DNA from: a virus
Taxonomy: Duplodnaviria; Heunggongvirae; Uroviricota; Caudoviricetes
Length of the DNA: 64,000 nt
Reading direction: 5' to 3' (one strand)
IMG/VR virus record: IMGVR_UViG_2901984674_000003
How positions within the stretch are numbered: the first letter of the stretch is position 1; each line of letters starts with the position of its first letter. The notes under the pieces are model-generated. The model was given only the letters and a program-made list of their open reading frames with translations. It had not been told where the DNA came from and made no database searches. This document shows, piece after piece, positions 1-64,000 of the stretch. A program made the position numbers and the translations under genes.

Positions 1-127
1 CCAACACCTAAGATAACGTTGATCCCAGCTTTAACAATATTTTGTCCCCAGTTTCTTGTGTTTTCACCACCAGCGCCAAAGACAACGTTGTTAATGGTTA
101 ATAACTGTGTTAATAACCAAGCTTGCA
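1..127 (-). CDS. Partial (N-terminal ~42 aa) small hypothetical protein, possibly bacteriocin-like or a membrane peptide. It continues past the window edge.
   Basis: The reverse complement gives ATG at 127-125 preceded by a GAAGGTGA RBS. Translation is MQAWLLTQLLTINNVVFGAGGENTRNWGQNIVKAGINVILGVG, and the frame stays open to the window edge. Confidence 0.3.
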
Positions 128-337
128 TTTGTATCACCTTCTAAGAAAAGTATTAGTAAGGATACATTTATTATATATTAAAACGTGTGCGAAGTGTTGT
201 AAAATATAATTCTTTGTTTACGAAAAAAATCGCCAAAGACTAGTGTTTGAGCATAATCTCTGACGATTTTAGAATTTTAGTGACAAATGGGCGAGAAGCC
301 AGTGGTTTTAACCACTGGAGGAATAGCCCTCACTTGT

Positions 338-362
338 AAGCTCGTTAGAGCTTGCTTTTTTA
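338..362 (+). terminator. Rho-independent-type hairpin (AAGCTCgttaGAGCTT plus T-run); may also be the left-end subterminal hairpin of the IS carrying TnpB-1
   Basis: Inverted repeat followed by TTTTTT, seen directly; a second hairpin CCAGTGGttttaaCCACTGG lies just upstream at 299-318. Confidence 0.35.
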
Positions 363-428
363 CCCTTGCCTCCTTTTTAGTATATTTCACTAACTATTTA
401 TGGTATAATAATTAGTGAAGAAAGTGAG

Positions 429-1655
429 GTGAACCTAATGGAAATGCAAGTTACAATCAAGACTAAACTAAAGATTTCTAACTCTGAGATAGCTTTGAGT
501 TTTTCTAAAACAATGGAACAATACCGTCAAGCATGTAATTATGTATCTGAATACATTTTTAATCATGATTTTGATATGAAACAAAGTAGATTAAATAAAG
601 AACTATATACTAAGTTGCGCAATCTATTTAGTCTTAAATCGCAAATGGCTCAATCTGTAATTAGAACTGTTATTGCACGCTATAAGACCGTCAAAACTCA
701 AATGGCACGTAGACCTTATAAATATCAAGACCAAAATACTGGTGAGTGGTACCGTGAAGTACGTGATCTAAATTGGTTACATAAACCAATTTCTTTTAAT
801 CGCCCACAAGTTGACCTTCAACGTAATCGTGATTGGTCTTATTTAAGTAGTGGTCTATTATCTATTAACACCCTTGATGGTCGTGTTAAAGTTGAGCCTA
901 TTTGTCATGGATTCAATCAGTATCTTGATGGTACTTGGAAATTTGGTTTAGCTAAATTACTTAAATCTAGTGGCAAGTGGTATTTACATATTTCAGCCAC
1001 TAAAGAAGTCGCTGATTTTGATAAACAAACCGTAAAACACGTTGTCGGTATCGACCGTGGTTTACGCTTTTTAGCTACCAGCTATGATGAAAAAGGTAAA
1101 ACTGCCTTTTTTGACGGCCAAGCAATCATGCGTAAACGTGCTAAATATCAAAAACTTCGTGCCACTTTACAAGCTAAAGGAACTAAGTCAGCTAAAAGAC
1201 GTTTAAAAAAATTATCTGGACGAGAGAACCGTTGGATAAGTGATGTTAATCATTGCTTGTCTAAGACACTTGTCCAAAAATATGGTGCTAATACTTTGTT
1301 TGTCTTAGAAAACCTTAACGGTGTTTCTTTTGAACGTACTGACTTACCTAAAGCTTTGCGTAATCAAAATAAATCATGGGCTTTTTATCAATTAGAACAA
1401 TTTCTAACTTATAAAGCACACTTACACAATAGTGAAGTTGTTGAAGTTTCTGCTAAATATACATCTCAACGTTGTCCTAAATGCGGAGTTATCAAAAAAG
1501 ATAATCGCAATCATGAAAAACATGAATATCATTGTGATAACTGTAGTTATCGTTCTAACGATGACCGTATCGGTGCCATGAATATCCAATTACTTGGAAC
1601 TCAGTATATTAGCGGACAAGAACAACCTAAATTTGAACTAACAACTAATGCGTAA
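429..1655 (+). CDS. tnpB: TnpB (IS200/IS605 OrfB family RNA-guided endonuclease), copy 1
   Basis: 408-aa ORF with RuvC-I (VGIDRG), RuvC-II (VLENL), a CPKCG...CDNCS zinc finger and RuvC-III (NDDRIGAMNI). No adjacent tnpA. A TGgTATAAT extended -10 lies at about 402-410. Confidence 0.85.
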   Translation: MNLMEMQVTIKTKLKISNSEIALSFSKTMEQYRQACNYVSEYIFNHDFDMKQSRLNKELYTKLRNLFSLKSQMAQSVIRTVIARYKTVKTQMARRPYKYQDQNTGEWYREVRDLNWLHKPISFNRPQVDLQRNRDWSYLSSGLLSINTLDGRVKVEPICHGFNQYLDGTWKFGLAKLLKSSGKWYLHISATKEVADFDKQTVKHVVGIDRGLRFLATSYDEKGKTAFFDGQAIMRKRAKYQKLRATLQAKGTKSAKRRLKKLSGRENRWISDVNHCLSKTLVQKYGANTLFVLENLNGVSFERTDLPKALRNQNKSWAFYQLEQFLTYKAHLHNSEVVEVSAKYTSQRCPKCGVIKKDNRNHEKHEYHCDNCSYRSNDDRIGAMNIQLLGTQYISGQEQPKFELTTNA

Positions 1656-1915
1656 ACGTGTTAGTTAAGTGGGTGCTGTCAACCACCCAATGATGTAGCC
1701 ACGTATAGTGTGGGAGCAACGAAGTTGCGTTATTACCACTGACCGTAAGGTTGTGAGTTACAAGCCTCAGTCTTTAGACTGGGGCAGTTGACTGCCTATG
1801 CCGTAGTTGTTTTGAGGGTTATCGTCAACTACATCTTGGATCTTTGCCCCACCATCAACGTTGTGTTTAATGACAATTTGGCGGAAAGAGGCTGGGGAAA
1901 AAGTCTCAAGACTTA
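1656..1915 (+). ncRNA. Putative omega-RNA / right-end region of the TnpB-1 element
   Basis: A 260-nt ORF-free, hairpin-rich stretch directly 3' of tnpB. TnpB-family omega-RNAs are encoded at the ORF 3' end and right end. It is followed by a long hairpin plus T-run at about 1917-1975. Confidence 0.4.
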
Positions 1916-2016
1916 AAAACCGTTAGAAATCACGTTACTAAAAACGTTGATTCCTAGCGGTTTTTAATATAACTATTTTCTAAAATTTATCTGAAAATAT
2001 AGTTTTTTTCCAGCCT

Positions 2017-2047
2017 CACCTACTTTAGTAGGTGGTTACTGTTGACC
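2017..2047 (-). ncRNA. 31-nt fragment identical to the 5' stem-loop of the IscB omega-RNA scaffold (GTCAACAGTAACCACCTACTAAAGTAGGTG), in reverse orientation. It doubles as a terminator-like hairpin for the minus-strand gene upstream.
   Basis: The reverse complement of 2017-2047 matches the start of the scaffolds at 22094 and 42370. Confidence 0.5.
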
Positions 2048-2470
2048 AACAGTTTGTTCTGGTGGATTTTGGTTTTGAACTACAGTTTGTTCAGGGTTTC
2101 CACCGCTAACTGTTTCTTCAACTACTTTTGTTCCGCCACCGTTGACATTACGTCTGATAACAGTTTTCTCAGGGTTACCTTGGTTTTGAACTACCGTTTG
2201 TTCTACGGTTTGTTCTGGGTTGCCGCCAACTGTTTGTTGGATTGTCCTTTGTCCACCGTTAGCATTGCGTCTGATAACAGTTTGTTGTGGATTTCCACTA
2301 CCACTGACTGTTTGTTGAATCGTTCTTTGTCCGCCGTTGATATTGCGTCTAATTATAGTTTGTTCAGGGTTACCTTGTCCTTGAACTACGGTTTATTCTA
2401 CGGTTTGTTGTGGATTACCACCACCAACTGTTTGTTGAACTACCTTTGTTCCATCGTTATTAGCAGGGTT
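2040..2470. repeat. Tandem ~70-90-nt coding repeats (about 5 units) at the 3' end of the 1243-aa membrane protein gene; they extend past its stop codon
   Basis: A repeated ACAGTTTGTTC(A/T)GGGTT...ATT(A/G)CGTCT(G/A)ATAAC motif. On the minus strand it encodes ...TVIRRNxNGGQRTIQQTV(S/G)GNPEQTV... repeats. The spurious + ORF 2042..2509 is its antisense. Confidence 0.7.
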
Positions 2471-5400
2471 GTTTTGAACGATAGTCTTGCTACCATTTCC
2501 ACTACCTGATACAGGGCTTGCTTTTCTCATTTGTTGAACTTGTTGAGCTAACTTGTCAGCGTTGTTGAACTCTTTTGGAGCTTTAGTTTCAAAGCTTACC
2601 TTATTCTTCATAACATCACCTAAAGTAGAACCGTCTTTAGTTTCCATCGAGTCAATGCTACCCTTTCTGCGAATCATATTTCTACGTCCGTAATCAGCAG
2701 CGTAATCAGTTAAGCCATTTTCATCAATAGCTAAGGCATTTTCATCAAATACACTGTCTGGTAAGTTGCCACTATTTTGTGCTAAGTCGTCCATAGCAGC
2801 TTGAGGGTCAAAGCCAATTTCATCTGGAGTAATACCGTAGCGATCCATTTGTGCCTTAAGGTGCTTAAAGTCTTCGTTAAGAACTTTGACTTTCTTTTCG
2901 TCTGGGTTGTCAACGAACTCATTAAGCTGGTTAGTAGCTTGTTGTGCAAGTTTTTGTAAGCTTTCTCTAACAGCTTTTGGATTGTTCAACTTCTCAGCAC
3001 GCTTGATAGAACTGTTTGCGTAAGTCTTAGCTTTCTTAGCATGAACTGCCTTAGCACTATCTAAGCTTGCTTGTTGTCTGTCTAAGTCTTGGAGTTGATC
3101 TTTCAACTTAGCCTTATTAGCATCGCTTATATTAGGATCTGCTAAAGCATCGCTTATGATAGCTCTACTGTTGTCAATATCATCTTGTTTAGCATTGATA
3201 CGGTCAAGTTCTTTATTAAGGTCTTGACGATACTTAGTATCAGCCTTGCTTAAGCCTTCAACATTATCGTTGAACTTAATCTTACCAACAGTGTCATCAG
3301 CAACTTGTTGAAGATTTGCTTTTTGATTTTGATGTTCTTTCTTATCTTGTTGAGCTTTTTCAAGTTCTTGCATAAGTTTGCGTTTCTTAGCCATTGCTTT
3401 ATCAACGGTCTTAGCATCGCTGTTAGGGTTAGTAGCAATACTGTCTTGGAACGCAATAGCCTTTTTAATGTTGTTGATACGATCGTCATCTTTACCGATT
3501 TGTTCATCAGCTTCATCAATTTGCTTGTATGCGTCAGTTAAAGCCTTGCCGTTTTCTAGGTTAGATAGATCGTTAGGGTGAATCTTGTTTCTAATCTTGT
3601 TGTCAATTTGTTCACTAGCCTTATCATCAACACCTAACTTACCGTTTTTAGCATTGCGTGATAGCTGAGCTAGTTTTTGAGTTTGACGTTGAGCTAAGCC
3701 TAAACGCTTGATACGTTCTAAGTTATTTTCACCAGCTGTATGAGTGTCATCACCAGTTACACCGTCTGCGTAATTGCCCATCATATGTTGAGCTAACAAT
3801 GCAGCACGGCTTAACTTACCTTGCGCTCCACTGATACGATTACCAGTTAAATCATCAAGTTTTCTGCCAAATCTAGTTTTCTTCATGCCACCGCCTGAAG
3901 CCCAGTTTTCAGCAGCGTTAATCATGTTTCTATTTCTTAATGCGCTTTGTTCACGTTTTTGATTACGTAAATCACTACCTCTACCTACAAGGTTTCTAGC
4001 TCCACCATTAGCTTGATCTTCTAATGATTGACCTGTAGATGAAGCCCATGTCCAAGGTAACATAATAAAGCCTGTTAACTTATCTCTAAGCCCTGATACA
4101 TTCTTGATGTAAGCAACCCAAAATACGATTGCTAAAAAGGCTGTAAAGAATAGTCCAATTCCACCTGCCATTGAACCATTATCAGCAGAAGAACTCAAAC
4201 GACTAAAGATACCACTTAATGAACCTGTAAAGAATTTGATTAACATGTTAGGTACGACTGTAGCCATAATGATTGAGCCTACAAGACCTAAACCATAAAC
4301 GATAACAGCAACCGAGTATTCATAATCACCTTTGATAATAGCCAGCATCCAGGCTCTAAGTGGACGCATGTTCATGTCTAAGATACCCATTGCTAAAAAG
4401 GCTTCAACAGCGGCGATGAATACCAATACTGTAAACAATGGAATAGCGATTAAACCACAAACACTAAAGAATGGTACTCCAACCATGGAAACATCGTAGT
4501 AAACAGCTCTATCATCAGCGAATTTAGCGATGTCTTTAAATGCTCCTGTAGGTGGTGAAGTAATTGAGAATGTACCACCTTGATCGTTCCAGTGTGTGTT
4601 TAAAACATAAAACATGGAAGGAACACTTAAAGCTGTACCGTCTGCTTTATCATTACGTCCATATGCGGCTGAGATTTGTTCTCCTGAAGGTCCTTCTTTA
4701 TAGTAGTCTTCAATTTTAGAACCTTCGTTTTTGTAACCGTAGACGTAACGGTCAGTCCAAATTGATGCAAGTGATTTGACGTTCTTTTCATCGCCGTCAA
4801 TCTTACCTACGTAATCATCTTTGGCTTTACTCATTGGATTTTGTTTCAAGTAGTCATCATCTAACTTAATTCCAGTTGATGAATAAGGTGTATCAAAATC
4901 GTAAATCCATTTACCACCTTTAGAGTCAACTAAAGATGAAATAGAACCATAAGCACCGTCAGTTTTAGATTGATCTCCTTGTAAGTAACTAATATAACTA
5001 TAGCCATCAAATACTTTACTTGATAGATAATCAATCGCTAAGTTAGTGTTAGGGAACAATCCTTTAGACATATCGTTTGCATGAAAAATCGTTTGTGTTA
5101 GCGAATCCGATGCACTTTGACCTGTAACTGGGTTAAACCCTGAGTATGGATTGTACTTAGTCATAACAAAACCTTTAGTTTTACCATTGGTTTTAACATT
5201 AGCGACAGTTAAGTCAAAGTTATACTTTTCTGCCCATGTCTTAACGTCCATTAAATAGCTGGCAAAAGGTGTGTTTGATGCTGAATCTTTTGATGTGTAC
5301 TCAGTAATGTCTGACAGTAATTCAAACCCTGCCATCATTGCAATTGGAACCATTAACAAACCAATGATTCGACCTTTAACCTTAGAGTAATCGGCATTTT

Positions 5401-6124
5401 GCATACCACGTTTGGTAACTGCCCAACAGAATGTACCAATCAAGGTTGTAACTCCAAGCACCATAAAGGTATTTATAAACCATTGAACCGAATCACTCTT
5501 CAAACCTAAAGCCGCTGCCATATCAAGTGCGGTTTTATTTTTGGCTAACGTTCCACCAATTAGGTTAAATACATTCCATTTAGCAAAGAAGTTAATAATT
5601 AAGTACCAAGAGTTAATCATAATATCCATGACTGCTCCTAATACCGTTAAAATTAACCCTACAAAAAATCTGCCTACATACGATAAGAGTAAGGCAAAAC
5701 CATTACCTTGAGTCGAAATATAATTATAGTAGGATAAAGTAGCCATCAGCTCTGAAAAACGCTTGGCTTGTGCTTTGTCCTTAGAGTTATCAATTAGTTC
5801 TTGATAACCAAAAGTACCACTAGCCCCACCAGAACCTAAAATACCACTTTTATCCGTTTGTCCTAAAATGCCTTTCATCATTTTATCTGTAAAGCTTTGT
5901 TTACTTGTTGACGAACGGTTTTTTAATAGGAAGTATTGATAAACTGTAGCGATGTTATCACTATCATCAGCTTTGGTAGTTTGTGACAACATACCAAAGC
6001 TACCAAAGATTGTTAGGAGCAAAACACCTAAAACAACAAATTTACTTTTAAAAAACTTAAGTAAGCTTTGTTTTTTTAGAGAAGGCCTAACACTTTTTAC
6101 ATAATCCAAGAAAATCGCCTCCAT
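2393..6124 (-). CDS. Large polytopic membrane protein (1243 aa) with a long C-terminal coiled-coil, low-complexity tail and tandem repeats. A VirB6/TcpH/TrbL-like conjugation channel component is possible.
   Basis: N-terminal TM segment, at least 8 further predicted TM helices centrally, and a Q/K/D/A-rich coiled-coil C-terminal half. It sits in a block with an FtsK-like ATPase and a lytic enzyme elsewhere in the window. Confidence 0.6.
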   Translation of the reverse strand: MEAIFLDYVKSVRPSLKKQSLLKFFKSKFVVLGVLLLTIFGSFGMLSQTTKADDSDNIATVYQYFLLKNRSSTSKQSFTDKMMKGILGQTDKSGILGSGGASGTFGYQELIDNSKDKAQAKRFSELMATLSYYNYISTQGNGFALLLSYVGRFFVGLILTVLGAVMDIMINSWYLIINFFAKWNVFNLIGGTLAKNKTALDMAAALGLKSDSVQWFINTFMVLGVTTLIGTFCWAVTKRGMQNADYSKVKGRIIGLLMVPIAMMAGFELLSDITEYTSKDSASNTPFASYLMDVKTWAEKYNFDLTVANVKTNGKTKGFVMTKYNPYSGFNPVTGQSASDSLTQTIFHANDMSKGLFPNTNLAIDYLSSKVFDGYSYISYLQGDQSKTDGAYGSISSLVDSKGGKWIYDFDTPYSSTGIKLDDDYLKQNPMSKAKDDYVGKIDGDEKNVKSLASIWTDRYVYGYKNEGSKIEDYYKEGPSGEQISAAYGRNDKADGTALSVPSMFYVLNTHWNDQGGTFSITSPPTGAFKDIAKFADDRAVYYDVSMVGVPFFSVCGLIAIPLFTVLVFIAAVEAFLAMGILDMNMRPLRAWMLAIIKGDYEYSVAVIVYGLGLVGSIIMATVVPNMLIKFFTGSLSGIFSRLSSSADNGSMAGGIGLFFTAFLAIVFWVAYIKNVSGLRDKLTGFIMLPWTWASSTGQSLEDQANGGARNLVGRGSDLRNQKREQSALRNRNMINAAENWASGGGMKKTRFGRKLDDLTGNRISGAQGKLSRAALLAQHMMGNYADGVTGDDTHTAGENNLERIKRLGLAQRQTQKLAQLSRNAKNGKLGVDDKASEQIDNKIRNKIHPNDLSNLENGKALTDAYKQIDEADEQIGKDDDRINNIKKAIAFQDSIATNPNSDAKTVDKAMAKKRKLMQELEKAQQDKKEHQNQKANLQQVADDTVGKIKFNDNVEGLSKADTKYRQDLNKELDRINAKQDDIDNSRAIISDALADPNISDANKAKLKDQLQDLDRQQASLDSAKAVHAKKAKTYANSSIKRAEKLNNPKAVRESLQKLAQQATNQLNEFVDNPDEKKVKVLNEDFKHLKAQMDRYGITPDEIGFDPQAAMDDLAQNSGNLPDSVFDENALAIDENGLTDYAADYGRRNMIRRKGSIDSMETKDGSTLGDVMKNKVSFETKAPKEFNNADKLAQQVQQMRKASPVSGSGNGSKTIVQNNPANNDGTKVVQQTVGGGNPQQTVE

Positions 6125-6163
6125 TTTCGTTAATAAAGTAATATAAAATGCAACTCTTTAAGC

Positions 6164-9031
6164 TTATAATTTCTCAATAGGAATATAGCTTACTTCAACT
6201 GTTGGTCTATCACCAGTATTAGTTGTAAAACTGGCATTTTTAGCTTCAAGCTTAAACACTCCATCAATCGGTTGATTATGCCTTAATCTTTGTGCTAACA
6301 AACGTGTAACCTTAGTTTTAATCGAACCGTCAATATAACGTGTAATTGATCTTGCCCCTGAAGTTTTAGCTTCACTACCAACTAAGTCTTCGGCAATCAT
6401 TACTGAGATTGGATCATCATCGCCATACGGTGTATTAGCAAATGACATTTGGTTTTGCCACCAGGCATGACTCATCTTCTTAGGCAACATAATATCTATG
6501 TTGTATCTAGCGTGAGTCATGTTTTGTTTAAACCTCTCTAACTGCATTCTTGCAATCATCGCCATAGTCTTTCTAGCTAGTGGTAAGAATGGTACAAACA
6601 AGGAAAATCTTTCCAAGAACTCAGGCTTGATACCATTGTTCAACCCAGCGTCACCATTTTGCAAAGCTTTACGTACGGACGACTCTCGCCTCCACCATTC
6701 TTCTTCTAGTTGTGGATCTAATTCATTAGGGTTAGATTGACGGTTTAAATTCATAACTTGTGACAAGTCACTAAAGATGTCAGACCCTAAGTTAGATGTA
6801 GCGATAATAACGGTTGAGTTTAACGAACGTTGGTTGCCGTATTTATCTACAACAATACCTTCATCAATCATTCGCATATAGGTGTCCATAACCGTTTTAT
6901 GCGACTTTTCAATTTCGTCTAACAAGATAACTTGCCGTTTGTTTACCGTCATTTGATCTGCGATAAAACGTTGAGCTTTAATAGCACTTTCAGGAGTTGC
7001 ATAATCACCACCGTTAAGAGTTAAGATAGCATCTCTACGTCCATAAAAAGCTTGAGCCAAAGCTTTGGCTGTTTCACTTTTACCTACCCCAGTTGAACCT
7101 ACAAAGAAAGCTGTAAACAAAGGTCGTTTAAAATTACGCTCGGAATAAAAAGCGGTATTAACAACATCAGCTAGTTGGTATAAGGCTAATGGTTGACCTA
7201 AAACAGACTCGTTGACAACCTTAATGATATGTTCTGGAGGAACGTCTGTGTCAATCTCATAATCTTCAGCTAAGAAAGCTTGTCTTACAATTTCGTGTGT
7301 AATTTTATTACCTTTATTTTCATCTAAAACATGCAACCTTCTAGCAATCCCTACACAACTGTCCAAAATTGTTAAAGACTTGTCTGGGTTAACTTGGTTT
7401 TGAATAAAGGCATCAGCGTATTTTACAATTTCACGTAAAATATCATCTGAACATTCTGGAACAAAGTCTAACTTACCTTCCCATGAATCAACACGTCTAC
7501 GTAAGATCGTAACTGTTGTATCTAAATTAGGCGGAGTCATAATAACTTTGCCTAAACGTCTATCAAAAGCAGCGTCATTAACGATATAATCACGATATTC
7601 ATAGTCAGTTGTAGCTCCAATTAATGGAAACTTAGCTCTAGCAAGTCCTTCCTTTAAAGCGTTCATTGCAGCAGAAGATCCAGCTTTATTACTATCTGGC
7701 TTACCATAATTATACAACTTATGAATTTCATCTATGAACAAAACCATCTGAAATTTTTTATCAGGGTTTGCTTCAACGGTTGCTTTTTTGATTTCGTTTA
7801 AAGTTGGAAGTAGGTCTTTCATCTTAGAAATCATATCATTTTCACTTAGAGTACCTAGCTTTTCAACGTTTAACTCTACTACCACTACTGGCAGTGTTGT
7901 CAGTGAACGATTGTAGATCCATTGTTCAACCAAAGCTGTTTTACCAATACCTTGCTTACCTAAAAGCAAAGCAGAAGGTTTTTCTGGTCGATACATGGTT
8001 GAATCAAGCTTCATGATTTCTTCTTTATAACCTATTAAGGTATTCTTGCCTTTTTCCATCTTAGATAAAGAGTCGTTATAATCCTTTTGAATATCTGGAG
8101 GAATAACTAGGTTAATATCTCGTTCATCGTATGCACCAATCCTAAAACCATTAGCTAAAAAGACTTGTTCTAAGACTTCGTGCGTAATCTCCCAGCCATC
8201 ATCAGGGTTTTCTAAATGTCTGTTAGTACATAAACCTACGGCTGAGGCTAAAATATCAAGCGACTTACCAGGGTTAGCTTGATTGTAGATATAAGCGTTA
8301 GTGTAATCAATTAAATCACTTAACGTTTTATCTGATATTTCTGGTACAAATTTACCTGCATTTAACCAAGTGTTTAAGCTAGTCTTTAAGATCTTAAAAA
8401 CAATTGGTTTAGCTGGCTGTGTAATATAAATCTTAGCAAAACGTCTGTCAAACGCTCCATCAGGCTTGATGTTAATGCGATATTCATAGTCAGTTGTCGC
8501 AGCGATTACTGGGAATACACCTTCAGCTGTTTCTTCCTTAAAAGCGTTCATCGCACCGCTAGAACCAGCCTTTTCACCAACCCCTTTAGTAGCTTCACCA
8601 TAGTTGTTTAACTTGTGAATTTCATCTATAAATAAAGCCATTTGGAAGTTGATACTAGGGTTAGCTTCTTTAGTAGCGTCTTTAATTATTTGCATGTTAG
8701 TCAAAAGCTTACGCATTCTTGAAACCATAACATCAGATCCAAGTTCGCCTAAACGTTCAATGTCTAACTGTACTACTATTAATGGAATAGAAGTTTTAGC
8801 TCGTGTTTTAACCCAGTATCTAACTAAGGAAGTTTTACCTGAACCTTGCATACCTAACAACATTCCAGTTGGAGCTTTAGGGTTATACAAGACTGCATTT
8901 AAATCACTGATTTGTTTGTCGTAACCTAAGATTTCTTTATCGTTAGTTTTAATTTCTTCCAAAGAATAGTTATACTCTTTAGCAATATCTTCAGGTATAA
9001 CTAGTTTTAGATCATTTTTTAATCCTAACAT
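6164..9031 (-). CDS. Clp/Hsp100-like AAA+ ATPase with three nucleotide-binding modules (D1-D1-D2). It lacks the N-domain and the middle domain.
   Basis: Walker A GMQGSGKTSLV with LFIDEIHKL and ATTDYEYR...FDRRF (D1). The same is repeated with GKQGIGKTALV, LFIDEIHKL and GATTDYEYR...FDRRL. A third module has GSTGVGKSETAKALAQ...ILLDEIEKSH...IIATSNLG, the ClpA/B D2 signature. Confidence 0.7.
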   Translation of the reverse strand: MLGLKNDLKLVIPEDIAKEYNYSLEEIKTNDKEILGYDKQISDLNAVLYNPKAPTGMLLGMQGSGKTSLVRYWVKTRAKTSIPLIVVQLDIERLGELGSDVMVSRMRKLLTNMQIIKDATKEANPSINFQMALFIDEIHKLNNYGEATKGVGEKAGSSGAMNAFKEETAEGVFPVIAATTDYEYRINIKPDGAFDRRFAKIYITQPAKPIVFKILKTSLNTWLNAGKFVPEISDKTLSDLIDYTNAYIYNQANPGKSLDILASAVGLCTNRHLENPDDGWEITHEVLEQVFLANGFRIGAYDERDINLVIPPDIQKDYNDSLSKMEKGKNTLIGYKEEIMKLDSTMYRPEKPSALLLGKQGIGKTALVEQWIYNRSLTTLPVVVVELNVEKLGTLSENDMISKMKDLLPTLNEIKKATVEANPDKKFQMVLFIDEIHKLYNYGKPDSNKAGSSAAMNALKEGLARAKFPLIGATTDYEYRDYIVNDAAFDRRLGKVIMTPPNLDTTVTILRRRVDSWEGKLDFVPECSDDILREIVKYADAFIQNQVNPDKSLTILDSCVGIARRLHVLDENKGNKITHEIVRQAFLAEDYEIDTDVPPEHIIKVVNESVLGQPLALYQLADVVNTAFYSERNFKRPLFTAFFVGSTGVGKSETAKALAQAFYGRRDAILTLNGGDYATPESAIKAQRFIADQMTVNKRQVILLDEIEKSHKTVMDTYMRMIDEGIVVDKYGNQRSLNSTVIIATSNLGSDIFSDLSQVMNLNRQSNPNELDPQLEEEWWRRESSVRKALQNGDAGLNNGIKPEFLERFSLFVPFLPLARKTMAMIARMQLERFKQNMTHARYNIDIMLPKKMSHAWWQNQMSFANTPYGDDDPISVMIAEDLVGSEAKTSGARSITRYIDGSIKTKVTRLLAQRLRHNQPIDGVFKLEAKNASFTTNTGDRPTVEVSYIPIEKL

Positions 9032-9046
9032 TTAGCTAAAGCCCCC

Positions 9047-9283
9047 TTATAATACTGCATCATCGTTAGTTCCGTCATGATTGTTCTTGTAAACGCTAGT
9101 TTCGTAACTATCAGCCCTATCTAAATCAAGCCCTGTTAATTCTTCTGGATCATAAGGCTTGATCGTCTTGGCTTGAACTTCGTGATAAGTGTCAGCAACA
9201 TCTTTAATAATGCTTTCTAGCGATGTTTCTGGATATTGCTCACAGTATCTAGTTACTGCTAACAAAAGTTCTGTTCTTGTCAT
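9047..9283 (-). CDS. Small hypothetical acidic protein
   Basis: 78-aa ORF, tightly spaced with the flanking genes. Confidence 0.35.
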   Translation of the reverse strand: MTRTELLLAVTRYCEQYPETSLESIIKDVADTYHEVQAKTIKPYDPEELTGLDLDRADSYETSVYKNNHDGTNDDAVL

Positions 9284-9301
9284 AATATCAACCCTTTCTC
9301 G

Positions 9302-10429
9302 TTATTGTTGCGCCTTAGCATCATCAGCTGTACCACTAAACATTTGCATATTGTTAGCTTGCAAACGTTTGAAGTTAGTTTGTTCAACACCTAAAGCGTC
9401 CTTTTTAATTCTATAATTTGCCATTCTTTGATAATTCTTATCAGCGGTTGCAACATCTTCTTTTAAAGCTGAAATAGATTGTTCCATTTGTTGCTTACCT
9501 GATAGCGCTGTTTGATCTTCAGGGTTTTCAGCTAAACGCTTGTCATATTCTTTGAGCGTAGCTTGTGCCATCTTGATTTTCTTGTGAGCATCGTTTATTT
9601 GCTTACGGTACTTAGCAAGGTTTTGCTTTACAAACAAGTTGTCAACTAACTTACGCTCATTGTTACCCCAGTTGTAGTCTACTCGTTTAGATGAAGCTGG
9701 GTTTACACGAATGTAGTAAACTGGTGGTCTTGTGTCTTCATTAGTTTGACTTTGAGTGCTAGTCATACTTGAAGAGTCATCTCCAGCCAACTGTTGTGTA
9801 ATAGATTTGTCTAGGGTTTCGTCTGTAACATTGTCTGATTGAATGTCAGAACTTGAAATCAACTGTCCCTTATCGTAAATCATGATAACAAAAGCCTCAT
9901 TTGGAAATGGAACCTTACTTTTAACCGTTAAAACACCGTTACCGTCAGTTCCAAAGAACCCATATTTAACTGATAGGTTTTCAATATGATAAGACTTGCT
10001 AGTAACAATGTATAACTTATACTTTTTACCAAATGAAGATAATTGTTGGTGAGCTGTATCATCATATTTAATTTCAGCTGCTAAGTTCTTGTTATCCTTA
10101 GAAACAATAACATTACCAACTGTTAAATCACCTTTAGACTCACCTTGAAACAATGGCAAGCTTGTACCTTTTTTCATAGTGATACGTGATAGCATTACCT
10201 TATAATCATGGTTATTCTTAAAGATTGTTCCAAAACTTAAACCAACAATCAAAAAACCAATAAGTGTGATTAAAGGCATGATACGGTACATCTTTACGTC
10301 AGCAAAGGTATGTTCCTTTTCGTTTACCTTTTGGTTGACCTTATCGACCTTTTCAACATTTTTATCTTTCTTTTTCTTCTTTTCTTTTTTAGGCTTTTCT
10401 TTAGATTTTTTCTTTGACTTTAAAAACAA
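9302..10429 (-). CDS. Membrane-anchored protein with a Lys-rich N-terminus, one TM helix and a C-terminal coiled-coil
   Basis: 375-aa ORF containing the TM segment IMPLITLIGFLIVGLSF. It is operonic with the neighbouring membrane proteins. Confidence 0.5.
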   Translation of the reverse strand: MFLKSKKKSKEKPKKEKKKKKDKNVEKVDKVNQKVNEKEHTFADVKMYRIMPLITLIGFLIVGLSFGTIFKNNHDYKVMLSRITMKKGTSLPLFQGESKGDLTVGNVIVSKDNKNLAAEIKYDDTAHQQLSSFGKKYKLYIVTSKSYHIENLSVKYGFFGTDGNGVLTVKSKVPFPNEAFVIMIYDKGQLISSSDIQSDNVTDETLDKSITQQLAGDDSSSMTSTQSQTNEDTRPPVYYIRVNPASSKRVDYNWGNNERKLVDNLFVKQNLAKYRKQINDAHKKIKMAQATLKEYDKRLAENPEDQTALSGKQQMEQSISALKEDVATADKNYQRMANYRIKKDALGVEQTNFKRLQANNMQMFSGTADDAKAQQ

Positions 10430-11171
10430 GTTGCACCCCTCCTACTGTTAATAAATAAATGAAGGCTATTAAAACCACAAATGCGCAACTCTTATAGCCT
10501 TCAAACATTAAGTTCATATCAATCTTAGTCCCATGTGATTGATAGTAGATAAACATAGATGTTAATCTTTGGATATTAAAATTCTTAGCTGATAAAAAGC
10601 TTTGCCAGTGTTGGTATTGCTGATAAGTCCAACCTGCCCAAATAATGTATGGTAGTAGTGCAAAGTATAAGTACCAGTTGTTTTTATCAACGTATTTTCT
10701 ACTTATATAAACAGCAAACATAGTAGTAATTGCAATGATAATAAAAGTAAGAAAATAGCTGATGTTAACTAATTTAACTGCTCGACCAACAGCTTTAACT
10801 GTAAGTTTGTTTTTAGGTAAGAGAAACGATAAAACAATAAAGCCTAAGCCACTGGAAGTCATTAGTAGAGCTAAGTTACTAAAAACAAAATTCCATACGC
10901 TTTGTTTCTTTACGGTCTTATACAAAATAAATCCGCCTAAAACAATAAGTAAAACAATACCTATCAAAAATACCCAGTCAGCAACATACTTCAACTCAAA
11001 AATATTGTTAGACATTACTGGTAAGTATTTAGGTTGTGTAATCGTTGCAACAACTACCATCATCAAAGTTATAACCAGCGTTACCATCAATCCCCAAAAG
11101 GTGTTTCTAGCAATCTTTTTAACAAGGTTTAAACGTTCCTGCTTATCTTTTTTGGCTTTCACACAAATCAC
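10401..11171 (-). CDS. Polytopic integral membrane protein (about 6 TM helices)
   Basis: 256-aa hydrophobic ORF. Confidence 0.5.
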   Translation of the reverse strand: MICVKAKKDKQERLNLVKKIARNTFWGLMVTLVITLMMVVVATITQPKYLPVMSNNIFELKYVADWVFLIGIVLLIVLGGFILYKTVKKQSVWNFVFSNLALLMTSSGLGFIVLSFLLPKNKLTVKAVGRAVKLVNISYFLTFIIIAITTMFAVYISRKYVDKNNWYLYFALLPYIIWAGWTYQQYQHWQSFLSAKNFNIQRLTSMFIYYQSHGTKIDMNLMFEGYKSCAFVVLIAFIYLLTVGGVQLVFKVKEKI

Positions 11172-11175
11172 TTCC

Positions 11176-11919
11176 TTACTTATTGAATTGTTGCTTGCTT
11201 AAGTTAAAGTAATTAACAATGTCGCTAGGTGCTTGATTCCAGCTCCATTTTTGACTTAAATTACCGTGAGTATCAATTCTCCAACTATCGTCAGGCTCAA
11301 GGCAAGTAATCACGTTAATTTCAGGTTTATCAGTGTTGTTTTGAATATCTGTTTTGTATTCAGAAATTGTATGCTGAACGTCAATTGTATATTCATATAA
11401 ACCTTTATCATTGGCTAAATAGATCTTTTTACCGTCTAACCAATGGTTGTCTTGTGCGTGTCGATTAACTAAATAAGGAGAGTTAAGCCCTACGTTTTGT
11501 TGAAGTGGGCTAAACATCTTCTTACCGTCAGTATAATTGTGAGCTACAAGTAAGAAATTACCTTGACCTATGCCTGCTTGATCGGCATCTTTACCCTTAG
11601 CTTCTAGCTGTTGCGCACCTACTAACAAAGCCTGTTCATCATAAGGTTTATTGTATATAGGAAGTAAAATTCCTAAGTCTGGAATAGCTACTGTACCAAC
11701 CCTGTTTAAACCTTCTTGATCGTTTTTAACGACGTTTTGCTTAATGTCTTCGATGTGGTTATTTGTTATCTCAGAGTCTGATACAACTAAAGGCTTACGG
11801 CTGGAACTAGCTACTGCTTGAGTGCTGTTAAAAAGGTTTGCAGAATAGATGTAATAACCGCCAAAGAATATCAAAGAAACAACACCTACGGTTAGCATGA
11901 TGTCTGGAAGTTTTCGCAT
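11176..11919 (-). CDS. Sortase-family transpeptidase (class A-like)
   Basis: N-terminal TM, AIPDLGILLPIY, LLVAHNYT (catalytic His region), INVITC (TLxTC-like Cys motif) and a downstream WRID Arg. The order matches the SrtA fold. Confidence 0.6.
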   Translation of the reverse strand: MRKLPDIMLTVGVVSLIFFGGYYIYSANLFNSTQAVASSSRKPLVVSDSEITNNHIEDIKQNVVKNDQEGLNRVGTVAIPDLGILLPIYNKPYDEQALLVGAQQLEAKGKDADQAGIGQGNFLLVAHNYTDGKKMFSPLQQNVGLNSPYLVNRHAQDNHWLDGKKIYLANDKGLYEYTIDVQHTISEYKTDIQNNTDKPEINVITCLEPDDSWRIDTHGNLSQKWSWNQAPSDIVNYFNLSKQQFNK

Positions 11920-12176
11920 TAAGATCCCCCCATCCAGGTAGGTCTGTTTTCGTCTGTGACTGGTACAACCGTTGTTCCATTGTCAATTAACAATGGTATA
12001 TTGCCGTCCTTTGCCCACTTAATAACAGTAGCTTCAGTGTAACCAGTTAGCTTAACCACACTATCAACCGTTATATATTTCATGTCGTTAAAATCTCGAC
12101 GCAATTTCATAATGCGTTGCTGTCTACGCTCGTAACTTGCGTTAGCCAAATTATCTAAAGTTGACAATAAAATCAC
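11919..12176 (-). CDS. Small DNA-binding (HTH / excisionase-like) protein
   Basis: An 85-aa ORF containing ITVDSVVKLTGYTEATVIKWAKDGNIP, a helix-turn-helix-like segment. Confidence 0.4.
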   Translation of the reverse strand: MILLSTLDNLANASYERRQQRIMKLRRDFNDMKYITVDSVVKLTGYTEATVIKWAKDGNIPLLIDNGTTVVPVTDENRPTWMGGS

Positions 12177-12379
12177 CTACTTTCTGTATACTTATATAAT
12201 ACCTTAATTCGTGATTAAAGTACGCTAAAAGTCAATTCTTTGTTAACAAAAAGAATTGACTTCACGTTTGCTTTATTTGGTTCTTTATATCATTATAGCT
12301 TACGTTATTTATAGCTTTGCGACTACATTTATTAATTACTTAGTATCTTAGTGCCTTAAGCTACTTATATATTTTGGCA

Positions 12380-13963
12380 CTAACGGCGGTAACCGTATCT
12401 TCTTTTAGCCTGTCTTTGCTTATTGAGGTACTCTGGGATTAGCTTTTCTGTGTATTGTACTAAAAAGCTATAACTAACCTTATACTCGTCGTTGTAATGG
12501 TCTGAAATTTCTCTTAATTGATTAAATAGCCAACCTTTGTTCAAGGTTTCTAAGTCGTTTATTTCTAGGAACTTGCGTATTGCAAAATAAATAGGTGATT
12601 TTATCTTTGGAACTTGTCCTTCCATTAAGCTTAATTTGTGCTTAGCAACAAAGATTGCCACAATGCGTTTGATGTTCCACTTAAAGTTAACACTAGAATT
12701 AGCTAGTTTCCTGAGTTCCAAATATTCTTGATCTTCGGCTGTAATTTCTTCTAGTTTAACGTCTTTGTCTTCAACCTTATCTGTGTTTGGTTCTACTTCT
12801 TTTTCAAATACCATAAACCTATGACCACAGTTAGGACAAACACGATACTCAATGCCATCTTCTTTTTTGGTTAACCAGTTTTCAAAAACACCTTTGCAAA
12901 TTTTGCAACAACAACTTTCAACCTTGCCTTCGTCCTTACTTTTTTCTAACGACCAAAAATGCTCGGTTGTAGGTAAGCCATGCTTTAGGTAATTACCAAC
13001 GTGGTCTATAATAATTGACTGTTTGTTAGGGCGATATCTCATACCTCGCATGGATTGTTGAATAAACACTGTTAGCGACTCAGTTGGGCGCATGAGAATA
13101 ACCGTGTTACAGTCTGGAACATTGAATCCTTCTGACACTAAGTCAACGTTACACAAAATCTGATATTCCTTGTTCTTAAACCCAGTCATAATTCTTTCTC
13201 GTTCTTCGGCTGGAGTTTCGCTATCAACATGAATAGCACTAATGCCAGCGTCTTGGAACTCTTTGGCATATTTCTTGGAAAACTCCACGCTGTGAGCATA
13301 TAAGATAGCTTGTTGTCCCTTAGCTTTATCAAGGTAGGTATCAACTACTTTACCAAAAATGTCGGCTTGATCTAAGGCTGATGAAATTGATTTATTAGTG
13401 TATTCACCACGGTTTTTCTTAAGCTTCTTTCTATTTAAGACCGACAATGAGTAATACTTGAATGGAGCTAGATAATGATTTTCAATCAACCATTTAACAC
13501 TCTTGCCCTCAACCATGGTATCGTACACATCTTTAAAACCTTCACCACTAAGTCTGACTGGAGTTGCGGTAAAGCCTAATCTCAAGGCTTTATCATAGTA
13601 TTTATATATTTCCATGTAAGAGTTAGCCTTAGAGTGATGTGTTTCATCGGTTACAATCATGTAAGGATCTGGCAATTTACCTAACCTGTTCTTAAGCTTA
13701 ATCACGGAAGTAACCGTTACATAATCCATGTTAACATTAGATGCAATCAAGTCTGATCGTATTTGCTCTACCAATTCCTTACGATGAACCATAAAATAAA
13801 CGTATTTTTCTTCGTCAGTTAACGTTTTGATAATATCAGAAATAATCACTGATTTACCTGAACCAGCTGGAGAAACAACCATAACCGCCTTTTTACCATG
13901 TGCAAACTCATGCCAAACTTTATAGATTATTTCTTTTTGATAGCCATACAATTCATAAGCCAC
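12380..13963 (-). CDS. Superfamily-2 DNA/RNA helicase (DEAH/res-subunit-like) with a C-terminal Cys4 zinc ribbon
   Basis: Walker A VSPAGSGKSV, DExH box VTDETHH, motif VI-like QQSMRGMR, and C-terminal CCCKIC...CPNCG. Confidence 0.7.
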   Translation of the reverse strand: MAYELYGYQKEIIYKVWHEFAHGKKAVMVVSPAGSGKSVIISDIIKTLTDEEKYVYFMVHRKELVEQIRSDLIASNVNMDYVTVTSVIKLKNRLGKLPDPYMIVTDETHHSKANSYMEIYKYYDKALRLGFTATPVRLSGEGFKDVYDTMVEGKSVKWLIENHYLAPFKYYSLSVLNRKKLKKNRGEYTNKSISSALDQADIFGKVVDTYLDKAKGQQAILYAHSVEFSKKYAKEFQDAGISAIHVDSETPAEERERIMTGFKNKEYQILCNVDLVSEGFNVPDCNTVILMRPTESLTVFIQQSMRGMRYRPNKQSIIIDHVGNYLKHGLPTTEHFWSLEKSKDEGKVESCCCKICKGVFENWLTKKEDGIEYRVCPNCGHRFMVFEKEVEPNTDKVEDKDVKLEEITAEDQEYLELRKLANSSVNFKWNIKRIVAIFVAKHKLSLMEGQVPKIKSPIYFAIRKFLEINDLETLNKGWLFNQLREISDHYNDEYKVSYSFLVQYTEKLIPEYLNKQRQAKRRYGYRR

Positions 13964-14201
13964 ACAACCACGTCCTTTCTAACCGTATTTTTATATCTTA
14001 AGCCACTAAGTTACTAAGCCACTAATAAACTTGTATCAAAAATGTATAAAAAATTAAAATGTATTTTTCAGAGAAAATAAAAGATCGTTGGTACAACAAC
14101 CTTTTTGACCATCGTGTATTTTTCGTAGAAAATAAGCTACCAAGACATTTAGATCTAAAATATACCAAGCCATTAAGCTACTTATCCATTCAGCTATTAT
14201 T

Positions 14202-15449
14202 TTACCGTATGTTAACAGCGTATACGACTCTGTTGCCTTGTCTCCTGATTACACCCTTAGATAACAATATGCCGACAAGTTTGTCATAGAGTTGGTACAA
14301 CTCTTGGTCTGTTTGTCTGACTGGGTATTCAAACTTTTTGGCCAAGCGTGTAACAAAGCCTACTGCCACATTAGCAATATTGACGCTTTCGTGAGCTTTG
14401 GTCTTACCTTGACCTAGTATTCCGTACAAGACAAGGATTAAGCCGTAATCATCTGGATCTAAAGCGTACATCTCACTTGTTTCTTCATCGAACAATTTAT
14501 CAAACAATAGTCTAGCTCTACGTGTGACTTCTTTTCGCTTGTTAGCAAGTCCTGAAAAGTCTTTGCGTAGCGTTTGCTTTCGCTTGGAACTATCAATTTG
14601 ATTAGCCTTTTCTTCTAAATTGGCTTGATGTTTTTCTTCCCAGCTTGCTTGCTCGTCTAAGTAGTACTTGAACTTAGCTTTTAACTTTTTGATTTTAGCT
14701 TCTTTTTTAGCTTGTCCAAGCTTTGCCTTACGTTCTTCTTCGACTCGTCTTTTTTCTTCTTCTCGCTTGCGTTTTTCTCTTTCTTGACGTTCTTTTTCCT
14801 CACGTTCTTTTCTAAGTTTTTCTTCTTCTTCAAGTTTACGCTCGTACTCTTCTCGACTTTTACGTGAGTTTACGTCTTGAACTAGTTTTTCTAGTTTCTT
14901 GTAGTCACGGTTATATATAGGTAGATTTTGTTCTTCAAACGCTGCTAAAAACTTAAGATCTTTAGTCTTGAAATACTCTTCAACTTCATAATCAAAGGCA
15001 AACTCTTGGATAAACTCATACATAAGCTTAGGGAAAGTGTAGCCCCTAGCGTACCAATAAAGGATTTCGTCTAGCCCTCGATCTATCTTGTGCTGACCGT
15101 TGAGAATTTCTCTAACTACAGCGTTACTAATGCCTGCTTCTTGTTTGAGATGCTCGCTACCAAAACCTAAGACCTCACCAGTGATGTTAGACTGACAATA
15201 ATACAGGTACTTAACACCCTTGCCACAACTACATTTTAATGTTGAGTCTTGTGGGTGCGATGGATCGTAATTATAGTTAATTTGCATTTCTAAAAACTTC
15301 CAGTCACCACCACTTTGGCTAAACTCAGTTAAAACTTCTGAATTATACTTGTACTTACGGTATTCGTTTAGCGTTTTTCGCTGTTCTGGCGATAATAATG
15401 CTAAGTAGATTTGACGTTCTTTTGATGTTAGATGGATTGCTTTTTTCAC
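14202..15449 (-). CDS. Hypothetical protein with an N-terminal Cys cluster and a central Glu/Lys/Arg-rich coiled-coil
   Basis: 415-aa ORF with CSCGKG...YYCQ and an EEEKLRKEREEKERQEREKRKREEEKRR low-complexity helix. Confidence 0.5.
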   Translation of the reverse strand: MKKAIHLTSKERQIYLALLSPEQRKTLNEYRKYKYNSEVLTEFSQSGGDWKFLEMQINYNYDPSHPQDSTLKCSCGKGVKYLYYCQSNITGEVLGFGSEHLKQEAGISNAVVREILNGQHKIDRGLDEILYWYARGYTFPKLMYEFIQEFAFDYEVEEYFKTKDLKFLAAFEEQNLPIYNRDYKKLEKLVQDVNSRKSREEYERKLEEEEKLRKEREEKERQEREKRKREEEKRRVEEERKAKLGQAKKEAKIKKLKAKFKYYLDEQASWEEKHQANLEEKANQIDSSKRKQTLRKDFSGLANKRKEVTRRARLLFDKLFDEETSEMYALDPDDYGLILVLYGILGQGKTKAHESVNIANVAVGFVTRLAKKFEYPVRQTDQELYQLYDKLVGILLSKGVIRRQGNRVVYAVNIR

Positions 15450-15453
15450 GTTA

Positions 15454-15966
15454 TCACCCCTTTACCTCAAATACAACAGTATTACCATTATTAATCGTGT
15501 GAACATGAATATCATTGTAAGCTTCAAGCCACCACAATTCCGTTCCACCCATGATAGACCATATATTACTCAAATCTTCTTTTAAAACTTTGCCACGCTT
15601 ATGTTGCTTATAGGTTCTATTTACAATTTCCTCAAGTATTCCAAATTCGTACTGATTACTTCTGGCTTGCATACACGCTTCGTCAGCAGTTGTCATATCA
15701 ATAGCACAATCTAGTTCACAAGCTTCATATGGTTTAGTAGGCTTACCAAACTCAATACTTAAGTGCTTTGCATTACGTGGATATGTAGGATTAGATACTT
15801 CGACTTTGTAACCTAAGTATTCTAATATTTCAACAACTCGGTTTACATATTCGTTATCAACAGTTTTGTCCAAGTAAAACAAGCCAATCTCAGCATTTTC
15901 ATAGATTGCGTCATCAATCTCAGTTAATACAGTTAATGGAATATTGTCTGTATTGATGTTTTTCAT
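15454..15966 (-). CDS. Hypothetical protein
   Basis: 170-aa ORF about 4 nt downstream of the previous gene. Confidence 0.45.
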   Translation of the reverse strand: MKNINTDNIPLTVLTEIDDAIYENAEIGLFYLDKTVDNEYVNRVVEILEYLGYKVEVSNPTYPRNAKHLSIEFGKPTKPYEACELDCAIDMTTADEACMQARSNQYEFGILEEIVNRTYKQHKRGKVLKEDLSNIWSIMGGTELWWLEAYNDIHVHTINNGNTVVFEVKG

Positions 15967-16074
15967 TGTTAATTTCTCCCTTCATTCTAAGCTATAAAGC
16001 CATAAATGTACTGATTACTAAAACAACAAAGCCACCAGTAGCATTGACTACCAGTGGCAACGTAGAAGAAAACG

Positions 16075-16515
16075 TTAGAGTGGCTTGAATCCTTGGTTTA
16101 ATATATCCAAGACATTATCATCGTTGTTTTCTGCTTTAATTTTAGTAATTTTAGGCTTTGTTTTGTTGTTTGTGCTACTTGTATCTTTAGCTACAAATTC
16201 ACTAGTAGATTTATGTTCCTGTTCACTAGTATCTATATTGCTATATCCACTTGTATCTTTAGCAATCATATTATTGTTTAGATTAGCTTGTCTTTCAACA
16301 AAGTATTCATGTTGATTTAAGAACTCTTGATGTGCGTAAAAGCGTAAGGCTCTACGCACGATATTAGATGTGTTTTCGCCTCTGTTCTTTTCTTTAATCA
16401 ACAAAGCAACAATATCAGCGTCTTCGATTGGATCAATCAAAGTTACTAAACGCTTAGTCTTTTTGTTTTTCTTAGCTGGGCGACCAACTTTTCTTTTTTC
16501 AGGCACTCGCCTCAC
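16075..16515 (-). CDS. parR: ParR-like ribbon-helix-helix centromere-binding protein (type II partition)
   Basis: Basic N-terminus, then an RHH-like LVTLIDPIEDADIVALL...NIVRRALRFY segment. It lies immediately downstream of the actin-like ATPase gene. Confidence 0.45.
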   Translation of the reverse strand: MRRVPEKRKVGRPAKKNKKTKRLVTLIDPIEDADIVALLIKEKNRGENTSNIVRRALRFYAHQEFLNQHEYFVERQANLNNNMIAKDTSGYSNIDTSEQEHKSTSEFVAKDTSSTNNKTKPKITKIKAENNDDNVLDILNQGFKPL

Positions 16516-16613
16516 ACCCTTTCGTTACCTAAGACATAAAGATATTTGTTCACTTTAGCCTTAGTGTATTCGTGTATTCTAACATTAGTATCTTAGTAGC
16601 TTAAGACATTAGG

Positions 16614-17720
16614 CTACATATTGCTGTTGAGGTATTTGTCATACTTCAAAAAGCCGTTAACGTTAGCATATTCAGCGTTGTCAACAAACACTACTGCAGC
16701 TTGTTTAGCAAAAGCTTTTTCAAACATATCGTGATTTAAGATGTTAGATGTGCCACCAGTAACTAACAAAGTGTCAATTTCAGCGATGTTCTTAAACGCT
16801 CCATAAACCTTATCAATTACGTTTGAAGTATAATGGTCAATTTCGCCTAAAACTAACTCGGTAATATCAAAGATATTATTAGCTGATTGCTTATATACAA
16901 ACTTAGCGTTGTCAAAACCACGTTCCAAGCCATCTCTTACCATAGCTTCAATTTTATGCACATCTGGGCTGATGCCTAATTCAAGCTCGATTAAAGATTT
17001 AACTGAGTTGTATAAAGTGTCTGCTCCAGTTGGTAGTTGTAAACGTGCTTGACGGTCTAAGTTAGCGTTGATTATTTGGTCTAATAACAATGTTCCACCG
17101 CCAACATCAATGATGCCAACACGATTTAAAGCTACGTTGTTACTATTAGGTTTTAATTCATCGTTTAACACAACGTCATAGAATGTTCCAATTGGCTGTG
17201 GCACTACCAAGACTTGAACTACACGTACAATTACTTCTTTACCATCAACTGTAACTAAGTGTCTACGTGGCTTAAAGTCTTGTCCGTCTTTTTCTAAAAA
17301 GATGCTCTTAATTTCATCAACTGTTTCTTTATTATAATCGCCTGTAGGAACACCTGCGATAACTGATACAGCTGTTAGTTCACTTTCAATATAATCCTTA
17401 GCTAGAAATGCTAAAGCAAACTCATTTAACAAACGGTAGATGTTGCGTTGGTATCTACCTTCAAAGCCAAGTGAGTCTTGGATCTTATCTTGAGAGTAAT
17501 TTAAGATACCAGCTCCCCAGTAATACTTTTGTGTATCACCATTTAAAGATAAGTCGATTACACCGTCTGGTTTAGATGTTGAAAAGACTGATGCTACATC
17601 TCTTTGATTAATTAAAGATGATGGAAATACATAACTGTCTTTACTATTTTTAAGTTTACTTTGTTTATTGCCAATATCTAATGCGAAAAAGTTTGTTGGT
17701 TGATTTTTCTTTTGAGTCAT
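16614..17720 (-). CDS. parM: Actin-like plasmid segregation ATPase (ParM/StbA family)
   Basis: FALDIGN (phosphate-1), GIIDVGGGT (phosphate-2) and LLVTGGTS (adenosine motif). A 460-nt AT-rich region upstream (17721-18180) is the likely parC/promoter region. Confidence 0.65.
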   Translation of the reverse strand: MTQKKNQPTNFFALDIGNKQSKLKNSKDSYVFPSSLINQRDVASVFSTSKPDGVIDLSLNGDTQKYYWGAGILNYSQDKIQDSLGFEGRYQRNIYRLLNEFALAFLAKDYIESELTAVSVIAGVPTGDYNKETVDEIKSIFLEKDGQDFKPRRHLVTVDGKEVIVRVVQVLVVPQPIGTFYDVVLNDELKPNSNNVALNRVGIIDVGGGTLLLDQIINANLDRQARLQLPTGADTLYNSVKSLIELELGISPDVHKIEAMVRDGLERGFDNAKFVYKQSANNIFDITELVLGEIDHYTSNVIDKVYGAFKNIAEIDTLLVTGGTSNILNHDMFEKAFAKQAAVVFVDNAEYANVNGFLKYDKYLNSNM

Positions 17721-18195
17721 ATTTATGATACCTTCCTTTATTAAAAATCAAACACACTCTTCTATTACTTTTAGTCTTAAGATGTGTTTCAAATAATTTC
17801 ATACTGTAATACTAACATTTTTATATACATTTGTAAATAATAAAAGTTCACAAAAAATATCATAGTTAGGATAAACCATAATTTTAATGCAATTAAATTA
17901 CAATAAAATCTCGACAATAGCAAGAATATAGGCTTTTGATTTTATTTTAGAGTTAATCAAAATAGCTACTTTTTATAAACTTTTATATAGGAAGAGAATT
18001 TAAATTGCATAAAAAGTGTACAAAATTATTTTAAAAAAGTATATTAAAAGTATTGCAATGAGTCACAAATAGGTGTATTATTATAACCGTAGATAAGGAA
18101 ATGTGTTATCATATAATTGCAATTTAGATTACTTTATTTCAAACCTACATTAAAACTATTTTTGAAAACTTAATATAATTTTGGAGGACTTTATT

Positions 18196-19254
18196 ATGAA
18201 CGAAGATATTTTCTCAAGCTTAATGGTTAACACTGAAGAAGGAACTACTACAGGAGTACCTCTAAGACCACAAGGAATCGAAGTCTTAAACCTTCGCCAC
18301 AACGGTCAAACTGGAGCTTTAACAATCCAGTTTCCAACTTTGCAAAGTGGTGATCGTGGAGAAGTACTTGACGCAAAGTCATACTCACTTATTCCATTGT
18401 TTATCACTAAGATTGCTACAAGCAGCAATGGTATTTCTTCTAATCCTTCATTATCTGGAGTTGGTTACTACGACTTATACAGATATGAAGATACAATGAA
18501 GGGACGTGTAAGCAACAGCTTAGGTATCTTTACAAGCAAGGGCTTAAAAGATCACTTCGCTGAAGAAGGGGCTAAAGTTAAGCATCGTATCTTTGGACTA
18601 TTGATTAAAAAAGACGGTGGTTCAATTAATAAAAACGAAAGCCTAAAAGATCTAAGCACTAGAAACGATGGTTTAGTAGTAGCTTACATCGACTTACTTC
18701 CAAGTAAGTACTTCGCTTTAGCTCAACAATTAAACTGCGATTATTCTAAGGTTGCTAACTTAATTGCTGGTAAAGTTCTTACCGTTGAAGGTGTTACAAA
18801 GACTAACCTAGATGTTTACTACAACAAGACATCTAAGGGTGGGGTGTTCTTACCTAAGTTTAGTTTAGACAACTTACAAGCAACATCTAAACAACGCTTA
18901 GCAAGTAAATCCAAAGACTTAATCACAAATGTTTTAAGTCCTTATATTAACGAAATTAAAGAAAATGACGTATTCTTAAACAGCCTTGTTTCTCACAATT
19001 TTATTCAACCTAAAACTGTTGAAAAATTAGGAAACATCGGTATCGTCAATGATAAAACCTTGAAATCATTCTTAGGCGAACCTGAAGATTGGAATAAGAT
19101 TGTATCTGTTGTAAACGATCAACCAACACTTCAATCTGGAATATCAACTACAGTTGATCCTACACCTAAAACTGAAAGTAATGTAGACGATTATTCTAAG
19201 TTCTTGGATAGCACTACTTCAGATGATTTCTCAAACGATGACTTACCATTCTAG
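18196..19254 (+). CDS. Hypothetical protein (353 aa)
   Basis: ATG at 18196 with a GGAGG RBS at 18183-18187 (the ORF track begins at TTG 18181). No recognisable motifs. Confidence 0.5.
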   Translation: MNEDIFSSLMVNTEEGTTTGVPLRPQGIEVLNLRHNGQTGALTIQFPTLQSGDRGEVLDAKSYSLIPLFITKIATSSNGISSNPSLSGVGYYDLYRYEDTMKGRVSNSLGIFTSKGLKDHFAEEGAKVKHRIFGLLIKKDGGSINKNESLKDLSTRNDGLVVAYIDLLPSKYFALAQQLNCDYSKVANLIAGKVLTVEGVTKTNLDVYYNKTSKGGVFLPKFSLDNLQATSKQRLASKSKDLITNVLSPYINEIKENDVFLNSLVSHNFIQPKTVEKLGNIGIVNDKTLKSFLGEPEDWNKIVSVVNDQPTLQSGISTTVDPTPKTESNVDDYSKFLDSTTSDDFSNDDLPF

Positions 19255-19263
19255 CCATCTTAT

Positions 19264-19332
19264 AGCAGGCATGGTTGCTTTGTTAGGGTTCGATTCTCTA
19301 ACTGCTAATAGAGCTAAGCTAAAGCTTGGCTC
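19264..19332 (+). ncRNA. Degenerate tRNA-like minihelix plus hairpin unit (family 1, copy c)
   Basis: GCAGGcatggttgct...GGGTTCGATTCtc...CTGCT followed by a small hairpin; same architecture as the copies below. Confidence 0.35.
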
Positions 19333-19397
19333 AAGGTTGCAAACATTGTTTGCATCGCTCCTTTCGTTTTATATGTTACTTTACTTACTAACTGGGT

Positions 19398-19467
19398 GTG
19401 GCACGCATGGTTGCTATAATAACGGTTCGATTCCGTTAGTGCCAATAGGGTTGCCATAGACCCTATT
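19398..19467 (+). ncRNA. tRNA-like minihelix (acceptor stem plus T-arm, no D or anticodon arms) followed by a short hairpin (family 1, copy a)
   Basis: TGGCAC gcatggttgctataata ACGG-TTCGATT-CCGT ta GTGCCAA, then ATAGGGttgccatagaCCCTAT. Confidence 0.55.
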
Positions 19468-19495
19468 CTCCTTTATTTTATTGAATTAATTAAAT

Positions 19496-19572
19496 TGGTT
19501 GGCAGAATGGTTGCATCAAGGTTCAAGTCCTTGGCTGCCAATAGGGTTTGCCATAAACCCTTATAGATTGCG
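19496..19572 (+). ncRNA. tRNA-like minihelix plus hairpin (family 1, copy b)
   Basis: TGGCAG aatggttgcat CAAGG-TTCAAGT-CCTTGG CTGCCA, then AGGGTTTgccataAAACCCT. Confidence 0.5.
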
Positions 19573-19769
19573 AATATGATGTTAATGGAGGCGAAATACT
19601 TTTAATAAAAACATAGAACTATATAGAATAAAATAGAAATATAAGCTGTAATTAAATTATAAAAAGAATAAATGTAGGTAATTTAAGCATTGTACATGTG
19701 TTTTCTTATTGCTTATATGATTTACGTAAATATAAAAGTAAATAAAAAATGACAAATCTTTGAAAGGCG

Positions 19770-20933
19770 GTGAAAATGATGATTCGAGTTCAGAAGGTAA
19801 GACTTTATCCAAATCAAACGATGAAAAAGGTGCTTGATGATCTATGTGATTATCGTAGATACTGTTGGAATCAAGGCTTAGCTTTATGGAATGATATGTA
19901 TGATAGTTCTTTGATTTTAGATGATAAAAAGTTAAAACCTAGTGAACACAAGGTTCGTAATGAGTTAGTATCTAATAAAGAAGACTGGCAATATCAATTA
20001 TCAGCTCGTTGTTTGCAATTAGCGATTTCCGATTTAGGTAAAGCTTGGAGTAAGTTTTTTAATAAATCACAAGTTGACTGGGGTAAGCCAAAATTCAAAT
20101 CTAAAAAAGCTCCTAGACAAGGGTTTAAAACTGATAGAGCTAAGATTATCAATGGTAAGCTAAGGCTTGACAAACCACACGGAATCAAAACTTGGTATGA
20201 TATTAGTTTTAAAGGTGCTAAGAGTTTAGATGGTGATTTAAAAGTTATCTCAGTTTACCGTGAAAATGGCAAGTACTGGGCTAGTTTACCTTTTGAAGTT
20301 GAAATAGCCAAGAAAACTAAAACTGGTAAGAAAACAGCAGTTGATATTAATGTCGGTCATTTTAACTATACCGAAGGTAAAGTTAATACACTACCTAATC
20401 ATTTAAGAAAACTCTATAAACGTATCAAACATTACCAACGTCAGTTAGCTAAAAAACGTGTCGTTAATGGAAGAAAAGCTACTCAATCGCATAATTATGT
20501 TAAAACGAGAGCCAAGTTACAACGTGATTATCGTAAAGTAACTAATATCCAACATGATATTGTGCATAAATTTACAACTAAATTAGCAAGTGATTACGAT
20601 AAGATAGCCATTGAAAATTTAGCAGTGAAGAAAATGCAGATGACGCACGTTGCATCTAAAGGCTTACAAAGATCATTATTTGGCTATTTTAGACAAATAT
20701 TAGCTTATAAAGCCGATTGGTATGGTAAGAAAATAGTCTTAGCAAGTCAATTTTATCCAAGCACACAAAGATGTTCCAAATGTGGTTATATTAAGACTGG
20801 CGAAGATAAAATTGGTCTTGATGGAAACCAAAAACATAAGACTAAACATAATGAATATATTTGTTATGAATGTGGTTCGGTTATGGATAGAGATGAAAAT
20901 GCAGTAAAAAATCTTCTGGCTTTAATAGCTTAG
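19770..20933 (+). CDS. tnpB: TnpB (IS605 OrfB family), copy 2
   Basis: 387-aa ORF with RuvC-I VDINVGH, RuvC-II IAIENL, a CSKCG...CYECG zinc finger and RuvC-III DRDENAVKNL. A hairpin-rich 3' flank at 20934-21060 is the likely right end or omega-RNA. Confidence 0.85.
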   Translation: MKMMIRVQKVRLYPNQTMKKVLDDLCDYRRYCWNQGLALWNDMYDSSLILDDKKLKPSEHKVRNELVSNKEDWQYQLSARCLQLAISDLGKAWSKFFNKSQVDWGKPKFKSKKAPRQGFKTDRAKIINGKLRLDKPHGIKTWYDISFKGAKSLDGDLKVISVYRENGKYWASLPFEVEIAKKTKTGKKTAVDINVGHFNYTEGKVNTLPNHLRKLYKRIKHYQRQLAKKRVVNGRKATQSHNYVKTRAKLQRDYRKVTNIQHDIVHKFTTKLASDYDKIAIENLAVKKMQMTHVASKGLQRSLFGYFRQILAYKADWYGKKIVLASQFYPSTQRCSKCGYIKTGEDKIGLDGNQKHKTKHNEYICYECGSVMDRDENAVKNLLALIA

Positions 20934-21445
20934 AAATATTATGGGGTGGGCTTACACCCTCAAGCTATCAGAGTTAGTCAATGTCATTACCCTCTAGTTA
21001 GGATATGGGAATACTAATGTTGACGGTAGTAAATAAAATTTAGGAAGGGAAAAATGTATTCTTTCTAATAATATAGAAATAATAGATATTTTTCTATATT
21101 ATTCTAATTTTATATAGCAGTAAGAGATGCGAATATTAATAATTTTCTAGTTTTTTTGAATAAATTATATCAAATGATACTACTTAAAAATACACTTCAC
21201 TCAACCTAATGGAGTTAACCAGTCAACAAGCTTTTAGAATTAATTCTAAAAGCTCTTGTGGACAACTTTACAACTCATTTGGCAGTCGTGCTTTGTTTCA
21301 AAAATCATTTGTAAGCTTCTTAAATTAGAAATTTAAGTTTAGCTTAGCTGGAACTAATCCGATTCCATCTGTACCATCAGTAAAAGCATTCGGTACTACT
21401 TTTTTAATATTTGTAAGATTCTTTATATTTCATTCGACTTACAAG

Positions 21446-21493
21446 TTGGCACGCATGGTTGCTGTAATAACGGTTCAATTCCGTTAGTGCTAA
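21446..21493 (+). ncRNA. tRNA-like minihelix (family 1, copy d), fused directly to scaffold S1
   Basis: TTGGCAC gcatggttgctgtaata ACGG-TTCAATT-CCGT ta GTGCTAA, followed by 'ttg' and then GAGGACGCTTG... Confidence 0.55.
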
Positions 21494-21496
21494 TTG

Positions 21497-21636
21497 GAGG
21501 ACGCTTGTTCTTGACAGCTCGGTAAATATTTCTAGCCTCTACGGTGTAACGTTGGTTAATCTAACGGTAAAACATCGCAAGCATGGAAAGTTCCCAAGAA
21601 GCTTGTGTCACTATTAAATACAGTTAGAAAACAACG
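21497..21636 (+). ncRNA. Conserved ~140-nt RNA scaffold S1 (tracrRNA/omega-RNA-like), start GAGGACGCTTGTTCTTGACAGCTCGG and internal GTTCCCAAGAAGCTT box
   Basis: One of six paralogous copies (21497, 23281, 33711, 34380, 36074, 37098). Each lies between a tRNA-like element and a repeat array. Confidence 0.6.
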
Positions 21637-21861
21637 GTTATGAACCTAGGTTAAATGACATAGGTGTAAGACCAGCAGTGTAAAAGCTTAAAAGCTGTTG
21701 TTGTTTTGAACTTAGGTTGAATGATGTAGGTTGAAGACTATATAAAATCTAGCATAGAAACTCTTGCATTTTGAACCTAGTTAAAATGACGTAAGTATAA
21801 GACAGAATACTGTATAGAGAGTTATGTTCTGAACTTAGCTAAAACAAACATAAGATAAGAC
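21637..21861 (+). CRISPR. CRISPR-like array A1: 4 repeats (36, 36, 35 and 33 nt, increasingly degenerate distally) with 30, 30 and 25-nt spacers
   Basis: The repeats are GTTATGAACCTAGGTTAAATGACATAGGTGTAAGAC, GTTTTGAACTTAGGTTGAATGATGTAGGTTGAAGAC, TTTTGAACCTAGTTAAAATGACGTAAGTATAAGAC and CTGAACTTAGCTAAAACAAACATAAGATAAGAC. The spacers are unique. Confidence 0.7.
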
Positions 21862-21982
21862 ATATCACAGGTTTATCTCACAAGCATTTTGGAATAAAAG
21901 CTAGTTCGATTCTAGCTATGCTTATTACCATTACTAAGCTTCGTAATGGTAACACACTTGCACTAAAACTATTACTTATAGG

Positions 21983-22046
21983 TTGGTAGAGTGGTTGTAT
22001 CGAGGTTCGATTCCTTGGCTACCAATAGGGTTGTCATAGACCCTAA
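21983..22046 (+). ncRNA. tRNA-like minihelix plus hairpin (family 1, copy e)
   Basis: TTGGTAG agtggttgtat CGAGG-TTCGATT-CCTTGG CTACCAA, then TAGGGttgtcatagaCCCTA. Confidence 0.5.
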
Positions 22047-22074
22047 AACTATTTCCTCTTATTGTAGGCTGCAA

Positions 22075-22335
22075 TGCCTTATTATATAAACTCCGTCAAC
22101 AGTAACCACCTACTAAAGTAGGTAACTTGTAGTAATACAAGTTTTGTTGTCTAGACTAAGTTCTTAGAGAACTACGTTATTTCAGTGATCATACCTAGAA
22201 ATGGTACCCTAGTTTCTAGCTCTATGAAGGCTCTGTAAACAAGCATAAGGTTAATGTGCTAGTCAACCTTGTAATAAGCTGAAATAACATTGTCGAAGGG
22301 TAACCACATGTATTTATTAACTCTGATAAATACGT
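22075..22335 (+). ncRNA. Orphan IscB omega-RNA-like scaffold (copy B) with no adjacent iscB ORF
   Basis: About 70% identical over about 240 nt to the region immediately upstream of iscB at 42370-42633. Shared blocks include CGTCAACAG(T)AACCACC(T)ACTAAAGTAGGT..CTTGTAG.AATACAAGTT and CGAAGGGTA(A)CCAC. The 5' flank (guide position) differs. Confidence 0.6.
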
Positions 22336-22378
22336 GATAAGGTCATTAATACCTTATATACTCCTTAAAATATTTGGT

Positions 22379-22443
22379 TGGCACGCATGGTTGCTATAAT
22401 AGTGGTTCGATCCCACTTGTGCTAATAGGGTGTAATAGCCCTA
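22379..22443 (+). ncRNA. tRNA-like minihelix plus hairpin (family 1, copy f)
   Basis: TTGGCAC gcatggttgctataat AGTGG-TTCGATC-CCACT t GTGCTAA, then TAGGGtgtaataGCCCTA. Confidence 0.5.
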
Positions 22444-22483
22444 ATGGTTGTATATTACTCCTTTTTAAAAAGTTACTTATAGG

Positions 22484-22549
22484 CTGGCACACATGGTTGT
22501 CTTGCAACAGTTCGATTCTGTTGGTGCCAATTGTAGCATTAAGCTACAA
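22484..22549 (+). ncRNA. tRNA-like minihelix (family 1, copy g)
   Basis: CTGGCAC acatggttgtcttgc AACAG-TTCGATT-CTGTT g GTGCCAA. Confidence 0.45.
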
Positions 22550-22627
22550 ACTCAAAACTTTTTCTCTTTAGAGTAATAAAAAAATTACTCTAACTAACAT
22601 AACTCCTTGATTTAATATATGATTTGG

Positions 22628-22696
22628 TTGGCACGTACGGTTACTTTATGGTAGTTCGACTCTACCAGTGCTAATTGCCTTTGGTAAAACGAAGGC
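22628..22696 (+). ncRNA. tRNA-like minihelix plus hairpin (family 1, copy h)
   Basis: TTGGCAC gtacggttactttatg GTAG-TTCGACT-CTAC ca GTGCTAA, then GCCTTTggtaaaacGAAGGC. Confidence 0.5.
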
Positions 22697-22761
22697 TAAA
22701 ATAACCCTTCTTATGGGGCAACAAAAATATCTTTCCTTTATAAGGTTTTTCTCTCAAATAG

Positions 22762-22831
22762 GTTGGCACGTACGGTTGCTTCTATAGTGGTTCGACTCCG
22801 CTAGTGCCAATAGGTTAGGGTTAATCCTAAC
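22762..22831 (+). ncRNA. tRNA-like minihelix plus hairpin (family 1, copy i)
   Basis: TTGGCAC gtacggttgcttctat AGTGG-TTCGACT-CCGCT a GTGCCAA, then GGTTAGGgttaatCCTAACC. Confidence 0.5.
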
Positions 22832-22993
22832 CGCCTACCTTATGTTATTTTTGGTGCTGGACTTTGCCTCCTGTACAAGGCTATGAAAAAAGTCAAAACG
22901 AACTGTTAAACAAACTAAGGCTGTACACCTGACAAGAGTGGGTGTTTGCAAGACAGTTCCTTGTATTTCGTTAGTTGGCCTTTGGAAATACAG

Positions 22994-23059
22994 TTGGTAA
23001 CACGGTTGTGACGTCAAGGTTCGACTCCTTGTTTACCAATAGGGCTAAGATAAGCCCTA
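22994..23059 (+). ncRNA. tRNA-like minihelix plus hairpin (family 1, copy j)
   Basis: TTGGTAA cacggttgtgacgt CAAGG-TTCGACT-CCTTG t TTACCAA, then TAGGGCTaagataAGCCCTA. Confidence 0.5.
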
Positions 23060-23084
23060 AATAAATCATAACATTAATTCAAGG

Positions 23085-23156
23085 TTGGCACGCATGGTTG
23101 CTATAATAACGGTTCGATTCCGTTAGTGCCAATAGCCTTTGCCAACGCAAGGGCTA
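23085..23156 (+). ncRNA. tRNA-like minihelix plus hairpin (family 1, copy k)
   Basis: TTGGCAC gcatggttgctataata ACGG-TTCGATT-CCGT ta GTGCCAA, then TAGCCTTTGccaacGCAAGGGCTA. Confidence 0.5.
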
Positions 23157-23215
23157 ACCAACTAATCGGAATGTATATGTACAACACTTTTTCCTCCCTT
23201 AATAAAAAGTGTGTG

Positions 23216-23277
23216 TAGCGATGTAGCTTAACGGTAGAGCAAGGCATGGGATACAGGTTCGACTCCTGTCATCGCTA
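23216..23277 (+). ncRNA. tRNA-like element (family 2, copy l): acceptor stem, D-arm and T-arm present, but the anticodon arm is collapsed to 13 nt. Fused to scaffold S2.
   Basis: TAGCGAT g TAGCTTAACGGTAGAGC aaggcatgggata CAGG-TTCGACT-CCTG tc ATCGCTA, followed by 'ttg' and then AAGGACGCTTG. Confidence 0.55.
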
Positions 23278-23280
23278 TTG

Positions 23281-23441
23281 AAGGACGCTTGTTCTTGACA
23301 GCTTGGTAAACATCTCTAACCTCTGCATAATCGCAACTTGCATTAGTTAGTTAGCGATTATGTAAGTCTAAAGAGTTCCCAAGAAGCTTATGTCAAAGTT
23401 AAATATAGGTTTTGAGCCTAGTTGAAAGCATAAGCTAAGAC
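23281..23441 (+). ncRNA. Scaffold S2 plus a single degenerate repeat (GGTTTTGAGCCTAGTTGAAAGCATAAGCTAAGAC). The guide position runs into the RBS and start of ORF 23462.
   Basis: Paralogous to S1, S3, S5 and S6. The lone repeat ends at 23441 and is followed by TAAATGATTATATCAAGGAGGTGGTT, which is the 5'UTR and GTG start of the next gene. Confidence 0.5.
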
Positions 23442-23461
23442 TAAATGATTATATCAAGGAG

Positions 23462-24217
23462 GTGGTTAAAATCATTACTCGAGATTATGCAATCAAAAAA
23501 TTCAACGCAATTTTAAACAATGTTAATAACGGTGGCACTGACGTATATGAAGTAACCAGTGCCAATATTTTTAGCTTATCTAAGGCTTTAAAATACATCA
23601 ATCAAGTAGATCCTAACACGGTTTTGTGGCAGCATACACCAACGCATCACGTAGCTTGTGTGTACGTAAAACAAAACACAGGCTTTGCTTATAACCGAGA
23701 TTATTTAGACTTGATTGCTAACGGTATCGACAGTGAAGAAAAGTTTAGAGAAGCTTGGCGACAAAGGAATGGCAAAAATACGAGGGGGCATTTTCCTGCA
23801 ATTGAAAAGAGTGCTACTAAAAGCCAACGAGTTAAGCATGAATCTTACATTGTTGCTGACTTAAATTCAGAAAATCCTAACTCTAAGATTCCAGGTAGCC
23901 TAAGTCCTAATCACGTTGATAGAACACACTTAATTTCATCGCAGATTACAGGCATTGAAAGACACAAGGGTTTACTTATTGATTTTGACAGTTGGCTAAA
24001 CCGTACACCAATGAACACGTTTGAAACTTACATTTTACGTATGTCAAACAAGCAAGACATTATTTGGTTAGCGTTTGTTTGGAGAGAAAACGATGGTTTA
24101 CATTGGAAGTACACAATGCTAGATAACCAAGGTACGATTCTACGTGAACGAGAATGGATAGACGATCGTTGGACTTACATTTGGAAATACGACCCTTATC
24201 AAGAAAATATCGACTAG
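23462..24217 (+). CDS. Hypothetical protein, possibly a non-specific nuclease-like fold (weak)
   Basis: 251 aa with a GTG start after an AAGGAGG RBS. VDRTHLISSQ...LN loosely resembles the DRGH motif of EndA/NucA-type nucleases. Low-confidence assignment. Confidence 0.4.
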   Translation: MVKIITRDYAIKKFNAILNNVNNGGTDVYEVTSANIFSLSKALKYINQVDPNTVLWQHTPTHHVACVYVKQNTGFAYNRDYLDLIANGIDSEEKFREAWRQRNGKNTRGHFPAIEKSATKSQRVKHESYIVADLNSENPNSKIPGSLSPNHVDRTHLISSQITGIERHKGLLIDFDSWLNRTPMNTFETYILRMSNKQDIIWLAFVWRENDGLHWKYTMLDNQGTILREREWIDDRWTYIWKYDPYQENID

Positions 24218-24232
24218 AAAGAAGGTTTACAT

Positions 24233-24505
24233 ATGAGTTCAAATGAAATCAAAAAAATTGCTGATGAAACTACTAAATTACTCCAAGACGCAGGCTACGA
24301 AGAAACTTTAATGGTACTTAGAAAAGGCGAAAGAACTATGATGGAAGGTCAACTAAGTCCTGAAACAACTATTAGGGTTATCACATCTTTGTTTGAACCA
24401 TTACACGAAGAAGTAAAAATCTTAATCGCAAGTTTGTTACTTGATAATTTAGGCATTCATGACTTGTTTGATGAAGATGATGAAGAAGACGATGACGAAT
24501 ACTAG
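24233..24505 (+). CDS. Small protein with a poly-acidic C-terminus (DEDDEEDDDEY), possibly a DNA-mimic or immunity-like protein
   Basis: 90-aa ORF, 15 nt after the preceding gene. Confidence 0.4.
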   Translation: MSSNEIKKIADETTKLLQDAGYEETLMVLRKGERTMMEGQLSPETTIRVITSLFEPLHEEVKILIASLLLDNLGIHDLFDEDDEEDDDEY

Positions 24506-24520
24506 AAAGGAAGTTTTAAT

Positions 24521-25588
24521 ATGACTAAAACTAACATTGAAGGAACATTTACAAAAGTATCAGATACATTAATTGAAGATGAAAAATACAAGGACTTAAG
24601 CGGTCTATCAATCTTGTTATATTCACTTTATGCAAGACGTTTAACTTGCTCTATTAATAGCGCTAAAAATGGAAATAAAGATTTTGTTGATGAAAAAGGT
24701 AATCCATACATTATCTTCACTAATGAAGAAGCAGCTGAAAAAGTACGTACAACTAGCAGAACTGTATCTAAGTTACGTAAAGAGTTAGTTAACCATGGCT
24801 TAATCAGTGTAAAAAGACTTGGTTTAAAGCATTACAAAATCTATGTGCATGAACCACAAGCAAGCGTTCAAAAGAAGACTCAAAGTACTGATAAGAGTAG
24901 TAGTAACAACGATATTAACAACGTGAATGAAGACCTGGTTGAAATTATCGACCAGTACGTGAGTGAAGATAATTCATTTACAGGCATGAAAAATAATCCT
25001 ATAAGTGAGAAAGACTCTAAGAGAGATATATATAATAATACAAATGAAACATATGAATCAAATCCTAACTTACAAAAAATTAGCGTTCAACCTTCTCCTT
25101 CTTCTATCGACTCAAAGGTAGATTATAACGTTAATAAAACAGCTATGTTAGCTTTAAGAAGTAGAGTAGCTAACGTTTTAACTCCTGCTGTATGGGGTAG
25201 AGTTGAAGTTTTAGCTCAAGGTGATTATAAACAAGCTAAGTTTATTGTTAACACTATCTTTAAAGCTAAAAGCCAAGTAACTAATAAATTATTGTCTAGT
25301 TCAAACTGGTTATACAATCCTGCAAGTCAAGAAGCTACAAGATTTGAAACTAACAACTTGTTAATCAAGGGTTTAGAATCTGCATTAATTAGAATGACTG
25401 AAATTATTTACAAAGGTCAAGAAAAGGTTAGAAACACTGAAAGCTTTATGTATTCTTACATTCGTAACAACATCGCTAATAGCATTAAGACATACTTGTC
25501 TGACAACTTTGAATTAGCTCAAGATGAACTGATTGAAGTCAATAGCTTAACTAGTTTTGGAACTAAACCACAATACGCTGTGGCTTAG
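24521..25588 (+). CDS. repA: Plasmid replication initiator, RepA_N family
   Basis: The N-terminus LSILLYSLYARRL...DEKGNPYIIFTNEEAAEKV...SRTVSKLRKELVNHGLISVKR fits the RepA_N winged-helix consensus of Firmicutes plasmids. Confidence 0.55.
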   Translation: MTKTNIEGTFTKVSDTLIEDEKYKDLSGLSILLYSLYARRLTCSINSAKNGNKDFVDEKGNPYIIFTNEEAAEKVRTTSRTVSKLRKELVNHGLISVKRLGLKHYKIYVHEPQASVQKKTQSTDKSSSNNDINNVNEDLVEIIDQYVSEDNSFTGMKNNPISEKDSKRDIYNNTNETYESNPNLQKISVQPSPSSIDSKVDYNVNKTAMLALRSRVANVLTPAVWGRVEVLAQGDYKQAKFIVNTIFKAKSQVTNKLLSSSNWLYNPASQEATRFETNNLLIKGLESALIRMTEIIYKGQEKVRNTESFMYSYIRNNIANSIKTYLSDNFELAQDELIEVNSLTSFGTKPQYAVA

Positions 25589-25608
25589 GTTAGTGTTGCC
25601 AAAAAGAG

Positions 25609-25803
25609 GTGATTTATATGGGTTTAGAAAAAGCTATTAAACATGGAAAAGAACATAGAAAGTCTTATTATGGGGCAAAAGCTGTAGACCAAACTTGTCG
25701 CAATCACGGTTCTTGTCCTTGGTGCATGGGTAATCGACTATACCATAGACGCAAACTAGAACAAGCTGCTAGTGACAGCGTTAAAGATTATTTAGTAAAG
25801 TAG
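25609..25803 (+). CDS. Small Cys-rich (zinc-ribbon-like) protein
   Basis: 64 aa containing CRNHGSCPWC. Confidence 0.35.
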   Translation: MIYMGLEKAIKHGKEHRKSYYGAKAVDQTCRNHGSCPWCMGNRLYHRRKLEQAASDSVKDYLVK

Positions 25804-25811
25804 GTGAGATT

Positions 25812-26363
25812 ATGGAAATTAAGACTCAAACTACTATGGCTGTAGCTAACTTTGCCATTGAATTAGCAATCAAACAAAAGCAAGATCTAAGCTATCTCAA
25901 GCTTTGTGAAGTCTTATTTTTCTTGCAAGGCTATTACCTGGACAAATACCAACAACCACTAATAGATTGTGTGTTCAAAAGTAATGTTCACGGTGTAATT
26001 AACAAAGAAATTATTAGTGAGTTTAAATTCTACGGTCCAGGTAATATCAAAAGCCCTAAAATCAACCTTGATTTTTCGAGTTTTTCTTTATTGCACGGTG
26101 GCGAAATTAAGAGTTATCAAGAAGAAGTAGATTTACCTAAAATTCAACTAGAAGAGTTACAGAAAGTTACTCAGACCTTAATTTCTAAGCCAAGTTGGCA
26201 GTTAGGCAAAGTTATCATCAGCCATGGAACTCACAAAGATCCTCTTGTTAACGAACTTAGCGAAATATTGGGACATAGAACATACGAATATGCAGAATAC
26301 ACTAATTTTGAAATCGAAGAATGCTTTGTTGATAACAAAAAGTGGTTGCTCTCAGTCATTTAA
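25812..26363 (+). CDS. Hypothetical protein
   Basis: 183-aa ORF. Confidence 0.45.
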   Translation: MEIKTQTTMAVANFAIELAIKQKQDLSYLKLCEVLFFLQGYYLDKYQQPLIDCVFKSNVHGVINKEIISEFKFYGPGNIKSPKINLDFSSFSLLHGGEIKSYQEEVDLPKIQLEELQKVTQTLISKPSWQLGKVIISHGTHKDPLVNELSEILGHRTYEYAEYTNFEIEECFVDNKKWLLSVI

Positions 26364-26384
26364 GAAAGATCTAACTGAAGGGAG

Positions 26385-26753
26385 ATGGTAAAAATTGCAA
26401 CATATAAAGAAGTAATTAATTATTTGAACTATTTAGACATGGGTGCAAAAAAAATTAATGAGATTGATGATTTCGAAAATGGGACTAAACCAATAGGAGA
26501 ATTATTACTGAATTATAGTCAATCTATAGATTTTGGAAATGGTAATACTTATATAAGTGTTATAGAAGAAGGACTATATAACATGACATATGGGAAAAGA
26601 GCTGAAAATGTAGAAGAGGGGTTTTCTAAGTTCAATGTAGGGGTTGAACGTTATAGAAAATACCTTGCTAAATCATGGTGGCAGTTTGGTGGAGGAATAG
26701 GGAAACAAAAACCAATATCAGAAGTACCCATGGTAACTAAGATTATTTTTTAA
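26385..26753 (+). CDS. Hypothetical protein
   Basis: 122-aa ORF. Confidence 0.4.
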   Translation: MVKIATYKEVINYLNYLDMGAKKINEIDDFENGTKPIGELLLNYSQSIDFGNGNTYISVIEEGLYNMTYGKRAENVEEGFSKFNVGVERYRKYLAKSWWQFGGGIGKQKPISEVPMVTKIIF

Positions 26754-26774
26754 AAAAGGAAAGGGAGTGCTATA

Positions 26775-27257
26775 ATGCACAATTTAAGTTTGAAATCGAT
26801 GCCTAATGCTGCTCTGGATTTTGAATCTGGTAATGGTGATATTAAGCAAAGAAAACTAGCTATTATTCAGGCAAAAAAACGTAGTTTGTACTTAAAAAAG
26901 ATATTAATAGGTTTTTTTGAAACAATTCATATAAAAGTTAAATCAATCAAAGTTAACGGAAGTTTATGCCAATATACATTTGTAATTCCACATTTAGGGG
27001 GATTAATTGATTTTAAAAAGTTAAATATAGTTATTTCAGACAATTTTCCTAAAAGTACAGTTCGTATATGGATGAAAAACGGAAAATTAATTATAGAATT
27101 AAGCAATATGATTAATATTCCTGTATTATTTAAAGATTTAGTTTTAATGAATGAAGAGTATGACGTAGTGAATACGGTGATAGGGCAAGATGGTTCGGAA
27201 ATAGTCGTAAGATTATCCAATTTGTTAGACCTGTTACTACAAATACACAAAATTTAA
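26775..27257 (+). CDS. Hypothetical protein whose 3' ~70 nt overlaps the iscB remnant in another frame (deletion/fusion junction)
   Basis: 160-aa ORF. Its last ~25 codons are encoded by DNA homologous to iscB codons 42-66, read out of frame. Confidence 0.4.
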   Translation: MHNLSLKSMPNAALDFESGNGDIKQRKLAIIQAKKRSLYLKKILIGFFETIHIKVKSIKVNGSLCQYTFVIPHLGGLIDFKKLNIVISDNFPKSTVRIWMKNGKLIIELSNMINIPVLFKDLVLMNEEYDVVNTVIGQDGSEIVVRLSNLLDLLLQIHKI

Positions 27258-28432
27258 CTTTAGGAGTAGATGCTGGTTTTCACTTAGGATTATCTGTTGT
27301 TGGAAACCAACGTGAATATTATGCGTCAGAAAGCTTAAGAAAGTCAGAAAAAGATCGAATTACTAGTCGAAGAGAATTAAGACGTACTCGAAGAGGACAT
27401 TTAAGATACCGTCAAGCTAGATTTGATAATCGTAGACGTAAAGACGGCTGGTTAGCTCCTAGTATTCAACACAGATTAGATTTTACAATTAAAGAAATCA
27501 AACGTTTATATACGTTTTTACCCATTACTAATTTAGTCGTTGAAGTTACACCATTTGATAATCAAAAACTAGCTAATCCAAATATTAAAGCCTGGCAGTA
27601 TCAAAAAGGTAAGATGTATGGTTTTAAGACGATTAAGGATTATCTACTAGCTAGAGATAACTATCGTGATGCTTTAGATGGTAAACAATACCCAGCTAGT
27701 CAGTTAAGAGTCCATCACTTAGTTCAAAGAAAAGATGGTGGTTCTAATCAGCCAGATAACTTAGTTTTATTGTCAGATATTAACCACAATCAAGCTAATC
27801 ACAATAATGGTGTCTTAGCTAAATTAAGACAAAATCGGCAAAAGACGATTGATTATCGTGGAGCTTATTTTATGAGCATTTTAGCAACAAGATTAAGCAA
27901 TTATTTTGATGAATATACGACAACTCAAGGTTATCTAACCGCTAACCTAAGACAAAAGTATAAGATTGAAAAATCTCACTTAAATGACGCTTTTGTGATT
28001 GCTGGTGGAACTGATACAACCCTTAGAACAAACAATGTTTATTCGAGACAAAAGTTAAGGAATAATAATCGTATATTACAGTTGTTTTATGACGCTAAGT
28101 ATATTGATTGTCGCGATGGTAAACAAAAAGCTGGTAAAGAGTTAAGTTCAGGGAGAACTAGACGATCCCAAGAGCTTAATTATGACAATTTAAGACAATT
28201 TAGAAAAGAAAAAGTTAAAAAGGGTCGTGTTTCGATTAGAAGAGGTCATTATCAATTAAGACCACATGATGTTGTGTTAAATACCAGAACTAACAGGATT
28301 GAAAGAGTCAAAGGAGTTAATAGTAGAGGAAAGGGCATTGTTTTCCAAAGCGGTAAATATGGCACAGTTAAAAATGTAATTAGCTTATATCATGTAAATG
28401 GAATGTTGGAAAAGAAAATGGAAAATATTTAG
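27190..28432 (+). pseudogene. iscB: 5'-truncated IscB paralogue. It lacks the N-terminal PLMP domain, has no start codon and has no upstream omega-RNA.
   Basis: About 85% nucleotide identity to iscB 42740-43992 from the ARWFGNSRK codons onward. It retains RuvC-I (GVDAGFHLGLSVVG), the HNH-like segment (VHHLVQRKDGGSNQPDNLVLLSDINHN) and RuvC-III (HLNDAFVIAGG). The ORF track only calls the part from the internal Met (27614). Confidence 0.7.
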
Positions 28433-28526
28433 TTTGTTTAGGCAAACTAGAGCTTATATTCCACGACTAAAATCGTAGGTTTTACGTCCGTTTGTAATAA
28501 AAATTAATCAAAAGGAGTGGTGATTA

Positions 28527-29345
28527 ATGGACAAAAAGAAGTATATTAAACGCTTAAAGAAAGATAAAAAACAAGAGCAAAAGCAAGCTGTTCCTAAAAT
28601 TCCAACCGCTGATAAGCACCATTCACCGTTTGGTTTTATCCTAAGTGGTTACAAGGAAGTCAAGCAAAATGCTAATCAAGCTAGAATAGCTACAGCTGCA
28701 CTCTTACTACAAACAAAGCCTGAAAAAAGCTCTAGTCGCTTTGTTTTACAAGATTACGTCAACACTAAATTAGACGTATTTGCAATCGTGTCTGACATTA
28801 AAATCGACCCTGAGGATCCATGGAATAGTCAACTGTTAGTTGAACAATCTTATTTTAGTGAATACAAGTATACTCAGGGCGCAACTAGAGTTGATATGTT
28901 CAGGAAACTAGCCACTCATTTATGGATTAGGTTTTCTGATATTACTAACTTTGAAAATAGCGATGATCAAACTATTTATATCTCAGTTGGCGATACAATT
29001 CATTTCACAGCGATGGTTGGCACTTATCGTGGCCGAATTGAACATGGATTCTACGCTACTAAGTTTGGTTTAAAAGACATTACGATTGAACAAGTAGGTA
29101 TGCCTTACGTTAAAGATGACGATCCACAAGAGAACATACTCATCTGTAGCAACTATCAACGTAAGGGTGATTGGGTAGCTAAACTAAAAGTTAACCCTAG
29201 AAATTTAGAAGTTAAAAAGAGCCGATACTTAAGCTATTACGAACGCTTTAAATACTTTGAAAACGGCTTGGAGGGAGTGAAGAAATATGGGTTGGTACCA
29301 AATCGACGTGGTAGACGGAAAAGTGCATGGGAACATTATAGTTAA
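28527..29345 (+). CDS. Hypothetical protein
   Basis: 272-aa ORF, followed by two hairpin terminators (29450-29480 and 29483-29527, the latter with a T-run). Confidence 0.5.
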   Translation: MDKKKYIKRLKKDKKQEQKQAVPKIPTADKHHSPFGFILSGYKEVKQNANQARIATAALLLQTKPEKSSSRFVLQDYVNTKLDVFAIVSDIKIDPEDPWNSQLLVEQSYFSEYKYTQGATRVDMFRKLATHLWIRFSDITNFENSDDQTIYISVGDTIHFTAMVGTYRGRIEHGFYATKFGLKDITIEQVGMPYVKDDDPQENILICSNYQRKGDWVAKLKVNPRNLEVKKSRYLSYYERFKYFENGLEGVKKYGLVPNRRGRRKSAWEHYS

Positions 29346-29482
29346 TGCTAATTCCATCGAAGAAGCTGAAGCAAAAGTTGCTAAAATGCAAAAAGAAAAG
29401 TAGGAAGAAGGACTAAATATAAGTTTGTGAGATGCTTGGTTATAAATAAAAAAAGTTCCTAGAAAATAGGCTAGGAACAAGA

Positions 29483-29527
29483 CTATATACTGATAAACCT
29501 GCACTTTCAGTATATAGTCTTTTTTTA
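29483..29527 (+). terminator. Rho-independent terminator
   Basis: AGACTATATACTG...CAGTATATAGTCT stem followed by TTTTTTT. Confidence 0.6.
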
Positions 29528-29751
29528 ATTAATCAAGTTTTTCTGGTTTTGATAATACAAGTAATATACAATATGTGTATGTTATGAAGTAGGACTAGCT
29601 ACCCTATGGATTAACTTAGTGAATTGTTGTAAGGCTGAACACCCCCTATTAGTAAATGCTTTAAATTATAATTGGAAGGAAGAAGAGTAATGGATTGCAA
29701 AGGAGAAATAAAAAAAACGAGGCTATCAAAAAAATATAAAATTGAAAGACG

Positions 29752-32700
29752 GTGACACAATTGCTAACAAAACCAGAAGATAAAAAAGTAAATGATGCAA
29801 TTAATAAATTAAACTCGCAAGAGTACGTAGGAGTTTTAAATAATTTAGCATCATCTGTAATGAGGCAGACAATCTCTGCACCAAATGAAGCAACAGTTGC
29901 CTCTATATTTGAAAGAGAGTTGTACTATTTTGTTAAAAAAGAATTTGATATTACATTAAATATAGAAAAAGAAGTGACTTCCCAAGACCTTGCTATCCAT
30001 AATTTCAAAGGAAGAATTGATGCTATTACGACAAATTTAGTTATCGAGTATAAAAAGCCAGAGAAGTTACGCAAAGACAAAGATATAAGAAAAGCTCAAA
30101 CGCAGTTATCAGACTACTTAAAACAATTGCGGAAAAATAACGAAAACTATTTTGGAATTATTACTGACGGAAGTTTTTATGTCAGTGTCTACTTTATAAA
30201 AGGCAGTTTAAAGTATGATGCGATACGTCAAATTGACGGAGCTTTTTTCATTACTTTGATAAAATCAATTTTAGGCACTAATAAGAAGCAATTAGTTTCT
30301 CGGAATATTATTGACGATTTTTCTCTTGAGGGTCACTCAGTTAGTGAACTTAGTAATCTTCAAAAAGAGTTGTTTAGATGCTTAAATAATGAAATGAAAT
30401 CTGAAAAGGTACTAATGCTATTTGACGAATGGATGGACATCTTTCACTTAAGTTTTAATGATGATGGGAAAAGTAATACGATTATGGAGCGTAGGGATTC
30501 TCTTTCTAAGGTTTTAGGTGTCCCTATCGAAAATAACGAACAAGAGTACCAAGGACTTTTTGCGTTGCAAACGGCATATGCCATTTTGGTTAAATGCTTT
30601 GCCTTAAAAATTATTCCTAAAATTGGTTTCAACAGTGATATAGTTTATTTTTCTGATTTATTGGAACAATCACCTAATAATATAAAAAAACTATTTTCTC
30701 AAGTTGAAGATGGCTACACTTTTAATGCGAGCAATATAATCAATCTTATTGAAGGTGATTTCTTTTCTTGGTATCTTGATGATTCTATTTGGTCAGAATC
30801 AATTGCACAATCAATTAAATCAATCCTTGTTAAGATAAACTCTTATTCAGACGCATCTTTATCATATCAGTTTGAAACACTAGATTTATTCAAAGAACTT
30901 TATATGAATGTAATGCCCCAACCTGTACGAAAAGCTTTTGGGGAGGTCTTTACTCCAGATTGGTTGGCTGATAATGTTGTTACAACCTGTTTAGAAATGA
31001 TTGATAATGAACAATGGACTTTTCTTGACCCAACATCAGGTTCAGGCACTTTTGTTTTTAAGGCAATTGAAAAAATTGTGGAAAGATTACTTCTTGATGG
31101 AAGAAGTAATAAGTATATTTTAGAACAAATACTCTCTCGAGTACACGGTATAGATTTATCACCGTTATCTGTTCTAACAGCTAGAGTTAGCTTTTTATTA
31201 GCAATTAGACCATTTATTGATGATAATAATATGGAAATCGAGATTCCAATATATCTAGGTGACTCTGCCCGTCTACCCTTAATAACTAAATTTAACGATA
31301 AGTCTTTTGTCTCATATAGTATTGCCACACGTCAGGGAGACATTAATTTAACATTACCATTGAGCTTTGTTGAATCTCCTGATTTTGTTAGAACTGTAAG
31401 ACAATGGCAAATGTTAGTAAAAGCAGAACACGTTGATTTACTTTCTAACGCAATAAAAAAGCAATTTGCTTGCGATGAAGATATTAATCATTTTGAAAAG
31501 GAAATACTATCATTCAGTAATCAATTAGTTTCGCTTCATAAAAAAATTGGGACGGAATATGGATTAAAGTTATTACAAACTTTATTTTACCAGCACGGAT
31601 AAAGAATATTGATATTATTGCTGGTAATCCGCCATGGGTTAAATGGGAAAATCTTCCCTCAATGTATGCAAATAAGATTAAGAATGTTGCTGGTGAAAGA
31701 GAACTATTTTCTAAAAAGAATAAGGGCCTAGGTGGGGGAATTAACTTAAATCTTGCAGCCCTTATATCGAATGTAACCGCAGATAATTGGTTAAGTAATG
31801 AAGGGGTTCAAGCGTTCTTGATGCCAGATACTTTCTTAAATTCCGATTCATATGAAGGTTGGAGAAATTTCCCAAGTACAAAAGAAAATAGTATGTTTTT
31901 AGCTAGAATAGATGATTGGTCAAATTCAGGTTCTCCATTTAAGCCAGTACAAGAGAAGTTTTTAACGTATTTTATAGTTAAAAATCCGTATAGTTCAACT
32001 TTAGTTAAGTATAATAAAAAATTTCCTAAAGGAATGAATATTCTTGATATCAATTCAAATAAATCATGGAGAGATGTAAAGAAATACTTCTCAAAAGAAA
32101 AAGGTTTATTGGTGCAATTATCCGATTCTAGCAATAGGTTTAGTAGAATATATAATGCTACATTGGATGATGTTGAAAAGCTGAAATTATTGTATGGCCA
32201 AAATGATTATAAGCCACGCCAAGGGGTTGAATTAACACCTAGAGAAGTTTACGTTTTTGAAAAAGATGATGATGGAACTTATCGAAACCTTGATATAAAA
32301 GGTACAAAAATTAAACCCAATCATTTTGAAAAACTCAAATTTGAAAAAAATATTATAAGACCATTGCTTCAAAGTAAACAAATAGGCGCATTTTCCATAA
32401 AAAATAGAGATAACATTCAATATGGTTTCTATCCATACGACGAAAAAGCAGATATAATTCCGATGGAAGCTTTGGCTGATAAATATCCTGCGATGTTAAA
32501 TTATCTCCTTGAACAAAAAGAGTTTATTGATAAGCAATCTGAAAGAAGTAAAACTATGTCCAGAGGTAGTGAATTTTATGCTCTCTCCAAAGTCGGAAGT
32601 TATACATCTTTTAAATATGCAGTTGCATTTCGGGATAATACTAAGATGGTGGCATCGTTTATAGACAACTCAAAAGATGGAATGATACCTGTAAAACATG

Positions 32701-33005
32701 CACCTTTTATTAGTGTCGATAAAAATGGTATACCCTTAACTAAAGATGAAGCAAAATATTTAACTGGGGTTATGAATATGCCAATAGTAAATACGTATTT
32801 TAAGACGACTTATTCTGATCGTTCATTTAGTATTAATTTTGATATGATGATACCAAAATATAAAAAGAATAAATTTCAAAAAGAAATTGTTAAATTAGTT
32901 ACATTTGCTTTGAATAGCAATAATGAGAACGAAAAAAAAGAGATTTCTAAACAAATTGAAGTTTTATATTTTGACATGTTAGATGAAATGGGAAAAGGAA
33001 GGTAA
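29752..33005 (+). pseudogene. Type IIG (MmeI-like) restriction-modification enzyme split into two ORFs (29752..31602 and 31542..33005) by a -1 frameshift at an A7 tract (31540-31546)
   Basis: ORF1 carries a PD-ExK-like motif (RIDAI...VIEYK) and SAM-binding motif I (FLDPTSGSGTFV). ORF2's frame opens at 31542 and encodes IIAGNPPW (motif IV) upstream of its first ATG (31662). Inserting one A in the A7 run fuses the frames into ...HKKNWDGIWIKVITNFILPARIKNIDIIAGNPPW.... Confidence 0.6.
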
Positions 33006-33029
33006 GTTTTTTATACCATTTGAAAAAAT

Positions 33030-33066
33030 ACCGAGAACTACGAAAATTAGTTCTCGGTATTTTTGT
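33030..33066 (+). terminator. Rho-independent terminator after the R-M gene
   Basis: ATACCGAGAACTAcgaaaatTAGTTCTCGGTAT followed by TTTTT. Confidence 0.65.
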
Positions 33067-33494
33067 ATGCTCTTTGTGTAAACTGGTATATAGTTCCCAT
33101 AAAAAAAGCTAATCATGATTTTAAATAATCATAACTAGCTTATACACCACAATAGTCTTAAACATTCACGCTTGAGGGCAAGCAGGTCGCAACTGTTTGT
33201 CCTCTTTTCATATACAATAATACATGGCATGGATCCAAAAGTAAAGAAAAACAAAAGAAGATATACAAGCTATTATAGACTTTGCTAACAAACAACTAAA
33301 AAAACGATACTAGAATGTTATTAACACATTGCAGTAGTTTATGTTAAAATAGAACTAGCAAAAAACAGTTAAGGCTCCTTAATGTTTGTTTTGCTGTTGA
33401 AAAAGAAAGTCACATCTAGGGTTACCTAAGCTTGTGGCTTTTTTTATTTTTTAACTTTTTTGAATTTTATTTTAAAAAAGTATACAAAAACATT

Positions 33495-33523
33495 TGACTT
33501 AGAGTGTGAGATAGTGTATCATA
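33495..33523 (+). promoter_or_regulatory. Sigma-70-type promoter driving the tRNA-like/scaffold/array locus
   Basis: TTGACT, a 17-nt spacer, then TATCAT, about 135 nt upstream of tRNA-like element m. Confidence 0.45.
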
Positions 33524-33657
33524 ATAAACGTAAGGCAAAGGGTTAAGCCTACAGGGACATCAGTAAACTACATGTAAGCCTCTATCGTTCCTGTAAGCAT
33601 TAGCACAAGCCTTATAATCTTAACTTTATCTTTATTCATTTATGTACATTTTATGTG

Positions 33658-33707
33658 TAGCGATGCCAAACGGTAGATCAATGCAGGTGCAATTCCTGCC
33701 ATCGCTA
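33658..33707 (+). ncRNA. tRNA-like minihelix (family 2, copy m; acceptor plus T-arm), fused to scaffold S3
   Basis: TAGCGATG ccaaacggtagatcaat GCAGG-TGCAATT-CCTGC CATCGCTA, followed by 'ttg' and then GAGGACGCTTG. Confidence 0.5.
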
Positions 33708-33710
33708 TTG

Positions 33711-33852
33711 GAGGACGCTTGTTCTCGACAGCTTGGTTAATATCTTTGACCTCTGTATAATCGCAAATTGCATTAGTTTGTTTACGATTATGCAAGTCTG
33801 AAGAGTTCCCAAGAAGCTTATGCCACAATTAAATACAGGTTAGAAAATAACG
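33711..33852 (+). ncRNA. Scaffold S3 (tracrRNA/omega-RNA-like)
   Basis: GAGGACGCTTGTTCTCGACAGCTTGG...GAGTTCCCAAGAAGCTTATG...AAATACAGGTTAGAAAATAACG. Confidence 0.6.
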
Positions 33853-34284
33853 GTTCTGAACCTAGGCTAAATGACATAGGTTGAAGACTTACGGTAGAAT
33901 GTATCTTCAATTTTTCTAGTTCTGAACCTAGGCTAAATGACATAGGTTGAAGACGCTACTACTCATTGTGAACTTAAACTGGTTGTTCTGAACCTAGGCT
34001 AAATGACATAGGTTGAAGACAGTACTAGCGGCTCATCTGCATATATACTAGTTCTGAACCTAGTTGAATTGACATAGGTGTAAGACCATTGAAGTTCGTA
34101 TGGTGGATATCATCTAGTTCTGAACCTAAGTTAAATAACATAGGTGTAAGACATAGGTTTAATGATTGCTCCAATGGTTGAAGTTCTGAGCCTAAGTTAA
34201 ATGGCATAGGTGTAAGACTCACGTTTATGTGAGTGATTATAATTCACAGTTCTGAGCCTAAGTTAAATGACATAGGTGCAAGAC
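33853..34284 (+). CRISPR. CRISPR-like array A3: 7 direct repeats of 36 nt separated by six unique 30-nt spacers, at an exact 66-nt period
   Basis: Repeats start at 33853, 33919, 33985, 34051, 34117, 34183 and 34249. Consensus is GTTCTGAACCTAGGCTAAATGACATAGGTTGAAGAC, with 1-5 nt drift in distal units. The repeat contains the palindrome AACCTAGGTT and a potential CCTAGG/CATAGG hairpin. Spacers are non-repetitive and differ in GC content from one another. Confidence 0.85.
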
Positions 34285-34314
34285 TGAAATCATGGGCTTA
34301 ATTAAAGTCAAAAC

Positions 34315-34376
34315 AACGATGTAGCTCAATGGTAGAGCAAAGCGAGGCGACGTAGGTTCGATTCCTACCATCGTTA
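34315..34376 (+). ncRNA. tRNA-like element (family 2, copy n; D-arm and T-arm present, anticodon arm reduced to 13 nt), fused to scaffold S4
   Basis: AACGATG TAGCTCAATGGTAGAGC aaagcgaggcgac GTAGG-TTCGATT-CCTAC CATCGTT a, followed by 'ttg' and then GAGGGTGCTTG. Confidence 0.55.
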
Positions 34377-34379
34377 TTG

Positions 34380-34505
34380 GAGGGTGCTTGCTCTTCACAG
34401 TTTGGTTAACATCTTCGCAAACAAAGTTGCTGATTGCATTTCTTTGTTGAAGAGTTCCCAAAAAGCGCTGATAGCACAAATAAAGACGTCCATTGTGGAA
34501 GACTA
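34380..34505 (+). ncRNA. Divergent scaffold S4 plus one degenerate repeat (...CCATTGTGGAAGAC), immediately upstream of tnpB-3
   Basis: GAGGGTGCTTGCTCTTCACAGTTTGG...GAGTTCCCAAAAAGCGCTG is paralogous to the other scaffolds at about 75% identity. Confidence 0.45.
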
Positions 34506-34544
34506 ATGTAGTGTAGTCAGCTGAAAGACTATACATAAATTACG

Positions 34545-36026
34545 TTGGTGTTTAAAAAGGAGTTGGAAAAAATGGAAGAAAAAGTTTTAGAAAGTCGTAG
34601 AATTAGAATTTATCCTACTAAGGATCAACAAGCATATTTAACGTTTAATATGTTTGCTAATATCAAGATGTGGAACGCATTACTAGCTGAAGTTTATAAG
34701 CCAGTTAGTGAGTTAGATGAAGTTCAAGCTTTACCTAGAAACAAACAAAGTAAAGAAGTTTATAAACGCATTGAAAGAATGTCATGGGAAGAGCAACGTG
34801 ATTTGTTCAAAGGTTTACGTGGACTTTCGACTAAGGCTATTTACGATGCTGATGAAACTGTGTTTGAAAGTGGTTGGACTTTAAAAGACGCTGATACTAG
34901 CATGTATAGTTACACTTTACGTACTTTAAAAACAGCGATGAGCAACCATTTGAAAAACCCTAGACACTTTGGTATTCCTAGGTTTAAGACAACAATGGAC
35001 GTTGAAAATCAAGGTAGTTATACCTCAGGCGCTCATGTTTGTGAAATCAGTGAAGACGGCAAGTACCTTAGAGTAGGTAAATTGAAAAGATTTAAGTTAG
35101 GCTTAATTGAGATGGCTAATCACTATCCTAGTGACGGACGTTTGTATAAAGTAACAATTAAGCATGAATCCAGCGATACTTGGTATGTATCATTTGTGTT
35201 TGAACAAGCTGAGCATACAGTAAAACGTCCTAGAACTGGTTTAGCAGCTGGTATTGACTTAAACGTAACAGGTAACAGTCATATTGTTTTACAAGATGGT
35301 ACTAGATACCAATTGCCATATGACAAAATCAGAAAATTAGAACAAAAGATTGAAAAAGAAAACGTAAAACGTAGTCGCAAGTATGAACAATGGAAAAAAG
35401 AGGTTGCAATCATTGAAGAAGACAATAAAAAATCCTTAATTCCAAAGCATGTTCCTACTTTAGCCGAACGTAGCAATTACCAAAAGAACAAAAAGAAGAT
35501 TGCTAAGTTACATTTACGCATTAAAAACTTGAAAAAAGACTATATTAAAAAAACATGTTCAAAGCTTGCTAATGAATATGATGTAATCGTTATGGAAGAC
35601 CTAGCTGTTTCAGATATGGAAAAGAATAAATACCGTGCTAGAGCAATCACTAGATCAAACTTCCGTGAAATTAGAGATACGCTTACTTATATGATGGACT
35701 GGGCTGATAAAAAGATTGTGTTTATTGATCGTTGGTCACCAACTTCAAAGCGTTGCCATACTTGTGGTTACATTAAGCACAACCTTAAATTAAGCGACCG
35801 TAAGTGGACTTGCCCTATCTGTAATTCTCACCATGATCAAGACATAAACGCAGCTAAAAACATCTTAGATGAAGGCTTAGACTTGCTAGACAAAATGAAT
35901 GATTCTTGCAAGAAATGTGGGCATGAGCGTACGGTTATTACAACAGACGAAAAGTGGACATGTACAAAGTGTGGAGCTAAAAATAAAACCACACCTAAAG
36001 AAGAAAATAGTAGCGATGTAGCCTAA
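34545..36026 (+). CDS. TnpB/Cas12-like RNA-guided nuclease (493 aa) flanked on both sides by scaffold plus CRISPR-like array modules. Candidate type V-U-like effector.
   Basis: The TnpB-type N-terminus (RIRIYPTKDQQAYL...), RuvC-I (AAGIDLNVTG), RuvC-II (VIVMEDLAV), zinc finger CHTCG...CPICN and RuvC-III (HDQDINAAKNI), plus an extra C-terminal CKKCG...CTKCG finger. Its stop codon lies inside tRNA-like element o. Confidence 0.85.
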   Translation: MVFKKELEKMEEKVLESRRIRIYPTKDQQAYLTFNMFANIKMWNALLAEVYKPVSELDEVQALPRNKQSKEVYKRIERMSWEEQRDLFKGLRGLSTKAIYDADETVFESGWTLKDADTSMYSYTLRTLKTAMSNHLKNPRHFGIPRFKTTMDVENQGSYTSGAHVCEISEDGKYLRVGKLKRFKLGLIEMANHYPSDGRLYKVTIKHESSDTWYVSFVFEQAEHTVKRPRTGLAAGIDLNVTGNSHIVLQDGTRYQLPYDKIRKLEQKIEKENVKRSRKYEQWKKEVAIIEEDNKKSLIPKHVPTLAERSNYQKNKKKIAKLHLRIKNLKKDYIKKTCSKLANEYDVIVMEDLAVSDMEKNKYRARAITRSNFREIRDTLTYMMDWADKKIVFIDRWSPTSKRCHTCGYIKHNLKLSDRKWTCPICNSHHDQDINAAKNILDEGLDLLDKMNDSCKKCGHERTVITTDEKWTCTKCGAKNKTTPKEENSSDVA

Positions 36027-36070
36027 CGGTAAGGCAAGGTAACAGATGCAGGTTCGACTCCTACCATCGT
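36009..36070 (+). ncRNA. tRNA-like element (family 2, copy o) overlapping the last 6 codons and stop of tnpB-3; fused to scaffold S5
   Basis: TAGCGATG TAGCCTAACGGTAAGGC aaggtaacagat GCAGG-TTCGACT-CCTAC CATCGTTA, followed by 'tag' and then GAGGACGCTTG. Confidence 0.55.
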
Positions 36071-36073
36071 TAT

Positions 36074-36215
36074 AGGAGGACGCTTGTTCTCGACAGCTTG
36101 GTAAATATCTTTAACCTCTACAGTATCAGTTAGTTAATCTAGCAGAAAGATATTGCAAGTAAGAAGAGTTCCCAAGAAACTTATGTCGAAATTAAATATA
36201 GGTTAGAAAACAACG
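36074..36215 (+). ncRNA. Scaffold S5, in the position expected for the tnpB-3 omega-RNA/tracr
   Basis: GAGGACGCTTGTTCTCGACAGCTTGGTAAATATCT...GAGTTCCCAAGAAACTTATG...AAATATAGGTTAGAAAACAACG. It is 3'-adjacent to tnpB-3, as omega-RNAs are for TnpB. Confidence 0.6.
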
Positions 36216-36450
36216 GTTCTGAACCTAGGTTAAATGACATAGGTGTAAGACATACTCGTGGTGTCTAATTATAAGACGTTCGTTCTGAACCTAGGTTAAA
36301 TGACATGGGTGCAAGACCGTGCCTTCGATTCCTTCGCTTGGGAGATCGTTCTGAACCTAGGTTAAATGACATAGGTGTAAGACGTCTCAGGAGGAAAAAA
36401 TCAAAAATATGAGTTCTGAACCTAGTTAGAATGACACATAGGCGCAAGAC
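36216..36450 (+). CRISPR. CRISPR-like array A5: 4 repeats (36, 36, 36 and 37 nt) with three 30-nt spacers
   Basis: Repeats at 36216, 36282, 36348 and 36414 match GTTCTGAACCTAGGTTAAATGACATAGGTGTAAGAC, and the last is degenerate. Spacer 2 is GC-rich (CGTGCCTTCGATTCCTTCGCTTGGGAGATC) and spacer 3 resembles a gene start (CAGGAGGAAAAAATCAAAAATATGAG). Confidence 0.8.
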
Positions 36451-36479
36451 ATATAGAGGAGCCGATCAAAAAAATATTC

Positions 36480-37094
36480 AACGTTCAAATAACGCTTCAA
36501 GCATAACCGATTGCATAAGGGCTTTAATCAAGTCTTATCGGACATCTGCCTGTAATTCGTAGTAGGTATAGTCTGAGTGATAGCTTAGACAAGCCGAGAG
36601 ATGATTGGTAACAATTATCAAACCTAGTAAAAGCTAGGACGTTTGGTAGGTGTGTGGAAATGTGTGACGTTAGTGCTTTGCTAACCGTTGGCACTGGATA
36701 AAATAGACGCTCACGGTGTGAGAATAACCCATTGGCAGCTTAGTGTGGTAGCTAAGTGATGTGATGGGAATAACCAAAGACAGTGTTTGCCTTGACGTTT
36801 AGGAAACTAAGCTATAACAACGGAAACAAGAACGAGTAGGGTAATGGCATCGAGATTACAGTAATTTCGCTACTGGACTTGAAATCCACATGCGACGATT
36901 AAGACAAATAAAATAATTCTGAATGATTGCCTGAAAGTTGGTACTTATCATAGTAGCCACGTTATATAAAGCAAAAGGAAGTAGCAAGGTAGCTCCTTGT
37001 TGCTCAGACCTTTTGAAACGTTCGCATAATAAGCGGTAGCACATTGTAAGCAGAGTGAAAGCTCGTGCTTGAAGTGTTGTTTGAGCGTTAAATA
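36480..37094 (+). other. About 600-nt ORF-free, relatively GC/purine-rich region between array A5 and scaffold S6. Candidate structured ncRNA or decayed gene.
   Basis: There is no ORF of 60 aa or more on the + strand, and composition differs markedly from the AT-rich intergenic DNA nearby. It occupies the slot where the other units carry a tRNA-like element. Confidence 0.3.
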
Positions 37095-37097
37095 TTG

Positions 37098-37222
37098 GAG
37101 GACGCTTGTTCTCGACAGCTTGGTAAAAATCTCTAGCCTCTACGGTGTTAGCTAGTTAATCTAGCAATAAAGCATTGCAAGCATGGAGAGTTCCCAGGAA
37201 GCTTATGTCAAAATTAAATATA
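37098..37222 (+). ncRNA. Scaffold S6
   Basis: GAGGACGCTTGTTCTCGACAGCTTGGTAAAAATCTCTAGCCTCTACGG...GAGTTCCCAGGAAGCTTATG. It is closest to S1. Confidence 0.55.
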
Positions 37223-37380
37223 GGTTCTAAACCTAGTTGAATTGACGTAGGTGTAAGACCTTAGATTTTTAGGAGTTGTTGTTCTGAACCTAATTGAATT
37301 AGCATAGGTATAAGACGAGGCTGTCTATTTGCTAATTAAATAATAAGTTTTGAACTTAGTTAAATGGCACAAGCAAAGAC
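37223..37380 (+). CRISPR. CRISPR-like array A6: 3 repeats (37, 36 and 34 nt) with 21- and 30-nt spacers
   Basis: GGTTCTAAACCTAGTTGAATTGACGTAGGTGTAAGAC, GTTCTGAACCTAATTGAATTAGCATAGGTATAAGAC and GTTTTGAACTTAGTTAAATGGCACAAGCAAAGAC. Confidence 0.65.
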
Positions 37381-37645
37381 AGGTCATATATTCGTTAATT
37401 TAAATATAATATCAAAATTCCAATCCATAGCTAAATCCAGCTGTGGATCAAGCTTTTTTATTGACAATTGAATGAAAAATAGTAATAATGTAATTGCAGG
37501 TAGAAATACACTGACTACTTTATGCAATGTCGACATGCACGAGGCACCTAGTTGATAGGTGTTTTTTATTTGTTTTTATAAACCTGCCACAATAATAATA
37601 ACCAAACTAAAAGCCACATCTACTTTAGGTGTGGCTCAAATTCTT

Positions 37646-37906
37646 TTATAATAGTTCTTTTAAAATTTCGTATTTTTTCTTTTCTTCATCGCTTAGTTGA
37701 ACTCTTTTTACTAGCTCATCTAGGACTTCGTAATTAAACTTCAATCCCCAGATTTGTTTCAAGAATTTAATTTCTCTTAGAGTGCTAGTGCTGACTTTAG
37801 TGTTTATCAGCTTTTGTTTTTCCTTGGACTTAGCGATTTTTTCATCAATATTACTTTTGTTTGATTGGTAGTTTTTACCAATCTTTGATTCTAGGATTCC
37901 AGCCAT
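37646..37906 (-). CDS. Small protein downstream of parA, possibly the cognate centromere-binding partner
   Basis: 86-aa ORF whose start overlaps the parA stop; function inferred from position only. Confidence 0.35.
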   Translation of the reverse strand: MAGILESKIGKNYQSNKSNIDEKIAKSKEKQKLINTKVSTSTLREIKFLKQIWGLKFNYEVLDELVKRVQLSDEEKKKYEILKELL

Positions 37907-37908
37907 AG

Positions 37909-38826
37909 TTAGTCTTCCCCTTCTTCATAAAATAAAATTTTGCTAATCAATTCGTTGGCCACAACTTCATACTCATCTAAGACGTACTTGTCGAAACGAT
38001 CTGATGTACCTACCCCTTGAATAGGGAATCGTTTCATACGTGACATATTAGGTAAGACGTGCTTAAAGACGACTTCATCGCTAAACAGTTCAATTGCACG
38101 TTTAAGCACGAGCTTGTCTACCGTGTTTCTAGGATCGTTTAGAGTAGCGAGTACACCAACGACTTCAACAGGTAGGTCGTACTTTTGTTTCAAGTCTACT
38201 AAAGCTGAGATATAAAGGTTAGCCCCAGCCAGTGAGTCATCTTGAGTTTGTAAGCTGATTAAAACGTAGTCGGTCATAACCACAGCGTTAGATCTAATTT
38301 CCTTGTTGGAAGGTGGAGTATCTAACACAATGAAATCATACTTTGGTTTAATGTCTGCAAACAGTGGTTCTAAGACGTGATCAAAGCTAAAATCATCTTT
38401 AGCCCCAGAGTTTAAGTAAACGTATCTAGCAAAGTCTTCAAACGAGTCGTCAGAAGGTACAATATCAAGGTTGTCAATGATGTTGATAATAGTATCTTCG
38501 ATGTTTTTTTCAAGGATAGCGTCAAGTAGGGTTTTGTTAAAACTAAAATCTTTTTCAAGCCCTTGTTCTTGTGCTTGACGCATACCAGTATTAATAAGCA
38601 TTTTAGTTGCGTTAGCTTGAGGGTCAAGGTCAACAACTAGCACTTTAAAACCTTTTTTAGCTAACAGGTAAGCCAAGATAACGGAACTAGCGGTTTTACC
38701 AACACCGCCTTTTTGGTTACCGATCGTGAGGCTAAAGGCTTGTTTACGAGCTTTGATTAAAGCTGATAACTTCTTGTCATTTTTGTTCATTTTAATTACC
38801 TCAAAATTATTTTCTCTACAATACAT
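37909..38826 (-). CDS. parA: ParA/Soj-family partition ATPase
   Basis: Deviant Walker A KGGVGKT in IGNQKGGVGKTASSVILAYLLA...VLVVDLDPQANAT. Confidence 0.8.
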   Translation of the reverse strand: MYCRENNFEVIKMNKNDKKLSALIKARKQAFSLTIGNQKGGVGKTASSVILAYLLAKKGFKVLVVDLDPQANATKMLINTGMRQAQEQGLEKDFSFNKTLLDAILEKNIEDTIINIIDNLDIVPSDDSFEDFARYVYLNSGAKDDFSFDHVLEPLFADIKPKYDFIVLDTPPSNKEIRSNAVVMTDYVLISLQTQDDSLAGANLYISALVDLKQKYDLPVEVVGVLATLNDPRNTVDKLVLKRAIELFSDEVVFKHVLPNMSRMKRFPIQGVGTSDRFDKYVLDEYEVVANELISKILFYEEGED

Positions 38827-39059
38827 TTTAGCAACTTATGGCATAAGATACAATGGAAAAATGCTACTTTTTATATACATATCTAAATGAATTAAGCTAC
38901 AAAAACATTTGGAGCTAAGTTACTCCAAACATTAAGCACTTGATTTAGCATACTTTTTGTAAACTATTTTTAACGAAATTTTCCAACCCTTAAGCTCCTC
39001 TTCATGATAGAATTGTATTATAGATTTCTTCAAGAACGAAGGTGGTGTAACTGTTATCA

Positions 39060-39311
39060 CGAGAAAAGCTAATCAAAGATGTAAGCAAAGATACTGGGCT
39101 TGATCCTGATGTTGTTGCAACAATCCTACAGTCTTACGACAAACATATCCAAGAGGGTGTACTAAACGGCGAGATTGTGTATCTAGGAATGCTGGGCAAA
39201 CTTCGGTTAAAAAAGCTTGCAAGTGGCTCTAAGGTAAGGATTAGTGCGAGTCCTTATTTTAGAAAAGAAATACAAAATGCAACTCTTAGTCAACGTAAGG
39301 GGGAAGAATAG
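39060..39311 (+). pseudogene. HU/IHF-like DNA-binding protein remnant with no in-frame start
   Basis: The frame encodes LIKDVSKDTGLDPDVVATILQSYDKHIQEGVLNGEIVYLGMLGKLRLKK...SPYFRKEIQ, which follows the HU fold order. A stop lies 12 nt upstream, and continuity with the upstream RBS-proximal frame would need a shift at the A4 run at 39064-39067. Confidence 0.3.
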
Positions 39312-39316
39312 ATGCA

Positions 39317-40276
39317 ATGAACAATTTACTTTTTGATGAACGTCCCTTAGTGATTTTACCATCGTTAGCCGTAGCTTTAGGCGACTTAGATGAAGCTGCG
39401 ATCTTACAGCAAATTCACTATTGGACGCAAAAGAATATGAATGTTGTTGACGGTTATAGCTGGGTTTATAACAGCATGGACGAATGGCAAAAACAGTTTC
39501 CATGGTTGTCAAAACGAAGCTTGGATAGAAAGTTCAAAAAACTCAAAGAAAAAAACTTGCTTGTAATCGAGAACCATAACAAAAAGAAGTTTGATAAGAC
39601 TAACTGGTATCGAATAAACTACGAAGAATTAAGTAAACTAAGTAGTTCTATGGCAGTTAGTAGTGTTAATCCAGCTGCTGAAGCTAAACCTGAAGTCCAA
39701 GCTGAAGCAAAAGCTGAAACTAAAGATAATCAAGTTAAAACTTCGGCCAAAACTAAAACTGAAACTAAAGCTAAAGCTGAGCCAAACGCTAATACAAAAG
39801 ATAAGTACAACTTTGATTACGCTAAGTTTATTGATTGGTTCAACGAAGTCACAGGTAAAAAATTCCGTGATACCGAAGATAAACGCAAGTTAATCAGAGC
39901 TAGGTTAAGCGAAGGCTTTAGCGAAGATGACTTTTATTTAATCACTAGGTTCAAGGCAGACGAATGGAAGGATAACGATAAGATGAAGCGCTATTTGAAG
40001 CCTGATACCTTGTTTATACCTAAGCATTTTGACAACTATTTGCAAGACGCTAAAGAATGGGAAGAAAAGCAAGCTAAGAAGCAAGCTAGAAAAAAGGTTA
40101 AGCCAAAGCCTAAGAAAAACGATGAACCAGATATTAGTGAAAACGATCGAAGTATTTTGGCTTACGTTGAAGAAAACCCAGATGTACTAAAAACTGACGA
40201 AGTAATAAGAAAGGAAGTCGAGCGTATTGAAAGAGCTAGAGCTAAGAGTCGCAGCAGTACTATTAAATCGGCCTGA
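39317..40276 (+). CDS. Replication initiator / replisome organiser (DnaD-like C-terminal domain) with a KAEAK-type repeat linker
   Basis: N-terminal winged-helix-like LVILPSLAVALGDLDEAAILQQIHYW, a central AEAKPEVQAEAKAETK repeat region, and a C-terminal YDFDYAKFIDWFNEVTGKKF...LKPDTLF domain typical of phage/plasmid DnaD-like initiators. It sits upstream of dnaB. Confidence 0.55.
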   Translation: MNNLLFDERPLVILPSLAVALGDLDEAAILQQIHYWTQKNMNVVDGYSWVYNSMDEWQKQFPWLSKRSLDRKFKKLKEKNLLVIENHNKKKFDKTNWYRINYEELSKLSSSMAVSSVNPAAEAKPEVQAEAKAETKDNQVKTSAKTKTETKAKAEPNANTKDKYNFDYAKFIDWFNEVTGKKFRDTEDKRKLIRARLSEGFSEDDFYLITRFKADEWKDNDKMKRYLKPDTLFIPKHFDNYLQDAKEWEEKQAKKQARKKVKPKPKKNDEPDISENDRSILAYVEENPDVLKTDEVIRKEVERIERARAKSRSSTIKSA

Positions 40277-41459
40277 ATTATTAGAAGCAAACTACGTTGA
40301 CCCTAAGTGGTTTGAAAGCTTTAACGTCAGGTGTGTAATAGACGCTTTATGTACGCTAGACCCAAACGAACGCTCATTGATTAATGTTTTCAATGAAGTT
40401 CAAAGCAAAAGCACAATTAAATATTCTGACTTGATTAAACTACAAGGAATGTCTATTACTAGCGCTAATCTAAGCAGTGATCTTAAGTCTATACATAAAG
40501 CTTATGCTGAACGAAACTTAGAACTTGGTATGCAAGCCTATCAAAACTCAAAAACTAAACAAGAGTTAGACAATTTATCAAACGCAATTACAGAGCTAAC
40601 TAGAGTTGATGAAGAAGAAGATAATGGTGAGTTAGACGAGGCGATTGAAGAATTGAAAGTTCGCCTAACTACTAATCAACCAGTTGGTGTTAAGAGTTAT
40701 CCTAAGCTAGATGAACTTTTAGCTGGAGGATTGTATGGATCTATGCTTTTTACAATCGGTGCTAGGCCAAGTGTTGGTAAGACAGCTTATGCAGTGAACC
40801 TTGCCTACCAAATCCTAGAGCGAGATCCAGAAGTCCAAGTTGACTTTTTTACCCTAGAAATGAACAAACGTGAGATGCTCAATCGTTTCATTTCACGTCA
40901 AGCTAAAGTATCAAGCATGAGATTGAAAAACCCTTCAAATGAACTAACCTTAGCAATCACTAGACTTATAAGCGATGGCATTAACTGGGTTAGAAACCAC
41001 AAACTAAGAATTTACGACCGTATCTTAAACCTCAGCGGAATTGTTAATGTAATTAGGAAAAACGCTGCTAAGTCTAAGCCTAATAAATATGTAGCCATCG
41101 TTGATTATATCGGTTTAGTTAAGGTTAACAGTCGCCAAGATCGCTGGATTCAAGTAGGTCAAATTACACGAGAACTTAAGATCTTGGCTAACGAGTATAA
41201 CATACCGATTGTAGCTTTGGCTCAATTAAATCGTGGGGTCGAAAGTAGACAGGTCAAAGAACCAATGCTATCTGACCTTAGAGAATCAGGCTCAATTGAA
41301 CAGGATAGTAACGTAGTTGCCTTCTTGTATCGACCTGACGAAGATGATAGGTCAGTAGTTAAATTATCCATTAAAAAGAACCGTGAAGGTCAACTTGGAG
41401 ATATTAGTTATTACTTTGAAGGACAATACATGTTGTTTAAAGAAGTAGATACTGAATAA
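40227..41459 (+). CDS. dnaB: DnaB-family replicative helicase
   Basis: Walker A GARPSVGKTAYAVNLA, FTLEMN, IVDYIGLV, ALAQLNRGVESRQ and SDLRESGSIEQDSNVVAFLYR. Confidence 0.75.
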   Translation: MKELELRVAAVLLNRPELLEANYVDPKWFESFNVRCVIDALCTLDPNERSLINVFNEVQSKSTIKYSDLIKLQGMSITSANLSSDLKSIHKAYAERNLELGMQAYQNSKTKQELDNLSNAITELTRVDEEEDNGELDEAIEELKVRLTTNQPVGVKSYPKLDELLAGGLYGSMLFTIGARPSVGKTAYAVNLAYQILERDPEVQVDFFTLEMNKREMLNRFISRQAKVSSMRLKNPSNELTLAITRLISDGINWVRNHKLRIYDRILNLSGIVNVIRKNAAKSKPNKYVAIVDYIGLVKVNSRQDRWIQVGQITRELKILANEYNIPIVALAQLNRGVESRQVKEPMLSDLRESGSIEQDSNVVAFLYRPDEDDRSVVKLSIKKNREGQLGDISYYFEGQYMLFKEVDTE

Positions 41460-41474
41460 GAAAGAGGGACGTAA

Positions 41475-42107
41475 ATGAGTATTTTTGATATTGATGACAT
41501 TACAAAAAATTCAGACGTGGCTAGAAGTCGTTTTATTGTTGAAACATTGGCTAATAAAATCACTGATCAAGCTAAACTAGCTGCTGAGTTAGGTTTATAC
41601 GAAATCGAGATCAACTATCACAAACTTTGGTTTAGCATTGATGATTACAGCTTAGGCAAACAAAGAATAGACTTGTATGAACTAGACTTAGATTCTTTTG
41701 TCGAACCATTGTATGACGAAGTTATTTCAAGAGGTTTTACTATGAGCTTTACACAAAGTTCGTTTGTAGGTGGCAAGCAAACTTTTGTTGTCAGCTGGAA
41801 AGAGCCTAAAGAACTAGTTAGGGTTGGTGTTTTTGTTCCAGCTTTGAAAATCAAGGAAACGGCTGATAAAAACAAAGATAGACAAGAGCTGGTTAATGAG
41901 TTGAACCAAGAGTTCATCAACTTTGCCTTAGTCGATCAAGGTGAAATTGCGGTAACCTTACACTTTGACTTTTTTGAAGGTGCAACTGATGAGAGTAGTG
42001 TGGTTAGACACCCACTCTACCGTTACATCAAAAAATATGAAGATAACCTAGACATTAGCGTTGAAGATAATGAATTGGTTGAAGTTAGGTACACAGATGA
42101 TGACTAG
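41475..42107 (+). CDS. Hypothetical acidic protein
   Basis: 210-aa ORF. Confidence 0.45.
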   Translation: MSIFDIDDITKNSDVARSRFIVETLANKITDQAKLAAELGLYEIEINYHKLWFSIDDYSLGKQRIDLYELDLDSFVEPLYDEVISRGFTMSFTQSSFVGGKQTFVVSWKEPKELVRVGVFVPALKIKETADKNKDRQELVNELNQEFINFALVDQGEIAVTLHFDFFEGATDESSVVRHPLYRYIKKYEDNLDISVEDNELVEVRYTDDD

Positions 42108-42116
42108 AAGAAAGAA

Positions 42117-42332
42117 GTGTTAGACATGAAAGATAGAACAGGCGATGTGTTGATTGCATTTTTACTTGTAATATTATTTTTCGCTTTCATTGCAGTTGAA
42201 TGGGACTATATAGGCAAAATTATTTTTGCTTTACTCTTCGGCTCATCTTTTCTTTTGCCTAGTATGTGGATCGTTATCTTTGTTGCGACAATTACTTTCA
42301 TTTTTCTGCAAAAGGTTGCTGTAAATGAATAA
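42117..42332 (+). CDS. Small membrane protein (2 TM)
   Basis: 71-aa hydrophobic ORF. Confidence 0.4.
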   Translation: MLDMKDRTGDVLIAFLLVILFFAFIAVEWDYIGKIIFALLFGSSFLLPSMWIVIFVATITFIFLQKVAVNE

Positions 42333-42349
42333 GGTAACGTACAAAGATT

Positions 42350-42633
42350 TGCTAGAGCGTTATGGTACGCGTCAACAGAACCACCGACTAAAGTAGGTGG
42401 CTTGTAGAAATACAAGTTGGTTGATTAGCCTAAGTTTTAAGTAACTACGTTAGGGTTGAATAGATAGGTACTTTGGAATACCACCCTAGTTCCAAACACT
42501 ACGGTTGATTATTAAACAGAGTTGAGTTCAGACTCAGTGTAATTAACATTAAACCAACCTATAACATTGGCGAAGGGTACACACGTACCAACTCTATGTT
42601 AGGTGCGAATTACGATTGAAAGGAGCTGGCATA
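42350..42633 (+). ncRNA. IscB omega-RNA (copy A): a guide-position flank plus about 250-nt scaffold immediately upstream of iscB
   Basis: The scaffold begins CGTCAACAGAACCACCGACTAAAGTAGGTGG. It is homologous to the orphan copy at 22094 and to the fragment at 2017-2047. IscB omega-RNAs are encoded 5' of the ORF. Confidence 0.6.
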
Positions 42634-43992
42634 ATGTCAGAAATTAAAAAAGTTGATTATATTTATGTAGTAGACTCCAACGGTACACCACTCATGCCAA
42701 CTTCAAGATTAGGCATGGTTCGCCGTTGGTTAAAAACAGGTCAAGCAAGATGGTTCGGAAATAGTCGTAAGACTATCCAATTTGTTAGACCTGTTACTAC
42801 AAATATTCAAAAATTAACACTAGGAGTAGATGCTGGCTTTCACTTAGGTTTATCCGTTGTAGGTAATCAACGTGAATATTATGCAGCTGAAAGCTTAAGA
42901 AAGTCAGAAAAAGATCGAATTACTAGCCGAAGAGAGTTAAGAAGAACTAGAAGGAATCGTTTAAGATACCGTAAGGCTAGATTTGATAATCGCAGACGCA
43001 AAGACGGTTGGTTAGCTCCTAGTATTCAACATAGATTAGATTTTACAATTAAAGAAATCAAACGCTTATATACGTTTTTGCCAATTACTAACTTAGTGGT
43101 TGAAGTTACACCGTTTGACAACCAAAAACTACTAAATCCAAGCATTAAAAGCTGGCAGTATCAAAAAGGCAAGATGTATGGCTTTAAGACCATTAAAGAT
43201 TACTTACTAGCTAGAGATAATTATCGTGATGCTTTAGATGGCAAACAATATCCAGCTAGTAAATTAAGAGTCCATCACTTAGTACAAAGAAAAGATGGTG
43301 GATCTAATCAGCCAGATAATTTGGTTTTACTGTCAGATGTTAATCATAATCAAGCTAATCACAATAACGGTGTCTTGGCTAAATTAAGACAAAATCGCCA
43401 AAAAAGCATCGATTATCGTGGAGCTTATTTTATGAGTATTTTAGCAACAAGATTAAGTGATTATTTTGATGAATATACAACAACTCAAGGTTATCTAACG
43501 GCTAATTTAAGACAAAAGTATCGAATTGGAAAATCGCACTTAAATGATGCGTTTATTATTGCTGGTGGAACTGATGTAACACTTAGAACAAGCAACGTTT
43601 ACTCAAGGCAAAAACTAAGAAACAACAATCGAAGTTTACAGAAGTTCTATGATGCTAAATATATTGATCGTCGTGATGGTAAACAAAAAACTGGTAAAGA
43701 GTTAAGTTCAGGTAGAACTAGACGTTCAAGAGAGCTTAATTACACCAATTTAAGACAATTTAGAAAAGAAAAAGTTAAAAAAGGTCGTGTTTCGATTAGA
43801 AGAAATCACTACCAATTAAGACCACATGATGTTGTGTTAAATACCAAAACTAACAGAATTGAAAGAGTTAAAAGTGTTAATAGTAGAGGAAAAAACGTTA
43901 TTCTTCAAACTGGTAAATCTAGCACAGTTAAAAACATTGTTAGCTTATATCATGTAAATGGAATGTTAGAAACGAAAGTGGAAAATATTTAG
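42634..43992 (+). CDS. iscB: IscB-family RNA-guided nuclease (RuvC-HNH; Cas9-ancestor type), 453 aa
   Basis: ATG 42634 after an AAAGGAG RBS (the track uses TTG 42616). The ORF has an N-terminal PLMP-like segment (VVDSNGTPLMPTSRLGMVRRWLKTGQARW), RuvC-I (GVDAGFHLGLSVVG), an Arg-rich bridge helix (RRELRRTRRNRLRYR), RuvC-II (VVEVTPFDN), an HNH-like insert (RVHHLVQRKDGGSNQPDNLVLLSDVNHNQANH, with the Cys ligands absent) and RuvC-III (SHLNDAFIIAGG). Confidence 0.8.
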   Translation: MSEIKKVDYIYVVDSNGTPLMPTSRLGMVRRWLKTGQARWFGNSRKTIQFVRPVTTNIQKLTLGVDAGFHLGLSVVGNQREYYAAESLRKSEKDRITSRRELRRTRRNRLRYRKARFDNRRRKDGWLAPSIQHRLDFTIKEIKRLYTFLPITNLVVEVTPFDNQKLLNPSIKSWQYQKGKMYGFKTIKDYLLARDNYRDALDGKQYPASKLRVHHLVQRKDGGSNQPDNLVLLSDVNHNQANHNNGVLAKLRQNRQKSIDYRGAYFMSILATRLSDYFDEYTTTQGYLTANLRQKYRIGKSHLNDAFIIAGGTDVTLRTSNVYSRQKLRNNNRSLQKFYDAKYIDRRDGKQKTGKELSSGRTRRSRELNYTNLRQFRKEKVKKGRVSIRRNHYQLRPHDVVLNTKTNRIERVKSVNSRGKNVILQTGKSSTVKNIVSLYHVNGMLETKVENI

Positions 43993-44096
43993 TTTATTTA
44001 GGTAAACTAGGACTTATATCACACGACTAAAGTCGTAGGTTTTACGTCCATTTGTAATAAACAAGCTGGTCTAATGCAGGTTGAAAGGAAGGTCAA

Positions 44097-44414
44097 GTGA
44101 TGACAAGTATTACTTATGGAGGGAGTAAGTATATCTATGTTGGCACAAGACATAGGTTAACCAAAAAAATAGAATACTATGTCGATCCTGAACCAAGAGT
44201 GGACGATAGTATGGACGTAACTAACTGGCGATACGAAATACTAACTGTTATAAGATACCGATGGTTAGTACGAAAACTATCTCAATATGCAAAAGTTCAA
44301 TATCATATAGGCTTGTATTTTATCTCTTCTGTACATAAACTGTCTGAAAAGCAGTTATTAGAAAAAGCCAAATGGGCTGGCACGAGCGTTGGTTATTGCA
44401 TTAGAGTTTTGTAG
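44097..44414 (+). CDS. Hypothetical small protein, paralogue 1 of a tandem pair
   Basis: YGGSKYIYVGTRHRLTKKIEYYVDPEPRV...WRYEILTV aligns with YRGKQWSYVGTRHMLLKKVECYVNTKPGV...WQFDILIV of the next ORF. Confidence 0.45.
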   Translation: MMTSITYGGSKYIYVGTRHRLTKKIEYYVDPEPRVDDSMDVTNWRYEILTVIRYRWLVRKLSQYAKVQYHIGLYFISSVHKLSEKQLLEKAKWAGTSVGYCIRVL

Positions 44415-44446
44415 ATAAGAATGATAAGCAACTTGGTAGAAAGGAG

Positions 44447-44821
44447 ATGTTTTTACAATATATGAAAACGAAAAAGAACAAAGATATAGTCTACAGAGGT
44501 AAGCAATGGTCATATGTTGGTACAAGGCACATGTTGCTGAAAAAGGTTGAATGCTACGTCAATACAAAACCTGGAGTAAGACAGGATCGTGATGGTACAA
44601 GTTGGCAATTCGATATTCTAATTGTTGAAAAAGATAGATGGTTCTTGCATTTGATATTTGAAAATATGGGAACTCATTACTTTAATCTCAATTACATATC
44701 AACACCACAACAATCTCAACCAATTTCTAAAAATAAGATAGTTAGGGTTGCTAAGATATGGTTTGACAATGCGGAAAAGTACGGAAAAAGATCTAATACC
44801 AATTGGAACGATTTAATTTAG
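44447..44821 (+). CDS. Hypothetical small protein, paralogue 2
   Basis: See the previous entry. Confidence 0.45.
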   Translation: MFLQYMKTKKNKDIVYRGKQWSYVGTRHMLLKKVECYVNTKPGVRQDRDGTSWQFDILIVEKDRWFLHLIFENMGTHYFNLNYISTPQQSQPISKNKIVRVAKIWFDNAEKYGKRSNTNWNDLI

Positions 44822-44836
44822 AAAGGATTTGGTTAA

Positions 44837-46195
44837 ATGTTACATATGATAGGTTTAGGATTATTAGTTGTTTTAGTAGTTGGAATAGTTATTGTTTTAC
44901 TTAATTCGTACAAGAAAGTGGCTCCAAACGAAGTCTTGTTAGTAACAGGTGCGTTGCTAACAGGCCCTTATGTCCAAGAAAACAAAGACACAAATACTAG
45001 AATTAAAGTTGTTAAGGGCGGTGGAACTTTTGTTATTCCAATCGTCCAACAAGGATTTGTACAAAGTTTAGATACATTTAATGTTGATGTCGATGTAAGG
45101 AACGTGATGACGAAAGGCATGGTTAAGGTTAACGCTTCTGCCAATGCTGTATTAAGAGTTGGTTCTACACCAGACATGATTGCTACAGCGTCCGAAAAGA
45201 TTTTAGGTTTAGATGAAGAAGAACGTGAGAACCAAATGAAACAAGTAGTTTATGGCGGAGTTCGTGAAGTACTTTCAGGCTTAACTCCACAAGAAGCTAA
45301 CGATAGAGCTAAGTTTAGAGAAGAAGTTGTGGCAGGCATTGAAGAAACATTCTCGAACATGGGGCTAGAAATTACAGCTTTCCAGATCAAAGATATTAAC
45401 GATGACGAAGGTTATTTTGAATCGTTATCTGCTCAAGAAGTGGCTGATAAAAAGTCTAAAGCACGTCAAGCTCAAGCTGTAGCTGATAAGGAAGCAACTT
45501 TGGTCGAAGCCCAAAACGCACAAGAAGCACAAAAGGCTAAGTTAGAAGCTGATAAATTAATTGCTCAAAATCAACGTGATACAGATTTGGCTAAGGCTGA
45601 ATATACGGCTGAAGTTAAGAAACAACAAGCTGTAGCTGACAATGCTTATAAAATTGCTGAAGTAGAACAACAACAATACGTTAACGAAAAGTTGGTTAAA
45701 ACTAACGAAACTCAATATCAAGCTACGATTATCACTAAACAAAAGGCAGACGCTCAAGCTTTGGTTATCGACAGTAAAGCAAAAGCAGAACAAATCCAAA
45801 TTGAAACTGAAGCTCAAGCTAATCAAACTAAGGTATTAGCTGAAGCTAATTCTGAAAAGATTACTAAAGAAGGTAAAGCTCAAGCTGACGCTCAAAAAGC
45901 TTTGGCAGAAGCTTTGGAAAAGAACGGACAATACGCATTGCAAAAGGCTATTATTGACGCTTTACCACAGATTGCTGATAGCTTTGCTCAATCAGTTGCT
46001 AACATTGATAGTCTAACTGTATTTGACGGTGCTGACGGTGTTGGTCGTCAAAGTGTAGCTGGGTTAAGTGAAACTCTAAGTTTTGTTAAGCAAGCAACAG
46101 GTATTGACTTAGCTGATTACATGCAAAAACAAGCAGTTGGAACAAGAACTATCGAAGGTCAAGTTCCAGTTACAGAAGAGCCAAGTCAAGAGTAA
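44837..46195 (+). CDS. Flotillin-like SPFH/band-7 family protein
   Basis: N-terminal TM, an SPFH core, then a long Ala/Gln/Lys/Glu heptad coiled-coil (AQEAQKAKLEADKLIAQNQRD...). Confidence 0.7.
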   Translation: MLHMIGLGLLVVLVVGIVIVLLNSYKKVAPNEVLLVTGALLTGPYVQENKDTNTRIKVVKGGGTFVIPIVQQGFVQSLDTFNVDVDVRNVMTKGMVKVNASANAVLRVGSTPDMIATASEKILGLDEEERENQMKQVVYGGVREVLSGLTPQEANDRAKFREEVVAGIEETFSNMGLEITAFQIKDINDDEGYFESLSAQEVADKKSKARQAQAVADKEATLVEAQNAQEAQKAKLEADKLIAQNQRDTDLAKAEYTAEVKKQQAVADNAYKIAEVEQQQYVNEKLVKTNETQYQATIITKQKADAQALVIDSKAKAEQIQIETEAQANQTKVLAEANSEKITKEGKAQADAQKALAEALEKNGQYALQKAIIDALPQIADSFAQSVANIDSLTVFDGADGVGRQSVAGLSETLSFVKQATGIDLADYMQKQAVGTRTIEGQVPVTEEPSQE

Positions 46196-46211
46196 GAAAG
46201 CAGGTGAACTT

Positions 46212-46355
46212 ATGCCAGATCAAGATCCAAAAGCGTTGTTTAAACAAAGCTTACAAGAGTTAAAAGAAGCAGTTGCTGAGCTTAAGCAATCTTGGAAAGA
46301 GTTAAATCAAAGGCTTGATGAACTACATCAAGAAATTTTAGGAAGGTGGTGGTAG
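46212..46355 (+). CDS. Small coiled-coil protein (47 aa). The track ORF 46137..46355 begins at an in-gene TTG.
   Basis: ATG at 46212 after an AGGTGA RBS; overlaps the end of the flotillin gene. Confidence 0.3.
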   Translation: MPDQDPKALFKQSLQELKEAVAELKQSWKELNQRLDELHQEILGRWW

Positions 46356-46358
46356 GAT

Positions 46359-46829
46359 ATGCCCAACAGTATAGCAAACCTAGCAATTAGCGCACATAGC
46401 TTAGTTTACATCTTGACCTACGTATCTTGTGGGTTGTTGGTACTAGCGATAGCGTTATTGCTTTTTCAAAAGTTCGATAGACGTAAAGCTAGACCGATTG
46501 TTAAGTACACAGTCAAACCTATGAAGGTACTCACTGTTACTATTATGGTTTTAGCAGGATTAGCAACTGGTTTTTATTTAGGAGTAAGTTCAGCGTTTGC
46601 CTCAGCTTACAGTAAGCCAGTTGTGTATACAGTTCAAGGAGTTAATAAAGATAACATTGTTGTAAAGAGTGATACAGGCAAGGTTAAAAAGGTTGATTAT
46701 GACGCTGCAAGAAACCTAAGCAAAAAGCAAGGTTTCAAGAAAGGTCAAAAGATTGATTTAGGTTCTAAAGAGCTAGTCAAAAGCACTCCAAAGGACGTTA
46801 GGAAATTGCTTGATAAATACCCTATATAA
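46359..46829 (+). CDS. Membrane protein (2 TM), possibly flotillin-associated
   Basis: 156-aa ORF with hydrophobic segments at 10-40 and 55-80. Confidence 0.45.
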   Translation: MPNSIANLAISAHSLVYILTYVSCGLLVLAIALLLFQKFDRRKARPIVKYTVKPMKVLTVTIMVLAGLATGFYLGVSSAFASAYSKPVVYTVQGVNKDNIVVKSDTGKVKKVDYDAARNLSKKQGFKKGQKIDLGSKELVKSTPKDVRKLLDKYPI

Positions 46830-46841
46830 ATAGGTAGAAAA

Positions 46842-47279
46842 ATGGAAAAACCAGATTATTATTACATGACAACCGAGCGTTGGTTCAACAAAATCATGGA
46901 AGAAAATAACTATCAAAAATCCAAAGCAGTTGAAGTCCATTTGAGAATAGCTAAGCATTATGCCACGATTGTAAATTCGTTGGTTAAGAACTTAAAAGAT
47001 CAATCTGAGTCAACACAAGCTAAACTGTATATCTTTATTAATCAAAACAATGACAAACGCATTAAGAAAATGTGGGACGCAGTAGACACAGCTAAGCTAG
47101 AAAAGATGCAAGGCTGGAAGTTTGTAGAAGATGGTGAAACTTTCATCTATTATCTACAAGTTAAATACAAGGGAAATCTAAGAGAAGTGAGCGATGAAGA
47201 AAACATGCAAATTAACCTGATAACATGGTACGATCAAGCTTATCGCAAACAAGTTAATGAAGGTATTTTATTAGCTTAA
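46842..47279 (+). CDS. Hypothetical protein
   Basis: 145-aa ORF. Confidence 0.45.
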   Translation: MEKPDYYYMTTERWFNKIMEENNYQKSKAVEVHLRIAKHYATIVNSLVKNLKDQSESTQAKLYIFINQNNDKRIKKMWDAVDTAKLEKMQGWKFVEDGETFIYYLQVKYKGNLREVSDEENMQINLITWYDQAYRKQVNEGILLA

Positions 47280-47333
47280 ATAATCGTATTTTAGATTTCT
47301 TGCACAACAATAATTAAGAAAGTAGGAATAAAC

Positions 47334-47573
47334 ATGATTTTACTTAAAAGAGATATTAACGATGGAGAATACTTACTAACAGCAGAAGAAGGAGCAAGCC
47401 TAGGTTCTAACTTTGTTGATCCAGAAGCTCCTAAGACAGAACAAGGTATTCAAATGGTACAACACATTGAAGCACACAATATTCGAGCAGTGGCATTTAC
47501 TTTATCTAAGAAAGGTGTAGTACCGCTTTATACCAACAGACAACTTCAAGTGCCAGCTGAAAACTTAGAGTAA
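47334..47573 (+). CDS. Hypothetical protein
   Basis: 79-aa ORF. Confidence 0.4.
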   Translation: MILLKRDINDGEYLLTAEEGASLGSNFVDPEAPKTEQGIQMVQHIEAHNIRAVAFTLSKKGVVPLYTNRQLQVPAENLE

Positions 47574-47758
47574 GCTGGGTTGTTTATGAGTAATAAGAAG
47601 ATTTATTTCATCAAGGAGCTTTGTCATATCATTGCTTACCTAACGATTTTATTAATCATATTTCTAAGGTTGTTTGGAGCAATTGACGTAAGCTGGGACA
47701 AGATCCTTATTACAACAGTTATTATCTATATTTTGCAATAATTCAATGGAGGAATTTT

Positions 47759-48598
47759 ATGAAGAATATTTACAAAGGTTTATTAATGTCTAGTGCGATG
47801 GTAGGTGCTGCTATTTCAGTAAGTTCTAAGGCTAATGCCGACCAAGTTACGGTCAAAAGTGGAGATACTTTGTCACAAATCGCAAATAAAGCTGGAACAA
47901 CGGTTGAGAGCCTAAAGATTAACAATAACTTACAAGATGTAAATAAGATTTATACAGGGCAAGAAATTAAGGTTGATAACAACGCTCAATCTAGCGTTAA
48001 GACTTATACGGTTAAGGCTGGGGACTCACTATGGAAGATTGCTCAAGCTAATGGTTTAAGCGTTGATGAACTAAAGTCAGTCAATCATTTAACTGGTAAC
48101 TTAATTTTAGTAGGACAGGTCTTGAATTTAGAAAAAGGTCAAAGCCAAGACAACACGCAAGCACAAACTCAAGCACCAAGCGATGCACAAGACAACACGC
48201 AAGCACAAGCAAGTCAAACACAAGCTCAAACTCCATATCAGCAAGTGCAACAAACACAAACTCAAATTCAAAATCGACAAAACTTGTACAACTGGCAAGC
48301 TAAGCAAAGTGCAAACAACGTGCAATCAAATGTGCAAGCTAGTGCTAACAGTGGTTACACATCTAATGTATCAGGCTCAGACCAAGCTGCTAAAGCATGG
48401 ATTGCTCAACGTGAATCCAGCAATAACTACAACGCAAGAAACGGTCAATACATTGGTAAATACCAACTTTCATCTTCATATTTAAATGGAGATTACTCAC
48501 CAGCTAATCAAGAACGTGTAGCCGACCAATACGTAACTAGTCGTTATGGCTCTTGGACTGGCGCACAACAATTCTGGCAAAGCCATGGTTGGTACTAA
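47759..48598 (+). CDS. Secreted peptidoglycan-binding protein: signal peptide, 2x LysM, a Q/T/A-rich linker and a C-terminal Apf-like / lytic-transglycosylase-like domain
   Basis: LysM motifs (VKSGDTLSQIANKAG..., VKAGDSLWKIAQANG...). The C-terminus AWIAQRESSNNYNARNGQYIGKYQL...WQSHGWY is typical of Lactobacillus Apf/SLT-like domains. Confidence 0.65.
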   Translation: MKNIYKGLLMSSAMVGAAISVSSKANADQVTVKSGDTLSQIANKAGTTVESLKINNNLQDVNKIYTGQEIKVDNNAQSSVKTYTVKAGDSLWKIAQANGLSVDELKSVNHLTGNLILVGQVLNLEKGQSQDNTQAQTQAPSDAQDNTQAQASQTQAQTPYQQVQQTQTQIQNRQNLYNWQAKQSANNVQSNVQASANSGYTSNVSGSDQAAKAWIAQRESSNNYNARNGQYIGKYQLSSSYLNGDYSPANQERVADQYVTSRYGSWTGAQQFWQSHGWY

Positions 48599-48608
48599 TA
48601 AGAAGTAG

Positions 48609-49091
48609 GTGGTTTTATTGAAGTCAAAGTCATACTTTCAAACAATAGCTATCACAATTACTGGCATTTTAACCATTGCCATTATTGTAGGGGCTATTTT
48701 AGGGATTACACATAGGAATAATAAAAGTTCGTATCAAACAGTTGATACACCGATTAATTTAAGCATAAGTCAACTAAACAAGCATCAAGGTGAGGCTTAT
48801 CTAGTGTTAAGACGAACAGGTTGCAAGCATTGTGAACAAATGGAATCAACAATTGTGCCTAAGGTTAAACAACTAAGAAAACAAGGTAAGACAGTGTATG
48901 TTTTAGATTTAGCTAAAATGGATAAAAAACAATTATCATATATCGCTAAAAGTTTCCCTGTTTTACTAGTCGATCAAAACCGTATCAAAACACCAACTGT
49001 AGCTAAGATTAAGTCTTTAGGCAATCGTTGGTTAGTAGTTAAGTTCGATAACACTAACTCTAGGGCAAACATAAGCGAGGTGCTGAAATAA
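48609..49091 (+). CDS. Membrane-anchored thioredoxin-like protein (CxxC)
   Basis: N-terminal TM, and TGCKHCEQM inside a thioredoxin-fold-like context. Confidence 0.5.
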   Translation: MVLLKSKSYFQTIAITITGILTIAIIVGAILGITHRNNKSSYQTVDTPINLSISQLNKHQGEAYLVLRRTGCKHCEQMESTIVPKVKQLRKQGKTVYVLDLAKMDKKQLSYIAKSFPVLLVDQNRIKTPTVAKIKSLGNRWLVVKFDNTNSRANISEVLK

Positions 49092-49838
49092 ATGAATAGT
49101 ATCAACGTACCATGGATTTATTTATTGCCTTGGATAATGTTTGCTTTAATGTTAATCGCAAATATTAATTTAATGGTTTACACAAGCCCTAGTAGTGATG
49201 AAGCAGTAAACCTAGACGGTGGGCTTAAAGGACTTTTTCAAAAGGTTTTTACTAAAAAATCAAATAAAGTTAAGATCATTGCTGTTTATATAGCCATCAC
49301 ACTGGTTGAATTTATCCTTGTCTTTGGCTTGTGGTACTTCCTTAAATACAGTTTTCTTCATAAGATATTTGATTTTATAAACAAGGCAATTAACGCTGCA
49401 TTGAATGCTTTACCATTAACGGCTTTACTATCGTACGTAATGGTTCCGTTAATTATTTTATATATAATCTACATTACGCTAGGCATTAGAGCTTACCGTA
49501 AAAAGAAAGCTAGCTTTGAGGCTTGGAAAAAGAAACAAACAAAGCTTAAAGAAAAGCGAGCTAAGGAGCAATTACCAATGCCTAGTTTAACCATTAATGA
49601 TGTAAGTTCATTTTTGGCTTTCAAGCGAACTAAAGATTTAGTTGGAGCTAGGTATAAAGATGAAACATGGTTCCAATTATTTAATGAAGAACAATTGGCT
49701 AGGGTTAAAAAAGCTAGGCCTGACTTGCTTATCACAGTTGACAGATACCCTAGTATCTTGATGATAAACAAGGATAAGGCTGATGTTGTTTCACCAAGTC
49801 AAGCTATCAAAATCGTTAAGGGCGGTGGTGTAAAGTGA
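49092..49838 (+). CDS. Integral membrane protein
   Basis: 248-aa ORF with about 4 TM helices. Confidence 0.5.
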   Translation: MNSINVPWIYLLPWIMFALMLIANINLMVYTSPSSDEAVNLDGGLKGLFQKVFTKKSNKVKIIAVYIAITLVEFILVFGLWYFLKYSFLHKIFDFINKAINAALNALPLTALLSYVMVPLIILYIIYITLGIRAYRKKKASFEAWKKKQTKLKEKRAKEQLPMPSLTINDVSSFLAFKRTKDLVGARYKDETWFQLFNEEQLARVKKARPDLLITVDRYPSILMINKDKADVVSPSQAIKIVKGGGVK

Positions 49839-52669
49839 ATTTTGAATCAATTATTTGGTTTATCTTACATTATGTTTTGCCTTATGGTATCGCCTTTGCT
49901 GTGTTGTTTTGGTTGATTGAATTTAGCTTTAGAGCATGGATTAAAGCCAACATTGATATTGCTTGGGATAAGGTTATCACTGGCGCAATTATAGTTGGGT
50001 GCTTTGCTGGTCTTTGGGCTTTTTGGCATTGGACTTTACACCCTATACTATTGAAGCAACCAATTTGGGTTATGCTTGCAGCTAGGTTTCATACCTTTTG
50101 GGAATTATTCTTACAATCACCGTTTATGCAATCCATTCATCAAAAGTATGAACTAGTTTCGCACTGGATTAGCACTAAGATTGGTGATTATCGTTGGTAC
50201 TACTGGCAAGCGTTTGTTGTTACCTTCTTTTTTGGAGCGATTATCGACAGCATTGCCTTAGTTTGGAGAGTATCTTTCCCACGAACAGCTAACGTAGTTG
50301 TTCCAGCTTATCTAACATTCCCTAGAGTATTCTTATACCTAGTCGGTAGACAAACACCGATGGCAGACTTTATTCTAGCTGGTAAACTTAGAGCTAAAAT
50401 CAAAGAAAACCTAAACGACAGTTACGAAGCTGCGGTACAAGGTTATCAAGACAATGGACAACCGTTTAAAGATGGAGCAGGGGGAACTGCTGCTACACAA
50501 ACTAAAAAAGCTACGGCGGTAGCGATGAGAAGAACTAAGATTAAGATTAAAACTACCGCTAATGGAGTCAGAGAAGCACAAATCTTAATCAGACAGTCAA
50601 GAGAAACTGAAACCGACCGCTCAATTGAAAATGCCCTTAAAGGCTTAGGCGATCGTATTTCTGGCAACTCAATCTTCTTTCCATCAGACCCTACATACAA
50701 CTCTAAGTTAAAGGGTTATACCTTTAACTCTTCAGTTAGTTATGAAGCTGATGAACAACTAGGTGCATGGAAGGATATTTTTACTAATCCATTTAACCCT
50801 GACAATAGCACTAGTCAAGGTGGTAAAGGTTACTTAGTTTCATACTTTGAAAAAATTGGTTCGATCCTTAATTACATCGGTCATTTAACACCTTACGCTA
50901 TTTACAGACGTTTTATCAAATTGTCTGAATATAGATATGCGATTGATGAAAGTGCAGAAGTAGCTAACTTCAAGGTTCAACAAAATCTTGACCTAAGCGT
51001 AATTCCACCTGCTATTGATCCTAAAACTAAAAATGATGCAAAAACCCAACGTACAATTGCCATGCGTAAAGCCAAAGCTCGTATTCCAGATGTAACTATG
51101 GCTTTGAACGCTGTTAAGATCAACGGTCAATTCAAGAAGGTTGAAGTCGGCGGTAACAACGCTATTTACGAATATGTACTACCGCAAGACCCTAACTTGC
51201 CTGATAACTTTGATCGTATTCAAAAACAAATTGCTAACTACCTACGTATTAAAGCAACACCAATCGTTACTTTATCAGCAGGTATCTTAAAGCTTTCTAT
51301 TGATAATGGTGTAAACGTGCCAGCTTCATTTAGCGATATGATCCTAGCTCGCAAAAAGGGTGTATCAAACCTTATTTCAGGTATGTTAGGTGTTGATGAA
51401 TTAGGTAATCCTATCTACTTTGAACTAGGTGATAGCAACCCTCACGCTATCTTATTTGGTAAGACTGGTACAGGTAAGACAGTTACAATCATGACTATTG
51501 TTTATTCGGTTATGTCAGCTGTTGACCCTAGCCAAGTTAAGATGGTATTTATTGACGGTAAAGGTAACTCCTTTGAATTTATGCGCAACGATAAAGGACA
51601 CCCTAATCCATACGTTTATGCTCAACCTGCTGATGCGTCAGGGGATATTGAATATGCCAGAGCTTTAATCAAGCACCTTGAAAACGAAGTTAGAAGAAGA
51701 ATTGCTATCTTTAAAGAAAACTCAGTGCAAAAGTTGGCCGAATTTAATAAGAAATTCCCAGACCAAAAGATGCCTGAACTTTTAGTAATCGTTGACGAAT
51801 TTTCTGCAATCATGGATAAAGACAACGATCTAAAACCAACTGAAGTAAGCAAACTAGGAACAGCCGATAGGTTTGAATACTTAGCTAAGATGGCTCGTTC
51901 TACAGGTATACGTTTGTTATTCGCTAACCAAACAGCTCGTAAAGATAAGATTAGAGGTAACATTACCGCTAACATCACAGGTCGTGTATCGTTAGGACTT
52001 AGTGAAGCTATTGAATCTGACATTGCTTTGCCAGACACTGGTATCAAGGCTCACTTTATCTCACAACCTGGTGAGTTTTACTCTATCATGAACGGTGTTG
52101 CTAACTTTGAACACGGTAACTCACCATATCTTTCAGAAGATACCATGAACGCTTTGAACGACAGCTTAACCAAGAAGTTTGGTAGAAACGATTATGTAAT
52201 CAGTCGTGAAGAAGTTTTAGCAGAAATGGAAACTACGGTTTCTGACGGCGATGGTACCAACACTGACTATATAGATACAGAAGACGTTGCTATCCCAGAC
52301 CCTAAACCAACACCAGATTGGACTTTGGATAAGCTCAAAGCTTTAGATAAAAAGTACTGGTTCTACCTATACAATCACCGTGAAGAACTGATTGAAAATA
52401 ACACGAATAAAAAGGCACCTGAACTTCCTAAGCTTGACGACGAAAATAAAGATGGAGATCAAGGCAAGGCTGTTGGAAAATCAATTTTCCGTAAAAACCG
52501 TGAATCAAATTCACCTTACAATTCTTTCAAGAAGGAACTTGAAGAGTGGTATAAAGCTCAAAAAGACGCTGAAACCGTTGATTCTCATAGGTCTACTGGA
52601 AGTATTGTCGCAAGTTCAAGCGATAAGGTTAAAGATGTGACTGAAGGTAACGACAAGGGTCAACTCTAG
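49835..52669 (+). CDS. FtsK/SpoIIIE-family DNA-translocase-like ATPase with N-terminal TM helices; candidate conjugative coupling protein (TcpA-like)
   Basis: GTG start overlapping the previous stop. Walker A ILFGKTGTGKTVTIMT, Walker B LLVIVDEFSA and FANQTARK. Confidence 0.7.
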   Translation: MNFESIIWFILHYVLPYGIAFAVLFWLIEFSFRAWIKANIDIAWDKVITGAIIVGCFAGLWAFWHWTLHPILLKQPIWVMLAARFHTFWELFLQSPFMQSIHQKYELVSHWISTKIGDYRWYYWQAFVVTFFFGAIIDSIALVWRVSFPRTANVVVPAYLTFPRVFLYLVGRQTPMADFILAGKLRAKIKENLNDSYEAAVQGYQDNGQPFKDGAGGTAATQTKKATAVAMRRTKIKIKTTANGVREAQILIRQSRETETDRSIENALKGLGDRISGNSIFFPSDPTYNSKLKGYTFNSSVSYEADEQLGAWKDIFTNPFNPDNSTSQGGKGYLVSYFEKIGSILNYIGHLTPYAIYRRFIKLSEYRYAIDESAEVANFKVQQNLDLSVIPPAIDPKTKNDAKTQRTIAMRKAKARIPDVTMALNAVKINGQFKKVEVGGNNAIYEYVLPQDPNLPDNFDRIQKQIANYLRIKATPIVTLSAGILKLSIDNGVNVPASFSDMILARKKGVSNLISGMLGVDELGNPIYFELGDSNPHAILFGKTGTGKTVTIMTIVYSVMSAVDPSQVKMVFIDGKGNSFEFMRNDKGHPNPYVYAQPADASGDIEYARALIKHLENEVRRRIAIFKENSVQKLAEFNKKFPDQKMPELLVIVDEFSAIMDKDNDLKPTEVSKLGTADRFEYLAKMARSTGIRLLFANQTARKDKIRGNITANITGRVSLGLSEAIESDIALPDTGIKAHFISQPGEFYSIMNGVANFEHGNSPYLSEDTMNALNDSLTKKFGRNDYVISREEVLAEMETTVSDGDGTNTDYIDTEDVAIPDPKPTPDWTLDKLKALDKKYWFYLYNHREELIENNTNKKAPELPKLDDENKDGDQGKAVGKSIFRKNRESNSPYNSFKKELEEWYKAQKDAETVDSHRSTGSIVASSSDKVKDVTEGNDKGQL

Positions 52670-52721
52670 GTGTCAAATAGTCTTAATAAAAAAGTAAACA
52701 AAAATATTTGCTTTTATTTTG

Positions 52722-52760
52722 AAAGCCTTACAATCGTTGAATTGTAGGGCTTTTTCGATG
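52722..52760 (+). terminator. Rho-independent terminator
   Basis: GCCTTACAATcgttgaATTGTAGGGC followed by TTTTT. Confidence 0.6.
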
Positions 52761-52917
52761 CAACAAAAAATAAAGAAAACGTTTGAATAGGCTAATAATA
52801 ATTAATTTTTATTTGCTTTAGGCTTATTTTTTATTTACACTAATTGAGTAAAGAAAGAAATGCAATATGTGTTTCTTGCAAAAAATAAAATTAAGAGTTA
52901 AGGACAGGTAAAGATAT

Positions 52918-53634
52918 ATGACAAAACCAAATAAAGAAATTATTAAACTGTTTGAACGAGTAACAACCAAAGACCCTAGAATAACTGTAAAATATTTCAG
53001 TTCAATCTTTGGTTTTTTCAACTACTATTCAACCTCAGCTATGGGGACATTTTTAAGGCTTGCTAAAGACCCTGATGACGAAAGAACTTATGACGCTTTA
53101 GTTGACGCTTTGAAAATCCTTGATGAGTCCTTGATTGACTACAGCAATCTAACCATGCAAGATGTGGTTGACGCTTACGCTGAATACAACTTGTACAAGA
53201 AGAATATTTCTAGGTCACAATTATCTGTATTAGCAAACTTAAGTGACGGTAGTTTATCCAAGATTTTAAACAACAGTAATCCTAATGCTAAGCCTAACGC
53301 TTATGCAATTGATGTGTACGAAATGCTACGCTTAGACTTAATTCCTTCCTATAAGTTGGATTATAACTTTACCAATACACTTCAAAACTACCGTCAAATT
53401 CGCAACCTTATTTTCCGTGTTAGATTAGGCGATGGGTCTAACGCTTTATCTAACGCTGAACTAGCGAATAAATTGAACTTCGATGTAGATTTGTTTAATA
53501 ACCCTGAAAAGATTTGTAAGGACGCTCGTATCTACAATGAAATAGCTAATACGCTCTATAGATTGTTACCTAACTATTCGTTTGACTTCTCTAAGCGTAA
53601 AGACCAAGACACAACTTACATGGGGTTGATTTAA
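52918..53634 (+). CDS. Hypothetical protein with a possible HTH segment
   Basis: 238-aa ORF containing ISRSQLSVLANLSDGSLSKILNN. Confidence 0.45.
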   Translation: MTKPNKEIIKLFERVTTKDPRITVKYFSSIFGFFNYYSTSAMGTFLRLAKDPDDERTYDALVDALKILDESLIDYSNLTMQDVVDAYAEYNLYKKNISRSQLSVLANLSDGSLSKILNNSNPNAKPNAYAIDVYEMLRLDLIPSYKLDYNFTNTLQNYRQIRNLIFRVRLGDGSNALSNAELANKLNFDVDLFNNPEKICKDARIYNEIANTLYRLLPNYSFDFSKRKDQDTTYMGLI

Positions 53635-53635
53635 C

Positions 53636-54415
53636 ATGACTTTAATACAAAAACAATTTGAAGAATTACGTGAATTAGACCCTAGAATTAACGAAAAAAT
53701 GATTATTAAAAGCATTAATGTCGTAGACAGAAACAAGCAAAGTGTTATCAATTATTTAAACGGTACGATAGAGCCTTCGCCTGAGTTCTTAAGAGCTTGG
53801 AATAACATAATTTACCCAGGCTATAAAAAGAAGGTTGATAGCTACCCTAAAATAGGCGAACTTTACGCTTCAATTGACGATATATTAAAAGAAAAGGGTA
53901 GCCTTTATCAAAAGATTTTAAAACAAGCTCGTACATTTGATGTTGTGCTAGAGTTGGCGATGGAATTGCACGAAAAGGCTGATTACTACGATATGTACGA
54001 TATACTCAAGGGTAATCGTATCATGGGAAATATCTTAATTTACGCTAAATCTAAGTATATTTATAACGAGTTCCTAAAGCGTGATAAGATGATTAGCGAC
54101 ACCAATTTCTTAAAGATAATTGGCATGACAAACGACGCTAGTAAAGAGTTTCGTGACAACAATTACATTAGCGTAGATAAAGCTACACCTAACTTTGATG
54201 AATGCGTCGTCTTGGCTAGTAAAATAAACCATGTCAAACCAATTAGTGAAGATGAACTAAAAGAGTTTATACAAGGCATTGACAAAGATGTGCTTAAACA
54301 ATATGCCTCTAGTGTATTTAGACGTAAGGACTACTTTGACGTGTCGTTGAACAAAACGTTGCTAAAGAAGTATTACATGTTCTACTACGCTTATACGATT
54401 AGACAGAGTGCTTAG
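53636..54415 (+). CDS. Hypothetical protein
   Basis: 259-aa ORF, 2 nt after the previous gene. Confidence 0.45.
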   Translation: MTLIQKQFEELRELDPRINEKMIIKSINVVDRNKQSVINYLNGTIEPSPEFLRAWNNIIYPGYKKKVDSYPKIGELYASIDDILKEKGSLYQKILKQARTFDVVLELAMELHEKADYYDMYDILKGNRIMGNILIYAKSKYIYNEFLKRDKMISDTNFLKIIGMTNDASKEFRDNNYISVDKATPNFDECVVLASKINHVKPISEDELKEFIQGIDKDVLKQYASSVFRRKDYFDVSLNKTLLKKYYMFYYAYTIRQSA

Positions 54416-54552
54416 TCTATGATAGCATTAAAACAATGCTAGACATAAGGGCTAGTCGGTCGGCAGGCGACGGAAAAATCCTGTGATGATGACAAGAGTT
54501 AGGATTTATCCTAGCTCTTTTTTTATGCAAAAAGTTAAGTTAATAAAAATAG

Positions 54553-55566
54553 TTGAGTTATTTGCTGAAATTAGGGTATGCTAAGGGGTGTGGATCAAGG
54601 CTGGTTAACACTCAAGTACAACAATATAAGCAAAAACTTGATGAATATCAAAAAACACTTAATTCAGATCAGATAAATCCTGACTTAATTAGGCAAGAAT
54701 TAATACTTGGTAATGAAACAGACGCTAATATTAGCTATAAAGCATTGCGTAATGATATCAAAATAGGTTATGACAACAATAAAGATATGGCCGCTATGAA
54801 AGATTCAAAAACAAGTGTAACGGTAGACACTGATAATACAGGCAATCTAACTGGTAATATCATAGAAGTAACGTATTCTAATTTAAGTAAAAGCACTTAT
54901 AAAGGTAGGAAAATATCTAAAATTGTCGCAACATATAGTGATGCTATTAGAGGTAAACAAGCACCGTGGAACGTGCGATTACGTATAATGTCTAATCCTT
55001 TTGAAGGATTTTGGTATTGGCAAACTTTTGAGGTAAAAGTTGATTATAAATATTACGATGAGAACAACAATTTAATTAATTTTGACAATGATGATAGTGC
55101 TTGGATAACTGCTGGATCGCTAAATGCTGGTGGGATGAGACGAGAAGAAGTGACTCTAAACAGTAAAGGTAAAGTATATAGTTTTAGTGGATCTTCAGTT
55201 ACAATCCATGATGGAAATACACTATACTCAAACAAAGCAACCGATTTACCTAGTTATGGACACTCTTGGGAAGAACCAGATCATGATCCACAACCATATC
55301 CATGGGGAACTGAAGACTGGGATAAAGGTTTAGATGATCCACATGCTTATTTTGGAGCTGGAATTTTCAAAATAAATGGTTCTAATCTTAATACTACATA
55401 TCGCACAACTAGAGCTAATAATCTACCTGAAAATTATCCTGTTTGGGGGACATGGGCAACCATATCAACAACTATCCCTAAGTCAAACAGTGGTATCGTA
55501 CCACCGACAGTTCACTATCATCATACGAACGTTGCTTTGCTGTTGCACCAACTAAAAAAGTGCTAA
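54553..55566 (+). pseudogene. 5'-truncated fragment of an adhesin gene (antigen I/II-like V-region paralogue) ending in the conserved ...HYHHTNVAL junction motif
   Basis: It has no plausible ATG or RBS (the track starts at TTG). It is paralogous to residues about 400-625 of the 57764 adhesin (YKGRKISKIV..., ...GAGIFKINGSNL..., ...TVHYHHTNVAL). Confidence 0.5.
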
Positions 55567-55589
55567 AGCACACTTTTTTAAAAACTAGG

Positions 55590-56525
55590 TTAATTCTCTA
55601 GTTCTTTAAGATGTTTTAGCACTTTGTTATTATCCTTGTTTTCAAGCTCTTGTATGATATGCAGATAGGTTTTTTGTGTAGTTAGGGTGCTTGCATGACC
55701 CAGCCTCTTAGACACGCTTAAAATTGACACTCCGCTAAACAGCAATAGGGACGCATGAGTATGCCTTAGTCCATGAATTGTAATAGGGGAGATACCAGCT
55801 CGTTTGCATAGCGTGTTTAAACGACTGTTGATTGTTGAGTTAAATATCTTTTGGTTGTCTTTAACGAAGATTGGAGCGTTTGGATCAAGTCCTTTTAACA
55901 GTCTTTTAAAGTTTTTCAACAGGCTTGGATCAACGATAACTTTGCGGTTGGAACTTTCGTTTTTAGTAGGTTGAAAGCCACCACCAAACTTGTAGTTCCA
56001 AGATTTGTTGACAACTATTTGCTTACCTTTAAAATCAAAGTCGTTTGGAGTTAAAGCCAAAGCTTCAGCAAACCTTAACCCAGTCTTGCTAATTAGATAA
56101 ACAAACCAGTCCCAGTTAACTTGGTCTTTGGGTAAGTCCAACTGTTGCATTAAAGCTTTAAGCTCAAACAAGTCCAAAAACTTTTTCTTTTTATCGACCT
56201 TAGGCTTACCTTTAATGATAGCTTTTCTCGTAGGGTCTTGTTTGATTAAACCATCTTCATAGGCATCGACAAAAGCTGCTTTTAAGTGATGATGAAAGTC
56301 CATTGTAGTTTCTCTAACATGATCTTTAGCATATTCGTTCAACAACAGTTGGTATCTCTTTCTATTCAACTCATTCATATGAAGGTTAGGGCATAGTCGT
56401 TTAAGATGCTGGTATGCAAGTTCATACTTAAGGTAAGTAGAGTGTCGTACCGCACCTTTCTTATACAATTCAATCCATTCCTTGTAATATTTATGTACTA
56501 ATTTTTTACTTACTCTTTGTGTCAT
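55590..56525 (-). CDS. int: Tyrosine site-specific recombinase (phage integrase family)
   Basis: C-terminal catalytic region RFAEALAL...HGLRHTHASLL...LGHASTLTTQKTYLH (R, HxxR and Y). Confidence 0.85.
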   Translation of the reverse strand: MTQRVSKKLVHKYYKEWIELYKKGAVRHSTYLKYELAYQHLKRLCPNLHMNELNRKRYQLLLNEYAKDHVRETTMDFHHHLKAAFVDAYEDGLIKQDPTRKAIIKGKPKVDKKKKFLDLFELKALMQQLDLPKDQVNWDWFVYLISKTGLRFAEALALTPNDFDFKGKQIVVNKSWNYKFGGGFQPTKNESSNRKVIVDPSLLKNFKRLLKGLDPNAPIFVKDNQKIFNSTINSRLNTLCKRAGISPITIHGLRHTHASLLLFSGVSILSVSKRLGHASTLTTQKTYLHIIQELENKDNNKVLKHLKELEN

Positions 56526-56679
56526 TTTTTTATTCCTTTCTATAATTATAATTTATGTTTTAACATAGATTTAACTTATCATTTAAGCCGAAAATCAAGG
56601 CTAATTTCAAGTATTATTTTACCAAAAGTGACTCGTAATAAAATTCAAAATACGATTATATCAAGGTTTACTCAAGCTA

Positions 56680-57598
56680 TTAATGTTGCAAAGCAACGTT
56701 CGTATGATGATAGTTGAGTGTTGGTGGGGTTGGTGGAGTACTTTTAATAGGTAATGGAATACCACCTAGATTCTGATGATAGAAGCCCATAAAACCTGAA
56801 CCATCAGGAGCATCGTTTCCCCAAGCTGGGTCAGCGGCACTGAATACATATGAAACAGTGCTTGAGTTAGGTACTAAGAACCATGATTGATACTGCGTAT
56901 TCTTGCCCTCAGAGAAGTCATCAACGTTATTTGTGTTAATAGATCCAAGATAACCATTTCCACTATAATCTTTATTTTCAGAACCACGTAATGCGCTAAC
57001 AGCATTATAAACTGCAACTGATTGGTGAGCATCAACGTCACCTACACCAATTAGACTAGTTATATTAATTGGTGTATTAGTACCATGTTCTAAGAATGTA
57101 AGTCCATATCTAACAGCACCAATTCCAGCTACGTCAGAACCGATATACTTCTCTCCAACCATAATCATTGGAGGTAGACCATATCTTCCACTGTAATCTA
57201 GTCCTAATCCTTGTACAGTAACTTTAAGATCAATGCTTTTGCCTGATTTAGTATCGGTAAAGGCATTATTATATTTCCAAGTTGTTCCTTGTGCCAGTTT
57301 ATATATATCACCAAAAGCCTTAGATGAAATATAACCCTTTAATCCTGGATCTACCTTAGGATTAGATAGAATTGAGTTTAATTCACTTTGGCTAAAACTT
57401 TGTAAAGTTCCTTTATCAAAAGTCATATTACTTCCAGCGCTAACATAAGAAACATTAGGTAGATTTTGTCCTAAGAAATCTAAAACTTGTTTAACAGACC
57501 AGCCTGTTTTAGCTGCAGCCGCTTCTAAGAATTGTTGGTTATCCTTTTCCCACTTAGCATAAGAATCTTTGTATTGTTGTACTTGAACGTAAATCGCT
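56680..57598 (-). pseudogene. 5'-truncated adhesin fragment on the opposite strand (a paralogue of the N-terminal and V-region of the 57764 adhesin), ending ...LNYHHTNVALQH
   Basis: The frame is open from the stop at about 57598-57600. The first Met is at 57426, and no start or RBS is present. ...VQQYKDSYAKWEKDNQQF... parallels ...VQQYKKDLDNYNQKL... in the intact gene. Confidence 0.5.
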
Positions 57599-57763
57599 TT
57601 CTAAAACTAGCTAAAATCATTAATCCAAAGACTAAAAATAACGATATTTCAAGCTAAAATTTAAAATATTTTCGTAAACAAAGAATTATATTTTGCAACA
57701 CTTCGATAAACCTTTAATGTATCATGTAAATATAACCATTAACTATTATAAGGAGGAATTTAG

Positions 57764-60700
57764 ATGGTTTCAAAAAACAATATGATGCTGTTGGAAAACA
57801 AGCAGAACCGTAAGAATATGCGTTACGGTATTCGCAAGTTTTCTTCTGGTACCGCTAGTGTATTGTTAGGCTTTACTGTTGCTGGAACAGTGATGATGAT
57901 GGCTAATCATAAAGAAGCAAGTGCTGATACTGTAGGCACCCAAAGTAATACAAATAGCATTTCTTCAACAACGCAAAATGCTTCAGTACCAATTCAATCT
58001 CCAAAGAGCCAAGACGTACAAAATGCTGTTAACAACGCTGTAAATCAAGGGGTACAAGTTACTCAAAACAACAGCCAAACAATTGTTGCTCATAATACAA
58101 CAGAAGTACAACAAGCTCAACAACAAGTTAGCCAAGCTAACCAACAACAAGCTGATAGAATTAACGGTGTAGCTCAACAACAAAAGCAACTAAACGATCA
58201 GTATGCTAAAGATAAGGCTGAATATGATACTTGGCAAGCTAATACTAAAGATGCTACAACAGTAAACAAGCAAAATTCAGACAAATTGCAAGCTGCAGTT
58301 CAAGCTGCAAAAGCTGCTGGAGTTCAAGTTACTCAAAATCAAACACAAACTTTAACAGCTACAAACTCTACTTATAATAGCGTTAAACAAGACGTTAATA
58401 ATAAGTACAACCAACAAGTTTCTAGTTTGAATAGCATTACAGATGCACAAAAAGACCTTAATAACAGGTATAATAGTGCAAAAGCTGATGCACAAAATCT
58501 TAACTCAGATAGTAACGCAACTCGTAATTCACTTGATTCAGCTATAAGGAATGCCCAATCAACTAATGGGGTAAAACTTATAGATGATGGTACACGCAAT
58601 GTTACTGTTGATGTAAATAATTACGCTGCTAAAAAAGCTGAAATTGAGCGTGATAACAAGCAACAAGCAGATAGTATTAATTCTCAAGTACAACAATACA
58701 AAAAGGATTTAGACAACTATAATCAAAAACTCAATCAAGCTGGTAAAAATGTAGTCGATTCACGCTCATTAATTCAAAAATTAACAATTGAGAGTGAACC
58801 TAATGCTAAGTTAACTATCACTAATGCAAATAACATTAATGTTAATCCAATTGAAAATCTAAAGTTTAATTTACTTGATAATATGGGTAATGGATACGGT
58901 ATCGGTATAAAAGATAGCAGTAAAGTAGCAAGTTTCGATGCAACTTTTACTAATTTAAGTAGATTATCTTATAAAGGCAAAAAGATTAGCAAAGTCATCA
59001 TGCACTTTTCTGGTACTGGTGAAAATTGGGGAATGAACTTAGCAAATAACTTATACTATGGTTTTCATTCTTGGAACGGAGCTAAAAATATTAGATTTGA
59101 ATGGTTCTATGAAGATGGAACTAAAGTGAATTTCGAGAATGGTACGGCATATTTAACTGTTGCTTCATTAAATACCTATCTTCAAAGGAATCAATGGGGG
59201 CATGAACGCACTACCGTTATTTCGGGTGGAAAGGCATTAGCCTTATATGGATCATCTGTATCACTTCATAATGGCAATGAATTGTATTCGTCTAAAGCTA
59301 ATAGTATTGATACAAGCGGCAGAGCCAGAGCAACAGATGGTGCAGATTCTAAACCAGACCAAAAATTAATTGATAACTTTTTCCCTAACCAAAAAGATAT
59401 TACTAATACCAATATTCCTTATAAGTGGGATACCGCCAATTCTCCAGATCGTTATTATGGAGCTGGATTAATAGCTTTAAATGGTAGTGATTTAACGATT
59501 AAAGTTGACGTTAAAAATGATGATAGACCTAATGGTACAGAACCTTGGAACGCTCAATGGGCTAACTTTGGAACAATCATTCCAGAGACTCCTAATATTA
59601 ACAGACCAGAGCTAACAGTTCACTATCATCATACGAACGTTGCTTTGCAACCACCAACTCCGCTTAAAGCTAACTTTACGGAGTACCAAATTAAGGCAAC
59701 AGGGACTGGCGATGAGATTAATACTCCACCACAACCAACACACTTATCTACTTCCTATACCAACTACAACATTGTCTATCAAGCAACTTCTGATAAGAAT
59801 TGGAAGGAAGGTAGCCAAACTGTAAATGGTAAGTTGGAAATTAACGATGATGTAGCTCATGCCAAGGTTGATATGACGGTTCCAAGTCCATCAACTGTAG
59901 ACGGTAAATTGACTCATGTTTCATTAACTGATAACTATAGTAGATTTGCTAAGTTTGTAACTGTAACAGGAGCTAACGTTTATGAAAACGAACGTAATGC
60001 GACAGCTGATTACAATATCACTAACGCAAATAACGTTGTTACAGCTACACGTAAAAACCCAGCTACAGTCAATGGTGGTACTGTATCGTTGGTAGTTGAC
60101 TTTAAGGTTAACCCTGATGTACCTTCAGGAACTAAGTTGGTTAACTCAGGTTCAGGTACAATCAATACTCAAACTGTACCAACACCTGATGCACAAATCG
60201 TAACCTTTACTCAAAAGCCAACTAAGCATTGGATTGAAGGTAGTCAAGTAGTTGATGGCAAGACTTATATCAACGATGATATTGTCACAACTAAGGTTGA
60301 TATGGACTTACCTGATCCTAAGCAATTAGCTAAGACTTTATCTTACGTTTCAGTTACTGATGATTATCGTGACTTTAAAGACAAAGCTGTTTTACAGTCT
60401 TACAAAGTTCTTGAAAATGGTACTGATGTAACATCTCAATATACGGTTACAAACAACGCTGGTTTACTCCAAGCTGTACGTAAGAATGCAGCTACTACTC
60501 CAGCTGGTAAGGTTTCCTTGATTGCTACGTTTGCTGTTAACCATGATGTTAAGTCTGGCACAACCTTCACAAACCGTGGTTCTGGTCGTATCAACAACCA
60601 TACAGTTGATACAAACACTCCACAAATTGTTACATTTAAGCAAGATACAAGCAAACACTGGGTTGAAGGTAGCCAAGTAGTTGATGACAAGACATATATC

Positions 60701-63700
60701 AACGAAGACATGGTACACGGTCAAGTAACCATGACTCTACCTAATAGAGATAGTTTAGCTAAAGCTTTAACAGACGTTACTTTAGTTGATGATTACAGTG
60801 ATTATGCAAACAAAGTATCTTACGTAAATGCACAAGTATTTGAAAACGGTACTGACGTAACAAGTCAATACACTATTACAAATGCTGGTAACAAGATTAC
60901 AGCTACACGTAAGAACCCAGGTGATACTCCTTCTGGTAGTGTTCGCTTAGTTGCTAACTTTAAGTTAAATAACAACTTGCCTTCTGGTACTAAGTTAATT
61001 AACCGTGGTTCTGGTCGTATCAACAACAATACGGTTAATACAAATGAAGCTAAGATCCTAACTTATGTTCAATCTACGGATAAACACTGGGTTGAAGGCT
61101 CACAAACAGTTGATGGTAAGACTTACATTGCTAATGATGTAGTTCACGGTCAAGTAAGTATGACTTTACCTGATCCTAAAACTTTAGCTACACCATTGAA
61201 GAATATAACTGTTGTTGATGACTACCGTAACTTCATGAATAAGGTTGATTATCAATCAGCACAAGTTCTGGAAAATGGTGAAGATGTAACAAGTCAATAC
61301 ACTATTACTAATGCTAACGGTCAAGTTACTGCAACACGTAAGAATGCCAGTGCAGCTCCAGCAGGTAAAGTTCAATTAAACGTAAACTGGCGCATTCATA
61401 ATGATGTTGCAAGTGGTACAACTTTAGTAAATGCAGGTTCTGGACGCATTAACGATCATACCGTACCAACTCCTAACCGTAACATTGTTACTTATAAGCA
61501 AGATGGGTTAAAGGATTGGATTAACGCTCAAGGTCAAATCGTTAACGGTAAGACTTATATTGATAATGATACAGTTCACGCTAAGTTAGTTATGACTTTA
61601 CCTGATCCAAAAGCTTTAGCTACACCATTAACTAAAGTTCAATTGGACGACAATTATTCTAAGTTCGCAGGCTTAGTTGATTATGTAAGTTCACAAGTGC
61701 TTGAAAACGGTACTGATGTAACAAGTCAATATACTATTACTAACGCTAACGGTCATGTAATTGCAACTCGTAAAGATGCAAGTAAGACTCCAGGCGGAAA
61801 CGTTGAGTTTAGAGTAAACTTCAAGATTCATACTGATGTGCCTTCTGGTACAACTCTAATGAACTCTGGTGAAGTAACGTTGAACTCTGAAACAGTTCCA
61901 ACACCAACTCCAAACATTGTTACTTACAAGCCTGATACAGATAAGCATTGGGTAGAAGGTAGCCAAGTGGTTGACGGTAAGACATACATTGCTAATGATG
62001 TTGTTAACGGTCAAGTAACCATGACATTACCTGAACCAAGCAAGTTAGCTGAAAAACTAAAACGTGTAGTTGTTACTGACGATTTCTCCAAGTTCGCTGA
62101 CAAGGTAGATTACAAGTCTGCTAAAGTACTTGAAAATGGTACTGATGTAACAGCTCAATACGATATTAAGGTAGCTAACGGCAAAGTTATCGCAACTCGT
62201 AAGGACGCTTCTACAACACCTGCTGGTAAGGTTGTCTTACAAGCATTCTGGAAAGTTCATAACGACATTGAAAGTAACACTCAACTTGTTAACTCAGGTT
62301 CAGGTCAAATCAATGATGAAGTTGTTCCAACTCCTGATCGTACAATTGTTACTTACAAACAAGATACTGAAAAGCACTGGAGAGATGATGGCGGACAAAT
62401 CGTTGATGGCAAGATTGCAATCAATGATGACATTGTTACAGCTAGAGTTGATATGACTTTACCTAAGGGAGAAAACTTAGCTAAACCATTAGATAAGATT
62501 CAATTGGTTGATGATTTCTCCAAGTTTGCTGACAAGGTTACACTACAAGCCGTACATGTTTACGAAAACGGTAAAGATGTTACAGACCAATATGATATTC
62601 ATGTTGAAAATGGTAGAGTTGTAGCTACACGCAAGGACGCAAGCAAGGTTTACGACCATACAGGTGCTGCTAACGCTACAATGAAGGCTACTTTAAAGGC
62701 TAATGAAGCTCTAAACGTTAACGACTTAGTACACACAGCTAGTGCTAACGTTAACGATAGTAAAGTATCAACTGTAAACAGACTTGCATTTAACCGTTTG
62801 TTTGCTAAATCATTCATTACAAGCAACATTGCTGTAACAAGTGATAACAATATCAAGAGCCAAATTGATATGGCTGTTCCAACAAACGTAGATGCTAAGA
62901 CACCTATGACTGTAACAAGCGATTACTCTAATTTTGCTAAATACGTAAATGTTAAGGACGCTACAGTCTACGAAAATGGTAAGAATGTAACAGCTGACTA
63001 CACTATCAAAGATGATAAAGCAGGTCATGTAACTGCTATTAAGAAAGACGGTAGTGAATCTGACGGTGGCCAAGTATCGTTAGTTGTTGATTACGAAGTA
63101 AACCACGATATTCCAAATGGTACAATCCTTGAAAACCACGGTTCTGGTACATTGAACGGACAAGATGTACCAACAAATACACCAAGTATCACAACTTACA
63201 ACCAAGATACAAGCAAACACTGGGTTGAAGGCGATCAAAACGTTGATGGTAAGATCTACGTTAACGGTTCAACAGCTCATGCACAAGTAAGCATGACTCT
63301 ACCTGATCAATCCAAGTTAATCAATAAGCTTTCAAACGTAAGCATTGACGATGATTACTCCAAGTTTGCTAAATTAGTAGATTACAAGTCTGCTAAAGTG
63401 CTTGAGAACGGTAAAGATGTAACGTCTGAATACACAATCAAGAACGCTAACGGTCATGTTACAGCTGTACGTAAAGATGCAAGCAAGACCCCAGCAGGTA
63501 ACGTTCAACTTCTAGTTGACTTTGAAATTCACAAAGATGTTAAGTCTGGTACAGAGCTTGTCAATGGTGGTTCTGGTACACTTAATAAGAACACTGTACC
63601 AACAAATACACCTTCAATCTGGACTTACACTCCTGATGGTGAAAAGCACTGGGTATTAGATGGTAACGTTACAGATAGCAAGATTTACTTCTCTGGCGAC

Positions 63701-64000
63701 AAAGCAGTTGCTCAAGTTTCTGTTGATTTACCTGATACAAGCAAACTTGCCACTCCATTAAGCAAGTTAGTCTTAGTTGATAACTACTCTGATTTTGCTG
63801 ATAAAGTTAAGTTAGATAGTGCTAAGGTGCTTGAAAATGGAAAGGACGTAACGTCTGAATACGACTTGACTAATAAAGATGGTAAGGTAATTGCTACTCG
63901 TAAAGATGCAACTAAAACACCTTCTGGTAAGGCTGTTTTAGTAACAACATTTACTATCAACAATGGTATTGAAAATGCGACAGCATTACACAACAAGGGT
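57764..64000 (+). CDS. Large cell-surface adhesin (partial, more than 2078 aa, running off the window) with a YSIRK-type signal peptide, an Ala/Gln-rich coiled region, a lectin-like domain, the HYHHTNVAL-PPTP junction and at least 14 tandem ~133-aa Ig-like repeats
   Basis: ATG 57764 after an AGGAGG RBS. Signal RYGIRKFSSGTASVLLG. Repeat unit ...TYKQDTSKHWVEGSQVVDGKTYI.NDDVVHGQVTMTLPD...LA.PL..V.VTDDYS.FA.KVDY.SAKVLENGTDVTSQYTITNANG.VTATRKDAS.TPAG.V.L...F.IH.DV.SGT.L.N.GSG.IN...VPTP. No stop before position 64000 on manual translation. It is absent from the ORF track because it has no stop in the window. Confidence 0.8.
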   Translation, partial: MVSKNNMMLLENKQNRKNMRYGIRKFSSGTASVLLGFTVAGTVMMMANHKEASADTVGTQSNTNSISSTTQNASVPIQSPKSQDVQNAVNNAVNQGVQVTQNNSQTIVAHNTTEVQQAQQQVSQANQQQADRINGVAQQQKQLNDQYAKDKAEYDTWQANTKDATTVNKQNSDKLQAAVQAAKAAGVQVTQNQTQTLTATNSTYNSVKQDVNNKYNQQVSSLNSITDAQKDLNNRYNSAKADAQNLNSDSNATRNSLDSAIRNAQSTNGVKLIDDGTRNVTVDVNNYAAKKAEIERDNKQQADSINSQVQQYKKDLDNYNQKLNQAGKNVVDSRSLIQKLTIESEPNAKLTITNANNINVNPIENLKFNLLDNMGNGYGIGIKDSSKVASFDATFTNLSRLSYKGKKISKVIMHFSGTGENWGMNLANNLYYGFHSWNGAKNIRFEWFYEDGTKVNFENGTAYLTVASLNTYLQRNQWGHERTTVISGGKALALYGSSVSLHNGNELYSSKANSIDTSGRARATDGADSKPDQKLIDNFFPNQKDITNTNIPYKWDTANSPDRYYGAGLIALNGSDLTIKVDVKNDDRPNGTEPWNAQWANFGTIIPETPNINRPELTVHYHHTNVALQPPTPLKANFTEYQIKATGTGDEINTPPQPTHLSTSYTNYNIVYQATSDKNWKEGSQTVNGKLEINDDVAHAKVDMTVPSPSTVDGKLTHVSLTDNYSRFAKFVTVTGANVYENERNATADYNITNANNVVTATRKNPATVNGGTVSLVVDFKVNPDVPSGTKLVNSGSGTINTQTVPTPDAQIVTFTQKPTKHWIEGSQVVDGKTYINDDIVTTKVDMDLPDPKQLAKTLSYVSVTDDYRDFKDKAVLQSYKVLENGTDVTSQYTVTNNAGLLQAVRKNAATTPAGKVSLIATFAVNHDVKSGTTFTNRGSGRINNHTVDTNTPQIVTFKQDTSKHWVEGSQVVDDKTYINEDMVHGQVTMTLPNRDSLAKALTDVTLVDDYSDYANKVSYVNAQVFENGTDVTSQYTITNAGNKITATRKNPGDTPSGSVRLVANFKLNNNLPSGTKLINRGSGRINNNTVNTNEAKILTYVQSTDKHWVEGSQTVDGKTYIANDVVHGQVSMTLPDPKTLATPLKNITVVDDYRNFMNKVDYQSAQVLENGEDVTSQYTITNANGQVTATRKNASAAPAGKVQLNVNWRIHNDVASGTTLVNAGSGRINDHTVPTPNRNIVTYKQDGLKDWINAQGQIVNGKTYIDNDTVHAKLVMTLPDPKALATPLTKVQLDDNYSKFAGLVDYVSSQVLENGTDVTSQYTITNANGHVIATRKDASKTPGGNVEFRVNFKIHTDVPSGTTLMNSGEVTLNSETVPTPTPNIVTYKPDTDKHWVEGSQVVDGKTYIANDVVNGQVTMTLPEPSKLAEKLKRVVVTDDFSKFADKVDYKSAKVLENGTDVTAQYDIKVANGKVIATRKDASTTPAGKVVLQAFWKVHNDIESNTQLVNSGSGQINDEVVPTPDRTIVTYKQDTEKHWRDDGGQIVDGKIAINDDIVTARVDMTLPKGENLAKPLDKIQLVDDFSKFADKVTLQAVHVYENGKDVTDQYDIHVENGRVVATRKDASKVYDHTGAANATMKATLKANEALNVNDLVHTASANVNDSKVSTVNRLAFNRLFAKSFITSNIAVTSDNNIKSQIDMAVPTNVDAKTPMTVTSDYSNFAKYVNVKDATVYENGKNVTADYTIKDDKAGHVTAIKKDGSESDGGQVSLVVDYEVNHDIPNGTILENHGSGTLNGQDVPTNTPSITTYNQDTSKHWVEGDQNVDGKIYVNGSTAHAQVSMTLPDQSKLINKLSNVSIDDDYSKFAKLVDYKSAKVLENGKDVTSEYTIKNANGHVTAVRKDASKTPAGNVQLLVDFEIHKDVKSGTELVNGGSGTLNKNTVPTNTPSIWTYTPDGEKHWVLDGNVTDSKIYFSGDKAVAQVSVDLPDTSKLATPLSKLVLVDNYSDFADKVKLDSAKVLENGKDVTSEYDLTNKDGKVIATRKDATKTPSGKAVLVTTFTINNGIENATALHNKG

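Follow-up and report, generated by a model that had tools for sequence, protein, structure and literature searches.

The array designated A3, at positions 33853 to 34284 on the + strand of the 64,000-nucleotide stretch of DNA analysed here (the window), is a genuine CRISPR array whose content is actively changing. Taken as a whole, the evidence points, with a probability of roughly 75%, to a working array of a compact TnpB-derived system of the TranC or type V-U kind that targets plasmids and is loaded with spacers in trans. The original prediction of an active type V-like array is borne out by polarised spacer turnover, by plasmid targets with a 5' T-rich PAM, and by a neighbouring gene of the TnpB/Cas12 lineage. 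The replicon is a large plasmid-like element, probably linear, of Ligilactobacillus salivarius.

A3 comprises seven 36-nt repeats separated by six internal 30-nt spacers. The repeats start at 33853, 33919, 33985, 34051, 34117, 34183, and 34249, with a period of exactly 66 nt, as originally reported. Allowing up to 3 mismatches, 5 copies of the repeat are present in the window and none in any of 100 dinucleotide shuffles (0/100). The three leader-proximal repeats are mutually identical, and repeats 4 to 7 differ from repeat 1 by 6, 5, 6, and 5 nt, respectively. The drift toward the distal end that had been described is therefore correct as to proximal identity, but amounts to 5-6 nt and not 1-5 nt. 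A further 30 nt after the last repeat (34285..34314, +), kept in four of four related elements, form a terminal spacer, raising the count from the six first given to seven; this spacer stops exactly where a tRNA-like element begins (34315). As claimed, the A3 spacers are unique, with no second copy anywhere in the window, and no self-targets of spacers were detected in the window or the related loci compared, except for shared array positions. Two other claims did not survive. The spacers of A3 are not GC-rich (27-40%, mean 33%, against 35% for the window), the single spacer reaching 57% GC being in array A5, and the perfect palindrome AACCTAGGTT is absent from the A3 repeat, occurring only at 21643, 36222, 36288, and 36354 in arrays A1 and A5. 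The A3 repeats are predicted by folding to form an ACCUA...UAGGU hairpin. In its constant repeats, its unique and near-constant spacers, the foreign origin of spacers and their adjacent motif, and its polarised turnover, A3 has the general properties of a CRISPR array.

Turnover is evident among four elements that are 95-99% identical, which hold 57 distinct 30-mers among 72. Leader-distal spacers are common to three or four of the elements and are the only ones shared between them; leader-proximal spacers are strain-specific. Similarly, the leader-proximal repeats are identical within a strain and different between strains. Array content thus varies between related strains with the polarity that had been anticipated, and the spacers are neither pieces of one contiguous sequence nor derived from IS ends. 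Additionally, the first repeat of L001 is a hybrid, and shared spacers in some cases occupy different arrays in different strains. Part of the differences between strains is due to repeat-repeat recombination or deletion and not to gain.

By BLAST, six spacers, namely A3 spacers 1 and 2 and four from sister arrays, match other L. salivarius plasmids at 28-30 of 30 positions; these are the only 6 of about 57 spacers with database matches. The targets include a pMP118-type megaplasmid (pMP118 is matched by the third A5 spacer) and small resistance plasmids that carry tetM, tetL, or lnuA. When the arrays are read on the effector strand, a T-rich motif is conserved 5' of all six protospacers, with TT at positions -4/-3 in 6/6 (P ~4e-6, or 7e-5 corrected) and a 5' flank of the TTTNN type, and the 3' side shows no conservation. 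Judged by this arrangement, the guide is 3' of the repeat and the PAM is 5' of the protospacer, as in type V/TranC systems. The identity of the targets suggests an inter-plasmid weapon. A total of 27 spacers compared by BLAST with 50,697 phage records yielded no match, which argues that the system is not primarily anti-phage. A local search of the whole target plasmids returned extra sites in tandem repeats and no new independent protospacers. Two weak matches, to a Lactiplantibacillus GH70 gene (28/30) and to TnpB genes (26/30), both lack the TT and were not counted.

The gene at 34572..36026 (+) is predicted to encode a 484-aa TnpB-family RNA-guided nuclease (TranC/Cas12-like). The protein has the RuvC residues D229, E342, and D424, invariant across 16 clade members, as well as a zinc finger and, at the C-terminus, an additional CxxC...CxxC motif, and it matches the Pfam families OrfB_IS605 and Cas12f1-like_TNB. 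Among NCBIfam models, it scores 178.9 bits with guided_TnpB (cutoff 100); this generic TnpB cutoff is the only one passed, and no named Cas12 family model was passed. Its closest match in the PDB is ISDra2 TnpB (E=7e-28), followed by LaTranC (E=6e-16). One trait expected of a type V/TranC locus is present: beside the array lies one effector, of the TnpB/Cas12 lineage, whose RuvC is intact. No tnpA is annotated beside the effector gene in the annotated relative, and the window contains one copy of the effector gene. Members of the effector clade are rare and occur only on mobile elements and in metagenomes; searches of species-representative genomes returned distant Hydrogenobacter TnpBs only. 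The element carries many other TnpB and IscB copies.

The "leader" of every array is a conserved, covarying scaffold of ~140 nt that resembles an ωRNA or tracrRNA; that of A3 spans 33708..33852 (+). In an alignment of 27 distinct scaffold copies, compensatory changes occur in 13 of 24 predicted pairs. The 3' hairpin of the scaffold is homologous to the array repeat, and in one relative (L017) the terminal scaffold hairpin is the same as the 3' part of the repeat, with a 30-nt guide immediately after it. A candidate 9-bp anti-repeat pairing, CYTATGTCA:TGACATAGG, was set aside as evidence because its sequence is that of the stem of each hairpin itself and does not vary among relatives, a property that also places repeat:scaffold pairing beyond the reach of covariation. 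This structured scaffold, the tRNA-like elements, and the resemblance to a type II-A array described below had been missed originally.

Elements shaped like tRNAs punctuate the locus. Immediately 5' of the A3 scaffold is a degenerate copy with acceptor and T-arm (33658..33707, +), which aligns with the Rfam-scoring copies and itself scores below the Rfam threshold. The copy after the terminal A3 spacer (34315..34376, +; Rfam tRNA 52 bits) has intact acceptor, D, and T arms, with its 17-nt anticodon arm replaced by 8 nt, is predicted to fold as a cloverleaf minus the anticodon arm, and is a putative site for RNase P and RNase Z. A second copy lacking the anticodon arm (36012..36072, +; Rfam tRNA 41.9 bits) overlaps the effector stop codon. 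Across the elements, 7-8 nt take the place of the 17-nt anticodon arm in the Rfam alignment. ARAGORN called no tRNA in the window, and none of the elements has the complete cloverleaf with anticodon arm that defines a tRNA gene. Their edges fall, to the exact nucleotide, where the spacer stops and where the scaffold begins.

Four arrays, A3 among them, surround the 484-aa TnpB-family gene, all on the + strand. Between A3 and the effector, directly 5' of the ribosome binding site, lies a diverged copy of the scaffold that carries a single pseudo-repeat and its guide (34377..34545), a unit conserved in three relatives (L001, L012, and L013). Downstream of the effector, a scaffold copy (36073..36215) precedes array A5 (36216..36450), which has three good repeats and then one degenerate 38-nt terminal repeat. 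A ROOL RNA (36483..37083; Rfam 241 bits) separates A5 from the next scaffold (37092-37223), which leads into the short degenerate array A6 (37224-37380; together 37092..37380). Farther upstream are the scaffold (21497-21636) and array (21637-21861) of A1 (21497..21861), and a tRNA-like element (23217-23277) with a scaffold copy and one solitary degenerate repeat (23217..23442).

The working of the locus that we infer from its sequence would be as follows. A single + strand transcript of about 33.5-37.4 kb in window coordinates would probably cover, in order, a tRNA-like element, scaffold, A3, a tRNA-like element, the diverged scaffold, the effector gene, a tRNA-like element, scaffold, A5, ROOL, scaffold, and A6. 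A promoter scan of the locus gave a signal no better than chance. Host RNase P and RNase Z would cut at the tRNA-like elements, freeing the scaffold RNAs and setting the 3' end of the last crRNA. Each crRNA would consist of the repeat hairpin and then a 30-nt guide on its 3' side, and the ~140-nt scaffold would be the remainder of an ancestral ωRNA, serving the first repeat in cis and the other repeats in trans, in the manner of a tracrRNA. The 484-aa RuvC nuclease would then cut guide-matched DNA with a 5' motif of the TTTNN type. New spacers would be inserted at the scaffold-proximal end, most likely in trans by the host Cas1-Cas2-Csn2 (II-A).

The element appears to lack adaptation genes of its own, as had been claimed. 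None of cas1, cas2, or csn2 is annotated over ~163 kb of a related plasmid of 166.6 kb, and tblastn with type II-A Cas1, Cas2, Csn2, and Cas9 against 331 kb of related elements returned nothing at E<1, a search with type II-A queries that a Cas1 very distant from type II could escape. How spacers are acquired without Cas1-Cas2 in cis had been raised as a question by the original prediction, and the resemblance to type II-A offers a possible answer. The A3 repeat matches the L. salivarius II-A repeat at 28 of 36 positions in the same orientation (z=5.9-7.0) and has no similarity to streptococcal II-A repeats. Moreover, the 36/30 repeat/spacer geometry is that of the species' II-A array, and the last 11 nt of the A3 scaffold (AGAAAATAACG, 33842-33852) mimic the II-A leader end, with 8 of 9 junction positions matching. 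The leader of the plasmid arrays ends in AAAATAACG/GTT and that of the II-A locus in AAAGTAACG/GTT (the slash marks the start of the repeat), the shared junction being …ATAACG/GTT; one II-A locus variant (L031) has another leader end, AAATTAATA. Arrays with a junction of the ATAACG/GTT type are the longest (7, 7, 5, and 2 repeats), which is suggestive, although the arrays are homologous across four related elements and so do not count as independent observations. Together, the repeat similarity, the geometry, and the junction suggest that spacers may be acquired in trans via the host type II-A machinery. The resemblance has limits. The plasmid repeat is similar and not identical to that of II-A and has a hairpin that II-A repeats lack, and L019, a 50%-identical relative, already has part of the repeat core (GTTAAATGACATAGGT), so that some of the similarity may be ancestral. 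A type II-A locus would, moreover, have an adjacent cas9 with its tracrRNA and a 3' PAM, and the element carries no cas9 and shows its clear motif on the 5' side. Since the PAM selected in type II-A acquisition is a 3' one, a 5' motif would mean that the effector helps to choose protospacers, that selection filters them, or that another integrase is at work. A tentative elaboration is that the repeat is chimeric, its ends, length, and leader junction copied from II-A and its middle an ωRNA hairpin, with tRNA mimics and possibly ROOL as processing punctuation; the odds are somewhat against this version in full.

Array, effector, and targets could also be as described while spacers are loaded by some route other than the host II-A system, the resemblance being ancestral or coincidental. 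Candidate routes are an unrecognised integrase of the element, among whose ORFs many are without known function, effector-dependent capture, the Cas1-Cas2 of host III-A or I-E systems, or, chiefly, recombination that exchanges repeat-spacer units among related plasmids. The 5' T-rich PAM, unlike that of Cas9-directed II-A acquisition, favours such a route, with 3' flanks that fit NNAWNW (NNaWNW being the II-A PAM predicted for the species) in 3/6 cases (p=0.057), as do the repeat core shared with the distant relative L019 and, as noted above, the shared spacers found in different arrays and the hybrid first repeat of L001, from which it is clear that recombination reshapes arrays. Exchange alone, however, would not leave strain-unique proximal spacers behind identical copies of the first repeat, a footprint of the integrase type. 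The tight 36/30 geometry is that of II-A and differs from those of the L. salivarius III-A (spacers of 30 to 44 nt) and I-E (29/32) arrays, and the similarity, which is to the II-A repeat of L. salivarius specifically, is strongest at both ends of the repeat and where leader and repeat meet; relatives in other hosts are without it. The 331 kb searched contained no Cas1-like sequence. Loading by a route other than II-A is considered unlikely, although it deserves serious weight.

Two further readings were weighed. Under one, A3 does not serve the TnpB-like protein and is an orphan or decoy II-A-like array, used by host Cas9 or acting as an RNA anti-CRISPR whose repeat mimics titrate host Cas9/tracrRNA or Cas1-Cas2. 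RNA anti-CRISPRs of this sort, repeat mimics carried by mobile elements, have precedent (PMC10651486), and the similarity, orientation, and geometry of the A3 repeat are as such an array would have them. The 5' two-thirds of the repeat, the part with which a tracrRNA would pair, is nevertheless the least conserved, and the plasmid repeat forms a hairpin whereas the II-A repeat is unstructured. Further, the protospacers carry a 5' T-rich motif of the Cas12/TnpB type, each array is fused to a scaffold RNA with a repeat-homologous 3' hairpin, and effector, scaffold, and array travel together in L002, L017, and L020, whose repeats are unlike II-A. Strain-specific spacers with real plasmid matches would also be left unexplained, and this reading is regarded as highly improbable. 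Under the other, the arrays are not adaptive and result from tandem duplication of a TnpB ωRNA's 3' module (transposon right end plus guide), being IS200/IS605-type relics that now play no part in immunity or competition. The homology of the repeat to the terminal scaffold hairpin, the family thresholds that make the effector a TnpB and not a named Cas12, and the many TnpB and IscB copies on the element would fit such an origin. Duplication would not produce uniform 30-nt spacers, unrelated to one another and to their flanks, that match plasmids with a consistent PAM, nor polarised differences between elements that are 95-99% identical, and the effector, present once in the window, has no adjoining TnpA. 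There is accordingly very little to recommend the arrays as relics.

A working TnpB-derived array is best compared with the TranC (transposon-CRISPR intermediate) and type V-U* systems, in which effectors of TnpB size are associated with CRISPR arrays and with a tracrRNA that has separated from the ωRNA/reRNA (PMC10691335; bioRxiv 10.64898/2026.03.27.714800; PMC13565253; PDB 9jfo LaTranC). The locus shares with them an effector of TnpB-like size and sequence with an intact RuvC, 36-nt repeats in short arrays, a 5' T-rich PAM, location on a mobile element, the absence of adjoining adaptation genes, and a scaffold RNA that adjoins the array and whose 3' part is homologous to the repeat. The match to LaTranC is limited to the C-terminal RuvC part and ISDra2 TnpB is closer, so the effector belongs to a separate lineage. 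Unlike these systems, the locus has several arrays that flank the gene on either side, share one orientation, and are each preceded by a separate scaffold copy, punctuation by tRNA-like elements and ROOL RNA, and a repeat and leader that mimic a host II-A array; none of these three features was found described in the searchable TranC/V-U literature. Of the ISDra2-type TnpB/OMEGA systems of IS200/IS605 transposons (structures PDB 8bf8, 8exa, and 8h1j), the locus retains the best protein match, a guide RNA that starts at the gene's 3' end and is made of a structured scaffold and then a 3' guide, and a 5-nt, T-rich target-adjacent motif on the 5' side. It departs from them in lacking an adjacent TnpA and any sign of transposon ends, so that it does not qualify as OMEGA, in having arrays of 36-nt repeats with exchangeable, plasmid-matching 30-nt spacers instead of a single insertion-site guide, and in an effector that is ~75 aa longer with its extra C-terminal CxxC...CxxC.

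In ecology, the closest parallel is with type IV-A3 plasmid CRISPR-Cas systems, which obtain spacers in trans via host I-E Cas1-Cas2 and take part in inter-plasmid conflict (bioRxiv 10.1101/2023.06.23.546257; PMC11656645). Like them, the locus is plasmid-borne, is without an adaptation module, carries spacers against competing plasmids, and has a repeat and leader compatible with a chromosomal host system, which would allow acquisition in trans. It differs in using a single TnpB-like nuclease and not the multi-subunit complex with DinG of type IV, in its proposed donor, II-A (Cas1-Cas2-Csn2, with Cas9-dependent PAM choice) and not I-E, and in having its guide (repeat, then spacer) and its PAM arranged the other way round from the donor system; acquisition in trans is, in addition, deduced here from sequence alone. 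The tRNA-like elements recall engineered polycistronic tRNA-gRNA arrays (reviewed in PMC7062760), in that tRNA-shaped units flank guide RNAs and RNase P and RNase Z could, putatively, excise defined RNAs. Here, however, the locus is natural and the units lack the anticodon arm and bracket whole arrays or scaffolds rather than every guide.

Dozens of TnpB-derived CRISPR lineages (V-U and TranC, and V-M and V-F on plasmids) have arrays without adaptation genes. The locus is a concrete candidate answer to how such arrays are supplied with spacers, in a culturable species with a characterised II-A system and with four near-identical natural variants that already show array change. If the proposed acquisition is true, the locus would be the first example of one type borrowing adaptation from another, with type II machinery supplying a type V-like effector whose guide and PAM have the reverse polarity. 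The locus also represents an early stage of CRISPR evolution, its repeat recognisably the last hairpin of an ωRNA and its effector nearer to ISDra2 TnpB than to any named Cas12. Practically, it offers a predicted nuclease of 484 aa whose PAM is short and T-rich and whose scaffold is defined, and the tRNA-like elements suggest a natural design for guide RNA release that, if true, would be the natural counterpart of the engineered tRNA-gRNA arrays. The targets, megaplasmids and small resistance plasmids among them, point to plasmid-versus-plasmid warfare in a probiotic species.

Several minor observations concern the relatives. In L004, an array of 28/33 geometry follows the scaffold, and its CCACGCATGTGGGG hairpin is type I-E-like. 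By the conventional orientation of I-E repeats, which we take to apply here, this array reads antisense to the effector; it was therefore dropped as a second case of host-array mimicry and is not used as support. A SIR2 protein encoded beside the L004 homolog was considered as a partner of the effector and rejected: the large gene upstream of A3 encodes an Eco57I-like R-M enzyme that is not homologous to it, and thus no partner gene is conserved. The adjacency of ROOL, scaffold, and array recurs in L002, L012, L013, and L017. Finally, a spacer of one relative matches the ROOL gene of sister elements at 29 of 30 positions, and this site also has TT at -4/-3.

That A3 is a true CRISPR array with recent activity, belonging to a TnpB-grade, TranC (transposon-CRISPR intermediate)/type V-U-like system engaged in inter-plasmid conflict, is well supported. 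The array comprises seven 36-nt direct repeats at 33853-34284 with a start-to-start distance of exactly 66 nt, as originally described. A total of five copies of the A3 repeat are found in the window at <=3 mismatches, while dinucleotide shuffles of the window contain zero. The described drift of the repeats was accurate for proximal repeats 1-3, which are identical, but distal repeats 4-7 are off by 6, 5, 6, and 5 bases rather than by 1-5. Likewise, the six internal spacers are each 30 nt, unique, and lack a second copy in the window, but the count of six omits the 30 nt at 34285-34314 after the last repeat, which act like a seventh spacer and whose 3' end exactly abuts a tRNA-like element. 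The palindrome AACCTAGGTT that had been assigned to the A3 repeat is absent from this array and is found instead in A1 and A5, and the supposedly GC-rich spacers of A3 range from 27 to 40% GC (mean 33%) versus 35% for the window. The sister arrays A1 (21637-21861), A5 (36216-36450), and A6 (37224-37380) share the repeat family of A3, copies of which lie on the + strand in every array of the window.

The window is a plasmid-like element that encodes RepA_N, ParA, a DnaB-like helicase, and an SPFH/flotillin-family protein, and its closest match, at 95.8% identity, is 'unnamed2', a linear plasmid of 166.6 kb from Ligilactobacillus salivarius ZSA5. In the window and three 95-99% identical elements, 57 distinct 30-mers were found among the 72 that follow repeats. 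The polarised turnover between related strains that the original prediction had proposed to look for is present: scaffold-proximal spacers are strain-specific, the spacer beside the effector gene is common to all four elements, and the preceding spacer is common to three. Further, the proximal repeats of any one strain are identical (three copies for the window, four for sister element L012, and three for sister element L013) but differ from those of the other strains; such within-strain identity would be expected if each insertion duplicated the first repeat. The arrays are reshaped by recombination as well: A3 of sister element L001 consists of two repeats and opens with a hybrid one, window spacer A3-3 is found in another array in L012, and the spacer beginning CGTGCCTTCG is placed in different arrays in different strains.

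Spacer BLAST searches (27 spacers, then 34 concatenated) returned matches confined to plasmids of L. salivarius and other lactobacilli, with no phage matches. A3 spacer 1 matches pMP1046B (29/30), A3 spacer 2 matches several sites in a ~500-bp tandem unit beside ParM/Fic in pMP118-type megaplasmids (28/30), and A5 spacer 3 matches pMP118 (29/30 columns, one gap). Three sister-element spacers match small resistance plasmids, a 247-kb megaplasmid, and 34-145-kb plasmids (30/30, 30/30, and 29/30). The targets indicate plasmid-plasmid competition, in which type IV and V-M plasmid systems have likewise been described (PMC11656645). In two megaplasmid loci (L009, 300-1850, and L024, 700-1730), 3-4 copies of the ~500-bp repeat, all of them containing a 66-aa ORF, separate ParM from a Fic gene; this region, which may be an iteron or centromere region, is targeted by A3 spacer 2 and one sister-element spacer, and its tandem organization provides several target sites for a single spacer. 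On the 5' flank of the six protospacers, TT occupies positions -4/-3 in all six and T occupies -5 in five, which, given a background TT frequency of 0.126, corresponds to P ~4e-6 (7e-5 corrected for position and side). No position on their 3' side is conserved. TnpB and Cas12 have the same guide polarity (repeat then spacer) and 5' T-rich motif as these arrays. Additionally, a spacer in L002, a relative, matches the sister-element gene for ROOL, a large RNA, at 29/30 with the same TT, and the ROOL of L002 itself has four differences from that spacer, three of them PAM-proximal.

The effector ORF lies between A3 and A5 (34572-36026, + strand), with ATG 34572 as the likely start of a 484-aa protein that contains OrfB_IS605 and Cas12f1-like TNB domains. 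Among NCBIfam models, it exceeds only the threshold of the generic 'RNA-guided endonuclease TnpB family', with no Cas12 family model passed, and the nearest solved structures are ISDra2 TnpB (E=7e-28) and then LaTranC (E=6e-16, C-terminal part only). An alignment of 16 clade members shows no variation at RuvC residues D229, E342, and D424 or at the zinc-finger cysteines. The effector is also found on two IMG/VR contigs (99 and 95% identity); its close relatives are few, forming ~23 clusters at 47-95% identity, after which identity falls to ~30% (ordinary TnpBs), and no close relatives were detected among 185,579 species-representative genomes. Effector residues ~443-484 (35898-36023) carry an extra C-terminal CxxC...CxxC motif (CKKCGHERTVITTDEKWTCTKCGAKNK) past the canonical TnpB zinc finger, and the final codons overlap a tRNA-like element. 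A 48%-identical homolog (locus L004) has a 1066-aa SIR2_2 protein as its neighbour in a prophage-like region; L004 (1-324, 1835-1925, 7527-7726) has a type I-B-looking mini-array (repeat ~GAATCTATTTAACTTAAGAGGAATGTAAA) and a scaffold homolog, after which comes a 28/33 array whose hairpin (CCACGCATGTGGGG) is type I-E-like and which apparently runs antisense to the effector.

A ~140-nt module, the scaffold, is located directly 5' of every array, with two additional copies that have no array. It starts with ATTGGAGGACGCTTGTTCT and contains an invariant internal GTTCCCAAGAA. Across 27 distinct copies, drawn from the window and from eight related loci, RNAalifold predicted four helices in which 13 of 24 pairs are maintained by changes on both sides. 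The bases of a candidate scaffold:repeat pairing, through which the scaffold might act in trans on internal repeats, never vary among copies. The terminal hairpin (CTTATGTCA...ATAGGTT) and the hairpin of the repeat are homologous; in relative L017, the terminal hairpin is identical to the 3' part of the repeat and is directly followed by a 30-nt guide ahead of the first full repeat. Because of this homology and the L017 arrangement, scaffold plus one repeat looks, at the sequence level, like a TnpB ωRNA, and the array like a serial duplication of its last module, the same architecture as in TranC and type V-U systems (PMC10691335; bioRxiv 10.64898/2026.03.27.714800; PMC13565253). A diverged scaffold at 34377-34545, directly upstream of the effector ribosome-binding site, lacks the variable hairpin and carries a single pseudo-repeat (…GTGGAAGAC) together with a guide-like stretch that is conserved; this scaffold copy is kept in L001, L012, and L013 and might be a single-guide ωRNA, either autoregulatory or ancestral. 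Just ahead of the RepA_N replication gene, a 251-aa ORF (23462-24217) has its RBS and GTG start overlapped by the 'guide' position of a single degenerate repeat that, with a tRNA-like element and a scaffold before it, occupies 23217-23472.

Three Rfam tRNA matches (34315-34376, 36012-36072, and 23217-23277) were found, none of them called by ARAGORN. In the Rfam alignments, the first two have complete acceptor, D, and T arms and a 17-nt anticodon arm reduced to 7-8 nt; more reduced acceptor-plus-T-arm units precede the other scaffold copies. Exactly 30 nt separate the last A3 repeat from the start of the tRNA-like element that follows it, and the next scaffold begins directly after the discriminator base of that element, a geometry also present in L012 and L013. 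With this placement, cleavage by RNase P and RNase Z could trim the last crRNA and free the scaffold; in the literature searched, only engineered equivalents of such guide punctuation were found, and no natural ones. About eight tRNA-minihelix-like units of ~50 nt (GGTTGGCACGCATGGTTGC...GGTTCGATTCC...GTGCCAAT) lie in tandem at 21440-23140, ~100-230 nt apart, each followed by a short GC-rich hairpin; neither ARAGORN nor Rfam (E<=1) reports any of them, and such a unit also precedes several scaffold copies. Inside this series is a full-length HEARO (IscB ωRNA; 22095-22307, 129 bits) with no adjoining IscB ORF.

ROOL consistently adjoins the scaffold and arrays of the effector clade: it is found between A5 and the scaffold of A6 in the window (36483-37083), directly upstream of the scaffold-array-effector unit in L002 (4743-5308) and L017 (4072-4639), and near arrays in L012 (11914-12522) and L013 (12033-12643). 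Terminator-like hairpins occur at the block edges (33174-33204 and 37423-37636), and matches of the terminator scan within the block fall only inside scaffold, spacer, or tRNA-like T-arm or on the opposite strand, a pattern compatible with a single long transcript. A promoter scan gave no signal above chance.

No cas1, cas2, or cas4 is annotated over ~163 kb of the 166.6-kb relative or within 5-10 kb of any effector clade member, and tblastn with confirmed Cas1, Cas2, Csn2, and Cas9 queries returned nothing at E<1 in 331 kb of elements. Type II-A systems are common in L. salivarius, and their arrays combine 36-nt repeats with 30-nt spacers (PMC11288051), a geometry identical to that of A3. In the same orientation, the plasmid repeat and the published L. 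salivarius II-A repeat, GTTTCAGAAGTATGTTAAATCAATAAGGTTAAGACC (PMC10715006), agree at 27-28 of 36 aligned positions (z 5.9-7.0), a score that shuffles never reach. The plasmid repeat has no similarity to streptococcal II-A repeats, and the repeats of clade members from other hosts bear little or no likeness to that of L. salivarius. In a metagenome II-A locus (cas9-cas1-cas2-csn2-leader-array), the leader ends in AAAGTAACG before GTTTC; the A3 scaffold ends in AAAATAACG before GTTCT, with eight of the nine last leader bases the same. The longest arrays (7, 7, 5, and 2 repeats) are those with the II-A-like junction, and scaffold copies without the AGAAAAYAACG insert have 0-3 degenerate repeats, observations that are not independent because the arrays are homologous across related elements.

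The plasmid and II-A repeats differ mainly in the middle, where the plasmid repeat folds into a hairpin (-8.8 kcal/mol versus -0.3 for the II-A repeat), and the simplest reading of this comparison is a chimeric repeat, whose II-A-like ends and length would serve the host integrase and whose ωRNA-type hairpin would serve the nuclease. Type II-A acquisition selects a 3' PAM, and the main difficulty for acquisition in trans by the host system is that 3' flanks fit the predicted NNaWNW in three of six cases (p=0.057), while the 5' motif is perfect. The weak 3' fit and perfect 5' motif would imply that protospacers require both motifs, with selection accounting for the remainder, that the nuclease joins in selection, or that another integrase acts. 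Type IV-A3 systems provide a precedent, acquiring spacers in trans via host type I-E (bioRxiv 10.1101/2023.06.23.546257). On balance, acquisition in trans by host II-A machinery has about an even chance of being correct; adaptation in trans, processing, and cleavage are what we infer from these data.

The class of TranC/type V-U-like systems is already published; the literature searched held no description of a host-II-A-like repeat and leader, tRNA-like punctuation, ROOL association, or multiple scaffolded arrays on both sides of an effector gene. Elsewhere in the window, an Eco57I-like type IIG restriction-modification gene (29752-33005) is split into two ORFs (616 and 447 aa); its counterpart in the related plasmid NZ_CP123973.1 is one 1081-aa gene, and a frameshift has probably turned the window copy into a pseudogene. 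At 19770-21023, a separate 387-aa canonical TnpB with HTH_OrfB_IS605, not related to the array-associated effector, precedes an Rfam 'Transposase-1 RNA' that presumably serves as its ωRNA. The related plasmid encodes more TnpB-family genes and two IscB genes, and a second HEARO in the window (42371-42584) occupies the usual place ahead of an IscB gene (42616-43992).

Follow-up and report, generated by a model that had tools for sequence, protein, structure and literature searches.

The window, i.e. the whole stretch of 64,000 nucleotides analysed here, belongs to a Ligilactobacillus salivarius plasmid and, with a probability that we put at about 0.8, carries a multi-inversion shufflon acting on a plasmid-borne adhesin of the AgI/II-GbpC type, whose lectin-like tip (V) domain it exchanges. 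Three properties expected of a shufflon are met: segments bounded by short inverted repeats adjoin a site-specific recombinase gene; natural arrangements differ by inversion exactly at these repeats (draft genomes L116 to L119 vs. the window, and strain UCC118 vs. B4311); and the reading frame is kept such that alternative proteins are encoded (42 of 42 cassettes, and the L116 product). From left to right, the locus consists of a silent head (head0) between sites that we denote A and B, the integrase gene on the minus strand, a second silent head (head2) in the inverted order B-head2-A, a promoter and YSIRK N-terminal module, and a third head (head1), between A and B, that continues into the adhesin body (Table 1).

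Table 1 Features of the adhesin locus in the window, in order of position.
Feature	Position	Strand	Remarks
Terminator-like hairpin	54494..54519	+	11-pair stem followed by a T run; consensus match only
A site, copy 1	54611..54629	+	CTCAAGTACAACAATATAA, codes for QVQQYK; 5' boundary of head0
Silent head0, type T7	54630..55506	+	GbpC/AgI-II V-domain type; GbpC E 1.1e-17
B site, copy 1	55507..55540	+	34 nt identical to copy 3; codes for TVHYHHTNVAL
Tyrosine recombinase, presumed invertase	55590..56525	-	311 aa; between inverted B sites
B site, copy 2 (inverted)	56685..56722	-	Swap breakpoint in L116/L117
Silent head2, type T0	56723..57567	-	Very divergent; Pfam match absent
A site, copy 2 (inverted)	57568..57586	-	Exact 19-nt inverted repeat with copy 3
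Expression module	57587..58683	+	Promoter region, YSIRK signal peptide, Adhesin_P1_N (A-region-like) repeats; lies between inverted A sites
A site, copy 3	58684..58702	+	Inside expressed gene (…INSQVQQYK…)
Head1, type T4	58703..59613	+	GbpC type; currently in expression slot
B site, copy 3	59614..59651	+	Inside expressed gene (…TVHYHHTNVALQP…)
Constant adhesin body	59652..64000	+	Tandem ~429-nt repeats (AgI_II_C2 / Antigen_C type domains); extends past window end

Two classes of sites, each present in three copies and in both orientations, bound the heads, always in the order A-head-B; no such copy would be expected by chance. The A site, TCAAGTACAACAATACAAA, codes for QVQQYK and is the 5' bound of every adhesin head cassette; the B site, which ends in …CATCATACGAACGTTGCTTTGC and codes for HYHHTNVAL, is the 3' bound, and all three of its copies lie at the ...HYHHTNVAL junction that closes a head domain. 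Exact copies of the 34-mer ACAGTTCACTATCATCATACGAACGTTGCTTTGC are located at 55507-55540(+) and 59615-59648(+), with a third, inverted copy at 56688-56721 that has 3 mismatches, and the 29-mer CTATCATCATACGAACGTTGCTTTGCAAC occurs exactly at 59623-59651(+) and 56685-56713(-); the chance expectation for these matches, derived from dinucleotide-preserving shuffles, was 0.00. Both repeats had been recognized in the initial annotation, but at positions 1-9 nt off (55516-55549 and 59616-59649 for the 34-mer, and 56687-56715 for the inverted 29-mer), and the A class at the 5' edges of the heads had been overlooked. The remainder of the description given there is accurate: the inverted and the first direct copy bracket the integrase gene, all three copies coincide with a head-domain boundary, two heads, oppositely oriented, are promoterless and 5'-truncated (54553-55566(+) and 56680-~57600(-)), the remaining head is inside the YSIRK adhesin, and identity at the sites is much higher than in the flanking coding DNA, the three heads being only 54-56% identical outside the sites in global nucleotide alignments. 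The reading frame through B site copy 1 stops at 55566, and that of head2 ends at B site copy 2 with ...NYHHTNVALQH* (stop at 56680). Similarity of the upstream flank to strain ZSA5 (99.9%) and to L118 ends at A site copy 1. The synonymous codon positions of the B core CAYACRAACGTTGCTTTG do not vary from cassette to cassette, at an identity of about 54% elsewhere in the cassettes. We count this as support for selection on this core at the DNA level, with the caveat that some conservation would in any case be expected of sites placed in conserved peptide motifs. The A and B sites are unlike each other, and neither a shared binding motif nor clear dyad symmetry could be demonstrated for them.

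The three heads, each about 0.85-0.92 kb long, are lectin domains of the AgI/II V-region/GbpC type, with type T0 only remotely related: the head-cassette profile matches the solved AgI/II V-regions 1jmm (3.8e-26) and 3iox as well as GbpC (5uqz, 7.4e-20), and head2, for which the Pfam domain search gave no match, retains remote similarity to GbpC-type heads (hhalign 92.6%, E 4.6e-7). Head0 has no promoter, ribosome-binding site (RBS) or signal peptide, its frame is open from A to B, and the hairpin just upstream should insulate it from upstream transcription. An uninterrupted, in-frame reading from A to B was found in each of the 42 cassettes examined (25 unique sequences), whether silent or not. 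Among the 34 cassettes that were typed, representing 9 head types, one and the same type can be found next to differing sequences on the left (A-side) as well as on the right (B-side), which we count in favor of putative independent reassortment at both A and B sites.

The expression module contains an RBS (AAGGAGG, 57750-57756) followed by an ATG at 57764, where the YSIRK adhesin gene starts that includes head1 and extends past the window end; the promoter itself could not be located with confidence within 57587..58683. The architecture of the target gene (YSIRK_signal, Adhesin_P1_N repeats, GbpC, and AgI_II_C2/Antigen_C) is that of the AgI/II-GbpC-PrgB proteins, the AgI_II_C2 and Antigen_C Pfam domains having been found on the L116 and L117 products. 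The C-terminus of the adhesin lies outside the window, such that an LPXTG anchor is not visible there; the body of the sister locus (family II) in UCC118 ends with an LPQMGETN-like anchor region.

The recombinase contains a full catalytic domain (Phage_integrase PF00589, E 1.1e-22, profile positions 1-168 of 172) and an N-terminal SAM-like core-binding domain (Phage_int_SAM_5, 1.9e-7; 3lys N-domain, 2.2e-19), and matches the solved integrases 3nkh and 6emy. The catalytic residues R151 (TGLR), H251 and R254 (HGLRH; H251-x-x-R254), H277 (LGHAS) and Y287 (KTYLH) were read at the motif level, without structural alignment. All four inspected out-of-species relatives (54-60% identity), from L. ultunensis, L. 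intestinalis, Listeria innocua and Aerococcus tenax, are encoded between hsdS genes in inverted orientation, i.e. in hsdS invertons, which is consistent with the recombinase-driven interpretation of the initial annotation; in Mycoplasmopsis cynos, the position of a relative with 53% identity overlaps with a gene annotated as hsdS, and the family II integrase has an 82%-identical, hsdS-linked relative within L. salivarius (S39). Recombinases of this kind adjoin all three families of the adhesin locus, the integrases being 54-71% identical to one another. In the window, the genes that flank the integrase are adhesin heads, not hsdS, and no homologues of hsdS or hsdM were detected in the 64 kb when three hsdS proteins and an hsdM protein served as tblastn queries; thus, no substrate other than the adhesin locus is evident there. 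The recombinase appears to have been borrowed from the world of hsdS invertons and, given that adhesin-linked and hsdS-linked integrases are not cleanly separated by pairwise identity, was possibly recruited from restriction-modification invertons more than once. That the integrase catalyzes the inversions is inferred from its position and kinship only.

The alternative arrangements anticipated by the initial annotation are found in related strains, in draft assemblies including GCA_002289965.1 and GCA_002289605.1. In L116 and L117, which encode an integrase protein identical to that of the window and match the window at 99.9-100%, head1 and head2 are exactly exchanged: identity to the window is 99.97% as far as the B site (56722), and there follow window segment 59651-58684 inverted (100%), 57568-58702 collinear (100%), 57586-56685 inverted (100%), and 59614-64000 (99.93%). 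Adjoining segments have the A site (19 nt) or the B site (38 nt) in common, the breakpoints thus falling inside the repeats, and the expression module is collinear and 100% identical although both flanking heads are exchanged. Judging from these alignments, the arrangement is what would be expected from a single A×A inversion combined with a single B×B inversion; the L116 product, of more than 2663 aa, bears the other head. In L118, head2 occupies slot 0; in L119, head1 adjoins the integrase, inverted in the silent slot as in L116 and L117; and a metagenome contig has a head1-type cassette (84% identical) in slot 0. At least three arrangements are therefore present among genomes with an identical integrase protein, and the same skeleton with differing in-frame cassettes recurs across many strains. 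Two irregularities were observed: ZSA5 oddly has an identical head in two slots, and the type-strain assembly breaks at B sites.

In family II, UCC118 (pMP118) and B4311 differ by a single A×A inversion of a 2.2-kb segment: B4311 has a full-length adhesin gene, whereas UCC118 has a signal peptide, stalk, head and stop plus a promoterless head with body, such that the signal-peptide module and the anchored body have come to lie apart through this inversion. The complete plasmids of UCC118, CECT 5713, B4311 and BNS11 also differ by site-bounded inversions. Several sequenced strains have a split, apparently non-functional state, or an integrase interrupted or replaced by an IS element. The direct-repeat copies in head0 and the expressed gene would permit a 4.1-kb deletion that removes the integrase, and some family II strains have no N-terminal module; therefore, the system is not strictly inversion-only.

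The sole promoter, RBS, YSIRK signal peptide and A-repeat stalk reside in one module (57587-58683), and the constant body (59652 onward) supplies the repeat domains. Under the proposed mechanism, the recombinase (55590-56525) would join A with A and B with B. An A×A inversion (57568/58684) would flip the expression module to read into head2, and the product would be a secreted, unanchored head because the head2 frame ends two codons after the B site. A B×B inversion (56685/59614) would flip the block head2-module-head1; as this alone would misdirect the module, a functional new adhesin would require the QVQQYK class and a second inversion. Together, the two inversions would restore the skeleton with head1 and head2 exchanged, yielding a full-length anchored adhesin with head2. 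Thus, the recombinase-driven head shuffling suggested by the initial annotation is supported by the exact swaps in L116 and L117, but the HYHHTNVAL site alone, to which that suggestion was confined, would be insufficient because inverting 56716-59615 joins head2 to the body and turns the promoter and signal module away. The A and B sites of head0 would bring the third head into play, with one such inversion flipping the integrase gene. Single-inversion intermediates are predicted to encode an unanchored protein of N-terminal module plus head, as seen in UCC118.

All of this evidence is between strains, without read-level data, and does not cover heterogeneity within a culture, such that frequent switching remains an inference. 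Evolutionary mosaicism only, i.e. historical or very rare events instead of a programmed, frequent phase or antigenic switch, would also be compatible with the many strains that look locked or degenerate and with draft contigs of 42-87 kb that each span the locus, suggestive of one dominant arrangement per culture. We nevertheless consider this explanation rather unlikely: identity reaches 100% across some 3 kb of exchanged sequence, between flanks of 99.93-99.97%, indicating swaps that are very recent relative to point mutation, and neither the multiple arrangements that accompany one integrase protein nor the intact frames of the silent cassettes (42/42) are readily accounted for. Unlikely, too, is RecA-dependent recombination or gene conversion at short conserved motifs, with the integrase a bystander from an hsdS inverton or mobile element. 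The location of the sites in conserved peptide motifs (QVQQYK and HYHHTNVAL), the lack of an experiment linking the integrase to the events, and the several strains that retain the locus with the integrase interrupted or lost would all fit. However, at only 17-19 nt, the A repeat is short in view of the minimal homology known for efficient RecA-dependent exchange; synonymous positions in the site cores are fixed across ~54% identical cassettes; a recombinase of the hsdS-inverton kind lies beside all three locus families despite the divergence of the integrases; and the exchanges are reciprocal swaps, not conversions.

The direct 34-nt repeats at 55507 and 59615, which bracket a 4.1-kb integrase-containing block, could be taken for att remnants of a mobile cassette inserted at HYHHTNVAL, with the truncated heads as debris, a possibility raised in the initial annotation. 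This appears very improbable, given that a second site class bounds the other side of every head, the supposed debris is intact, in frame and of differing types by strain in the same skeleton, the variants are inversions and swaps rather than presence or absence of a block, and the inspected integrase relatives are in hsdS invertons, not in integrative elements. Assembly artefacts, namely misjoins at short repeats, are hardly conceivable: the comparators with swapped heads are drafts, and the irregularities in ZSA5 and the type strain could be so explained, but the same swap was recovered from two independent assemblies and, in part, from another one, complete plasmids also differ by site-bounded inversions, and misjoins are not expected at repeats of 19-38 nt, which are shorter than sequencing reads.

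A multi-inversion shufflon at this locus would add a new target class, the lectin domain at the tip of a Gram-positive wall adhesin of the AgI/II/GbpC type, to gene-altering programmed inversions, with two site classes allowing in-frame exchange of a middle domain, as for hsdS target-recognition domains. The reading of L. salivarius genomes would change accordingly: the 'hypothetical proteins' and split adhesin of the reference strain UCC118 would then represent one switch state, not simple decay. Some L. salivarius strains serve as probiotics; phenotypes such as adhesion and aggregation, and possibly also plasmid transfer, may vary within a strain. The at least 9 V-domains on a common scaffold are a natural library for ligand studies, and short in-frame recombination sites (6-9 codons) could serve engineered domain shuffling. 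In families II and III, the locus lies beside conjugation and surface-exclusion genes, and SEC10/PgrA neighbours the adhesin as prgA does prgB in pCF10 (PMC7726212). We only tentatively entertain, as a possibility that is itself doubtful, that the adhesin is the L. salivarius megaplasmid mating (aggregation) adhesin and the shufflon a Gram-positive counterpart of the IncI1 PilV shufflon. If so, rotation of V-domains with differing polymer or glycan specificity, differences that are inferred, would vary the recipient cells or host surfaces bound, and toggling between anchored adhesin and released head would likewise vary binding by the plasmid carrier; an involvement in mating specificity is merely hypothetical.

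The window adhesin shares its domain set with AgI/II adhesins (SpaP, SspB), GbpC and the enterococcal PrgB polymer-adhesin-domain proteins. In the literature, we found no member of this AgI/II-GbpC-PrgB group described with its V or polymer-adhesin domain exchanged by DNA inversion and no prior description of such an LPXTG-type adhesin-tip shufflon, and Lactobacill-, GbpC, LPXTG and isopeptide are all absent from a systematic survey of gene-altering programmed inversions. The inspected out-of-species relatives of the integrase reside in hsdS invertons ('epigenetic invertons', e.g. SpnIII/cod of S. pneumoniae, with PsrA/CreX), where, as in the window, promoterless partial copies accompany one expressed gene, with the recombinase gene among them. 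More than one class of inverted repeats and in-frame exchange of an internal specificity domain have been reported for these systems, along with the invertase clades PsrA/CreX, TvrR, BfiA, EfiA and HvsR (PMC7672463). The hsdS loci that we inspected have a short and a long repeat class. The window locus differs in its site sequences and in its target, a cell-surface adhesin instead of a methylase specificity subunit, such that the output is a changed surface ligand-binding domain, not a changed methylome.

The IncI1/R64 shufflon (Rci, sfx, PilV tip adhesin) is likewise plasmid-borne and employs one tyrosine recombinase and several short inverted repeats, multiple inversions selecting an alternative adhesin segment fused in frame to a constant part. 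In R64, however, the C-terminal end of the pilin is swapped using one site class, whereas the window locus needs two because the exchanged domain lies in the middle, with a constant module N-terminal to it and a constant body C-terminal to it. The host is Gram-positive, and the protein is an AgI/II-type adhesin inferred to be anchored covalently. The resemblance to R64 is one of function only. In the vsa (HvsR), vsp and vpma (Xer1) systems of Mycoplasma, a single expression site holds the promoter and the signal-peptide-coding 5' end, the silent genes lack that 5' end, site-specific recombination takes place at a short site inside the coding region, and a tyrosine recombinase is adjacent; by analogy, that site may correspond in role to the A site of the window. 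The Mycoplasma systems exchange the whole remainder of the gene, whereas the second in-frame site of the window locus keeps the wall-anchored body and swaps the tip only.

The direct and inverted repeats that the initial annotation had placed around a tyrosine recombinase gene are real, as are the genes described next to them (truncated heads, the recombinase and a YSIRK adhesin), but the coordinates given for the repeats were 1-9 nt off. No matches to the 34-mer or the 29-mer are expected by chance (0.00 from shuffles). A repeat search identified a second class of sites, overlooked in that annotation, at the opposite edge of each head, such that every head cassette starts at an A site (coding for QVQQYK) and ends at a B site (HYHHTNVAL). 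The order in the window is upstream flank, A-head0-B, integrase on the minus strand, B-head2-A (inverted), expression module, A-head1-B, and body, i.e. two site classes in a fixed order around each cassette. A motif search established none that the A and B sites have in common. All three site-to-site head lengths are multiples of three; the heads themselves are only 54-56% identical to one another in global nucleotide alignments and are essentially unrelated. The expression module comprises the promoter region, RBS, signal peptide and stalk; a strong RBS is present in this module only, a terminator-like hairpin precedes head0, and the silent cassettes are intact and lack expression signals. 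A promoter scan showed no excess of sites over shuffles, and no convincing adhesin promoter could be picked. The recombinase has a full Phage_integrase domain and a SAM-like N-domain, with the catalytic motifs R151, H251-x-x-R254, H277 and Y287.

Coordinates of the repeats, genes and cassettes in the window and in the comparison loci (L handles)
Feature	Record	Coordinates	Strand	Remarks
34-mer	window	55507-55540	+	exact
34-mer	window	59615-59648	+	exact
34-mer, inverted copy	window	56688-56721		3 mismatches
29-mer	window	59623-59651	+	exact
29-mer	window	56685-56713	-	exact
A site	window	57568-57586		exact 19-nt inverted repeat with 58684-58702
A site	window	58684-58702		exact 19-nt inverted repeat with 57568-57586
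A site, third copy	window	54611-54629	+	
head0, GbpC-type, 5'-truncated	window	54553-55566	+	ends …TVHYHHTNVALLLHQLKKC*
Tyrosine recombinase, 311 aa	window	55590-56525	-	
head2, second truncated head	window	ends 56680	-	C-terminus …NYHHTNVALQH*
Expression module	window	57587-58683		
Adhesin gene	window	57764 to window end	+	YSIRK signal, Adhesin_P1_N repeats; reads …TVHYHHTNVALQPPTP… at 59615, then 429-nt repeats until window end
LysM protein, two small ORFs, 944-aa FtsK/SpoIIIE ATPase	window	47759-52669		upstream of locus
IS605-family OrfB/TnpB (Cas12f1-like TNB domain)	window	429-1655	+	
IS605-family OrfB/TnpB (Cas12f1-like TNB domain)	window	19770-20933	+	
IS605-family OrfB/TnpB (Cas12f1-like TNB domain)	window	34545-36026	+	
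T6 head, 840 nt, silent slot	L001 (ZSA5)	8359-9198	-	100% identical to expression-slot copy
T6 head, 840 nt, expression slot	L001 (ZSA5)	10334-11173	+	100% identical to silent-slot copy
Upstream flank through B site	L116/L117	1-9133		window 47590-56722, collinear, 99.97%
head1, here in silent slot	L116/L117	9096-10063		window 59651-58684, inverted, 100%
Expression module	L116/L117	10045-11179		window 57568-58702, collinear, 100%
head2, here in expression slot	L116/L117	11161-12062		window 57586-56685, inverted, 100%
Body	L116/L117	12025-16411		window 59614-64000, collinear, 99.93%
103-nt spacer, family II	L002	10956-11058		
103-nt spacer, family II	L009, L010, L011	10849-10951		
103-nt spacer, family II	L005	8851-8953		
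IS element at integrase position	L120 (IBB3154)	14007-16260		
IS element at integrase position	L121 (ZLS006)	13026-14929		

The window carries RepA_N, ParA and Alp7A-like genes and is therefore plasmid DNA; matches to the locus were found in plasmids of Ligilactobacillus salivarius only. In the nearest complete record, the ZSA5 plasmid (NZ_CP123973.1), the skeleton is the same and the flanks are 94-99.9% identical to the window, all head cassettes are of a different type, and similarity stops exactly at the A and B sites. ZSA5 carries the same T6 head in the silent slot and in the expression slot; either a genuine duplication or conversion event or the assembly of a mixed population could account for this. 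The upstream order of LysM, small ORFs and FtsK is kept in ZSA5 and in the draft-genome loci L116-L119; these genes may belong to a module for transfer or secretion.

A lookup in public assemblies showed that the exact integrase protein of the window is encoded in four draft genomes. Comparison of related strains, which the initial annotation had proposed, indeed revealed alternative arrangements (L116-L119 were oriented like the window before alignment). In L116 (GCA_002289965.1) and L117 (GCA_002289605.1), neighbouring aligned segments share at their ends either the 19-nt A site or the 38-nt B site, and thus head1 and head2 are exactly exchanged within an unchanged skeleton; this arrangement is the product expected of one A×A and one B×B inversion. 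Gene predictions for L116 are consistent with this, as the silent slot holds a 257-aa GbpC fragment. Slot contents differ in the other two loci as well: head2 occupies slot 0 in L118 (GCA_015070845.1), and head1 adjoins the integrase in L119. A metagenome scan with the integrase yielded 80 loci, among which one was of the window type (L012) and three of family II (the pMP118 type), the rest having no A or B site. In L012, a more distant contig with a 94% identical integrase, slot 0 is taken by a head1-type cassette (84% identical).

Typing of 34 cassettes, drawn from 15 sequences (the window, plasmid records, metagenome contigs and a type-strain scaffold), gave nine head types when grouped at >=75% nucleotide identity. 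For every type, several contexts were seen on the left (A side) and on the right (B side), with independent reassortment of the two: T0 was found in the left/right contexts P'/I2, N/Int, S1/Int, S2/Int and S1/P, T2 always with S2 on the left and with P, Int or Body on the right, and T3 in N/Body, S1/Body and S1/P. T5 and T0 are common to families I (the window type) and II. With L116-L119 included, the reading frame is open and unbroken between the first A base and the last B base in 42 of 42 cassettes (25 unique sequences). Across 23 unique contexts, the B core CAYACRAACGTTGCTTTG is invariant but for two transitions, and this constancy extends to the third positions of the Asn, Val, Ala and Leu codons, which points to selection acting on the DNA as well as on the peptide. 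Among 185,579 species-representative genomes, the B core is meaningfully present in L. salivarius only, the 16 other occurrences being single chance matches. In the type-strain draft of L. salivarius (DSM 20555), the 1,926-bp scaffold41 has inverted B sites at both ends (layout B-head-A-spacer-A-head-B); that the assembly stops at both of them is what one would expect of a mixed or repeated junction.

The exchanged unit can be identified from its homologs. Of the nine head types, eight match Pfam GbpC, and the head profile matches solved AgI/II V-regions (1jmm, 3.8e-26; 3iox) and GbpC (5uqz). Only the head profile retrieved the V-regions; a phmmer search of PDB with the residues around head1 and the body gave no match. 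The T0 head has no Pfam match, which is why the long YSIRK/Adhesin_P1_N/AgI_II_C2 product of L116 shows no GbpC hit. Since the AlphaFold model of T0, built from a six-sequence alignment, was too poor for a fold search (mean pLDDT 44.8), we resorted to profile-profile comparison, which linked T0 to the other heads with 92.6% probability (E 4.6e-7 over 85 columns). What is exchanged is therefore the entire lectin (V or polymer-adhesin) domain at the tip, with the A site where the A-repeat stalk ends and the B site right behind a short proline-rich stretch. A biological role of the locus in host-surface binding, aggregation or mating specificity is, at this stage, a hypothesis.

The initial annotation had offered two readings: shuffling of the adhesin head driven by the recombinase, or att-site remnants of an integrase cassette that targets the shared motif. 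The latter can be rejected because the same skeleton with differing in-frame cassettes recurs across strains; the former is supported, and extended, by the site-bounded swaps between strains. We put the probability that the locus is a recombinase-driven shufflon at about 0.8; site-bounded head exchange, taken as a bare fact, is more secure than this, and frequent programmed switching is less so. The natural variants differ by A×A and B×B exchanges, and we infer that the adjacent integrase carries these out, pairing only like site with like, so that every product would stay in frame. An A×A flip of the module would then give a secreted protein of module and head2 ending …VALQH*, leaving the body silent, and a B×B flip of the 2.9-kb block would give module, head1 and a stop; combined, the two flips would yield an anchored adhesin carrying head2. 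Exchanges via the sites of head0 would invert the integrase block and bring head0 within reach, and the direct site copies would also allow deletions. That switching is frequent is likewise an inference.

Family II, the integrase of which is ~71% identical to that of the window, has the A site CAGATACAACAATACAA and an unchanged B core. It resides on pMP118-type megaplasmids, where it is preceded by genes for a relaxase, Fic, an HTH regulator and a SEC10/PgrA surface-exclusion protein and by a small ORF; an ArdC-like gene lies 3' of the adhesin, immediately in two plasmids and beyond intervening genes in two more. UCC118 has the signal-peptide and stalk module joined to a T0-type head with a stop beside the integrase, and its 740-aa anchored body has a head but no start, promoter or signal peptide; in B4311 and BNS11, module, head and body form a full-length gene. 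Alignment of UCC118 with B4311 showed opposite orientations of the 2.2 kb between the inverted A sites, the breakpoints falling at these sites; the two thus differ by the single-inversion step. Five family II loci (AR809, A17, CICC 23174, ZLp4b and LT604075) have no module. In the first four (L005-L007 and L010) it is absent plasmid-wide, and thus the annotated adhesin begins right after the A site; these are probably deletion products between direct A sites, and LT604075 looks like the product of a deletion between direct site copies. Each of the same four loci has two heads, and their bodies measure 1626-3027 aa. In family II, a 103-nt AT-rich spacer between inverted A sites takes the place of the window's 1.1-kb expression module; the spacer of B4311 is oriented opposite to that of BNS11, ZLp4b and AR809. 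IS elements (ISL3; IS200/IS605 with TnpB) take the integrase position in the IBB3154 and ZLS006 loci, both of which are in the split state of module, head and stop; such an insertion would lock that state.

In family III (JCM1046 pLMP1046, S32, S92 and L122-L124, the first three being L092-L094), the adhesin-linked integrase is only 54% identical, the B-like site codes for HYHHTNVEL, a further junction site, TATCACTTGGATTCAG (YHLDS), is present, and the adhesin has two alternative bodies. A 5-kb segment comprising the N-terminal module, a head and repA lies beside one of these bodies in JCM1046 and beside the other in S32. Elsewhere 99.9% identical, S32 and S92 differ over a 2.1-2.4-kb head region by the integrase, and the difference there is not a simple inversion. 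In L122, a single ORF fuses a GbpC head to the integrase. The SEC10/PgrA gene accompanies families II and III, whereas tblastn found no PgrA homologue in the window.

Relatives of the recombinase at 54-60% identity in the plasmid collection come from L. ultunensis, L. intestinalis, Listeria innocua and Aerococcus tenax, and all four are flanked by inverted hsdS genes that belong to type I R-M systems; among Mycoplasma relatives (50-53% identity), one overlaps an hsdS annotation. Inverted hsdS loci with tyrosine invertases are known as 'epigenetic invertons' (PMC7672463). An hsdS-linked integrase is also found in L. salivarius S39, and the family II enzyme is closer to this copy (82-83% identity; L003 14004-14930 vs L002 6918-7847) than to family I (71%). 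Judged by pairwise identities alone, this hints that the target may have changed more than once or that one enzyme may serve both kinds of loci. Nine near-clonal 213-kb plasmids from badger isolates were considered as a test of switching and set aside because their integrase (70% identity) adjoins hsdS, not an adhesin. Searches of the window by tblastn with hsdS and hsdM proteins found no homologue, leaving the adhesin locus as the sole evident substrate there. The outgroup hsdS invertons have the short inverted repeats TTGGGAGCAACGTAAGTT and AGCTTGGGAACAGCGTAAG (L113 5778-5795 / 8484-8501; L114 5729-5747 / 9086-9104), and GCAACGT occurs both in these and in the reverse-complemented B site (CAAAGCAACGTTCG); this may be a common recombinase core or chance.

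Full-text literature searches returned no description of the system, and an earlier mention in older L. salivarius papers is not excluded. Nothing relevant was found in the literature on L. salivarius plasmids and inversions, and nothing comparable in that on inversion systems in LPXTG adhesins. The text of a systematic survey of gene-altering inversions nowhere contains Lactobacill-, GbpC, LPXTG or isopeptide, an intragenic-inverton study does not mention the system, and a review of polymer-adhesin domains mentions neither recombinases nor inversion.

As we read it, the locus works like a shufflon. The hsdS invertons are closest to it in logic and by the relatives of the enzyme, the R64 PilV shufflon resembles it as a plasmid-borne adhesin switch, and the vsa/vsp/vpma systems of Mycoplasma share with it a single expression site that contains the signal peptide. 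All of these differ from the present locus in their target, and it alone among them encloses the exchanged domain between two constant parts, an N-terminal module and an anchored body.
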